A stretch of 62,376 bases of DNA, counting the filler, from Sluysia triapertura (taxonomy: Eukaryota), in assembly GCA_046118255.1 (NCBI GenBank). It is 5 parts of 5 records of this genome, joined end to end, with 100 filler letters (N's around TTAATTAATTAA, not from the genome) between each part and the next. Parts side by side here need not be neighbours in the genome. Positions count along the whole stretch, not along the records: positions 1 to 10,977 come from JBJNIA010190652.1; 4 more parts are not named here. The stretch is one strand, 5' to 3'. The notes under the pieces were generated by a model. It saw only the letters and a program-made list of their open reading frames with translations, was not told the DNA's origin and made no database searches. This document shows, one piece after another, positions 1 to 62,376 of this stretch. Within the stretch, counting starts at the first letter, position 1, and every line of letters starts with the position of its first letter. The position numbers and the translations under genes were made by a program.

Positions 1-235
1 CTGCTTGATTAATTATTAATTGTAATTTTTTCACTTTTCTATATGAAATTGAGTACAATAAAACATTGTTAAAATCTATGTTGCTAGTTACCAGTGATGA
101 ACAATAAGTTTAGCTGTTTCTTTATTAATAAATTTTCGAATATGAGACATAAAATAAATTCAATTAGATAATTTGCCGTACGAATATGATAAAAATAACA
201 TTTTGAGTTTTAATGTATAATATGTCAATTTGTTC
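1..235 (-). repeat. Repeat family A (LINE-like 3' end), partial copy
   Basis: GATTAATTATTAATTGTAATTTTTTCACTTTTCT and TTATTAATAAATTTTCGAATAT match segments of the copies at ~14400-14490 and ~46455-46490. Confidence 0.6.
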
Positions 236-901
236 ATAAAATTAAAATTAAAGTGATGGAAAATTTCTTTAATAAAATTAAGTCTTCCAAATGTATTTTT
301 AGTGATTCTTTTATAACTACTATTGATCATAATTGTTTATTATTTTTATATATCTCCTCGATTTTCATTTTTCGACCTTGAGATTAATATATATCTTAAC
401 CGAAATACGAAACTCATTTATATTATAATTAAATTAATAAGTGTTAACTTATATAACGAAATAATAAGTAATAATAAGGGGTTCTTCTTAAGTTTCAGAT
501 CAAACATTATGAAATAATTGTGAAAAATAGATTCAAATTATGAAATTTTTCAAATTTTGTAAATAATTCACTCGTTTCAACTACATTTTATTCCCAACAT
601 CACCATCAATGCATTGTCGTACAGTGTTAAGTCTAATTTAAATTATTAAATAAAATAGACACCTTGTTATAGCCCAAAAGTTCCTTAATTCAATTCTGTA
701 CTAATTTCTCCTGAATCATTGATTTTCTATAATTAATTTCAACATATATTCTTATTCCATTTATTTTAACCTCTATATTTCATATTTTCTCCATAATTAC
801 ATTCTATAATATTCTAAAAATTATATATGTTATTTATAGGTATGTATAATATGTCAATTTGTTCTATATGTTGATAATTATGCACCACTATTAATTCACT
901 T

Positions 902-992
902 TGTTAGACTTCGTAAAATGGACTGACCGGGGATCGAACCCGGGACCATCGTCTGCGCAGTCCGAATGCTTTACCACTGAGCTATCACCCCC
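902..992 (-). mobile_element. tRNA-derived SINE head (tRNA-Cys-like), copy 1
   Basis: Minus strand reads GGGGGTGATAGCTCAGTGGTAAAGCATTCGGACTGCGCAGACGATGGTCCCGGGTTCGATCCCCGG: A box (TAGCTCAGTGG) and B box (GGTTCGATCCC) present, but acceptor and anticodon stems do not pair. The tail CATTTTACGAAGTCTAACA is shared with the copy at 5982. Confidence 0.75.
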
Positions 993-1292
993 TCTAACAA
1001 TTTCATTTTTAATATATTCATTTATACTACTTGGCACTTTTTAGGCCTTTTACCCCAACAGTTTGATGTAATCAAAATACTTATCTTTAATGTCGGCAAT
1101 CTTATACTCGTCTCAGCTCTTCGAGATGGAAGTTCTTAATAAAAATGTTTCGTTTATTTCTTAAGAAATTTCAGTTTGGTTGAATCTTGTCCTGTTTGTG
1201 TTGTATTTTCTTTTTATAAATCGTATCTAATTGTCTCAGTATTTAGTTAAACTTTGCTTTGCTTCCTTAATAAAAACGTTAACTCATTCTCC

Positions 1293-1767
1293 ATTATTAG
1301 ACTAAAAATATGTTTTTCTTTGGTTTTCTTAATATTTGTTCCAGACATTAATCCCATAGAAAATCTGTGGAAGATTGTCAAAATAAGAGTTTCTACGCAT
1401 AAACCCACAACAGGATGGGATTTATTGAAATCCTGATAACAGTATGGCATCGCGATGATAAGATCAAAGATTTGTGCTCCAAACTCATCAATGGTATGCC
1501 TTTAATGATCAGGAAATTATTGGATAACAAAGGAGGGCAACAACAGTTTGTGCATATTTGATTTGTAGTAAATTATATTATCAGATTCTACAATAATAAA
1601 ATTTCTGTATGTTGGATCTCAGCATTTTTATCCATTATTTTTTCGAGAAAGTAGTTATTTTCCATGACAATGTTTTTATACACTTTTGATTAATAGTTTC
1701 ATAGTATCCTTGAAAATGTTGAATTTTATCACAAAAATGGTCTTTCGTCTAATAATTTTGCCACCAT
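1293..1767 (+). mobile_element. Tc1-family DNA transposon, internally deleted
   Basis: PDINPIENLWKIVK (Tc1 catalytic-E motif) in ORF 1254-1436. TIR remnants ATTATTAGACTAAA (1293) and GTCTAATAATTTTGCCACCA (1747-1766). Confidence 0.85.
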
Positions 1768-4700
1768 AAATTCAAATATAATATAACTGTTCAATAAAAT
1801 ATACACTGTCATAAATTCAATTAGTAAATATAGTAAATTTACTAAATATACTGAAATTTAATTATGGTTTTAACTAATTTCAATTAAATATTTTAAATGT
1901 TGCTTTTTAAGATAATTTTGATCGAATATTATGCTCTTAAAATTTAATTTCACATTATTTCTGTCTAATGTTAATTTAAGATGATTTTATTTATCTAATC
2001 AATTGTGATAGTGAGTTTTAATGTTTTTAGATTTTGATTTCATATAGTTTCTGTACAATTTCAATTTAAGCTGAATTTTTTTGCTATATTGAGCGTTATT
2101 AAAGCATACATTCATAACTTTATCAGCATTCGAACCTAATTAGACATTATTTCATACAATTTTATTCACATATTTTATAGTATTTTGTGAATATAACTCA
2201 TGCGAAATGAAGTATGACTATATTTATTTGTAATATATCTGCTGTCTCAATTTCATTCTATTATATAACTATATTTATGTTAGACTTAATATTAATTCTC
2301 AGTGGAGTGCCGAGGTCGCGCCCCCAAACACCACCACCAATAGTCATAAAGTACTATTTATCTAGAAGCATTTTTGCGCCGCCATAACGCTGCGCTCCGA
2401 GACACTTAAACTTCCCTGACTTCATTTTTCTTTTATTTTTGTAACGATTTTTTTGCCATTTTCAAATTTCAAAGTTTTTTTCTTGAATTTATTTAGTAAA
2501 ACTTTAATTATCTCATTAAATATTTATTTATTTCATTGTTTGTTAGTACAAACAAGTAAGATGAATTTGTTGTTAATTAATTAATAATTTGTTGTTTCTT
2601 TAATTTAAAATAATCAAATAAAAACTTCTGTTTTATTTTTTGTTTAATTGTGTTTCATTTCATTAACAGTTGAATTAGTTATTATTTAAATAAATTTAAA
2701 ATGTGCATATTATTTAGACTTCTTTGCTGAAGATTTGTTGAAAGAAAAATCAATTTCTTTTTTTACATTTAATACTACATAATTGATACAATCGTTGTAA
2801 AATTAATATATGAATTTAAAATTAACCTCAGAAAAGTATGAGTGAAATAATTAACAATACTGAATGTTTTTTCTGCAAATACGATAATGTATCTATTATG
2901 AATAGTATTGTAGCAAATAAATAAAATATATGTATGACAAAAATTTACATTAATTATATTAATTACTTAAGTATGATAAGTTAATAAATATTATTACAGC
3001 GAGTAGACAATACGGATCAATGAAGGTAATATTGAAAACAAAAAGATATGAGGGTTTTGTTGCTATTTTTATTACTGAAAATTATAAATTCTTCTGTTCT
3101 TCTGTTCTTTGAATAGTATATATTTGCACATATGGTATTTAAAATCCTATGATTCGATAACACTTGAAATTTCGTTGATATTATTAATTAATTATGAATT
3201 TTATCTTTAATTGTTTGAATTTTATTTATTATTTTTTGTTTTCTGATCCTAATTAATTATTAAAATATTAAAAGAAAGCAGAAAACTTGAAATGATATAT
3301 TTGAATCAAAGAATTGATTTTATAAACATAGTCATTTAGTAAATTACATTAAATAATCAATAACTGAATTTTTTATTACAACCATTTTATCATTCACTTT
3401 GTTTTATTTTAATTATTTTAAATAATAATACACATTTTATTTTAACTATGTTTTGATTTATGACAAACCCAACTACAAATTAGCATTTAAAACAATTCCA
3501 TTTGATTATATTTTTTGTTAAAATTATCATTCTAAGTATTATAAGTTTTGTTTTTTGTAAATAATTGTAATTTATAGAGCAAAATCTTCATGAAATTGCT
3601 GCTAGTTAATATTGATAGTTATGTATCAATTATATATTGTATAATTGTTGTAAAGCTATTTTGAATTATTACTTTAAATAAAACTTATAAACGTTTAACT
3701 TAGTCTACGCTTACTAATGACTCCTATGTAATTCTTTAATAATAATAGTAATGTAAAGGTTGTATAAATGTATTATTCACTTTATTTATTATTATTATTT
3801 ATTTATTAAAGTATTTAAAAATGGTAAATTATTAAAAATTATTACAATTATTAAATTTAGATTAAGTTAAATTATTACAAAGAATTTATTTATTTGAATC
3901 AAACAAATAATTAACAAACTGATATAAATAAAGAGTAAAATTATCATTTATTTGATACTAATCGCGCTGATTTAGAGATAAATCACAATTTATCTTTTAT
4001 TTTCCCTAGGCAAATACGCATTTCCTCACAAATTTTTAATACTGGGGAAATGCTAAAAGTTATTTTCCTTCAATAAACCAAGTATCAATTATTCGTTCCT
4101 TCTGATTTTGTTACAGCTACAAGAACAAATTCCTTCTGAACCAGAGTTAAAATCCTGGATCCTTTCCAACGCTTAGCTCCTCGAAAGCACCAATGAGCTC
4201 TCTAAAGAAGTTTTACAGTATGTGCATCATTTTATTGTACCACAAGCAATAAAATTATTAACTTAAGATAAATAAATTTATTACAAATGTAAAATGTTAA
4301 AACTTTCAACGTGACTCTTACCCAATTTATAATGAAAATGAAATTCCCATATCATTTTCCAAACATACCTGTAAATTCATGCACGCTAAAAAATGGATCG
4401 ATTGCAAACTTTGGTTGGCAATAATGTGAACAATAAAGTAGATATTTGGGATTGGATTAAAAGTTATAAGATAAATTAAAAAAACTGTTAAAAATTGAAT
4501 GAAGAGTTATAAAATAACACCAAATATAATGAACCAGCACTATCCAAAACAGACTAAAACAGATGAAAACTGCTCTCAGTAGAGCCTTGAGCCAAAGTAA
4601 GCAGTTTAAAACACACTTGGATTAATCACAAGAAGTGTTTGTCAAAGTTAGGAGCGAATATATATATAACACTTTGAAATCATTTAAATATCATTTAAAA

Positions 4701-5539
4701 TCATAAAAAATTATTTTCGAAAAAAGAAAATTAGCTATTAAAAATAGAATAGAAGCTTCTATTGGCTGATGACTAGTATGTAAAGTAGCATCAGCTTTGT
4801 AAAATTCGCCATTTGTAATTCTTCATTATGAAAATATAACTGCCATTTTTGATTTTGCTGCATTGTTCTTTTGTAGTTGTTTGGAATTTCTTGGTGAATT
4901 ATCGTAATACATTCTACGATTGGGAAACATTCATCGAACAACAATTATTATTTTACTTACAAATTCTATGCATTGGTAAATTATATATTATTAAGATCAA
5001 TTTCAATTTTCGAAGTTAAAATTATAAAATTTTACTTAAAATAATAAAGACATTAAATTAAACGCTTTTTGAGCTTTAATCTTTAAAATACTGTTTTTTA
5101 TTATCTTTAGTATTTTTTAAATAATGTTATTATTTTTATCTCTATTTAATTATTGAAAGTTGTAGAATAAATTATTAAAAGATTTGAAAAAATTATTTAT
5201 TGTATCTAGTTGAGCATTTGTTAAGACCCTAATTAAGGATAAGAACAAATACTAATTTTAGTATTTAACAAGTACAGAACATAGAAAAGTTTATATTAAT
5301 TCGAATTTAAATTATTTTGAAATGGATGTTTAACAAGAAAATGATACTTAATGTGATTGCTTAGTTTATAATATGTAAAATAATTTTAATCGCAGGTTTA
5401 ATATTTTCAAACGATAGTAACGTCCACTAAACATGAGGATAAACAAGTCTTCATAAATTAGCATTATTGTAGAGGAAGAGACCTAAAGTGCCATTTAGAA
5501 TAATGATAGTATGATTGACTTTATAATATAATAATAATA

Positions 5540-5975
5540 TATTAATTTATATTGCGCTCTTATCTACTGCAAAGTAAGTACTCAAATGCGCTTAAAATAA
5601 ATCATTCATTATAATATTTCTGAAACAGAAAGAACTTTGCCTTTTTCGTAAATATTTCATAATCTTCCAGTAATTTGTATATTTTTGAAACATAAACGGT
5701 ACACAACCTATCATCTAGCTCTTATTATCACTGTGGATTCTGTATAGATTATTATTATGTCTCAATGAAGTATTCATCTTGGTTTCCAAATTTTTTATTA
5801 TTTCTAAGACATATTCAGGACTTCCGTAATGTAAGCGCATTTATAAATTATTGTCATGATTTTGAATTATATTCTTGCTTTTATTGGCAAGATAAGGTGT
5901 TACATATGATCTTCTTCCCACTTGGATATTAATTATAATTTGTTCACTTTTCTACATGAAATTGCGAATAAATTT
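5540..5975 (-). mobile_element. Repeat family A: 5'-truncated LINE-like 3' end
   Basis: Homologous to 14118-14495, 46198-46530 and (inverted) 50869-51112. Minus strand encodes LEDYEIFTKKAKFFLFQKYYNE*, which resembles CR1/L2-type ORF2 C-termini (inference). Confidence 0.6.
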
Positions 5976-5981
5976 GCGAAT

Positions 5982-6065
5982 GTGATAGCTCAGTGGTCAG
6001 AGCATCGAAGTGAGGTAAGAGAGCCCCAGTTCAAACTCCAGTAGTTCATTTAATGAAGTCTAACA
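5982..6065 (+). mobile_element. tRNA-derived SINE head, copy 2 (more degenerate)
   Basis: GTGATAGCTCAGTGGTCAGAGCAT...AGTTCAAACTCC followed by CATTTAATGAAGTCTAACA, matching the copy 1 tail. Confidence 0.7.
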
Positions 6066-7557
6066 TTATTTATAAAATAATTAATATAACTTATGTTAAT
6101 ATGAACTACATATAATATAATATTTATGTGCTTATCTTTAAGAATCACTTCAGTTCATTCTGAAACCCTAAATATAATAAATTGATAACATAATGATTTT
6201 AAAATTAAAAACACATATTTCTTCTACTTTACAAAGATTATGCCACATTTTTTCATCAAACAATTTTTATACAACTTTCATAACAATACCAAGATACTGA
6301 CAATAAACACTCCAAAAGAATCCATCATTAATTAATTACTTGTTCGATTGAGATTTAATAACAATATCTGAAAGTTACCATACTTAATTCGACTATTTTT
6401 ATTTTAGGATCATTATCTACTTTTAAGGTCGCAGATACAAGAATGATCAAAATGATATACCAAATAATGACAAACAACAATAAATTTGTATGAGATTAAT
6501 TTGATAAGTAGTAGATATTTCGAATCTGATGAAATATAATCAAATATGTTTTCTTCAATCATGAAATTATATCCATTAATGAAAAATTACTAATAATAGT
6601 ATACGTGATAACATATCTTTGTGGTTGTGTGTAACAATTGAACAAACAAAATATTCATTCAAAATAATGTGTAAATAAAAAAAGATAACAAAATTATATA
6701 AAATTAGAAAGGCATATTTAATATAATAATGAGTTTTTTTCTATTTAGTGCTAATAAAATTGATAAACGTAAAAGCAATATTTTGAATATTTTAGTGAAG
6801 TAGTTAGTGATAAACATGGTAATAAAGTTATATGAAGAATTTTGAGGTGTAATAGTTGATATTGAATAGAATTTTACAATTATTGGATATATTCGTTTAT
6901 TTGTTTATTTTTATTCTTCTGTACACTGGTGAACAAATTATTAGACTAAAACAGGAAGAATATGTTTCTCGGTGGTGATGGCGTTAAGCTGCTACTCTGA
7001 TCTGGAAACTCTGCAGGCATTAATCTCATAGAAAATCTGTGGGAGATTCTGCCTATAAAACAACCACCAGGACGGAACTTATTGAAACCCTGATAAAAGT
7101 ATGTCCCAAGTTCATCCGTGACATGTATTTAAAGATCAGGAAATTATTGAATAACAAAGTACTGATACAACAGTTTGTACATATTTGATTTGTAGTAAAT
7201 TGTGTTATCATTCTACATGAATACAATGTAGTAGTAAATAGTTTATTTCAGTATAAAATATTACAATTTGTGTTTTAAAATATTTTATCGACTGAATTAA
7301 TTTAATATTTAAGAAAAATGTAGAAAATATTTCACAAATATTGTTAAACTTATATTTCTTTATGAATTTTACTAAAAAATTGAAATTAACTCTTTTAAAA
7401 TCTATTGAAAAACTAAAATAATATCTAAAACTATTTATTTTTATAAAATCTAATTGCAACAAAATTTTATTTCTTAATTGTTTCATTATTTGCCGCATAT
7501 GCCACTCAGAGTATTCGTACATAATTCTAAAAAGACGTAATAATAAATAAAAATGAT

Positions 7558-7980
7558 TCAGGTTACTAAATTCAAGTTAAAACATATAATTATTACCATT
7601 TTACTTTTCATCATAGCATTGACTGGAATTCTAGAGAAATCTTGACCTGCAAAATCGTCAGAACAACAGATTGGGTGTCGTGCATAGAGCTCAGTTTCCA
7701 AAGTCGATAAAATAGATTTTATCCTGTGACAGTGGTCCACAAAGCAAGCTGGACACTCAGGAACATCTCGAAACTCACAAATTGTGTGATAGTATACACA
7801 ATCCTTGCCATACCTAATGCACTTTCCAGATTGAGCTGTTTCGTACAAACAAAGACCTGCCTTGTAATGTTTATGATTATAAAGAAACTTAGAATAGCCA
7901 GTTTCTAATCTTTCATTTGAATTATTTGTCTTCAATGATGTTACTTGATTTGTCATTACATAAGAATCTAGATCTACCAT
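7558..7980 (-). CDS. CCCH (TIS11-like) zinc-finger ORF, probably the 3' part of a longer decayed gene starting near 8450
   Basis: YKAGLC-x9-C-x6-C-x3-H (YKAGLCLYETAQSGKCIRYGKDCVYYH), similar to the YKTELC lead-in of TIS11 fingers. Further Cys/His cluster CPAC..DHCH. A paralogue lies at 29860-30400. Confidence 0.6.
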   Translation of the reverse strand: MVDLDSYVMTNQVTSLKTNNSNERLETGYSKFLYNHKHYKAGLCLYETAQSGKCIRYGKDCVYYHTICEFRDVPECPACFVDHCHRIKSILSTLETELYARHPICCSDDFAGQDFSRIPVNAMMKSKMVIIICFNLNLVT

Positions 7981-8615
7981 ATCAGGGATAACTAATTTAT
8001 GTATTTATAGAAATTTCTGTAATTTTATTTTTCTTTTCCAATTTATAATTCGAAGAAAAAGCATGCTTTAAATCAAATTGTTTATACTGAGATGGGAAAA
8101 TCGTTCAGTTAAAATGTTAGTACTTGTACTACCCTAACATAAAGTTTTTTCTTTTTAGAATTCAAAAATTTTATAATTTTTGGTGATACTTCTAGCAATT
8201 AATTTTTTCATTTGTAGTTATCTTTGGCTTAATAAAATTAATATTCAAGACACAATCGACATAGTCTTTAAAACATCTCTTATCTTTTATATACATAACT
8301 GTAGCAAAATTAACAACACGTTGGGTTTTGGAATTGTCTTTTTCATTAAAATTGAGCACTAACTTTCCATCAACATATTTGAATAAAATGTAAGATGAAA
8401 AACCAAATGATTTATTCATGACAATATAGTTATGAAATGATTATACTAATATAGAGCAACACCAGATTGCATATTTTTCAACACAAAGAATATTTACTTT
8501 TTAATTTTTGTGTAATCGTACTTCGTAAAATTAATACCGCTAAATATTAACTGTATTTTTTTGACCAACTATTGAGTTTTAGATTACTTTTTAATTTTTA
8601 ATTGTTGTCTTTGTT

Positions 8616-8684
8616 GATTGGACGTCCAATCCAAATAGACAAAACCAAAATGTAGAATTAATATTGATTGGACGTCCAATCAAT
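8616..8684. promoter_or_regulatory. Pair of palindromic CCAAT/GACGTC boxes, 50 bp apart
   Basis: GATTGGACGTCCAATC (8616-8631) and ATTGATTGGACGTCCAATCAAT (8663-8684), both perfect palindromes, upstream of the minus-strand ORFs. Confidence 0.6.
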
Positions 8685-10829
8685 TATTGTGTAAAATCAA
8701 ATAAAGCTACTAGCATTCATGCCTGCATGTGTAGATGTGGTTTTATCATTCTTTAGGTTAGTTACTAGGGTGTTGGAAATGCTGTACACAGTTAATGTGA
8801 TTAAAAACTACAAGGTTCAGTTGTTGTCTATGCTTTGAACAATAATAATAATAATAATAATAATTAAAATTAATAGCGCAAGTAATAATAATAATAATAC
8901 TGTGATAATAACATAATAATATAAAAGTAAAAACATAAATCTTTCTATATTTAATTCGCGTTCTTAACAAATAAATAAATAAATGAATACAAAAAAATGA
9001 ATTAAAAGGTGTAAATGTTTAAGTGTGAATCAAATGAGCATTTGAGATGCTTTGAGTCAGTTTTAGGATACATATTTGCAAATTTGAAGTGTAAATTGTG
9101 ATTCTAATGTTATTAAATAATGAATAAATGTTTTAAAAGAATTTTTACATATACTTTGATGTTTTTGAATGAAAGTAAAGTTTGTATGTTGGAAGGTTGT
9201 GACATTAAAATGTTTTAATGAATCTAAAAAAGGTAATTGTACGATGTTAACTAATGTAATTATGATTATAATGTTGTGAAATTATGAGTTAAAAATGTTA
9301 ATGAATTTTTTAATGTATCTTATTGATCTGAAAGTGAATGTAATCTTGATGTTAGAGGGTTATAAAATAGAAATGATTTGAGAAGGTTAGAATAATGTTT
9401 TAGTGGATGTAAAGGAGATAAAATATGAAAAAGGTTTTGATAGAAAAATAGTTAAAATGTTACGGTATGTGGTTTTATGTGCGATATATTTAATTAAATT
9501 TGTAATGTTTTGAATTAATTTTTTAAGTGTATGATTGATGATTTTCGATATCAAATACGATTTGATGTTATAAAAATAATAATAAAAGTAATAAGAATTT
9601 CGAAATGTTCTGAAAAGTAATTTTTTTGTACATAATTAAAATAAAATTTTAAAATATTAGGTTGGTCACCACATACAATTGCTGTATGCTTTGGATTTGA
9701 GTATTTTTATTTATTATTTTACATTTTCCATGACAATGTAAATGGCATTTATTTATACACTTTTGATTAATAGTTTCATAGTATCCTTGAAAAAGTGTTG
9801 AATTTTATCACAAAAATGGTCGTCTTTAGTCTAATAATTTGGCCACCATTGTAATTATTATAATATTATTATATAAATATGTTGGAAATAATAATATGAT
9901 AATTATAATGACAGCCGTGATGTAGCATGTTTACAGCTGTATAAGAAATCAGCATCAAAAAATAGAATAAATCCTGAAAAGAAAGTATACTTCAAAAACT
10001 TTATATAATTATAAATTATAACTTAACTAATTATCAATTTTAAATTAGTTATTATATGTATTCTATAATTATTATCATTATATTATTAATGAAAATTTTA
10101 CATGATAATATGAGGTAAGAAAAGATATCTTTTGTGTTTGCAGACGAAAATTAATGAAAAGGAAAATGTATCAAAAATAACAACAATGAAAATAATTATT
10201 ACAATGTGGCTATAATAATAATAACTGTGACAATGATAACGATAATAATATAATATGAAGTTCGACTGCTCAAAAATCGTGGCGACTAAGTGATGTATAC
10301 AAGAGTGGACAAGTAACAAAATTGCATAAAAATGTTAAAAAAACCAAATAATGATTTGGGACAGGATTTAGATTGAGATTAAAACAAGGGACATTTTATT
10401 TTTTTACTAATTAACATGGGAATCGATATAATGTGATAAATGTAACAATAGGCATTTTTGGTGTATCATCGTAAAATGCAAAAATAATGTTAGTATATTG
10501 GAAATCAAATTTTTTTAGTATTTTTAGGATTAGTAAAGGTTATTTTTTGAATGCAATGAGTTGCAACTTCAAAAACGATATATTTTAATAATTACTGTAT
10601 GGGCGTAGGGGTTTTGTTTTGGTCATAATTCTTAAATTTTAACATTCTTACTTCCTTTTTATCATTTAATAATTTAATATTATAAGACTCGTGCTTAAGG
10701 CACTTGACATATTTTAAACTAAAACTTTGAAAATACAAATCAATGTAAAACGTCGAAATTTTATTAATGAAATTTTTAAAAGTATCTACCATCAATTTAT
10801 TAATATTGTGATGTACGAACGTTATAGCT

Positions 10830-10945
10830 AAACACGATCCAGATTTTCCATTACAAATTCGAATTGTCCCATCAGCATTCCCGCAGACCATAAAACAAAA
10901 AGCTTGACTACTCGTGATAGAACACGGTGATTTGGATGAAACAAT
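10830..10945 (-). pseudogene. Isolated WD40-like repeat fragment
   Basis: FMVCGNADGTIRICNGKSGSCLA resembles the WD40 consensus sgs.DgtIriWd..tg.cl; single repeat next to a gap. Confidence 0.4.
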
Positions 10946-11077
10946 TTGATTTAATGATAAAAAACAATATTTAGAACNNNNNNNNNNNNNNNNNNNNNNN
11001 NNNNNNNNNNNNNNNNNNNNNTTAATTAATTAANNNNNNNNNNNNNNNNNNNNNNNNNNNNNNNNNNNNNNNNNNNN

Positions 11078-11109
<32 letters not shown>

Positions 11110-12184
11110 GTTCAGTAAATACATAATTTTGTTAATAGGTATCATAGTAAGTAATGAATAATAATAATAATAGTAATAATAATTTCATGAATCTGTACAA
11201 TAATAAATAATGATAAATATTGCTTCCGGCCTAAATATTCATATTTTATTAAATTTTGATTACATATAGTTTATATTCAATCTTATTTTAATATGATTTT
11301 TTTTCGATTAGAATGCTTTTGAATTTGATATTATATTATTATCTCAATCTTTAATTTAAGCTAATTTTGATCGAGAATAATGTTATTAACTTTTAATTGT
11401 ATACTAATTTTACTCAATCTCAATTTAATATAATTTTAACTCTAATATTGGAATAATCTTTATGTTCTTAAAATTTAATATTGTATTTTCTTTATAGAAT
11501 TTCATTTTATTTTAATCTAAAACAAAATGTTATTTGTTGTTAAATTTTGAATTTATACTAACTCTACTAAATCTCATTTTAAATTGATAAAAATCATTAT
11601 AATCTTAATGATAATGATTTTTGAAAAAAGAAACTTATTTTTTAAAAGAAAATTCCTTGCCAAAAATTAGAAAATAAGTTTCTAGGATGTTCTAAAGCAT
11701 TCTAGAATTCTACTCGTCTATGGTTGGCTATGGATTTGTTTAAAAACCCACAGCTAATTATAAAGAAACACAATTTTCAATTTACAATTTTACGATTTTA
11801 CAATATTACAATTTTAAAACATAATTATTTGCTTTGTTCCGCCATATTGTAATTGGAAATTTTATTCACCTTGGTTTATTTCAATCGATATTTTTGGTTA
11901 TTCGTTCCAGTTTTTTCATTCCATGAAAGAGTAAAGTTTTTCATTATTAAGATCATTTTGATTTGACAAATTGGTCCCACTCGTATTTCTGCAAGTTTCT
12001 CAGGCTTAAGTAGGTCATGTTACATATTTTTTTAAATGATTAAATAAGGACAATGTTTTGCATAATCGTTTCTGCTTTTAAAGTGTGTGCACAAAATTAT
12101 TTCAATAATATACCACCATTTTGTGAGAAAAATATTTGGATCAAATAAAATAAGTGAAAATATTATTAAGTCTAAAGTTAGAAG

Positions 12185-12979
12185 ATGGCAAATATTAATG
12201 ATTACGATGAGTTTGTAGCTGATAATATGTCAATCAACGATAGTGACGAAGATACTGATGTCGAAAAGAATATTGACCCTGATTTATTGAATGATACATG
12301 GACGTGGCAAAATACGCACTTTCAACCAAATTTTCATAATTATACTTGCCAGGCAAAACCAAATATTGATAATCAATCATGAGACCAACTAACTTACTTC
12401 GAATATTTTTTTGATAACGACTTGATGACTGCTATTGTAAACGAGACCAACAATTATCAACTTCAAAATCCAATTGGTGAACGTGAAAGAATGGTTAAAT
12501 TGGTTGATTTTTCAGAAACATAATGCTTACCGAGAAACTCATTCAGTTCAGCGACCGCTTATCCAAGACCAACCTCCAAGACTTAATGGAGACATTTTCA
12601 TAGTTTGAATTCAAGCAATGGCAGTAGAACTAATCGTAGACGTTGCCGCGTATGTAGTGACAGAGAAAGAGAGGCGAGAACAATTTATATGTGCGAAAGT
12701 TGTGAAAATGAAGTGCCTCTGCTTGTGTCTGATTGCTTTAGACAAACTATATTACATTCCACACTAGATTACACTTTGATAGAGAATATTAAATTTACCA
12801 ATTTTCATATTCTATGCTATTTTATTGAAAATTCATGAAAAATTATACATTTTAATTAATTTTGAAATTAAAACTAACGCAAGTGGCGCCAGCTTTTAAT
12901 TGCTTTTCTCACATATATTTCATATAATCTCTCAAATAAATTTATGTTCGCAAATATACGCTCACCGGCGGTTAAATGG
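12185..12979 (+). mobile_element. piggyBac-family element, internally deleted transposase plus right end
   Basis: Acidic N-terminus, then TYFEYFFDNDLMTAIVNETNNY. C-terminal cysteine-rich RRRCRVCS..TIYMCESCENEVPL..DCF. Ends CCGGCGGTTAAATGG|TTAA. Left TIR not found. Confidence 0.85.
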
Positions 12980-13189
12980 TTAATAAGAGTAATGTAAAAT
13001 TTAAAAATTAGGTTTAATTTTTTTCAGGACCAACCTTAATCATTAAAACTGTACAATTATGAGATAATTTAAATATATATAGAAAAAACAAGTCAGTAAA
13101 TCTACTAAGCAGCCAGTACCACAACAAGATACTGGCTACTGGAAAGTCAGAAATAACTCAGTACTGCGATAGCACTAAATGTAGTGTAA

Positions 13190-13592
13190 ATAACTTATAT
13201 CTGTGAAGCAAGAAACACGAAGACCTTTCTCTCTTTACGGCTGCTACAACGCTTTTATGCTTTATGGATAGCAAAAATCCAGAATTTGCTATCATGCATA
13301 AGAAACAATCTTGATGTACATTTTTGAAAATTCTTGCAGATAATTTATGTGAAAATGAGCCAAATTCAAGTTGTGATCTAATTTCCAAAAGATGCAATAT
13401 TTGCCAGGTTAGCAAAGCAAAAGTAGAATAAGTTGGAATAAATGTGGTAATTTTGTTTGTGTAAAGAAAGGAAATCCTTCCTTATAAAAATTGCTTATCA
13501 TAAAAATGAGTAGCAATACTCTATTAAAATTAGGTTGGATTACTCTGGTCCTATTTATGTGTTTATATAATTTTTTATGATGTTAGTGAGGG
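13190..13592 (+). mobile_element. Second piggyBac 3' fragment
   Basis: Frameshifted TRRP..CYNAFMLY..KNPEF..FLKILADNL..KRCNIC..KCGNFVC, ending GAGGG|TTAA. Confidence 0.7.
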
Positions 13593-14117
13593 TTAAACCA
13601 TTTTTTAATTATAAATTATTTTTTAAATCTAAATTTCATTTCGCAAACATCATAAAGGTTGCAGTTGCTTAGTTAAATAAAATATATAACTTTTACAATT
13701 ATTTTTTTTAAATTCTTGATTATAAATTTGTCTGAAATGTTTTTACAAGAACGTAAAAATAGCATTCATTGATATTTAATGCGTTTTCATTAAATTTGAA
13801 TGGTCATTAAATGAGAATATGATAAACTTTAAACTATAAATGAATTTCATAATCAGTAATCGCTTTTTGAATGCAGTTTACGATTAATGTTAATTTATAT
13901 GAAACTCGTTGATTTATGAATTTTAAACCCTCAGTCAGCGTGATCGTAGCGCTATTTTCTGTTTATGGGCCAGCTGATTTGCAACTGATTTTTTACTTTT
14001 GATAAAATTCAGTTTGACCAGAAACAAAATTCTTTAGAATATACAGCATTTTTTCCCAATTAAAAACACAAAATCTGAATGAAATTTCAGGTGGTCTTTT
14101 ATTCGGTACTGATACGA

Positions 14118-14495
14118 CGCTTAAAATAAATTAATTATTATAATATTTCGGAAACAGAAAGAACTTTACCCTTTTCTTAAATGTTTCATAATCTTCCAAT
14201 AATTTAATATTCTCTGTTTGTATATTTTTGAAACAAGCGTTATATAACCTATTACAGCTTATTATCACTGTATAAATTATTACATCTTAATGACATTCAT
14301 TTTGGTTTCCGAATTTTTTATTATTTCAAATTGTAAATTAATGGCAGCAAATGTAATTCTTTAAGATAAGATATTAAATGAAATCCTCTTAGTTTTGCTG
14401 ATTAATTCATTATTAATTGTTATTATTGCACTTCTCTGTATGGAATTACATACAATATGCCATTGTTTATTTATTAATAAATTTTCGAATATTTA
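14118..14495 (-). repeat. Repeat family A copy
   Basis: GCTTAAAATAA...GAAACAGAAAGAACTTT...CATAATCTTCCA shared with 5590-5670. Confidence 0.7.
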
Positions 14496-14620
14496 ATATT
14501 TTCTTTAATTGATATTTATGCCCTTTAACAATACATTTAATATTTTCTTGCATGTTTATTTATAAACATGTTTAAATATAAAATAAATAAATTTTTAAAA
14601 TAAATATATTTTTGATTTAG

Positions 14621-14807
14621 AGTAGTATTTATTAGTATGACATTCAGTGAAGATGATGCAAAGAACCCATACAGACTTCATAATTTGACTGCAATTGATA
14701 TAAATGATATTTACGATTTTAATAACAGATTTTTCAAAGTACATTCTGATTATTGGAATAAAATTGTCAGTGACATTAAAGCATTTGATGAATCCATTGG
14801 CCAATAA
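14621..14807 (+). CDS. Possible terminal coding exon of an unidentified host gene
   Basis: TTTGATTTAG acceptor, then an open frame VVFISMTFSEDDAKNPYRLHNLTAIDINDIYDFNNRFFKVHSDYWNKIVSDIKAFDESIGQ* with AATAAA overlapping the stop. No family recognised. Confidence 0.4.
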
Positions 14808-15129
14808 AACTATTAATCAAAAGTGTTGATTTGAAAAAGGTTTTGAATTATTTATTTTAAAATATTGCTAGATGATGAACTATAATAGACCTATCGTATT
14901 TTCGTGGTGGATGGTTCTCGATTTTTAAAATATGTTTTCTTTTCTTTTTTGTCGCGAACATTTAAAAATTGAAAGTGTAATAATGTAATAATTTATAAAT
15001 TAGAAATGTATTGTGTATAGACGAACAATGGTTAATATTTCAAAAAAAAATACTAAAATATATCAAGTTTAAATAAAGTATCAATCAAATTCTTACATTC
15101 CTCACATTAATACATAAAGTTTATTTGCA

Positions 15130-16000
15130 TTATTGTACCAGACATATTCCATTATCTATTTCTTTAGATTCGTTTAAGATAATAGAATGAGAATGTTTAA
15201 TAAAGGTCTTGATAGAATTCACGAACTCTGATTCAGAACATGTAAAATTAAGAGGATGTGCAGTGAAAAGTATATAGCCTAAATTGTCGCGAATTTTTTG
15301 GTAAATATCTAATAAAAAGCGATAAAATTTCAGAGATATTTATTTACTTGTGATTTTCCGTCGTCTGTCTTAAATATGTTAAGAACTCGGTTAAAATTGT
15401 GATATTTGACACGTAACACAATTAAAGATTTACACTAGTTATTTAACCCTATGCAATTGGTTGTTTCATTTCAACAATTAAATTATTTATGTAATTTCAG
15501 ATTAAATGGTCCAAAATACAATATGTTTGTACGATTTTTATTAGTATCGGAAATATTTTGAAAATAATAAGCATCGTCTACAATTAAGTGAGACTGATTT
15601 TCTTGTTCTGAATTATAATTGTTGAATTGGTTGAAGCATTCATTATTCGTGTTGGGAATATAAGATGCACATAACTTATTTCTATGTGACACATTACTAC
15701 GTGATTGCGACACCTTGTCTTGAAATTGTGTGACCTTTTCTTTATTATATTTAATGGAACTTTATAAACATAAAATTTCTTGCTGTAATTGACTGATTGA
15801 AGAATGATCAAGTCCTTTAATTTTTCTTGTAAGATGATAACATCTTTCAGCATATTCCAAAGCGGTTTCATACTGGTTATTGTTTTTAAAATATTGAATT
15901 ACATACCTATATTCGAAATTCGATGCTGAGTAGATTGTGAATTATTTGATTCTTCATTATTTATCATATTCTTGTACTTTAAATCAGATTTATCTAAATA
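15130..16000 (-). pseudogene. Decayed ORF of unknown family with a TPR-like helix pair
   Basis: About 870 bp readable in one frame with scattered stops; includes QYETALEYAERCYHLTRKIKGLDHSSISQLQ. Confidence 0.4.
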
Positions 16001-19000
16001 TTAGATATATTACATATATATAAGGTTATTTCATGACAAAAAATATTATACGGTATCAAATTACTAGATATATTGGCATAAGGATCTGCAAAAATAGGTA
16101 ACAAGATATAAACATATGAAGAATATGGAAAATTAACAAAGACAACTCAAGCTATAGTGTTGTATTAATAAGCGGATGCAATGCGATGTCGTCCATAATG
16201 ATGTACTAATATATTAATACTAATATAATACTGTGGAAATTATTATATCAGGATGTATATAATGAAGTAAAAATGATAACATGCAGAGTTTTGTTTTGCA
16301 AATTAAAGCATCGTATTTGGAGAATCGCAGTTATTTGGAGGATTATGTGCAGTGATTATTCGGTTAAAATTATCAGTTATTATTGGGTCGCAAGTATGGG
16401 AGTAAAATAATAATTAAACGATTAAGTAAAATATCAATTAATTTTAAATTAAAAAATTCATCGTATTAGCGTGGGTTGAAATTTTATCGTTTTTTATTGG
16501 ATCCGTAGTTTTGTGTTTATTAAACGTTCAAAATTTATTTGTGTTCACATTTTTTTACTACCATACGAAAATTAACTTGTAAGGACTTTATAATTCCTTA
16601 TTTGTCAATACTAAACGTTGAATATACTCACTTGCTTTGTTGCTTTAGTTATTAGTGTTACCAACAATAGATTAATGTTTTTATTCACTTTTTATTAGAT
16701 TTTACTAATAAAAAGATTTTATTATTAGATTTTATTACTTTTTTACAAATACAAATTATCACTTTATTCTTACAATAAAGTTATTTTTTTATTTCTAAAA
16801 CTGGGTTGCAAATAATAATCCAAAAAATAAAACTATTAATATATATCATCTAAATGTTTCTAATTATAAAATAAAGGCACAATGATAATATAAATATGAC
16901 TGATTCTTAGCTAGAAATGTGTATTTTAATTTAATTTTTTTAGAAGAGATTTTATATTTAGCCAAAACTAGAATTTTAAAAGATTTATTAATTTATCTCT
17001 TTTGGCAGTGACAAAACTTAACAAAATAACTTACAAAAACCTCGAGTATAGGTTCCAAAAATTCCGTGACTCCGAGTACAATCAATTGTTCCAAATCCAA
17101 AAAATGTTGCTATCTATAATTAATATTTTAACCGAGCAATGCTATTTTCGTTCAGGTGAATAAAAATGTTTATATAACCAATTTTTTTTGATTTCTTTTA
17201 TAAATTAACAACACAGTGCTTAATTTAATTTCAGTCGAAAACATTAGTAACATTAGCAAAATATTAATGGCAACAGTCAGATATGACACAAAAAAAAATT
17301 ATCTTTAATATCGCTCTTATTTTATTATAATGTAGATGTTAAATATTTTTGTAATAAAATGTGATTGATGCAAGAATAAAAACTCGTAATTTACGCCTAA
17401 AGTTTGTTAATTATTATATTGAAATTGTACCAATTTGAATTAATATAATATTTAATTTCAACATAAAACACTGAATAAATAAAATTTATCAAACTATTAA
17501 TGTTTCTTATAAGCTCTGTAACTTCTAATAATGACGATTCATAAAATAAACATTCTGCTTGAAAAAAATGAATTGCTTTTTCATCTGAAAATAAATAATT
17601 TATAAATGAAAAATCCAAGATTACTTTTAATTTTTAAAATTTTATTTTGCAATTTTATTATTTTCATATTAATAACATCATTTGAAATTTAGTAAACCCA
17701 AAAGCATGATTATAAATATCTTCCTTTGTATAAGTGTGTCTAGTTGGAAAAACCCTAAAATATGAAAATCCATTGTTTAAGTCTAAAGATGCTTTAAGAT
17801 CATAAAAGAATGTATGGTCAAAAATTGCTACCAAAAATTCATGACTATGTGGTACGTTGCTAATATTTATAAAAGCGATTACTTTTCAAAATTTAACAAC
17901 CAATAAACAGTTCATGAATAAGAGATAATTGATAAAATTGGTTGAACTAAATATCTAATGAATATTTATCTACACACTCAACTGTTAAGTAAGGATTAAA
18001 ATCAATTTTAATGATGAATATTTCAGGTGAATATTGTCAGGTCCTCTTATTAATATTAAGAATGATAATAATAGTGATTATAACGTTATTAATAATTATA
18101 ATATTTAATAATAAAAATTGTATTAAATTTAAAAACTAAAAGGCATTAGGTCCATAACATGAAATAACAAAAAAATTATTTTTATGGTGCACGTCAATAT
18201 TCAAAACATGATAATATAAACAGTGTTTTAAAAAAATATAAGTTTCAAATATAATTTGGTTTCGAGGAATAATTTCGATTTTAATTGTAATACATAAAAT
18301 CCAATTCTCTCGAAAAGTTACTTTTTAGGTTAATAAGTTATAAAGATGATTTTTGGCCTTATAAGAGGTTGAAAGTATATGTTCAAATTCATATATTGAT
18401 TTATAAGATGGAAGTTCATGCTCATAAGGTACACTGAGAATATAATAACAATCAGGATAGCATTCATGAAGAGAATTTAAGTGCTTACGAGAGGAACGAT
18501 GAGGAAGAATATGGAGTGGTAATTATAGATTTGTTTTCTTAAGATCCAAATCACAGTTAATGTAATGATCATATAGTTTATCACATTCGTGATAGAAAGA
18601 ATAATCCTTATAACAATCTTGTTTATGTGTCTCCACATATTTTGGTTATAAAATCTATCTAAATTTCTGTTTAGTTTAACATTAAATCTTTTTAAGTTGA
18701 ACGATGGAGGTCAATAAATTATGTTGTAAATAGACTTTAAGACTCGTTGAGTTCCGCTATTATAGCGAGGTTAAACAGAGATAGTTTATGTGCGATTCTA
18801 ATATTTAAAAAAGAATCTAATGTAATCAAGAATTTTTTGTTTATTGCGTATTAAGCAATTATTATTATTTTTATTATTATTATCTCTTGGAATTTTATAA
18901 TATTTATAACTATATAAAGAGTGTATTTTGTGAGGAGTCACTCCATTAAGTGGAATATATTAGTTAAACAATAGTGACACGTGGAACAATATAGTTTATT

Positions 19001-20593
19001 TAAATGATAAATTTAATTCATAAATTTAATCAATACTAAAAATTTGTAAGGTATAAAACTAAATAGAGTTTATAATACAATTTACTGGAAATAATTAATA
19101 AATAAAGTTCGTATAACATCTACAATCCAATTCTAATAATAATGAAATTAAATAATATTAAGAGTAAAACTTATTTATAATAGGCATAAAAGAATTTAGT
19201 ATTATTATTTTAACAATAATAACGTATACTTAATATTTATTAATGCAATTAAATTTTACACAATTTGTTATTAAAGAAATTTTAGTGTATTTTAATAACT
19301 TTACTAAAATAGAATTCCAATATATAATATGAACTAACGATTTTGTTTTCATATGTTTTAGTTTGTCTGTTGTAAATTGGTTTTTGTCAATAATTTCTTT
19401 TAATCGAAAATTACTATAGTCTTCAAATAATCAATGATTTCTTTTAATTAAAAATTATAAAAGTCTCCAAATAGAATTACAAAATTACAATATGTAAAGA
19501 CTTTATGATGAGTTTAACGTCACTGCTAAGAATTTCCAAAATCTTTTAAATATTTCAAACTTGTAAAAAATACTGTGTGAGATTTACTGCACTTTTAGTT
19601 AATATTTATATCAAAGTGGTGAACTCATTCACTTTAATCTACAATTTTGACTGATAAAATAAATAATCGTACTTATAATAAAAATAGATTGATAAACAGT
19701 AATAAATAATAATACATAATACAATAATAAATAATAATGTTTTTTGAGTTATAACGTTATAAAACATTTAGACATTCTTATTATTTATTTAATATTTAAA
19801 TATTATTTTATTATAATAGTATAAAACATACTTAAAAAACAAATATAAATTAAATATTTAAAGTTAAATATATGTGTAAAATTTAATATAAAAAAATTCA
19901 AATGAAATATTTATTATTTCTTTGTTTTATCAAATTAAAATATAATTTTGTTTTGTTGAGAGAGAAATAAATATTAAGATGGCTGTCTAAATTTCATAGA
20001 ATAGGGAAATTTAAACTGAAAAAATTTGGACAATTTAATTTTTTAAGCAATTCTATGAATTTAAGTTAATTTTTATAAGTTTAAAGTCCTTATTATAAAA
20101 AGAATGACCTAAAATATACTTTAACTTTCCTAGACCGTAAAAAGGCTAGGTTAAAATCATCTTAAAATTATAAGTGTTAAGCAACTAAGTCCATTAAGCA
20201 CCTGCTAAACTAATTATATTACTTTGAATTTTTTGTATTGAATTAATTAAGTTTTTCATAACGAATATATATATAGTGAATAATTGTTAATTTTTATTAT
20301 TAAGCATTAATTTCTTTAAACTTTTGACCATAAATAGGCTGATTTAATTTCTAAATTGTTGATATAATTTATCAGACCGTAACAAGCTAACTTAACGTTT
20401 ATTCTTTACATTATTTTATAAAAAAGTCGAGATTTTTGTAAGTTACGAATTGTAAATTATATAAATATAACGAATATAATAAGTAATTATCTTGTAATAC
20501 TTTATACGATTTATAGCATAATGTTTATTTACGCTTTACGTTATAACTGCATCGAGCTCTCGTAAACATCATAACCACCTTTAGAATTTATTG

Positions 20594-20660
20594 TTAAAAT
20601 CCTTAGTAGAACGCCTTCATTGAGATTTAAGTCGTGTCTATTAGGCGAACTCATCTCCAG
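20594..20660 (+). other. Conserved hairpin motif M1, copy 1
   Basis: TTAAAAT CC(T)TAGTAGA ACG...CGT G TCTATTAGG CGAA CTCAT CTCCAG. Confidence 0.65.
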
Positions 20661-21220
20661 AGTCATTTTGTAAGTGTAGGTTAAGATTTTATAGATAAAA
20701 TACTTGCAATACTATAATAATTTTAATAACTAATGATAAGAAAATGTAAATAATATTTGTAAATAATAAGACCTTATAAAGCATTGTAAATAATAAAAGT
20801 TTTATAAACAATTTGTATAAAAGTTACGTAAATAAGCAAAATTTGTAAAATAATAAAAAATTATTAAAAAACTATTTATTTTAAAATTTTAGTTGTTAAA
20901 TTAATTTTATAATTAAAGGAAGTTGTCTATTTATTGTTTACATTATTCATCTAGTTTTTAGGAAGTTATAATCATTTATAATTGTTTATTTTTCAATATT
21001 TATCTAGTTTTAATAAAGGAAGTTATAATTATTTACGTCATTTTTATTTATTATTTATATAAATTTGGAAAACGACTAATATTTATAAAATATACAAAGG
21101 AAACAACTGAAGGAAATAAGCACGCGTATATAAGGTAAGGTATTGAGAAAGAAATACACAATTAATTAAAGGAGTTTTAGTTAAAAATCTAGGTTCGTGT
21201 ATTAAAGATTGGCTTATTGA

Positions 21221-21400
21221 ATTATCTGAATTTCGAGAAAGATATTTGGTTGTTCAAGTGGATTGTCGATTATCTGAATTTTAAGAAAGATATTTGGTTG
21301 CCCACGTGGATTGTCGATTATTTCAAGAGGAAAAATATTCGGTTACTCAAGTGAATTTATCAATTGGTTGGATTTTCAAGAAGAATATTTGGTTGTCGAA
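21221..21400 (+). repeat. Imperfect tandem repeat, ~47-50 bp x ~4
   Basis: Unit ATTATCTGAATTTYRAGAAAGATATTTGGTTG....GTGGATTGTCG. Confidence 0.8.
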
Positions 21401-21885
21401 TTAATAGATTGCTGGAATAGATTGATCATCAATTTTTGTACTAAGTAAGCTTATTTCCTATAAGTTGCGACCCTAATAAAAGGAGTCTTAAAATCCAGGC
21501 AAACTAATAATTAAATTTTTTAAGAAACCCAAGGATAACCTTCGGGTTAAAATATACTCAAATTTCAAGAAATTGTTGTATAAACTAATATTTTATATTA
21601 TATCATTTTTATAATATTTCATTAATATTTTATATATTTGTCCTCACGTTGTACACATAAATTTTTTATAACATTTTATGTATAATAAAAATTTGTTCTC
21701 ATTATTTTGATCATTTAATTTTAATAAATTTTTAAGAGATAAACTGATTAAAAAATTACAGAGTTCTGACTAGAAAAACTTAAAATTACCACTAACGTTT
21801 CAAATCAAGTTTGAGCATTTAAGAGATTAGACTGTCATAAATCAACATCGTAGATTTAGTTCTTGACCTTCAGTTTTTTAGCATG

Positions 21886-21954
21886 TTAAAATCCTACGAA
21901 AACGTCCTTTCATATAAGATAAAACGTTTATCGTAGGCGAATCCACTCTTTAAG
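21886..21954 (+). other. Conserved hairpin motif M1, copy 2
   Basis: TTAAAAT CCTACGA AAACGT...ACGTTT A TCGTAGG CGAA TCCAC TCTTTAAG. Confidence 0.75.
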
Positions 21955-22591
21955 AATTTTTATAATTGTTCCTTTAGAATTAAAACGAACAATAAAAAAT
22001 AAGAAATATATTATTAACCCTTGTTCTAAAAAGAAAATTTGTTTATTTTAGTCATTTGCTAAAAAATAACTCTATTTTAACCGTCATACAATGATGAACT
22101 AAAGCTAATTCGATTTTTCTTAACTCTGTCCTATTGTCGGTTTCGCTTCTGTTTTTCTTGCAGAAATGTAACTGCTTATATATCAGTTAGAGAAATTAGA
22201 GAAATTAATTAGAGAAATTAAATCTGAAATTGAACAAGATGAAAATTAAAGCTGTCTAATCTCTTTTAGTCAGCAATAAGCCGACCAATTTTACTGATTA
22301 GATTTCGACAGCAACTTCGTATATGTTCAACTTCATTATCATTCTAATTATCCTAAGATAATGGGATTATCTTGAGATAGCCTAAGATAACAATTATCCT
22401 AAGATAACAATCCCATTATCTTCTTAATATCATCTAATTAAAATTTAAAAACCTTGTTACAATGCTATTATACTAACAACGTAATTTGTCAAATTAATTT
22501 AAAGATAAAATAATAAATTTAATTCTCACAGAAATTTCTTGCATAATATTGTTCAGATTTTATCTTAAAACAATTATGAAATTACGTTAAA

Positions 22592-22650
22592 CTGGGTTCG
22601 CCTATAATCTAAGTTTTATATCTCACGGAAGACTTAGTTATAGGATTATG
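22592..22650 (-). other. Conserved hairpin motif M1, copy 3
   Basis: Reverse complement: CATAAT CCTATAA CTAAGT...ACTTAG A TTATAGG CGAA CCCAG. Confidence 0.75.
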
Positions 22651-23099
22651 GTATGTCAAAAAACTGCGAAAAGCTTTCCTTACTGTCTAAAATGAAGGGT
22701 CTTTCTATGTGTATACTCTTTTATTATAATCGATTTACGTGCTTATATTTCTTTAACTTATCTTTCAATCAAAAACCAGTAAGTACAGTACTGACGTACT
22801 CTATGAAAATTTATTCTTTCAAATATAAATATTAGACACCAAAAAATTAACACTCCAAAAAACAAAATTTACAAAATAAATAATAATAATAAATTATTAG
22901 ACTTTAGGATTTCTCCTAATTCAAATTAAATATAAGTTAAAATGATTTTAACCCAGGTGTATACTTGGGTGTGTTAAATATGAAAATGAATTTAAGTATA
23001 TTTTGAAACAGATATTACTGTTTTTAAAAACTTAATACAAATAGCTTACTATTGTTTTTTCCACAAAAAGATCCGGTATTAGTCCAATGACGACTATCA

Positions 23100-23243
23100 A
23101 TTCCCAAATAAATTTCTTTTTTCAAACAATACTTCTGAAGTGAATAAATTTTTCCAAGTAACACTTCCAGTATTGATGCCCAAATAAATTTTTCCAAATA
23201 ACGCTTCCAATATCGATGCCCAAATAAAATTTTCCAAATAACA
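23100..23243 (-). repeat. Imperfect tandem repeat, ~40 bp x 3-4
   Basis: Unit (plus strand) CCCAAATAAATTTTTCCAAATAACGCTTCCARTATYGATG. Confidence 0.8.
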
Positions 23244-24928
23244 ACTCTTGTCTCAACTCCAAGAAATACTTTTTAAAATATTTAAAAAAGTTCTAGTGTT
23301 TTTTTAAAACTTGTGTGTTTTTAACTACAACCGTGAGCTATTTATATGTATTTTGCTATCTTTTACTACGTGTAAATAAATATATTTAATTAAATAAAAT
23401 TAAAGATAAATTATTTTCAGACTTTAAAATGTAGACATTACTTTTAGAAATAATTAAAATAATCTAATTAATTTATTTTATTTCATGTTTGTAACTTAAA
23501 TAATCTAATTATTTCAAATATTAAAAAGATAATTATTATTTTCAAATATTAATTATTTTCGACTTTGGTTTTTTATAATATGCTTTTATGATAATAAATT
23601 AATTATTTTACGAAAATAACTTATTAATTAATTATTTACAAATTACAAATGTTTATATTCATTACAACTTTTAATACAAATGTTTACTTTTAATATCTAC
23701 ATTTGTAAAAGGAAACAAATGGAAACGTTAATTAACTAATGGATATCCATAATTAAAAAATTTAATCTAGAGGAGTTAAATGAAAATCTATTCAAATTGA
23801 TGGAATTCTTAATGAAACTTAAATTAAATTAATGGATTCAAAAAGTATATAAATACTCAAATAAATAAAACAATCTCAATAAACAAGTAATAATAATCGG
23901 TATTAAGTAGTAAGTAGAAAGTTCTTTGATCAAGTAATTGCGACATTAAATCTGAGCATTCATTTACATTTTCTGAAATCACAGAAGTATAATATATTCT
24001 TAAATTACATTATATTCAATAATTCAAGTAGTAAGTTTATATTATATAGGTTTTAATATCTTACTCTTGTGTTGTGTTGTAAATCAGACAGAGTATCATA
24101 AAGAGTTGTGTATTTCAAATATGTTTTTAAATTTCAATAGTTTAATGTTCAAAAATTATTTGTAGATATTTAATGCAAAAAAAACAATATTACAACAATG
24201 ATGCGTAATATTGTTAATTTATAAATTTTAATGCAAATCTTTGGATTTTATTTTAAATTTTAATAATTTTTTAATAATTTTTAATTTTAATATAATAATT
24301 TTAATAAATTTAATACAATAATTTTAAATTCTTTTAATGTAGAGGAGCACATTTGCTTTAATTGTTTTAATTTGTATTGTTTTAATGACCGCAAGGTCAT
24401 TCATTTTGTATATACAGACGATCATTTTTGTCATAAAAACACAATAAGCGATAAATCAATATTTGTAAAAATCTTTACTTATTTCAAGGAAGAGGAAACA
24501 CTTTCGTAGTTATTCTAATTTCCAGACAGATAATCCAATTTTGTATTTTAGTTTTTTATCATTAAGTCCTTTTACAGCATTTATAACTATGTATTTATAA
24601 ATTCTACTTAAATTCTAAACATCATCTCGCTTCTGTTTCAAAGTAGCTTATTAAAATCAATTTTTTAAAATCTATTACTTAAAGATTATTCTAAAAAAGG
24701 ATAATCCTANNNNNNNNNNNNNNNNNNNNNNNNNNNNNNNNNNNNNNNNNNNNTTAATTAATTAANNNNNNNNNNNNNNNNNNNNNNNNNNNNNNNNNNN
24801 NNNNNNNNNAATATAAATTAAAGAAAATTAATTTTATTTAGTTGTGCGATATAAGATAAACTGAAGTTAATTTATCACATAGGATAGCTAATTAATTTGC
24901 TTAGTTTTTTAAGTTAAGTTTTAAATTC

Positions 24929-24994
24929 TAAAACCTAGTAATACGTCTCCAAGTTTGGTATAAGACGTATATACTAGGCGAATTGACCTTGCAG
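24929..24994 (+). other. Conserved hairpin motif M1, copy 4
   Basis: TAAAA CCTAGTA ATACGTCT...AGACGTAT A TACTAGG CGAA TTGAC CTTGCAG; ATGs follow at 25010 and 25018. Confidence 0.75.
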
Positions 24995-25017
24995 ATAATT
25001 TGTTAATAAATGTTTTT

Positions 25018-25990
25018 ATGGAATTACCCGTAACTATAGTAATAGAAGATATCATATAATTAATTAAGTTAAATGACCCGACAATATCAGAAGTAAAGTT
25101 ACATCTTTGTAATAGATACCCAGAATTATTAATTGATTACGGTTAGATGACCCCGAAGAAATTATACAAAGCAGTAATTAGGAAAAGCGGTAATTATACA
25201 AAAATCCCGAAACACCAATTAATGATGCAGTTAAAGAAAAAATAGATCGAAAATTTAGGATTCTCCACATTCCTTTTTGAGACAATTAATGGATGATTAC
25301 ATACAAATAATCAAAAATAATACAGGAATTGACATTGACAATGATACGGGAATTAATATCGAAAACGATAAAATTACTGAGGAATCTGACTATATAATGA
25401 ATCTTATAAATATAATGAATCTGATAAAGAAATAAATACGATAAAAAGAAGGTGAAAATAAGATAATATCCGCACCTAATCCAATTGTTAGAAATACTAT
25501 TGATTTAACGAAAATAGATTATGAAAATGAAGATGAAAATATTGAATTAAATACTAAATAAGTAATTTATGCATTATTATCTCATAAATTCACCAATTTT
25601 AATAATTACAAGAAGTTATTACCCAAAATAAAAGACTATAGAGTTTCAATAAGTAAGTTGATAAAACATTTTGAAGATAAACATAAGGATAAAGATGTTG
25701 ATGACTTTATAGGTACTGTACAATATAAGTTAATAATAAATAAGCAAATTAGTAGAGGAATAGATAAGGAAAAACTTAAAATAATCCTGGCTTATATTAT
25801 ATTTCAATGCAATAAAGAGAGAATGATTACAAAAAACAAAATAGTAAAGTTATACATTTTGTTAATAAGAAAACTAAATTAGGGCTTGATAAACAAGGAA
25901 AATTGAGAAACATAATAAAAAAAGGATCAGAAAACAGAGAAGTCGCCTAACCTAATTACGCAACTATTCGGTAATAACGGTAATATATTA
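25018..25990 (+). pseudogene. Decayed ORF of unknown function upstream of the glycoprotein
   Basis: A-rich coding-like sequence from ATG 25018 with several stops and frameshifts (includes ORF 25658-25882); no gag or pol motif recognised. Confidence 0.45.
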
Positions 25991-26027
25991 AGTACAGCAG
26001 TACCAAGAATAGGTAATTCAACAAATA

Positions 26028-27960
26028 ATGTTATTTGTCATAATATTATTGGCCATGTTCGGTATAAATAGGACTAATGCAATAAAGGTTTTTAATTGCA
26101 GCCAACCTCAAATAGGCAGAAAATTTTCCTTAGTGGACATGCAAGATTATGCCGAATACAAATAAAATATACTAAAATAATGAAGGTTTATCAAGAGGAA
26201 AACTTAGTGAAAACATTAATAAGAGTGTATGTTAAAACGATCAGTAGCAATCATAGCATAATTGTCAAATGTTCTCGAATTATTTAAAATATAGAGAGGC
26301 ATTCAAAACGGGATAAATAAGTCTAAACAAAGGAGATAAGTTAAAAATAGAGAATAACGAGAAATAATTTATAACATTAGAACCGCTGGTAAGGTATTAA
26401 TAGACGGAACTTGCGAACAAGGAACGGTAGAATATGAGAAAAATTTTACCATAATGTTGTCGCCAAGAAACATATGTTGTAAGTTTAAAATCATTTAATG
26501 TAAGTTTTGACATGGAAAATGGAAGAATGATGTCACGATCATACTGTAAAAGTGATCACACTAGCTATAATACAAGAGAATCAATATTAATTTGTGAGTT
26601 AGACAAATTTCTGTGCCCATTAATATTCTTGAAACAAATAAAATTTAACCTAGTATCCGAATTTACATATCAGGATAAAGACGAATTTCCAATAGAAGGG
26701 ATAAATAAAAATCAAATAAACAAAAAAATATAGATCAATTACAAAGAAAAAGGTCGGATAAAATAGAAACACCATCAATTTAATAGCTAGTAGAGGAGAA
26801 GATGGTTTGATATTTATCTTAAAAGTGAAACAACAATTCGTTGTGGAGAAGAAATAACCGAAACAAATTATCATGGAATCTATCTGTCGGAAAAACAATA
26901 TTATTGTGAGAAATTTGTAAAACTAAATACCTATTTTAACAATAAAATCGATTTTTACTACTATTTAGGCTTAATATCCATGGAAAAGATTTACCAAATT
27001 ATGGTTACACGCGAATTTCAACTAAACGAAAAATTTTACGAACAAAACTAGCAGTGGCAATCGCTAATCCAGATTTAGTTGCACCATTAGAGGCAAGAGT
27101 TTTCGGTCGATTAATGGGGAAAGTGTTATATACCTATAAATGTAAAAAAATAGAAGTGCAATTAACATCAACTACTGATTCCATAAATGAATTACCTATA
27201 TTATATGGTAAAGTAGAAACATATATAGAACCGATAACCAGAGTAATTTTTCCGAATAACGAAGTTAAACCAAAACTGATGTATTGTTCATATGTCATGC
27301 AACCAGAATATAGAATAGATGATAATTTATGGATATCATGACCACATAGAAGTCAAGTAAAAATTCCAGAAATTAAATGTCTATCCAAATTAAAAGGAAA
27401 AAAAGTTTCTAGCTACAAAAACATACCTACTTCTGGCATTTATACCAACGATGACATTCAAGCATCCTGGCGGGAAATATTATTCCCGATAAAAAGATCG
27501 AAAATATTAACAGAGATTCTATTTAAAGCATCTGTTGAAAAGAACGAATAAGTAAATTTCGAATTGCTATTGGGACCATATCATTTTTAAATGGCCGTAC
27601 AGAATACGCTAAATCAAATATGGGGGAAATTTTTAATATTGTGACAAGCATTTTCCGGATTGATAGAAATTTGTACAATAATTTAGTAATTGCTAGATAA
27701 TTTCTCCAAAGTTTTCAGTAATCTAAATTTATAAAATTTCAGGTTAATAATCGGATATTTTCCATTTTTAGCGAAAGATCTTTTACATCATCATGCAAAT
27801 ACGCAAATAAATGCATTAAGAAAAGAAAAACAACAAACAGAAAAGAGACAGCAAATAAATATAGCTTTACATTAATTACAAAATAACTAAAACGAGGAAA
27901 TTGTAGAAAATCAAAAAATTAAATTATATCCTGACATTCCAACGTCACCCTCACATGTAG
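26028..27960 (+). pseudogene. Chuvirus/Monjiviricetes-like fusion glycoprotein (env-like), frameshifted
   Basis: Colinear motifs: signal peptide MLFVIILLAMFG, VFNCSQP..FSLVDMQD, DGTCEQG, CGEEITETNYHGIYL, TYFNNKIDF, ANPDLVA..GKVLYTYKCKKIEV..NELPI..YIEPITRVI, CSYVMQPEYRI..W, SGIYTNDDI..ILFP, then IWGKFLI..FSGLI transmembrane region. Confidence 0.88.
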
Positions 27961-28336
27961 TGTATATGATAATATACGCAAAAATTAATTACAATGGCTC
28001 AAAAAAACACAGGGGCAGAATAAATATCAAATATCAGAATGAATGACAGTTTAGTGAGGTTATTTTAATGTCCTGACACCAGTTTAGTGGAATTATGTTT
28101 ACATTTGTTAAAATTACATTTGAATTAGTAAAATATATTATTGAATTTGGTCCTCTCTGATAGAAAAAAACTTCGAAATTTGACTACTAAATGTATATAT
28201 TTTTTGTTATTATTATTACTATATTCACTCAATATAAAGTATTTGAAATTATTACAATGAAGAAAGAACTCGTGAACAAATATAAGATTTTTGTAAGAAA
28301 TGAGTTAGAGAATAAAACGAATTATTAAAAATTATC

Positions 28337-28390
28337 GTGAGTTCACCAACGTACTGGACTTACCAGCGAGGATCAGCCGTTGGATTTTAA
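28337..28390 (-). other. Conserved hairpin motif M1, copy 5
   Basis: Reverse complement: TTAAAAT CCAACG GCTG...CAGT A CGTTGG TGAA CTCAC. Confidence 0.7.
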
Positions 28391-29859
28391 TGAAAGACAA
28401 GGATACTTAATTTTAAACTGTGAAAATTTTACTTAACTCCTTAATTCTGGAGGTAAATTCTTAAAAATTTAGTTGTCAAATTTAACAAATTGAATTATAA
28501 TGTTACGTCGATTCCGTTATATGGAATCGGGAAAAAATATATTTTACTAACTAGAATTAACTTCTAGTACATGAAAACTACTAAATGATCAAGTTTAAGA
28601 TTTTAAAACTATAATGATAAAGTTTGAACAAAAATCGAAGACTTTATTAACAATATAAATTAGCATGTACAATAAACTAGAGGATATTTAATAATAATAA
28701 ATATGGATTTTGCGTGCAACTAATTTTATCTAATTAGTTTCTAAAAATGCATCAAGATTTTTTGTAAATATTTTACTTTAGATCTTTATAAGATGTCAAT
28801 TAATGATGATGATTTTGCGTGATCCTAATATAAACGAATTTAATGATTTGCTCTGGATCTCGAATGATAATTGATTTTAAAAACAAAATTTTTTTGTAAC
28901 TGGATCTCGAACAAAGTAAATGAATACTTGTAGTAAAATTTGTAAGAAAAATTTTTTGTGCTTTGTTACATTTTTACTGTGATATTTATAATTGTTTTAA
29001 TCTAACCTTGGCCAGATTAAAATTCATTAATTTATAATAATTAAAATTCGTATTTAGGATCACGTAAAAATTTTAAATAACTAAAATAATTTTAATAATT
29101 AAAAAATTTTAAATAATTAAAATATAAATATACTTTTTTATAAATTTCCAAAAGTAAATAAATTAACAATTTTTAACAATTGTGAATTAAAAAATCAATA
29201 ATAATGAATAATGCTGTGAAAATCAAAGTATAATAGTCATTACACACATAATAGTTACATTAGCTACACACGTAGTAGTTATATTAGTCATTACAATAAT
29301 ATTGGATGATCATATTTAAGTTAATATTTAATAAAATGTTTTTTATAGGACATTCTTTACTTTCATTTCTATTGCTATTTGTAAGCATATTTTATAAACT
29401 AACTTAAATATATTTTATTGTTTATTGTGTAATATACTTATAAGTTATCAAGGTTCTGTAATAAAATCTTGTTTTGTGTTGAAGATTTATTGATATTAAT
29501 ACTGTGGTAATAATGTTATGTCATAAATTTTATTAAATACAAATTTAAAGTTGTTACTTATAGACAATTTTATTGTCATAATTAATTTATTTAGGCTTAA
29601 TAACATTCGAAAGTTTTGCAAACTTATAATGTAATCATAATTAACTATATCAATATTAACTTTATTAATTACAAAACAAACACCTAATTGATTTATTTTA
29701 TAAAACTTTTTGATTTTAATATTTAATTTTTGATCTGGCTTATTCAATTTCAGACCATACCTCGATGTGACTAAAATTGAGATTCTAAAAAAGATTTAAA
29801 AATATAAATATATAATTCGATTTATATAGAAATGAGTTAAATCAAAATTTAGAATTATT

Positions 29860-30400
29860 TTTAAGTTCCCCTTGTTTCTCGAGTCTAATGATGTTGAATT
29901 CACACTTAATAATAAAGTACTGATATTACCATGATGATCACTGAGATTCAATGTTAAACCAAACAGATCCATGATTTCAAAAGCTTCATGACCTTATATA
30001 CAATTTCAGCCATATCAAGAAAATTCATCATTCTGTATTCTTCCATATAAGCATAAGCCATGAGTGTAATAATTGTCTTGATTGACATAAAGTTGTAACA
30101 TTTTACGAGATATGCTGCTACTTTAGTAACATTTCAAGGGGCCTGCCCTTGCTTTTTCTTTTGACTTGTTCTTTATTAATGATATAGTTTTATTTGTGAT
30201 CACGTACGAGTCGACATGGATAGAGACATCTACACATTTATTTATCTTCATCACAATTTAAATAGAAGCACCAACATGGTTTGAATCAAATTGTTTAACT
30301 TGAGATACATGAAATAGTTCAGTCGAATTTCTTATATTAACATGTTTTACACCTTGTTTATCTACTAATTTTACATACAATTTGAAGGTAAAGAGTTAAT
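29860..30400 (-). pseudogene. Decayed paralogue of the CCCH ORF at 7558-7980
   Basis: KQFDSNH..VDSYVITNKTISL..YTHGLCLYGRIQNDEFS*YG*NCI*GH versus KQFDLKH..LDSYVMTNQVTSL..YKAGLCLYETAQSGKCIRYGKDCVYYH. Confidence 0.75.
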
Positions 30401-30785
30401 TTTAATAAGTTTCGCATATTTTGATTTTAAAATTAGTTCTTTAACGAATTCTAATATTTTAAATTATAATTCATCGAAATGTACGATTAACGCTAATTTT
30501 AACGAAATATCATCCAAAAATTCATGTTTAGGTAGCATGGTTTCCATAAATAATTATTTTATACGAAAATAGATTTAAAAATTGATATAAGTTCTTAAAA
30601 CAATAATTCAGATTCGATAAAATTAAAACATAAATTAAATTGATTCGCTTTATCACCGTGAAATTATAAATTTCTTTATACAACAGCGATAAAAATGATA
30701 CTCTAAATATTCTGCTGAAGAAATTATAGGACAACGATGAAATGTTAATGTGTTAATTACTGACGCAGACTAGTTATAGTATGAT

Positions 30786-30957
30786 GATTGGACGTGATTG
30801 GATAGCTAATCAGGTAATAAATATAAAAAATATTATTTTATTTTTGCACACAACTTTGTACACATTAAATGAAAATAAGTCTGTCCATGATTAGTCGTCC
30901 AATTAAATGAAACAAAATATAATAGCAGAAAGACATTTAATTGGACGTCCAATCAAT
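30786..30957. promoter_or_regulatory. CCAAT/GACGTC box cluster between divergent decayed ORFs
   Basis: GATTGGACGTGATTGG (30786), GATTAGTCGTCCAAT (30889) and ATTGGACGTCCAATCAAT (30940). The last two are 50 bp apart, as at 8616/8666. Confidence 0.6.
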
Positions 30958-33900
30958 TGAAGTAACTGACACTTAGTAACTGTCATCAGTAACTGTCAAC
31001 GACATGCTGAATCATTTATATCAACTGTCGCCTGGTGACATTAAAAATGTGAAAAAGAAATCGCAGTACCGAAGAAATCGAAGATATATTATATGATGCT
31101 GTTTTTGAACTTGAGGAAGATGAGATCGTAAAGGTTACGTTTTAATTAATATTAATAATATCAATAATGAAGATAATCATGAAGAAGCTATCTTTGATGT
31201 TTGGTAATACGCGATCTCTTTTATCAATGATAAAGCAGTTATTGGTGCATATAAGAACAATATCTATTCGAAAAGTTTATAAGTTTTATGGTTTACGCTT
31301 CTAACAAAGTTTAAACAAATATTTTAAGTATCTATTTGTTTTTATTAAATAGATAAAATGGTCTAAGGTAGATCATTTTTGTGAAATATTTAAGATAAAA
31401 TTGAATTGTTTGTAAAATTTTATAAACGAATAGATTTGGCAAAGAAAATTATAAAATGCCTCGCACTTGAATTAGGATTGATTAAGGAATTGAAATAAAT
31501 TCCTATCGTGTTCGATTAATCGACATTAAGGTTGAAATGAACCTTAGCCATTCTTATAAAATATTTTATCAGAATCTATCCATAAAAATACAAAAGCGGG
31601 GCTTACAACTATTACTGAGGATATGATTTTAATATTACTTATTAGATTTTGTTAAAGAAACATCTAAAATTAAATCCTTTAAATTAATCACAAGTAAAAT
31701 GCTTCATGATCAGGCCATCGATGATTATTGTAACTTATGACAAAGATATGTAGACAAGTATATGTTCAAATACAATAACATTAAAGTTTATGACATGATT
31801 AATAACAGTGCTAGTTTTTTTATGAGTTTTCAAACTTCATAAATGAGGTTGTTTTCTGTTAAGAAAATATTCTAGGTTTAATTTCAATCCATTCGAAATT
31901 GTAATACCATTAAGTCTAGTTCCATTTTATTTAAAAATGAAACATCAACGCTAGTAGATTATTCTGCCAATTAGGAAACACTTCAGGAATATTTAATATC
32001 TTCTGATAACTTCTACTATAATCTCTATCTCATAAAGCTGTTTAATCTTAACTTTATATTTTAACGTTATATTTTAAGAGAAAACCTCAATGATTGGACA
32101 CTATTTTTTCCTTTTTATTTTCCAAAACTGACTTTATCTTTTTTGGAAGTAAAACCATAAATAAATATTGAAAAAAGAATAATGTGTTGTAATTTATAAA
32201 ATTGTATTCAAATATTTCTTAAATTCAAGCATAAAAAATTTTTTTATAGATGATATGCTTGATTAACATTTTATGTTAAATTGTATAGATGACGAATTTG
32301 CATATTNNNNNNNNNNNNNNNNNNNNNNNNNNNNNNNNNNNNNNNNNNNNNNNNNNNNNNNNNNNNNNNNNNNNNNNNNNNNNNNNNNNNNNNNNNNNNN
32401 NNNNNNNNNNNNNNNNNNNNNNNNNNNNNNNNNNNNNTCAAAAAAATTATTATTTTAAAAAATTATTACTCAAAAGAATATATTAATTAAAAAACTAAAT
32501 GTAGAATAAAATTATCAAAAAAATATAAATGTTTCATATTGAAATTAAAGAAAACAAAGAATAAAATTAATATATTCGTACAAAGTAAATTTTTATGTTA
32601 TGATATTCTCCGCATTATTTTACTTTTGATATCAATTTTTATTTGATTTGTCGGTTTTATTGTTTATAAATAAAATTTTATTTGTTTTTGTAAAATATTT
32701 TGCGTTTTACATTCACGATAATGTTTACTTTTAACATAAATTAAATAACTAAAATCTTTTTTTATTAAAAACTAAAATTAAAAAAAGTAAAAGAATCAGT
32801 TTTATTTTCTTTAAATAATGGTTTAAATTAGTTTATTTTTATTATCAAAGTTATAAATTATATATAATGCAAAACAAAATTATATTTTAAAAAAATGGTA
32901 CTTTGTAAATAGATTTTTAAACTCGAAATATGAGATAAATATTAAAACTTATAAAATATAATTTTACAAGATAATCCGCAAAAAACTTCTTTTTTAAAAA
33001 AATGGTTTTATGAACAATTTAAAAATTAAGATCATTCATGTAACAAGGGAATTTTCAATATAATATCTGAAAAATAAATAATTTTTAATAAATATAATTA
33101 AAATAGTTTTATGATATTTTTATTAATATTTAATTATTATTTCTTATCTTTACCATAATAATATTCTTGTTTCCTGTTGCTTTTATTACTCTTTCCTTAA
33201 TGTCGTTGTTAAGATAACTAAATCTTCTTGTTTTGATTGAAAACTCATATCGTCATATGCTTTTTAAAATCTTTTCTTTAAATCTTTTTCTAGTTTTATG
33301 TTTGATTTCGAAGCTTTTAAAGGCTTTTGTGATTTTAGCAATATATAACTTTTTAGGTTTTAACGAAGAAACGAAAAGTATACATATTTATTTATTCTGC
33401 ATTGTAGAAAATTAATATTATATTTATGAAACATTTACTTTAATAACATTTTAGAAATTTTTTTCATTTTTATTAATTTTTCCTATAATATCTGTTTTCA
33501 ACAAATTAATATTATGAAAATTAAATTTTTGAAAACTTTAAACGACAATTTTAATTTTAATATAAATATTTATTTTACCAGTAGATCTGTTGGACAAAGA
33601 TTCTAAATTCTTCAGTCATAAACAATGATCGCAACCCAAGATTACAGTTCTTTTGTTATAGTCCTGTTATTCTCAAAGCCTTAGTGATCGATAATCAACA
33701 GAAGAAAAAAAGAATAAGTACTTCCTCTTTCTCTATTTAATAAAAAACTTAATATAATGTTGAATTTATTCAAATAGTTAATAGTTTTATTAGTTTATGG
33801 AGTCAAAACTGAATTAACTTAAAGGTAAAATATTGAAAAATATAAAATAAAATGTTGAAGAATTTTATTTAACATAAAAATCCTTCTAATTATCTCTATG

Positions 33901-34149
33901 TCCAATGGTTTTGTGGATAAGTTTAAAAATAACGGTACTTTTTTCGTAAAAAGCATACACAATTATTAATATTTTTTCCGTTACTTGTAAAATATAATTA
34001 TTAGTACGTCAAACGAAAACATTGTAATTTTTAAAGCACAAAAAATGAACAAAAGAAGTTGTCATTTTTAGTTTAAAATTTAACCAAAAACATGTAAAAT
34101 TAAAAATGTAAAAATAACAAGATTTAATGTTTTAGACAAACTAAACTTA

Positions 34150-34200
<51 letters not shown>

Positions 34201-36348
34201 TTATAAAAACTTAGTATAATTATTGTGCTTTATTTTATTAATTTTATGATAAATAAAAGATACTTCATTAAAATGTTGAATTACTGTAAAATAATTATTT
34301 ATTAAAAACATAAGTAACAAAATAAGTGTTGCAAAGAACAACTTTACATTTTTATTCAACCATCACTCAATAAATAAACAAAAAAATTAATTAATTAATA
34401 ATTAATTATTTAATTTTTATGTTTTTAATTATTATTTAAATTATTTTAAATATTCTAAATAAAAATTATAAAATGAATTACAAAAATAAATTTGTATTAA
34501 AAATTACCATATCAAGAAAATAATAATTAAAAACGTTTCAGATATTTATTCTAAATTTTATTTCTTAATCTTTAATTTTCTAATTTGTTTTATAATATTT
34601 TTATTTCTTTATTTTATTTTGTACTTATTTTAACATTTCTTTTATTTTAACATTTTACTTCATTTTTTAATTTATTTTCGTTTTTATTTTTTTACTTTTA
34701 TTATTTTTTGTTTTAATTTTATTTAATTTTTAATTAGTTTCAATTATTATTTCAAAGATTAATTAAAAGCAAATTAAAAACATAATTTCCTTTTTAATTT
34801 TGTTAATTATTTATTTTAGTATTTTTTAATTTATTTTTAATAAAATTTAAAAAAATATGTTACTAGACAATAATGAAAAGTTTTGTTATTTCTTTTAATA
34901 TAATTATTGTATAATTTTCAATTAATTATAAATTTAAAGCCAGGCTTTACACAATATCAATAAATGTTTTATTTAAATGTTCTTAAATGAAAAATAAATA
35001 AATAATTTAATTACTAAAATATAAAATAAAGAAATAAATAAAGTTTTAATCACAATGTTTGCCATTAGTGAATTCAAATCGTTATTTTACAGCAGAAATA
35101 TTACTAGTATTGTTTCATGGCAAAAAATTTATGACGATATACAAACTTATATCGTCAAATTTATGAGCAACTAAGATAAATGTTTTACTAACTGAAAAAA
35201 TATTAATAAAAATAGTTTATGAAGACCCTGTGAAAGGATCTATAATAAGTGATTTTGATATATTAGAATTTAATTCTAATAGATGACATCTTTGTTTTAG
35301 CGGGGATTTTATAATTAAAACTATAAAATTTAAGTGTTAATGGTAAAAATAAAATAAATTCTTTAGCAATTTATATTAAACACTTGATAAATTATAAATG
35401 AGGCTATAAATATAAAATAGGTATGTTACACAGAATTAATTAAATTTAATTCTCAAAATGATAGTAATTTATTAATGATTTTGCGTGAAATCTATTATAA
35501 GATTTCGGAAATGATTATAAAACTTAATTTACGTCTATGTTGTATATCCACAAATTAATATAAAAAATAACATTTTTTATTAGAAGAGGAATTAAAAAAT
35601 TTAATTTTCTTCGCAGGAATTTTTCTTAATCTTCGCAAGTTTAGTTTTGTTACTTCGATAAAAGTATTTATAGGAATTGAATAACAAAAATCTGTTTACA
35701 AAATTATGTTAAAAATTGTGTGATGTTCATTAAAACTCACAACTACTTATAGTTGATTTAGCTGGCCTAGGCCAGATTAAAACAAAATATGTCATTTAAT
35801 TTATTAAAACAAGATTTTTTAAAGATATTAGAACAGTTTAAAATTTTACCTATAATTTATATAATTACTTACGTTAGTTTATTTTGAAAATAATAATTAT
35901 CCAAAAAATTAAATAATAATATTCCAAAAAAGTAATCCGATTAAAAAGCAAAACAAAATTATAAAAATCAAAAACAAAAATTATAAATCAACAAATTATA
36001 AATAGTTATTATAAAAATCAATAATTTGTACAAACTAATTTTATTAAATTGTCATAAATTACATTATGCATAAATCAATAATTTATATTGTATAGATGTT
36101 CATTAAAATATTATATAATGTGTTACACATAACATACACTTTTCACATGATATACATTCGACAATACATTCATCTTACAACTCAAAATATTTAACAAAAT
36201 CATTAATCGTAATCACAGTTCTTAGATCATCAAATAATTCTTTTTACATTCTTGTTGGAAACTTTACTAAATCTTATAACATGCACCGTTTCTAATTGAA
36301 GTGCAAGTATTTAAACTTATAAAGACAACTTATATTTACAAAATGACT

Positions 36349-36409
36349 CTGGAGGTTAGTTCGCCTGATTGGATGCGATTAGATAGATACGTTCTAACCA
36401 GGATTTTAA
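36349..36409 (-). other. Conserved hairpin motif M1, copy 6
   Basis: Reverse complement: TTAAAAT CCTGGTT...AATCAGG CGAA CTAAC CTCCAG; flanks are homologous to copy 1. Confidence 0.65.
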
Positions 36410-36836
36410 TAATCTTAACTTAGCAATGAAGTTTATCTACGGTGATTCAATGTTCCAAAGAATTCGTATAAAATCTATGAACAAATATAAACGAAACAAT
36501 TAAAGTGTATGAACTTAAAATAACAAAGACAATATTATCTAAACAAAAGTTTTTTGATTAATTCACAATTTAAGCCAACCAGTTGCGATCAGACAATATT
36601 TTAAATGTTAAGTCAGCTTGTTACGGTCTGACAAATCAGTTACAGATTTTAAAAGTTGAATCAGCCAGTTACGGTCTCATATAAGATTTTAATTTATATC
36701 CAACAATTAACTTATGATATACCAAAATTGTCTACAGATTTAATCAAGTAAATGAATAAAAAGAAATCGAATATAATATTAATAATGATTTTAAAACCTT
36801 AAGAGTAAATCTTAGGTGTGAGAAATCAATGTATTT

Positions 36837-38033
36837 TGTGATGGTCGAGGTTTTAAAAATTGAAGTATGGTTAATAGTAAAAAAATATTTAAATTGAACA
36901 CAATTAGTTTACTCTAACGAGACTTAAGGTCCGCTCGAATTGTTACGTCGAAAATCGAGAACAGGCTTAAGGCCTAAGATCAATTCATTAAATGAAAAAG
37001 AAAACACAAAATAACAACTTTCATTATCTATTTCGCAATTCAAAATTCGGTAAAAATGGAAAAATATAAAACATTTATCAAGAATTAACGTGGTCAATAC
37101 TTTTTGATAATTAGAATTAATTAATTTAAAATTTAAATCAGCCAACCACTTATAAAATTCCTCACTAGCACTAAGATCAAGTTCTTGACGTAACTTTCTC
37201 CTATATGATAAGTTTCTTGTGGCAGGATTCGACTATTTAATGAAATATGAATTTTTCTTGATACTACAGTGTCTTCCTTAGTGCAGATTCACAAATTGAC
37301 ATTGATAAAGAGACAGTTATCATTGGATAAGTAGATACGAGATTTGTATGAAGACAAATTTGGCAACTGTATAAATTTAAATTATATACTTTACTTTCGA
37401 GACAAATTTTAAGACATGATGATTTTGGGAAACTGCAGCTTTTACTGTGCCTTTTATTAGCTTGTACACATTTGATTTTTAAATTATGTAGGTTAGAAGA
37501 TAAATTCATGTAAGTCAGAGTCTCATTACCTTTTACTAAAAATCCTAAAAGACATACTTGTAGGATCAACTGGCCCATGAATGGCAGCATTAACTCCTCT
37601 CCAAGAAAGAGGTATGGAGTGATACGGTTCGACTTGTCGAACTTTAAATTTGAGCATCCTTTTATTTCAAAAAGTCTTAGCCAAAGAAAATTCTTAATAT
37701 TTAAACAAAAGTAATAATTATTTTTGAAATTTTTGCTTTTAACATTAAAAAATTAATAAAAATAATAATATGGAAGAATAATAGTAATAAAAATGATTAA
37801 TAAAATAATAAAAATATTAAAAATAATAGAAATAATAATGATGATGTTAATGATGATCAGGGGAAAAAGAAACATGATATTGATATAAAGGGTTTTGATA
37901 TGAGGTTTAGAGTTTGTAGAGTGTTATTTGTAGTTTATGCAGATGTAGGAAAGTGACGATAACATGAAAAGATTGGATGTGGAATTTTATGAATGTTGAG
38001 GATAACAAAATTATTAATAAGCGTGATACCACA
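36837..38033. mobile_element. TGTG...CCACA element with imperfect 5-bp TSD and a decayed + strand ORF (~37260-37713)
   Basis: TATTT|TGTGATGG ... GATACCACA|TAATT, with a G-rich arm before the right end. It interrupts the hairpin module at 36349-38230. Confidence 0.5.
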
Positions 38034-38483
38034 TAATTAACCTAGCCAGTTACGGTCTAGTACAAATAATCAGATTTTAAGGGTGTTGTAATAATATCCA
38101 ATCACTTACGATTATGAATTTTAAAACTTATTTAAAAACTTTACCTCTTCGTGGAAAACTGCTGTCGAGAGAATCTCAAATAGTAGATGGAAATTGTGTT
38201 GAATACAATTATTACTTTCCATTATTTATATTAAAATTCCTATCGCCATATTGAGTACGGCGTCAATTAATAAATGATAATAACAAATGATAAATGAAAT
38301 TAATTTATATTGTGGGAATTTAATAAGAGATACTCATGTTGCGTCTTTAAAGTATTAGTTATTACGACTCAATATTAACTTGATTAGCGTAAAGGAACCT
38401 TAATAATTTAAATAGTCAGTATATCAATTATATTTTTGCAGTAATATTCTTGTGAGAAATTTAGAATAAAATGATATCTTATT

Positions 38484-38536
38484 GTGAGTTCATCAACGTA
38501 CTGGGCTAACAAGTTAGGGACAGCCGTTGGATTATG
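38484..38536 (-). other. Conserved hairpin motif M1, copy 7
   Basis: Reverse complement: CATAAT CCAACG GCTG...CAGT A CGTTGA TGAA CTCAC; flanks are homologous to copy 5. Confidence 0.65.
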
Positions 38537-39506
38537 ATAAATTAAAAGAAAGTCTCAAAAATGTAGGGTGCGCTAAAAACTTCTAGCTGTCTGGAGGCAA
38601 ATGAAATTTATTTAAAAAAATTAATAACAATAGTCAAATTTATAAGAAGATTTTTCGTTGATTCCTTTATGTGAAATCTTTAAAAGTTAATTCCAGCTAA
38701 AGGTAAATGCTAGCGGTTGAAATCATAAAGGACGACTGATTTTATAACTGAAGATATAATTTGTAATTTAATAAAAATTCAAAAAATTAATATAATTTAT
38801 TCGCAAAAGATGTTTTATAATAATACAATGACAGTATAAATATCTATTTTACTAAAATTAACTATACAAGTTAATTTCCTATCAAAAATTTTAAATAATA
38901 TTTTACGAATAGATCTATGAAAAGATCCAACAGTTTACAAAAGAATTTACGTAAGTTGTTACCTGTGATACTATACGTATCTATCTTAAAATAATTAAAC
39001 AAATGCGGTTTACAAAAATATTCGTAAATCGTATAGAATTTGATTAATCTTCAAGAAGCACCAATTTGTCAAAAGTTGTTAAAAAATTGTTAAAACAAAA
39101 ATTGTGTTTAAAAATTGTGTTTAAGTTATAAAAATTACAAGCTTAAATAGTGTCAATTCGGCCTTTACAAAAATTAAAAAATTGAAACAAAAATTAAAAA
39201 CGAAATTAAAATAATTTTTGTAAACTACATTAGATGATATTTTACGCAAAATTTTAAATAATAAAATTTTAAATAAATAATACACAAAATTTAAATAATC
39301 AAAAAATACTTTTACAAAAATTAAATCCAATTGATTAACAAATATTCATAAAAATATGATATAAAAATATAATTAATCAATACATTTTCTAATAATTAAT
39401 CAATAANNNNNNNNNNNNNNNNNNNNNNNNNNNNNNNNNNNNNNNNNNNNTTAATTAATTAANNNNNNNNNNNNNNNNNNNNNNNNNNNNNNNNNNNNNN
39501 NNNNNN

Positions 39507-39552
<46 letters not shown>

Positions 39553-39761
39553 GTAATTAATAAATTCTAAAGTAATTTGTAGAGAAGAAAAAAGAAATTC
39601 TTTTGTGACTACAAAAGCAATTCCAATAGACAAAATTGCGTTTTATCATTTTTAGTATCATTTCTTATGTTTATAAATAGAATGGATAATAATAATAATT
39701 ATAGTAATTATGATAATTATCATAATAAATATAATAATTATAATTATAAACCTTGTTACAG

Positions 39762-39892
39762 GAGGCTGTGATGAAACTCTGAATTTACATTCCGAAGGCA
39801 AACTATTACCGATGATTGAAGCAGTACCAAACGGTTTTAATTACGATTTAATAGTTATTGGTGGTGGCTCAGGGGGTCTTGCAGCTGCAAAG
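39762..39892 (+). CDS. TGR: Thioredoxin-glutathione reductase exon (end of glutaredoxin domain + FAD-binding motif)
   Basis: ttacag|...|gtaagc; GGCDETLNLHSEGKLLPMIEAVPNGFNYDLIVIGGGSGGLAAAK; ends in phase 0. Confidence 0.93.
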
Positions 39893-42154
39893 GTAAGCTT
39901 ATATTATGATTTATACAAAATAATTATTATAATTGCAAGAAAATAATCTTATCTAAAGTGTGTTTTTAAACTATGTTTACTATACTATCGGTTACTTGCT
40001 TTGCATTAAGTTGAAATGTTTCTATTAGATTTAGATAAATCAACGTGCACTTATTAGCGTCCATGGAGAAACCTGCATAAAATGGTTTTTAGTGATTTAT
40101 TTAAACGGTAGAAGGTTTTATATTCCCCAATTTTTATTTTAAATATCAAATAAATATAAATTTATATAAAATATATTAGTACTTATGAAATCATGCAATA
40201 TAGTTTAACTGAATATTTATATCCACTTTCTTTATAAAATCTAAAGTTACCTTCGTAATTTTGAAGACATTATCTGCAAAAAGAGTGATAATTAAATTTT
40301 TATTGTCTGTTATCTTGTGAATAATTCTTTGATCTTGAATTAATCTTGTATTAACGTAAATTTTAAAAATCATGAATAGTGTAATAACTGAAAATTTAAT
40401 GTATTCAAAAAAGTAAAACACTTATATCTGACACAAATATATACGTACTTTGCGATTCTGAATATAGATTAATGACTAAAATGTATGTATATTTTATTTT
40501 ACATCAGAGTAAACATAATAATCTGAGTTATTATTACATTTTAAATGCGAAGGTAATCTCTCTAGAACATTTCTATAAGCTTTTTAAACACGTAGGGGAT
40601 ATTTTCTTAAGATGTTTGGGTGTTTCCTGCTATAAACAGGATTTTTCAAATCAAGAGCGAGGTAGAATGAACGTGGCGGTTATCACTAATCCATATTCCA
40701 GCAAAATTTAAACTTAATCACTTAATAACGTTTGATTTGTGAAGTAGAGAAATATTCAGTAATTTCACTGTGTTTCAGTATTGCAAAAAATTCATTTAGC
40801 AACATTTCTAAATAATTTTGACCATTTACAGTCTCGCTAATAAAGAAAGGCATTATGATATCATCACTTTAGATTGCTGTTCAAATAATAATGTCTCGAG
40901 CCTTCGTGACTTTATCACAATTCGCGTGTGGATTATTATCAGATCAGTAGATTGTAAATTCCCTAAATTCAAAACTAGCCTCATCTTTCTACTAAACTTT
41001 GATTCATTTTTATTTATAACTTTAACTGATGCAATCAAGAGTAGCCGACATTTTAATTAGATTAGGACAGTACCTAGTTTCTCCGAATAATACATTATTG
41101 ACAATACCTGTTTGGAAATTATTAAAATTTATTGCTCCACTAGATTTATTTTTTTACGTCAGCATCCTCATTAATTTCTTCCATTTTATATCAATTTTAT
41201 TATAATTTTTATTATATCTTTTTTATTATAAGTTGATTCATCATTATAAATTCAGGACCAACGCATAATAATTGAACTCATTTGATTGTACTTATATCTA
41301 TTTAGCATAACTTACATAAACAGTTTTATTAATTCTCGAGCAACAATTTCCAATATCACTTTTAGGTAGATCACTGTTTAAAAGAACGGATTTACTTGTG
41401 AATTAGATCCTGCAGATCGCGTAGCCTTTTACTTTGCAAAAAGTTAAGTCGTTTTGTAATAGTTTGTTTATTCGATTCTATTTATTCTAGAAGAATATCT
41501 TTGTAATTGAATGTTTTTGAAGTCATGATTGGGAAATACTGACATTGTTAAAACGTGTATTTTCTGAACAAAGTTGTTCTGTTCTTTGTTCTCCCAGTAT
41601 AAACAAACAGTCTTTCTTCTCTTTAGGTGTTGTAAATACGTCGAGATTCTCTGTTGAAAACAATAATAAATAAAGTAAAAAGAATTAATTAATTACTTTT
41701 ATTTGTGAAATGGTAGACAATGGAATCGTAAAATCTAGAAATTGTACTACTTCAACTTATCATTGCTTGATAATTTAGAATTATTAAATTTTTCTGGTAA
41801 ATCTATTTTATTCTGGCGCAGCACATACTTCTACAACATTTATCATCAATGTATTAGGCCTGACTTCTAACCTTTCTCGACGATCACTTGACAATTATAT
41901 TTCAAGAAATGGCATGAAAAAAATTTAGGTATCTAAAACTAAAATTTAAATTGTATGTCAAATATAATTTCAATATTAACAAATAAATAATTTTTTTGGC
42001 TTTAATTCAATACACACCACTTTATTATTTATTAAATTCTTTGTTTTTTTTACTTAAATGAAATATGAATTGGCAGCTAAAGTGCCAATTCACATTTTAT
42101 TGGTTTGTCTTAAAAAAATCAATGTCTAGATTTTGCACTAATGAAGATTAATGA

Positions 42155-42174
42155 TATTATTATTATTATTATTA

Positions 42175-42220
<46 letters not shown>
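42155..42220. repeat. (TTA)n microsatellite; others at 11098-11108, 34150-34200 and 39507-39551
   Basis: Direct inspection. Confidence 0.9.
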
Positions 42221-42221
<1 letters not shown>

Positions 42222-43379
42222 ATATTATTAATTTAATGTAATAATAAATGATTGTGTAGATCGACAAATTTTAAAACCATAAATAATTGATTGTGATAAG
42301 TTCCTATTTTTAGTAGTGTATAAATGTGCAATAACAAACCACACCATACGATGCAGTAAATTGATAACAAATTTTGATTTTATAATTTTCTTCTCTTTTT
42401 GGAAAAGTTCATTTAATGTAATTTAACTTTTGAATTTGGTGGACATTTTGATCCATGAACTAAAAGCAAGCCAACTTATCATGTACATGAGCTGAAATGA
42501 TCAAGTCAATCTCGAATGCATAATCTACTTTAGATATTTGCAGTATCACTATTTATTAAATTTACAATTAAATTATTTTATTAATCATAAATCAATCTGA
42601 AGCCATTGTGCGGTAGTGGTTATGTTTGTTTCATATGTCCAATAATGAGTTAGTTTAAATTTTACCTCGTATGGTCCTCCGTAATGTAATTTTCATTTCA
42701 TCAATAATTTTGTCCTACTACAACTGAATTTATGATTATTTTACAACCTTTTAAGTTGAAAATTTGCATTACTAATACAAATATTTTGGGCAGACATTTT
42801 ATTGTGGCCAAGTTCAAAAGTTTTCTGGTGGATCTAACGTTTTCGTATTTTATTTACATCGGATACGTCTTTATAATGTTAAGTATGAGTTCTTTTTTCA
42901 ATTTGTATTTTTCTCGGCTTCATACATTTCGTTCATCTCTTCGAACTTAATGGTTTATTTTTTAGTTTTTAGATAATGGCTTTAATTTTCGAAACGATGG
43001 TGGTCCCAAAATATCTGTAGTATAAGAAATGAACGTGTTGATTTATTAGTAAAATTTTTCTGATTTTCTATTCTTATTACTTGTACTTTTATTATTAAAA
43101 TATTTATATGGTTCTTCATTTGAATCGCTATAATAACTACCCTTTAACTTTTGGTCAATTTAAAATTATTCAGATAATTTTATAAAGTTTATTCTTAGTC
43201 TAGCATCTTATTAATTTTTAGTCTGATGGTATTTTTGTTGTACTACGAATTGTAATCGCTTATAGTTCTGCAATATTAAATGATTTTACGGAACTAATTA
43301 CATGATTTTAACTCTAAAATCCTTTAAGAAGTACATAAATATTAGATTCGATTAGATAAATATTAAACATTAATTCGAC

Positions 43380-43650
43380 TTTTACGATTGTTATATTGGA
43401 TCCATTTCTTATCACAAGTGACAATGAGATTCAAAAATGGGATCAGATTTTTAAGCTTTCGTTTCTGTTTTTCATTCAGTTCATGTGGAACCCACTTATC
43501 CAACTTTTTCACTTTATCGATTTGAGCTAATTGACTTAATACCTAACTCCAACTATAATTCATAGGCACTCTGAGATGATTCAGTCTCATCAATTACATT
43601 TAGTTCGTCATTATTAACCTTTGATTCATTTGCCAAATGGAAAACTACGT
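43380..43650 (-). mobile_element. mariner transposase fragment
   Basis: KVKKLDKWVPHELNEKQK and PFLNLIVTCDKKWIQYNNRK. Confidence 0.9.
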
Positions 43651-44767
43651 TTTTATTATTTCGAAAGTCACGCATATTTTATGTTTAAAAACCACATTTT
43701 TGATATTTAAAAATCACATATTTTTTTAATTGAAGGTCAAATCTAACATTAAATTAAGATAAAAGTTAAAATTTCTTAAAATTTAAATTAAAAGTAAACA
43801 TAAGATTAATAATTACTTGTAGCATCTGTTCATTACATACCTACAGAAATATTGTATATTAAATTTCGTTGTAAATTTAGTAAATTAAGCGTTCGACTTA
43901 TTATTTGAGTACATAATCAGGTCTTTGCACTTTTATCAGATTCGCAGTAAACAACGGAGACGAGTTTAGAATTTACCTTTAATATAAATCCGCTTAATCA
44001 AAATATACTTACTTTGTTACAATGTTAGTTGATATTGTATCTTAACTCGTTCAGTTCATTCAAACTATTTTTTAATGAAGAGTTTCACTTGACTACAATC
44101 TATATGTTATTAAATCTAGTTTATGAAATATTTGTATATGATAGCGTGAGTCCTTTACTCGTGTCAGCTGTTATGGCTAATTTTTTAATAACCATAGAAA
44201 ATCATAAATGTCATGAATAAGTTTAATAATTTAGGCCAAAAATCATAATTTTACCTTTTTTAATGGAAATGGTCTAAATTATAAGATCGGATTGATGATG
44301 ATATCTCTGAATTTACGGCGACGGAATCAATGTTTTTTTGATTGATTATTTTTTTTCATTTCTGTTTTCTATTTATATTTGTCTTGATATTAATTTAATT
44401 GATTTTCGGCTTATACAAATTATTCATAATAGTCCAAACAAATAAATTATACTTGTCATATAGAATTATACAAATTATTTATAATAATAGAAATAATGAC
44501 AACATAATATAATGTTATTATAATATTAATTAATATTATACTATTATAATAACATTATAATAGTTCAAACAGATTAATAAATTATAACTGTCACAGAATT
44601 ACAAATTATTTCTTTTCGGCCTAATAATTAAGATAAAACTTCACAAAATATTATTATTATTACTATTATTATTATTATTAATAACATTTGATTTTTATTG
44701 TTAAATTATTACTGTTATTATTACTAAAATTTTACATACATATTCTCTTACTCATTATTATTATTAC

Positions 44768-45010
44768 AATGGTACCTCTACTTACGTTCTGGAAGTCGTT
44801 TCGTAACGTGAAAATTTCGTAAGTAGAGCCTCTTTTCTTGTAGGTGTCCTAATCGGTTCTGAGGGCCCAAAATTCTTACATAATGCCTTAAACTCCTGAT
44901 GTGGTTCTTGCGCCGAATTTACCTCATCTACAACATCCTTCAGAAGATCATTAAAGATGACAGTTGCCTTTTCGAAAATATGGTCTCGGTCACAATGTCG
45001 CCAGCTACAT
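44768..45010 (-). mobile_element. pogo/Tigger-like fragment
   Basis: TA|CAATGGTACCTCTACTTACG Tigger-type terminus; minus strand IFEKATVIFNDLLK...EFKA resembles the CENP-B-type HTH region. Confidence 0.55.
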
Positions 45011-45716
45011 ATATCAAAAGAATGATTTTATTATTACTTATACAACAGTTTATTTGTCACATCAGTTAATACGTAATTAGTCACGTTTGATACAGAACAA
45101 CGCAAATGCATCTGGAGTAAATATTCATGTTTATAATGAAACCTGACATGTATAACAGAAATGCAATTAATCTTCATGAAAATGACATGACAAATTTTGA
45201 TGTTATGCAATCAGTTTGGTATTAATTTTGTGAACAATCATTTTATTCACATGTAGCAATAGTGGCTATTTATGCATGCAGATAAATTAAAAAACGACTA
45301 ATTCAATAATTATGTCACGTTTATGCATGGTTGTGTATTTCTTATATTCTAGTAGGCTTAATAGTCGTAAATTTGTTCCGGTGGATGACTACGCTAAATC
45401 TTGGCGTATAGTCTCCACTTAATTAAATAAAATATAAATGGATAAATTAGGTAAAAAAAGAAATTATTGAATAAATTTACTTCTTTTAGTAATAAATAAA
45501 GCATTCATTAGATTTGAACATTCCTTATATATATAATTTTTCTCACCATAAAAAATAAAAATTTTAATAATGTTAGATGTTCATGAAATGACAAAGAACG
45601 AACTTGCTTTTTATTTTATTATAAATTATTAAGTTTTTAAATAATACGTTTTAATTTTATTGTTATTTTATGACCTCAATAATGCATTGTTAAATATTTG
45701 AATTCTGAAATTTTAA

Positions 45717-45905
<189 letters not shown>

Positions 45906-46197
45906 TAATTTTTATGCACAAATGACCTGCATACAATAGTATGTGATGTCTCACTGCTTTTCTGGATTTAATTGCTGCAATGACATTATTTCCTACTCTT
46001 ATTAAGTCAATCGTTCAATTGACACTGGTCGATTCTGTGGCCCTACAATATATTACACAAGCAAAAACTAGCGAAACTCATTTTGACCCTCTTTGTTTTA
46101 TTTAGTAGCTTGACAAAAATGTTACCTTATTGTCTTTTTGCGACAAGCTGATGTAATTTATATGATTAATAAATAAAATTATCTTCCATAATAATGT

Positions 46198-46530
46198 TTT
46201 AATTTATATTGCGCTATTATCTATTGCAAAGTAAGCTGGTTGTATATTTGTGAAACATAAACGGTATATAACTAATCATCAAGATTATTATTACTGTAGA
46301 TTCTGTATACATTATACCGACTTTCTCAGAGATTTTCAAATCTTTACAATGTGAACAATTATAAATTATTTTTATAATGTTGATATATCAATGTAAATCT
46401 TTAAGATAAAGTGTTATATGAAATCTTTTTACTTGGAAGAATAGTCTTGTTATTGATTCATTATTAATTGTAATTTTTTCACTTTTTTATAATCAATTGC
46501 TAAAGTCATTGTTATTAGTTATCAATGGCT
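46198..46530 (-). repeat. Repeat family A copy (internally deleted)
   Basis: TTAATTTATATTGCGCT..TATCTA.TGCAAAGTAAG and GAAACATAAACGGTA shared with 5542-5701. Confidence 0.7.
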
Positions 46531-47329
46531 TTATTTTATAAAGACTTATTTTAAATTATTCTCGAGCAAAATAGGTCAACATTAGATATTTAAATTAAAA
46601 CGACTATACGTTTTACACGAAATGTGCTATTATTTTTTATTTGCCTTAAAATATAATTATCTCTGACTATCGAAGAAAAATAGCATAACATATTATTACG
46701 TTCGAAATTCAAATATTACATTAATTGCAATGTTAATAACAAAATTTCGTTATCGCATACAAACAATCGATAATTGCTAAAAATAAAAAAATCTCTTAAA
46801 TAAATAATTTATTGAAAGTTCAATTAAATAAATGTTTAAATTCTTTTGTCAAAAATTGTGTTTGACAGTAATATTTACATAGTTGTCATAAGTTTAATAA
46901 TTACATTGCTATAATTATATAGTTAAAGAAATGAAAAGTAAATATTTTATTTTTTTACTTTTTATTTGAAAAATTATTTGATTTATCTTAAAATCATTTT
47001 TCTAATTTAGATAGTAGGTTACAAAAGTGATGATATAAAAGTTGAACATATCAGAATTTTATTGAAAGAAAACTATTTTTGATTCGTGATGTTTACTATC
47101 ATATGTAAAATTGAAATATCACATATTTCTCCAGTAAATCTTACACCATAAGCAAGTATATCGTAATAATTCATTTTCTTTAAATACCTTTGATAAATTT
47201 TGTAAAGAAGACTAAAATAAAATATTTCATTTTTTTAATTGGTGCCATCATTTTATGTCAATTTTAGTTTGTAAACAAAGTCTACAGAAAAATAAACATG
47301 CTTCTACTTATAAATTCAAAATATATTTA

Positions 47330-48140
47330 GTCAATAAAATGATAAGCTCCCAATTTGATAACTTTCTTCCATAAGTACAATGGCGTTATTGTTCCATTTC
47401 GATTTGAAGCTGAAATATTTGTTCATTACCAGTATTCTGAGAAGCGTTGCATCGAACGGAACAGATGGTAATCCGTCGGAGAAATACTCCACTTAAATTC
47501 TGTCAATACATTCTGAGTAACTTTTGAAGTATGTGGTCTTGCATTGTGACGAAGAAAAATTAAATCTTTTGTTTATCAATACTGCCCGAAATTCTAACAT
47601 TTTATGTCTTATGTGATGTAATTGCTATCAATGTTAGACGCAACCGTTTCCAGCACAGATTTCCACCGATACCAAACACAGTCACTTTTTGCAATGGTTA
47701 GGGTTACCATTTTTTTTCGCCAAACCGGGACGGTAAAATTTTTTTCAACACCCCTCCCCAAAAAAATTTTTTTGTGTTTTTCATTGTACATATATAATTA
47801 ATTAATTACCTGTATACTAAAAAGTTCAAAGTTAGAGGCACACATAGGTCACACATACGTCACACATACGTCACACATACGTCACACATATACGTATGCG
47901 GTTGAGTCATACAGTATGACGCATCAAATATGTTTTCAAAATTTTTTTCGCAAGTTTATTGTCGCCGGATAAATATATTTTGAATCAGTTGAAGAACATG
48001 GAAAAACCGGGACATTTTTAACAACCGGCCGGGACGCTGGGACAAGTTCTTAAAACCGGGACGGTTGGAAACCCTAGCAATGGTTATTATCTTACAATAA
48101 ACTGTTGTTCACCTACCGTAATTATTCGGTCCTGATAATG
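47330..48140 (-). mobile_element. mariner transposase remnant interrupted by a hAT MITE
   Basis: DRIITVGEQ (48100-48135), then LRHNARPHTSKVT..ISPTDYHLFRSMQRF (47440-47560). Confidence 0.85.
47699..48076. mobile_element. hAT-type MITE, 378 bp
   Basis: GCAATGGT|TAGGGTTACCA ... TGGAAACCCTA|GCAATGGT: perfect 8-bp TSD and TIRs, subterminal CCGGGAC repeats, internal 11-bp tandem GTCACACATAC. Confidence 0.93.
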
Positions 48141-48949
48141 CCCTGTCATTTTGTATTTGAAATAAGTAATTTTAAGAAATGGAAAATTTTTATTATTAGC
48201 CAAGTGGTCCAAAGCATGTTTACCACTTAAAGCTTTATTAGTTTTATCACCATTATATGTCTTGCACGTTAAAGTCACTTTTCTGGTTAAATAGATTAAA
48301 ATGACGTAAAAACATGACCTAACTACATTTAATTCCAGATTACGGTCATCTACAATATTTAAATTATTTTCCTAGTCAATGGGAGTTTTACAAAGGAGCT
48401 TGGTTTTTTATAAGGCTTTAGCATTTGTCAATTCTCTCTCAGATGTGAGTTTAAGAGAATCGTCTGTTAATAATTGTTCTGTAAAATTATTCATCATTCA
48501 TTTTTGCATTTACAGTCGTAGGTATCTTTGAGTACTTTTATTTCATTCATGTGTCTTCAACCTTGACCTAACTAGATAATTTAACAGTAAGGAATTTTTC
48601 TGTGTTTAATTCGTAAAAGTACGACTTAGAAAATTCTGGAAAAGATTCCTAAATTAATTAATTAAAAAATCATTATTATTACAAATAGTATAATAAAATA
48701 CAATATACATTCTTAACAACTTAATCTCGAATTTCTTAAAGAAAAGGCCATTTCGATCTCACTATAATATAATTGAAAAAAACTCTATCAATTAAATAAA
48801 CTTTTGGATAATGTTAAAAAATTTACCTCGTAAACAAATTTTTTCACAAATTTTCTCTAAAAATTACAGAAATTAATGAATGAAAGAAAGAATATTTCCA
48901 GAAACAACATGATTGTGAGATAATCCTTCGTTAAATAAAATGGTATATT

Positions 48950-50100
48950 ATAAAAGTAAAAGTGAATTGATATTTCGAAATAAAATTTATCAACGTTTAG
49001 GACTACAGATATCAGTGCTCTCGTGATTTATGTTGAAAATATTTTATTGGATAGAATGTACATTACAACCCGACATTTAAATATGATATTTCAAGACCAA
49101 TAATGACAAAAAATTATAACTTATTTATTTTTGGAAGATTCTGAAAAGCATATCCAGTAAGCGAAATGATGTTTTCGAAACGTATGGTTTGGATCTTGTG
49201 TAATGACGTTTGAAATGACAAATACTTTGTATTGTGTAACATATCAATTACAAACGTTACTTAGAATATCCTAAATGTACTTTAATTATTATCAAAAATC
49301 AATGGAAAATAGATTAATGCAGACTATGTTAACTGATCGGAATAAGTAAAATGTTAATACTAATGATGTGAGCAGACTTGTAGTCAGCTATTATTAGTTT
49401 GAAGCATTTGAAGTAATTATACTCACGGTACATAGGTCTTTTGTAAAGTGACTTCATAGTGCTATTTTTGTAATCTTTAAATAAATGTATTAAATATGTA
49501 ATATAAACTCTAACTTTACTGTTACGATTCATATAAAGTAACTTTAAGACTTTGTTCGGTTTTTCTATGAATTTGGGTATAAAATAATCTACGTAGACCA
49601 TAAAATTCCTTGCCAAACCTATTGAATTAAGTTGGAAAAATTTTATAAATATACTTAAAATCTGGAATTAAATAAATTACACAATAATCAAAAATGTTTT
49701 TCAATTCAACATTAGAAATTTCATAAAATTAGAAATCTACTGCCCAGGAAGGGTAATCATATAAAATTTTATTATAATCAAAACTGAAAATATTTGATAA
49801 AACATGCGACTCAGTGTTACATAGAAAAACAATATTGACATTTTATGTTGATATCGGTATAACAGTTGGAGTATCTACATATCGACTTTCACTAATTGTT
49901 TGATGATGAGATGGTTCGTCTAATTGACTAGTAAAATTATTAAGTGTGAATCTGTTTTCTGTAGAAGCAACTTCTGTGTATTTTTTTTGATAATCAAGCG
50001 ACTATTATATTCTCAAAGCACTTATTCATAAATATATGTTTGTTGATTATGAGGCGTATTCATGCGCAAGATGTTGAAATTTATAAAATTAAATAAATAA
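48950..50100 (+). mobile_element. Highly decayed LINE ORF2 remnant
   Basis: ACAGTTGGAGTATCTACATATCGACTTTCACT (~49862) resembles the RT motif tvgifLDfskAFD; otherwise only coding-like composition. Confidence 0.3.
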
Positions 50101-50277
50101 TAAAAATTAATGGATTAATGTCTGAGTCAAGAATATTCGAAAAACGATTTTATATGGACGAATAGTAACAAAAGAGGCTTCCGTAATTGAAGAAATGTAA
50201 TTGTTAATAGATTGAATATTGTTTGATTTTTGCATAATTTGTGCGCAACTGTATTTATTATTATATTTTATATTTAG

Positions 50278-50328
50278 AACATTACATGGAAGATGCAAAA
50301 GTCTTTGGGTGGTCAGTGCCAGAAAGCT
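50278..50328 (+). CDS. TGR: Thioredoxin-glutathione reductase short exon
   Basis: atttag| then (K)HYMEDAKVFGWSVPES, in phase 1 with the previous exon and matching the TrxR DA..FGW motif. 3' boundary uncertain (weak GTTATA donor). Confidence 0.85.
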
Positions 50329-50868
50329 GTTATATTATTATTATAATTATTATTATATTGTTAAATTTTATTTATTTTCTACAATGATAACACACTATTT
50401 TGATATGTATATTCAAATCAGACCACAATTACTAAATATTAATAAAGTGTTGAGGACGTCTTTAAAATCTTTATTCTTTTTACAATTTTATATTTTTTTT
50501 GGTTTACAACTTTAAGAATTAGCAAACTAGAACAGTTAATTAATTTAATTTTAAAATTCATCAAAAAGGGCTTAAGGCCCGAATTAACTAACAATAAAAA
50601 CATTTTAAACGAACAATAAAATGCAGGATGTATTAATTTATATAAAAACAGATATAATAAGAATATCAAATTAATAAACGAACAATGTAATAATTTGTTA
50701 GGTAAAATTAGATTCATAATTCTGCAATCCGGAACACAGATGACGTTAAGAATTGTAACCAAATCATGNNNNNNNNNNNNNNNNNNNNNNNNNNNNNNNN
50801 NNNNNNNNNNNNTTAATTAATTAANNNNNNNNNNNNNNNNNNNNNNNNNNNNNNNNNNNNNNNNNNNN

Positions 50869-51112
50869 AAAATTTGGAAACCAAGATGAATATTTCATTG
50901 AGACAATAATAATCTATACAGAATCCACAGTGATAATAAGAGCTATCTGATAGGTTGTATACCGTTTGTTTAAAAAATATAAAACCAATACTACCATAGA
51001 ATGTCAAATTATTGGAAGATTTAAGAAAAAGGCAAAGTTGTTTCTGTTTCAGAAATATTATAGTGAATGATTTATTTTAAGCGTTTTTGAGTACTTACTT
51101 TGTAGTAAATAT
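50869..51112 (+). repeat. Repeat family A copy, opposite orientation, runs out of a gap
   Basis: Reverse complement of ~5560-5790; reads LP*NVKLLED...KAKLFLFQKYYSE* across a frameshift. Confidence 0.75.
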
Positions 51113-52255
51113 ATATTTCATGTTAACAATTTCTCGTAAGAAATTTAATTTTTGGCTTTTTAAAAAAAATTAAAGTTGTCTAAAATTTAGAAAAAAACAA
51201 TGATACAATTCTATTAAAACTTGTATTAAAAATAATAAAATTATTGTTAAAATTTATAATGTAGAAAAATAGAATGTGAATTAAAAATTGAAACAAAAAG
51301 TATTTCTATAATGGTAAACAAAATAGTAAATAAAATAATAGCAATTAAAATTAAGAAAGACAAATAATAACATACATATTATAGAATAATAACAATCATT
51401 TAAATGGAAATAGTATCAAAAATGTAATCGATTCTTCAATTATTATGAGAAGAATCGAAGCATTCTATTCAATCATTGAACTTATTTGGCATTGAATTAT
51501 TGTTCGAGTCGAAGGTATTTGGTATTTAATTGTTATTTGAATAACTGACATTTTTATAATAATTTAAAAATACATTAACATTCAACTTTGAATATTTATC
51601 AGAATAACATTTACAATAATTAAAGTGTTAAATTTAAACTAAAAGAAATTTACGAGCAACCCCAATATATAACTACGTATTATTATCCGAATGATTTTGT
51701 TTTATTACTAACGCTTGATAAATAAATTTTTGGTCAGTTTAGTTAATATTATTTGATTTTAAGAAGAGCTTGAATTTTGACATTAATTAAACAAAGTTGC
51801 ACTTCTAGTCTTACACCAGAGACAAGTAAACAGGAGTTATTATTAAATCAAACAAAAAGTTATTATTCAAACAATAACAACTCCCACATATATTTTTCTA
51901 ACAGCTGCTTTATTCTTTTAATATTCATTTATTGATTTATTGCCTTTTTTATAGATTTATTTTCTGTTATTTTCAAGGAATTGAAAAATTTTCTATCGCG
52001 TTTAGAAAAGATGTATTACATGCAATGTTATTAATTAGTTGTACTATGTACACTAAAAGAGATACTCTTTGTATCATTTGAAAGATTCAATGGTTCACCA
52101 ATAATATTTAATGTTTGTTTTTAAAATAACATGCAAACAAATCCAATAATTGCAATACCAATTTCATTAATAAAACTATTAGTATCAATCATGGTACTTT
52201 TTTGTTAGCCGCTAGATCATTGGTATATTTAGTGCTAATTTTATTTATATTTAGA

Positions 52256-52649
52256 CTCATCAAAACCTACTTCAGAAGCAATAACCTCAGATACAAATTC
52301 TGTAACTACCAATCACATTGAAATTACAAAAAATAACAATTTAACTAATCCAACATCTATTATTGATCGTTTGGTCGAAATAATACCTCAGTGTTGGACG
52401 GAAACACCAGATTCTCGCATAAATTGTTTAAATATTAAAAGATATATAACAGAGTCACGTGACATAGTTACTACTAAAGTAATGAAGTCATGTGATGTTA
52501 ACTATGAAACAATGCAATTACACAATTCTGTTTCTGTGGCAACACCATTTCCGTCGGCATTACAAGAATGTCCACAACAGCAACAGCAGCAACATCAAAC
52601 ATCTTGCATAGATGAATCATCTCATTTAATATCGACTATTTCAGAATAG
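52256..52649 (+). pseudogene. Exon-like Ser/Thr/Gln-rich open frame inside a TGR intron
   Basis: atttag acceptor, then ~130 open codons (SSKPTSEAIT..LVEIIPQCWTE..PQQQQQQHQ..SE*). Neighbouring exon-like pieces contain stops. Confidence 0.35.
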
Positions 52650-54328
52650 ATTATTTTTAGATTATGTATCAATATTTTACTTATTTTGTATTCTTTTTGA
52701 TTCATTGATTCTACGGAAAATTATTCACAGCTTTCCAGCAATAAGTGATGTATTCGTCAAAAATTACTATTGCTAGCACGTCCACTGCTGCCACATGTAT
52801 CGAAAGATGACAAGTTGTGGAACTTCTCAAGATGATTAAGGTTACGAGGTATGTACGTTTCTGGGATATTTTCGGGGATTAATAAAATTTTATAACTAAA
52901 AGAAATTTATAACAGATCCCACTGAGTCTGTGTATTTATATTTTGGTGGTTTTGTTATTTGTTTGTTGGCAACTGTTAATGCTACTTTTATGAAGTTGGA
53001 TATTCAATGTGCCGATATCTTTTACAATACAGTGTGCCTTGACGCACAAGGTTACTTTACTGAGAGTAGTTTTAATGTATCGAATTTTTATTTCGAGATA
53101 CACACGTAGATAGTTTTGCAAGCTATTTCTGTAAGTAATAGATTAAAACAAAATTTATATTGATTATTTCCTATTGGGTAACAAAATTTGCCAGAGATAT
53201 ATGGATTATGATAAGGAATTTAAAAGTGTATCGGTCGCAATTTATCAAACTGCCACGGATAAATATAAAATGTTATGATTTTTGTGGATCTTTATTTAAT
53301 TGTTTAAGGATTGGTCTTTCGAATTTTATTATTATTTATAACTAATTATTATCATTATTATTACTTTGTGATACCATTATCATAATCTCATCTTTTACAA
53401 AAAATCATTAGTATACTTTAATTTTTTTAAATCTTCAATCTTATTGGATAAAATGTGTTTTTATACAATTCTTTGATCTATTTGTATATAATTATGTAAT
53501 TTTATTTGGTCTTCGTTTTTGATTTTGTTTTTGTGTTTCATCAACAAGTGTTACACCATTAAATAATGGAACGTTTTGTGTGAGGAACTGTACTAAATTC
53601 AAATATTGAAACATTTTTTCACAGTATCACAGAAGGTTACGGTAAATGAGGTAGTATTTATATTTCTATTTAAATTACAATTACTAGTATCGCATGATGA
53701 ACAGGTGACACTTTAGTAAAAGGTGTAAGTTGCCTAACGCATTGTGCTCAAACATTGAACTGATTACTGAATTTTTCATCCCGCAATCTCGAAAATGTAT
53801 GATTGGTGATACAATATCAAATTTAGCATCTAAAATATATTTGCGTGATTTAAACAAAGTTTAAATATTCTGTAAGTTAAATGTGCGTAAACTAGAGGGC
53901 GATCCCCGGATGGGGGTGTTCAAAATTGTTAAATTTAACAAACTACGTTTGTTTTTTCTTTGAATATTTTTTGTTGCGTTTTACAATTCAAGTAATAAGT
54001 AATTCCAACACCTAATTCCATAATAGACGCAGAACAATATTACCAAGAATAAAATTTCAAAGCAAATATATTTATAAATTCATAAAGCAATTGTGCATGT
54101 GCGCTAGAGATGTTATGTTTGGTATTTTTTTAGCTGTTAATTAAAAATAACCTTAGCACACTGCTATAACAATCGCGAAATAACAGCTATTAATATTCCA
54201 CAGAACTGAAATATTTACAGATATGATATTGCATTTTTGATGTAAAGAACTTAAATTTAATTTTGTTAATTTTTCTTTATTTTTGTTAAATAATTAGAAC
54301 TGCTGTTCATAATATTTAATTTATTTAA

Positions 54329-54397
54329 CCTCTTAACGCGCAGAAACGTGTTAACACGGGAGTGCATTAAGTTTTTAAAAAATTGTGCATTAAGGGG
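54329..54397. mobile_element. Minimal piggyBac-type MITE (69 bp)
   Basis: TTAA|CCTCTTAACGCGCA ... TGTGCATTAAGGGG|TTAA; 14-bp TIR with 3 mismatches. Confidence 0.65.
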
Positions 54398-54679
54398 TTA
54401 ATTTATAAGAAACAGAAAAAATACATTTTATTTATGTATTTATTTTATTTATGAAGTTTTTTCATAATGGCATTATGATTGTTTATTAAGTTTAGGACGC
54501 CAAAAAAATATGTTGAAATTGGAGTGCAACTTAAAAGTTTGCGCACGCCTCCTATAAGATGCAAACATTATAATACAGATATTATGTTCAATTGATAACA
54601 TTTACTTAATAAAGTATCGGCATTTTGTTGGGTAAAGGCCTAAAGTGCCTTATATAAATACTGACTATAATGAAATAAT

Positions 54680-56820
54680 ATTGTTAGACGGGGCTGATAT
54701 CTCCACGACTCCTCACATTGACCCTGCTGAACCCTCTGTTACTTCAGCCGTCGAAAATGGTATTGATCTTGATGATTGTACCACTATATTTCAACTTATT
54801 TCAACAAGTTGCATGATAATTTGACATCATTAAATGCTCTCTACTTGACTGCAATATGAAAGGTCTTTGATTTAAACGAAGTCCGTAGGCATTTTACTAC
54901 TAAACGCCAGTTTACCACCACCTTGGGTAATCTTAAAGTAAAATGCACATGTGGAGCAATCAAGATATGGGAAAAGTTTACCATGACCCGCATTGAACAC
55001 ACTAACGTCCTTAATAGTGGTGCGGGTAAAAAAGTTACCGTCCTACCACTTGTACCGCAAGGAGGTAGCAGATCCTGTCCAAGGTCTCATCTCCTACCAC
55101 TATTCGGTGTACTTCCTGCTTAAAAGCTTAATTCTATGATGCAGTAGCCTAAGCGTCACCAACTTAAGAAGTATAATTTTAAAGGGAGTCAAGTCATTGT
55201 TAAGTGCTCTTCTCCCTTCTTATCAATAGTCTGGTTTCTCTTTCCAATCATGTGGTAACACATACTGACTCTTACTCCAACTACTAAAAACCTTGATTCC
55301 ACCCACCGGTCAGATTGAATATCCCTGAACGCGATCATGACTTTCTTCGATGCATATGTGTATGACCCTAAGTCAGTAGTAATTGATTCCATCACGGCCG
55401 ACTACGCAATGTTTAATGATGAACAAGAATTTCTCAATAATTTCCCCCTCAGAAATTCTCAAGTTGGGAACATTTCTACTGGATTTTGAATATTGATAAT
55501 CATTGGATTCTTCTTATTTTCAATAGAGATTCTAACTTCTACTGCACCATTATACTCTTCTTCATGTTACGTATCCCTTTTATGTGACTTTCTAAAAAAT
55601 GTTATGATCGTATACACTGAACTACCAGTGTACCCAGATAAACAAGATTCTGTACAAGATTCTGTACCCTATCCAACTCAAATTGGTCCTACTGATTGCG
55701 GTCCCTTCATTTATGACACTGCCTTGAAACATAAGCGAAATCCTGATGTATTAATGTTTCCCAACCTGATATCGGTGCTATAAGGCAATACTTTATAATA
55801 TTGTTGCTTACTCTATTAAACTTCCATCTGACACGAAAGCTAAACACCCACATCCTTCTCTTGAGTCTCTTTGCAATAAAATTAGTAGGAATGACCTGTC
55901 GATGAAATCTTTTCAGAATTGTGTGATTTAATACATAGGTTGCTTCCACCCAAATTCCCCAACATCCTGTGTCAGTTTAAAAAATCTCACACTGAACGAA
56001 GCGAAGAAATAAAAAATGACCCGGATAAAATCTTCCAGCAAAATCAATCTAAGTACCAAAATCAATCTATGTCTTCCAGTTACATCTTCAGCTATTGAAA
56101 TTTGCGAATATTACTGTTTGACCCATCACAACTTGGTACACTGTCTTATTTTATGGACATATACTCTAACTACCCAATCGCGGAACAAGAAATCTTGGTT
56201 ACTTTGAAATTTTGTAAAAATTCCAAAATCAAAATCACGTTTGAACATATTAAAAACGTTGATCCATTAGGGAAATTTCTATGCCTCCTTTTTAATAAAA
56301 TTATTTTTATCCAAAAAATACCACCGGCCTGGAAGAACTTTACCACCCTTCTTATAATAAAACCTAATAAATTTCACCTTGCGCATGAGGTCTCATCTTG
56401 GCGCTTATTGCTATACTTGATTCCACATATCACATTTTTACCAAGATAATTAATGACCGTCTTCTCTCCTGGATACATGCTGACAACCTTATCAGTGCTC
56501 ATCAAGCTGCACTTCCGCGTTTGATGGTGCACAGAACATAACTTCCTGTTGCATTCCTACAGGAAATTATTATTTTCCAAAATCACAAAAAGGTTAGGAA
56601 GATTGAGCTCAATGTTATCTTCCTTGACTTAACCAATGCTTTTGGTTCTATCCCCCACAAACTGATTTGGCATAATCTATCACTTGTGGGTCTGAACCAA
56701 CACATTCTTAATCTTGTTAGGGACCTATATGATGATAGTGGCATATGTTACAAATGCAATAACATCACTATTGTCCTGTTCCAATTAGATATGGTGTAAA
56801 ACAAGGTTATCCTATTTCAT
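54680..56820 (+). mobile_element. NeSL/Utopia-like non-LTR retrotransposon, decayed and 3'-truncated
   Basis: Cys-rich N-terminus. Ulp1-like protease motifs NHWILL (55498) and PTQIGPTDCGPF (55673). RT motifs IPPAWK, SSWR, FLDLTNAFGSIPH (56620) and GVKQG.P.S (56793). Confidence 0.85.
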
Positions 56821-56969
56821 TTAATTTAATATAAATTTGTGATTTAAGATGTGTCATTCGAAGATCATTGTTAAACAATAATAATCTTGATAATATTATT
56901 ATATGAACGATTAAACAAAAAGTTATTTACTATTAACGTTTATTTCCCAATTGAATAACTGTATAACAT

Positions 56970-58584
56970 TTTATCATAATAAACCATACGTACAAATTAT
57001 AATTATAATAAAATAATCATTTTGTGCAAAAGTTAACATTACTTTAAAAACTGATTTAACATCATCAAAGTCATTCACATCGAGACTAACTAAAGGTTGT
57101 AGTAAATATTCGTCTAGTTGAGTAATTAGCATCGTTAAATGCTGATGATTACTAAAAGCACTGATCCAGAAACATGGAATAGATCGTGTTAAGTTCACTC
57201 GTTCTGAAATAATCGTTGTCTTTTTAAATTGAACTTCTTGTCTATTCTCTAACTTCGTTGTTCGCCTTATCAGTATCATTCTGTAATTCATAAATTTGTT
57301 TTATTTCGGTTTTAATCGTTTTAGGAGTTGAGGTTATATTTTTGATCAGATTGGTGGTAATTGTCGCTATATCATAAAATTGAAGAATTGAAATAGTGTC
57401 TACTACTAATTTTAGTAGTATTTTTATAAAGTTAATACAAGGCAACTTTTACGTTGCCGTAAAATATAAATTAATTGCAAATCCGAAAAATGAATAATAT
57501 CTCGTGATACTGTATTACAGTTGATAAATTAATTTATTATTTTGATAAATTTTTACAATTATCATAGAAATCATTTGAATAATTATCGGACTTCAAAAAC
57601 TATGTAATTTTTATTGAAATTCTGCAGAAAGTACTTGTTTTATTAGCTCATTTGATTCATATTCATTTTCAGTTTCATTTAGACCTAATGTTTTCATCTT
57701 ATCATCAGTAGCAGCATCAGATTATTGATTATTTTCTTCAATTCTTCATCATTATTAAAATTTCTCTTAGGTGTTATTGTAGATTGTTTAACATTCTGAT
57801 TTTGTTGTACAATTTGGTTTCATTGTTTAGTTGTTCATTGTTTTTACTAAGTTTATCGTGAAGTAATTTGAGACTCCACAGTTCTTCATTTCTTGATGTT
57901 GAGTAGTTATATTAGTGTTCGGTGCATGTGCCATTTCAGGTGAAGCCAATGAAGACTGTGGTGAAATTTCTGTAGCTTCTATACATGGAACTTTTATTTT
58001 CCGATGATTTAAATTCTTTTAGAAATTAAGAAATTTGTCTCGGATTATCTGTTTTCTTTTCTATGTCGATTCTAATATCAGTTTCTTCCTGATAATTTAT
58101 ACTTATATTCTCTTGACACATCGTGTTGAAACTGGATACTTTCATCTTGAGCTTTTAATGACTTTAGTACATTTCGATTTATCAACATCTTTTTTGATGC
58201 ATTTGCATTGACTATCTTAATTCATTGTTTGAAAGCCATTTCCGTATTGTTCTTTTAGGAGTGAATTAGTAGTTGACCTTTACTACGAACAAAATTGTGA
58301 TGTGATGATATTTGACAATTTGATATATATTGTTGTGGGAGAAAATGTGTGATAGAGATTTAGAAAGAAGTGAGAGTGAGGAAAGGAGTTGTAATAGTGA
58401 ATGAGGAAAATAATTATGGTAGAGTGGGAGAAGTTGAAATAATACATATAGAAATTTCATTTTTAATTTTTAATTGTAAAGATTTTAAGTTATATAAGGA
58501 TTTTAAATTATGGGAATTTAATATTTTAAGTTGGTTGGCTGTTTTGTGGTTGGAAATTCTGAGTAATGAACCCTAATTTTAACA
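56970..58584 (-). mobile_element. Unclassified element with a TGTTAA terminus, C-rich leader and decayed ORF (58240 to ~56970)
   Basis: Minus strand begins TGTTAAAATTAGGG, has a ~320 bp C-rich arm, then MAFKQ*IKIVNANASKKMLINRNVLKSLKAQDESIQF... with stops. The other end and TSD were not found. Confidence 0.4.
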
Positions 58585-59481
58585 TACAACAATGCAAGAC
58601 TAGGATATTATTCCAAATATATTTGCAACTTGAAATATTTGACATAAAATGATATTAAATTTAGAGAACAAATCACAGTCGAATCAGAATTTATTAAAAA
58701 ATGTTCGAGTTTAAAATTCGATTAAAATATACGTATGATAGAAATATATTAAAAATAACGAATCAAAAAATGTAATTGAATTAAAATATAAACTGTAAAT
58801 AGTTGTGATTATTAGTCCGTATTTTTGTACATTCTGTCACAGTTGTGTTTCATTTATTTTATTTAAATGAGTATTTCACAGATACAGATAAAACGTCATA
58901 ATACGAACTGTGGTTATAGTTGGAAAGGTGAATTACTTAAAGATTGAGACATAATAAAACTTGAATCACTTGGTCCGATTATTATTTGATCAAAATGATT
59001 GATCTGATGATGTATCCCACTAATTTTTATTTAAAATATTTCTATGAAACAATTGGTGGTAGATCCAACTGAAAGTGATGCATTAAATGAGGAAATGATG
59101 GAGGAAAGTAACGAAGTGAATTTGTTGAAAGACAAGAAGCGAGTTTTTGCTTATCGTACTTTACCAATTTTAAATTAGTAAATTGAATTATTGTGTTACT
59201 AAATAATTTGAAGATATTTAACATACTAAATAAGATTAATAATTGAATATAAATTTAGTATTATATTTGAATATCTGATAATAATGATAATAATTATAAT
59301 AACAGCATTAATAATTTAAGAAAGATATTTTTAAATATCGTTGAATGTACAATGTTTATAAAACACCATCTGCAGACAGGAGTAGCTGTACCAATGGAGC
59401 AGTATTATAATGTTTCATTAATTTCATAAGAACTCATTTTGTCTGTGCATCTCAAACATGTGTTACTTCATTTGTATTATC

Positions 59482-61773
59482 TGTGGTGGTTCAACCATAT
59501 TTAAAATTTTCACATACACAAATAAACATGAAACATGTACACAATCACTTAAATACTTAATCATCAACATCACAACATCTAAAATCTTAAAATCAAACAG
59601 AATTTATAGAACAATGAATTATCTATAATAACACTCTCAATTCTTCCTAACCTCTCCCTTATTTTTTCTTATAACTCTTATCTCAGTTCTTACCAAAAGA
59701 AATCAAAACTAAAGTTTAAAATGAAAATCGAAATTAGCAACAAAGTAGTAACATCATTTTGTTGAAACTAAATAACTCGACAAAGTATCGCTAAACAATC
59801 AATCAACTTCTTAATAAATGAAGTGTCCAAATATAGAAAAGATGGAAGATTTGAATTTTTAATTATGTCTGATTCAATATTTTGTTTAACAAGTTCCAAT
59901 TTTGCATAAACCATCTTTTAGTAATAGACATCTTTTTTGTTCTGAAGAATTAGACAAAAGAATACTTGGAAATGAATTCGACAGTCTTTTTGTTGTGAAA
60001 AATCCTCTGTTTCAAAATAGTGATATCTACTTGGGAAATACTTATTTAATTCATCATATAATTTCACCCGCAACTCTGACGATTTCAAGGAAATCAAACA
60101 AAAGTCATCTTTACTAAATAAAACATTAATTTTCTCATCACTTATAGAATTACGGCAAAATAACTGATATAATAAAATAGTCTTTCTGGTTTCTGGTTGC
60201 CACATTTATATAAATATATGATTTGACTTTTCTTTTACTTTCATATTTAAAAATTACCTTTTGCCAGTTCTTTTTATCAAAATATTCAATATAATAAGTT
60301 AAGATTATTTACTAGAACAATGTCCAGTAATTCTTTTTCAATGTAATCAACAAAATTTTAACACAGAAATTTTTAATTTTTTGGATGTACTATTTTCAAT
60401 AATTTTTATCTCAAGAACGTGGTTGGTCATCCAATCAGGATTCTCTAGTATATAATCAAATGAAATTCAACCTGATTGGATGATAGGCAGAAAACACAAA
60501 TTGACTGACAAAAATAAAAATTACATATGGTTAGCCATCATCAGTGTTGACACGATAATGAAGATTGTGATGAACAATGTCAACACTGGTGATGGTAGTA
60601 ACAAGTTGAAATAGTTGATAAAGTTTTAATTACTAAATAATTTAATAATTTGAAAATAATAATAACAATAACAATATTGTTATTATTATTATTACTATTA
60701 ACAAAGAAAAAAGGAAAAAATGCATAAATTTATCTTATCAATCTCACAAGAACTTTCTTCTAGTCTTTACTTCTCGACATATAAAAGATTAAAAAATGAA
60801 GTAAAAATTGATAACATTGAATGAAATAGCGACAATAACAGGATGAACTATGCTCGAGTTATTGTTGCTATTTCGTTGTATAAACTTGAATTCTTTAAAA
60901 CTGTACACGATCTTCCTTAATTCATAAAAATTTCTAAGATGTTGAAATACATTTAAAATGTATTTGGGACTAAAGTTTCTGATTAAGAATTGTTTTGAAA
61001 GAATTGATAAGCATAATTAACCTTTGAATATATAATAATTGATTTGAATCGTGAGATGAAATAGAGAATGTTATAATAAGTTCTTGGATATTGATTAAAG
61101 TTCATAATTGAAGACAAGATTTAAGTATTGAAAGATCGTGGATAAAAGGCTTATTGACTAGATTGTAATTTAATAAATCTAAAAAGGCAACTCTTGGTAT
61201 TTTTAAAATATTATTGTACAATGTTTTGTGTGATTTGTTTATTTGATGTTTCTGATGGTGTTACATTGTGTTGTTGATGATTATGTATAGACGAATAGTG
61301 AATTTAAGATGCTGTAATTGATTTGAAGATGTGAAGTAGATATTTTATATGTTTCAAGTAGATTTGCTGGTGTTATCAAATGGTATTAAATGTAATTGTG
61401 GTTTATACATTATAAGTTTGTGACTATGGTTTAGTTTAGGCAAATAAACTATTAAATAAATATTATTAATTATTAAACATTAAATATTAAAGTGTAGTGT
61501 AAAATGAAGGATTCGAAAGTATTAAATAGATTATCTCCAATGAGTTTGTTGTTAGATTATTATTAATGTCGAGTAACATGTTTTAGGTGGATTAATTGGT
61601 GTAAATTGGTAATGTTGGGTGTAACTGTGATTTGTATGTTGTGGAATTGTGGGTATGAATTGATTTTAGTACGTATGTAAGAGATGAATGTATAAGTGGT
61701 AGAGTGTGATGAAAATAAAAAAAAATATTAGTTTTTAGTAAAATTTTAATAATTGTAAAGGTTGGCCACCACA
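59482..61773. mobile_element. TGTGGT-family element with related inverted ends
   Basis: Left end TGTGGTGGTTCAACC; right end (reverse complement) TGTGGTGGCCAACC, similar to the 9673 end TGTGGTGACCAACC. CCAAT boxes at 60421-60482 and minus-strand ORF 59918-60205. No TSD seen. Confidence 0.6.
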
Positions 61774-62376
61774 CAAGACTCGAAAATTTTTAATACTTTT
61801 ATTACACAAAAACGAGTAAAAATTAAAATAAAACCACTATAAATTTATAAGCTTCAAAAATTAATTATCAATTATAAATAATAAAATTATTATAAAGATA
61901 AAATTTAAGTTATAATAAAGGTCAAGCCGTTAGACTCTACTTTGTGATAAGTATTTTATAATTGACCTTACGGCTCAACTAAAGTGTAATGAATTTATAT
62001 TTTAAATTGATTTTGTGATTGGCCTTAATGATTAACCGTAAAAATTAATAGTTTAAGTCTAGATTTTAGCTCAATGTGAGTTTACAAACTATGTGAAACA
62101 AACTTACGAATTAATCAATAATATTGTTAATCGTCTTCCAGGAATATTGTTTATAATTAAACTGACTGATCGAACTATTACTGTTTGGAAAGTGTTATCC
62201 CTCTAATCGAATACGCGGGATTTACACAATAACCTGGAAAACTGAATGAATTTGGTGGTGACGAGCCGGTTAATTCCAATGATGATTTTTGTATAATAAC
62301 TTCTTTTTTTCAGATACCAAAATGACGAATTTAGTTTGTGTTCAGCTTTCTTTGTGTGATTAATTGTGTCTTCTTC

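Follow-up and report, generated by a model that had tools for sequence, protein, structure and literature searches.

Insertion of a 2447-bp element into a Tc1/mariner relic

The window, a stretch of 62,376 nucleotides (filler included) from Sluysia triapertura, has a GC content of about 25% and contains exons that match thioredoxin glutathione reductases best. These TGR-type exons and the base composition fit a host that, from its sequence, looks planarian-like. The only match in an Rfam scan was tRNA-like (919-991). A Tc1/mariner relic in the first part of the window is split by an element (E1) with the following features:

6922..9853, plus strand: Tc1/mariner relic split by E1, terminal inverted repeats (TIRs) at 6922-6950 and 9825-9853
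7222..7226: left copy of the target site duplication (TSD) TACAA, 5 bp, from the flank alignment and run contigs
7227..9673, plus strand: E1, 2447 bp, TGT…ACA, probable solo LTR, putatively oriented U3 to U5
7227..7234, plus strand: left terminus TGTAGTAG, putative att site with a short, imperfect inverted repeat
7561..8004, minus strand: open 3' part of the cargo gene, 148 codons
7768..7902, minus strand: CCCH finger region, C-x9-C-x6-C-x3-H, spaced as in the matched Unkempt finger
8005..8440, minus strand: 5' part of the cargo gene, disrupted by several stops and shifts of frame, with homology to the sister element at 29503
8614..8681: two CCAAT pairs, each palindromic, at a spacing of 50 bp, putative promoter of the NF-Y type acting in both directions
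8838..8985, plus strand: AAT-rich tract with three overlapping AATAAA at its end (8970, 8974 and 8978), putative polyadenylation region
9000..9660, plus strand: arm rich in G and T and poor in C, weakly repetitive at an offset of 164 bp, putative U5
9660..9673, plus strand: right terminus GGTTGGTCACCACA, its motif common to the 61773 end of another element (E2)
9674..9678: right copy of TACAA, from the flank alignment

E1 begins with TGTAGTAG at 7227 and finishes with GTCACCACA at 9673, with TACAA on either side. The TIRs of the host relic have 29-nt arms that are 90% complementary. A second Tc1 relic in the window (~1290-1790; weak DDE_3 match in the Pfam scan, E 0.03) provided the empty site: it holds one copy of the target and aligns continuously with both flanks of E1. 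Forty contigs of DNA run X1 depart from the window at 7227 and continue in Tc1 sequence, and contig joints such as 7210>9716 bypass the element; this single run may be the window's own source and is not independent support. None of the six loose contig ends listed from that run, of 1091, fell at 9673. The clean insertion of 2447 bp into Tc1 that had been predicted was therefore borne out by the empty site and the run contigs. The direct repeat around E1 is actually 7 nt (ATACAAT), and we parsed it as a 5-bp TSD because the sister elements likewise end in TGT…ACA. Complementarity between the termini, in AT-rich DNA, was 5/8, 7/14 and 20/40 at increasing lengths, in line with the short and imperfect inverted repeats described earlier, and both ends fit TGTNR (TGTAG and TGTGG). 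Two Pfam scans, one of 7 ORFs and one of 122, and a motif scan agreed with the claim that E1 lacks a transposase or RT: they found no transposase in the window and no LTR-type RT, protease or integrase. No gag, RT, integrase or internal LTR pair was found inside E1. No PBS, PPT or gag-pol was seen beside any E1-like copy in the window.

The interior of E1 is polar, running from the minus-strand gene through the two CCAAT palindromes and the AATAAA cluster to the G/T-rich arm. The ORF at 7561-8004 matched the Pfam family zf-CCCH_UNK (PF25427) with an E-value of 3.4e-6 and 27.3 bits, under the gathering score of 31.1, and its finger matched the structure 5elh_A (E 4e-4) with conserved ligand spacing, that of Unkempt finger 3. 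The CCCH ORF of the original prediction was thus recovered, below the family cut-off. As in Unkempt (PDB 5ELH; PF25427), one finger has the C-x9-C-x6-C-x3-H spacing and the same flanking residues; unlike the tandem set of Unkempt, the E1 finger is single, under the Pfam cut-off and in a protein for which we found no other relatives. The finger resembles that of the host's Unkempt protein, and RNA was most likely its ligand. No relative of the ORF was confirmed in 51 candidates from longer proteins, in 3 candidates of similar length or in 4 pattern matches from viral contigs, and 1.84 billion protein representatives gave no match at E<=0.001. Matches in the Atlas were to CCCH clusters scoring <0.9 and serve as a lead only; NCBIfam gave a weak match in 1 of 13 queries, which lay far under the cut-off and which we read as chance. 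The gene is now broken in this copy, and since run X1 contigs covering it differ by 15-21%, it belongs to an old, multi-copy family.

The central CCAAT palindromes also stood up: the 14-nt palindrome had four matches at <=2 mismatches, all within E1 and its sister at 29503, compared to 0.14 expected, and four were reached in 0 of 100 shuffles. The promoter-doublet pattern had no matches in the metagenomes searched. The order of CCAAT pairs, AATAAA and GT-rich stretch is present in E1, but AATAAA is not rare there and is a weak signal, because it occurs 11 times on the plus strand. The strand-skewed arm was likewise confirmed, with 119 G against 24 C at 9001-9660, a skew of 0.66 where 200 whole-window shuffles peaked at 0.40 (600-bp skew). 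The downstream hairpin of E2 (z -5.72) is missing from E1 (z +0.84; E3, -1.34).

By eye, the G-rich arm resembles a decayed Cys-rich or LRR-like ORF in places; if true, E1 would be a cassette with two genes. A test for stop avoidance gave the decayed gene no support (z -0.75). A period-3 test was dropped: an intron control gave z 3.07 and the env relic described below z 0.74.

Elements of similar build elsewhere in the window

Four further elements or candidates were found, all on the plus strand:

29503..30960: E3, colinear diverged sister of E1, with the left end, the same minus-strand gene and the CCAAT doublet at the same offset
36837..38033: E4, 1197-bp TGT…ACA insertion with an unrelated minus-strand gene, a G-rich right arm and no CCAAT doublet
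56838..58560: E5, candidate with uncertain ends, a minus-strand gene that has a NAP domain at its end, and a G-rich right arm
59482..61773: E2, 2292 bp, TGT…ACA, with a C-rich left arm, an unrelated minus-strand gene, a CCAAT doublet, a strong hairpin and a G-rich right arm

E1 and E3 were colinear with a score of 522; 50 shuffles reached at most 407, and 92 controls from the window at most 465. Their cargo genes matched in tblastn (E 3e-8) and differed at 50, 40 and 64 of 101 sites by codon position. No right end of E3 was found before the gap at 32307, and the element runs on rightwards. E4 has a TSD matching at 4/5 (TATTT/TAATT), and its ORF gave LRR-like Atlas leads (<0.9, low recognition) without Pfam support. 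The NAP domain of E5 scored above the Pfam cut-off (E 6.5e-12), and the element starts at the break-off point of a LINE relic. The ends of E2 share one motif, 8/8 and then CAACC, and are alike for ~14 nt; its C-rich and G-rich arms are mirrored. No TSD flanks E2 (TTATC/CAAGA), and no match to the repeat hosting it was found from which to read an empty site; intact ends with unlike flanks are the expected product of recombination between LTRs of two insertions.

All five elements have identical polarity: the left side shows a coding signal on the minus strand (z -4.3, -1.9, -4.5, -3.8 and -2.6), and the G-rich arm lies on the right in all four that have a right part of this kind. The right part of E1 did not align with those of the four sisters better than shuffles did. 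These data support a group of elements that are alike in build and carry different genes. The expectation that related ends enclose different or diverged cargo held for 36837/38033 and 59482/61773, where the genes are unrelated; the element at 29503 carries the same gene as E1. A link to the M1 cassettes was not shown: if M1 denotes the repeats with the TTACGGTCT motif, which is a guess, these are only insertion targets here.

A probable gene-bearing solo LTR and its alternatives

The prediction had left a choice between a non-autonomous, integrase-mobilised cassette family, its lead idea, and very large gene-bearing solo LTRs. Neither is proven, but the solo LTR fits better and the cassettes less well. 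We think that E1 is probably a solo LTR left by a large retrotransposon of the Ty3/Gypsy type, from a Burro-like or similar planarian family, with an antisense accessory gene in U3. An integrase would have inserted the element into the Tc1 relic, leaving the ends and 5-bp duplication observed there, and LTR-LTR recombination would then have deleted the internal region to leave one LTR within an intact TSD. The plus-strand layout would correspond to U3, CCAAT promoter, AATAAA cluster and G/T-rich U5. The accessory gene, of about 280 codons and with a visible coding history, would have been expressed from the opposite strand of U3; the CCAAT promoter probably drove it antisense, because the gene faces away from the promoter. 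Other genes would occupy the same slot in related LTR families of this genome.

The TGT…ACA ends and TACAA support the integrase-type insertion that had been proposed. Animal Gypsy LTRs have TG…CA short inverted repeats of ~7 bp, AATAAA and a GT-rich stretch downstream (PMC3601003), and solo LTRs are recognized by a TGT start and a 4-6-bp TSD (PMC8969392). E1 resembles them in its TG…CA ends with a short imperfect inverted repeat (5/8), its intact 5-bp TSD (4/5 in E4, none in E2), its polarity and its lack of internal genes, and putatively in its AATAAA followed by a GT-rich stretch. It differs in its length of 2.4 kb, compared to means of 174-695 bp in six Gypsy LTR training sets (PMC3601003, PMC8969392), and in holding a protein-coding gene that bears signs of selection and ~1 kb downstream of the promoter. 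A U5 of 1 kb, like a gene within U3, is unusual for an LTR and counts against the solo-LTR reading, as do the weak AATAAA signal, the missing CCAAT doublet in E4, the missing hairpin in E1 and the finding of no copy beside a PBS, PPT or gag-pol; so does the lack of right-part alignment among the sisters, because U5 should be the conserved part. The similarity of the E2 ends over ~14 nt suits a short TIR equally.

The alternative that survives best, though we regard it as unlikely, is that these are Pack-style non-autonomous cut-and-paste cassettes, moved in trans by a Ginger/TDD/IS481-like DDE transposase acting at short TGTGGTG-CCAACC ends and carrying captured cargo with its own promoter. 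Related ends around different genes and the E2 motif with its mirrored arms speak for it. So do the 5-bp TSDs made by TDD and the TGTNR ends of Ginger (PMC2836005), and the gene fragments carried by GingerRoot (PMC6839031). E1 shares the TGTNR terminus of Ginger1 and Ginger2, which does not discriminate because Gypsy LTRs share it. The TIRs of these groups, 40-300 bp overall, are 44-270 bp in Ginger1 (among the rows listed) and 45-297 bp in Ginger2/TDD (PMC2836005), against termini of 5/8 and an identity of 20/40 in E1, which has neither a TIR nor a transposase. Ginger TSDs in animals are 4 bp with sequence preference (CCGG/CCGT in Ginger1; 4 bp in Ginger2, 5 bp in TDD; PMC2836005), so that TACAA fits TDD only, and in length alone. 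GingerRoot, described with TIRs of 100-150 bp, 6-bp TSDs and ends that are mostly TA (PMC6839031), differs from E1 in all three. The polar layout, E2 without a TSD and the absence of a transposase from the window also argue against cassettes. We therefore prefer the solo LTR, given no long Ginger or GingerRoot TIRs, the polar LTR-order layout and a likely host known for multi-kb LTRs.

It is less probable still that the units move as LTRs only, in the form of linear DNAs that resemble a single LTR and keep both att ends. The enzymes of a helper retroelement would copy and integrate them, and they would serve as exchangeable accessory-gene segments instead of being mere remnants of recombination. 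Four to five such units lie in 62 kb, none joined to an internal region and each with a coding history. That helper-dependent elements exist here is indicated by another relic, at 25-28 kb, which combines an ORF with a fusion gene of mononegavirus type and lacks pol. This env relic is not part of a gag-pol polyprotein, and 0 of 139 candidate relatives of its env-like ORF were confirmed. We know of no priming route for a single-LTR unit lacking PBS or PPT, which weighs against such movement. High solo-to-full-length ratios are ordinary (PMC8969392, PMC5408684), and contigs as short as those assembled here would conceal long elements.

The least probable explanation is a composite that mimics one unit, built from insertions that are nested or truncated or created by a join in the assembly. 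In its favour, the summed contig depth of the G-rich arm in run X1, which is not a copy number, is 10-30x that of the left 1.5 kb (3,000-14,500 against mostly 200-660), 8858-8988 is without cover because repeats were skipped, and E3 shares only the left part of E1, but a single TSD and matching TG…CA ends bound all 2447 bp, the empty site was fixed independently, and E2 and E4 have their parts in the same order.

Possible gene-bearing LTRs and regulatory gene capture in planarians

Within the solo-LTR reading, Burro is among the closest known systems. Burro elements are giant Gypsy elements of dugesiid planarians with an internal region of <=25 kb and a total of >30 kb, so that their LTRs should measure a few kb (PMC6431247). 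They probably share a host group with E1, whose length is of the implied LTR order, and the window holds the mononegavirus-type env relic. Their habit of capturing regulatory domains resembles the cargo of the E1 family, with the difference that their extra domains belong to the polyprotein of the internal region or to an accessory ORF upstream (PMC6431247), and the E1 gene would lie inside the LTR. Three supplementary files of PMC11410931 gave no match. No description of gene-bearing LTRs in planarians was found in the literature covered, which lay outside the primary Burro description. Burro LTRs are reportedly AC-rich at the 5' side, GT-rich at the 3' side and bidirectionally transcribed, which would fit E2 fully and E1 partly.

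LTRs are normally non-coding, and it is unusual that E1, probably a solo LTR, and similar nearby inserts each carry a small decayed gene. In MMTV, sag lies in U3, and HBZ of HTLV-1 is driven antisense from the LTR; both resemble E1 in having a gene in, or antisense from, an LTR promoter. These vertebrate retroviruses have one fixed gene, whereas here several LTR-like families have unrelated genes in the same slot.

A bolder proposal, to which we give little credence, is that the slot beside the bidirectional CCAAT promoter of these planarian LTR-like units is an exchangeable cassette for captured regulatory genes, with an Unkempt-type RNA-binding finger, a nucleosome-assembly domain or others. 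The units would be self-contained transcription units on their own, perhaps integrated by a helper as single-LTR segments, and would form a segmented accessory genome.

Should a selected gene sit within the LTRs of several planarian families, each solo LTR would spread a promoter together with a gene, and repeat and gene annotations of planarians would miscount such LTRs. This would also be a second route of host-gene capture in the lineage with the Burro-borne anti-apoptotic domain, which has been reported to help regeneration (cited in PMC13465017). Genes for an RNA-binding finger and a histone chaperone could plausibly help the elements to counter silencing by the host. If such LTRs are already part of the Burro description, the value of these data would be confirmation in another species.

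Insertion of E1 into a Tc1 relic

The TGT…ACA element E1 lies inside a Tc1 relic (6922-9853) that still carries its 29-nt TIRs.

7227-9673: E1, starting TGTAGTAG and ending GTCACCACA, flanked by TACAA on both sides

The original prediction of a Tc1 insertion with a TACAA TSD held, as both flanks aligned continuously with a second Tc1 relic (about 1290-1790) and, in the one sequencing run that contains this stretch, 40 contigs diverged at 7227 and went on as Tc1, with several contig joints bypassing E1. The insertion and its TSD are therefore genuine. The flanking direct repeat is 7 nt long; we preferred a 5-bp parse because three sister elements start with TGT and two end with ACA. Terminal complementarity was 5/8 and 20/40. 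The ends and TSD show an integrase-type insertion. The reported strand-skewed arm (9000-9660) and CCAAT palindromes also proved to be above chance: G-skew was 0.66, compared with a shuffled maximum of 0.40, and four palindrome matches were found where 0.14 were expected. Summed run depth, which is not copy number, was 10-30x as great over the arm as over the left part, which at most hints at wider sharing of the arm. Elsewhere, tRNA-like stretches at 919-991 (-) (ARAGORN, Rfam) and, similarly, about 5980-6050 are probably tRNA-derived SINE heads.

The E1 gene and the sister elements

The CCCH ORF claimed for E1 was recovered as a frame with one finger.

7561-8004 (-): CCCH-finger frame; Pfam zf-CCCH_UNK E 3.4e-6, below cut-off

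Among PDB entries it matched Unkempt best (E 4e-4 to 5elh_A), and the ligands of the two are spaced identically. The gene reaches upstream to about 8440, this upstream part being interrupted by stops and frame changes, and no full-length relative was found by protein searches or viral-contig pattern matches. E3, starting at 29503, is a colinear sister.

Offsets 685-747/653-715: E1-E3 alignment block
Offsets 781-883/718-821: E1-E3 alignment block
Offsets 1389-1459/1386-1456: E1-E3 alignment block

The global score beat 50/50 shuffles and 92/92 window controls. Related ends had been said to carry different or diverged cargo; that at 29503 is the same gene, diverged (tblastn E 3e-8), whereas the genes of E2 (59482-61773), E4 (36837-38033) and the candidate E5 (56838-58560) were unrelated to it by tblastn. 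Across 101 aligned codons, E1 and E3 differed 50, 40 and 64 times at positions 1, 2 and 3, and 22 of 34 identical residues used different codons, counts that rest on a protein-level alignment biased toward such a pattern. The gene frame scored 108 versus 23-59 in the five other frames. The comparison points to past selection on the gene. Run contigs covering it included near-identical copies beside others with 37-49 differences per 230-290 bases, so the family is, on these sequences, multi-copy and old.

A frameshift-tolerant stop-avoidance test (10 regions, both strands, 150 shuffles) found a coding signal on the minus strand within the left part of 5/5 elements; shuffles did as well 0 times for E1, E4 and E2, 8 for E3 and 2 for E5, values that are optimistic since regions were chosen after ORFs were seen. 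The G-rich arms gave no signal in this test; the right part of E3 gave a marginal one on the plus strand (6/150). The E5 gene ends in a NAP domain above the Pfam cut-off. Single-window peaks aside, strong G-skew marked four arms (8901-9701, 37701-38101, 58201-58601, 61001-61901), and a C-rich arm lay at 59401-59801. The right part of E1 had no homology to those of its sisters except in the last ~30 nt. E2 has a CCAAT doublet related to that of E1 and no TSD; E4 is a clean insertion (TSD 4/5) lacking the doublet; E3 has no visible right end.

The target of E4 belongs to another old repeat family, marked by recurrent TTACGGTCT motifs (20150-20720 (-); 36290-36836 and 38034-39400 (+)), which is probably also the target of E3. 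A near-perfect hairpin (60534-60597, z -5.7) immediately 3' of the E2 doublet is weaker in E3 and absent in E1. A non-LTR retrotransposon relic at 54700-56835 (+) (RVT_1 E 0.0027), with a Cys-protease-like motif seen by eye upstream, is cut off where E5 starts. The stretch 48549-49700, with a possible left end TGTGTCTTCAACC and then a 112-codon minus-strand ORF (49329-49667), may be a sixth such element.

The likely host and an env relic

39755-39893 (+): exon of host thioredoxin glutathione reductase (TGR; glutaredoxin fused to TrxR)
45740-45880 (+): exon of the same gene

The first exon (~39760) crosses the glutaredoxin junction; at the second (~45740), TGR entries outrank mammalian-type TrxR, and the matching PDB entries presumably originate from parasitic flatworms. 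Burro LTRs are reportedly AC/GT-asymmetric and bidirectionally transcribed, which serves as a lead only. The host is likely a triclad; GC is ~25% here and 24.1% and 29.5% in two planarians (table in PMC13238120). Planarian Burro elements (PMC6431247) exceed 30 kb in total, with internal regions of up to 25 kb, many captured domains and a mononegavirus-type env; a relic of that env type lies here at 26-28 kb. At 24900-27900 (+), a decayed ORF (weak KilA-N, E 0.054) runs directly into a fusion glycoprotein gene of mononegavirus type, itself broken (Pfam Monjiviricetes_fusion E 4.9e-12); no pol lies between the two or behind them. The downstream DNA (28196-29233) is repeated at 38350-39400.

Also present were a Cys-rich zinc-finger end at 12590-12980 (zf-Tnp_2 E 1e-4), which suggests a piggyBac-like relic, and an exon resembling a receptor kinase C-terminal end at 52239-52649 (+) (PK_Tyr_Ser-Thr E 0.005). 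An artificial TTAATTAATTAA spacer sits between N runs in the gaps 10978-11077, 24710-24809, 39407-39506 and 50769-50868, and joins across these imply no adjacency.

A probable solo LTR and competing readings

Solo LTRs are commonplace, and a few retroviruses have genes within their LTRs. Animal Gypsy LTRs (PMC3601003) have TG…CA inverted repeats of ~7 bp and AATAAA followed by a GT-rich stretch, with R/U5 more conserved and antisense transcription frequent; solo LTRs retain the TSD (PMC8969392). E1 has ends of this kind and, in the same order, a putative AATAAA signal and a GT-rich stretch. From the ends and TSD, this order, the missing Ginger-type TIRs and the Burro features, we read E1, with moderate confidence, as a solo LTR carrying an antisense accessory gene in U3. 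Recombination would have left the solo state, U3/R/U5 borders and promoter activity are predicted, and the CCCH product may bind RNA.

Several observations count against the solo LTR and keep three rivals alive: neither a parent element nor a PBS or PPT turned up in the window, AATAAA is common in this DNA, arms are non-homologous between families, and E4 lacks the promoter doublet. The E2 ends could also be a short TIR, and the E1 arm might itself represent another gene that has decayed. A non-autonomous DNA cassette, the other option of the original prediction, is unlikely; Ginger1, Ginger2/TDD and GingerRoot alike have 40-300 bp TIRs (PMC2836005, PMC6839031), unlike E1. An LTR-only mobile unit is quite improbable, and a composite very improbable.

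We found no published account of multiple LTR-like families that each hold a different gene at the same slot, the primary Burro description lying outside the search, and planarian LTR structure is not described in the consulted portions of PMC11410931, PMC8532177, PMC8797187, PMC6884822, PMC13465017 and PMC5408684. Planarian LTR-like units might, though this is rather doubtful, hold a one-slot exchangeable cassette for captured regulatory genes, possibly integrated as single-LTR segments by a helper retroelement.
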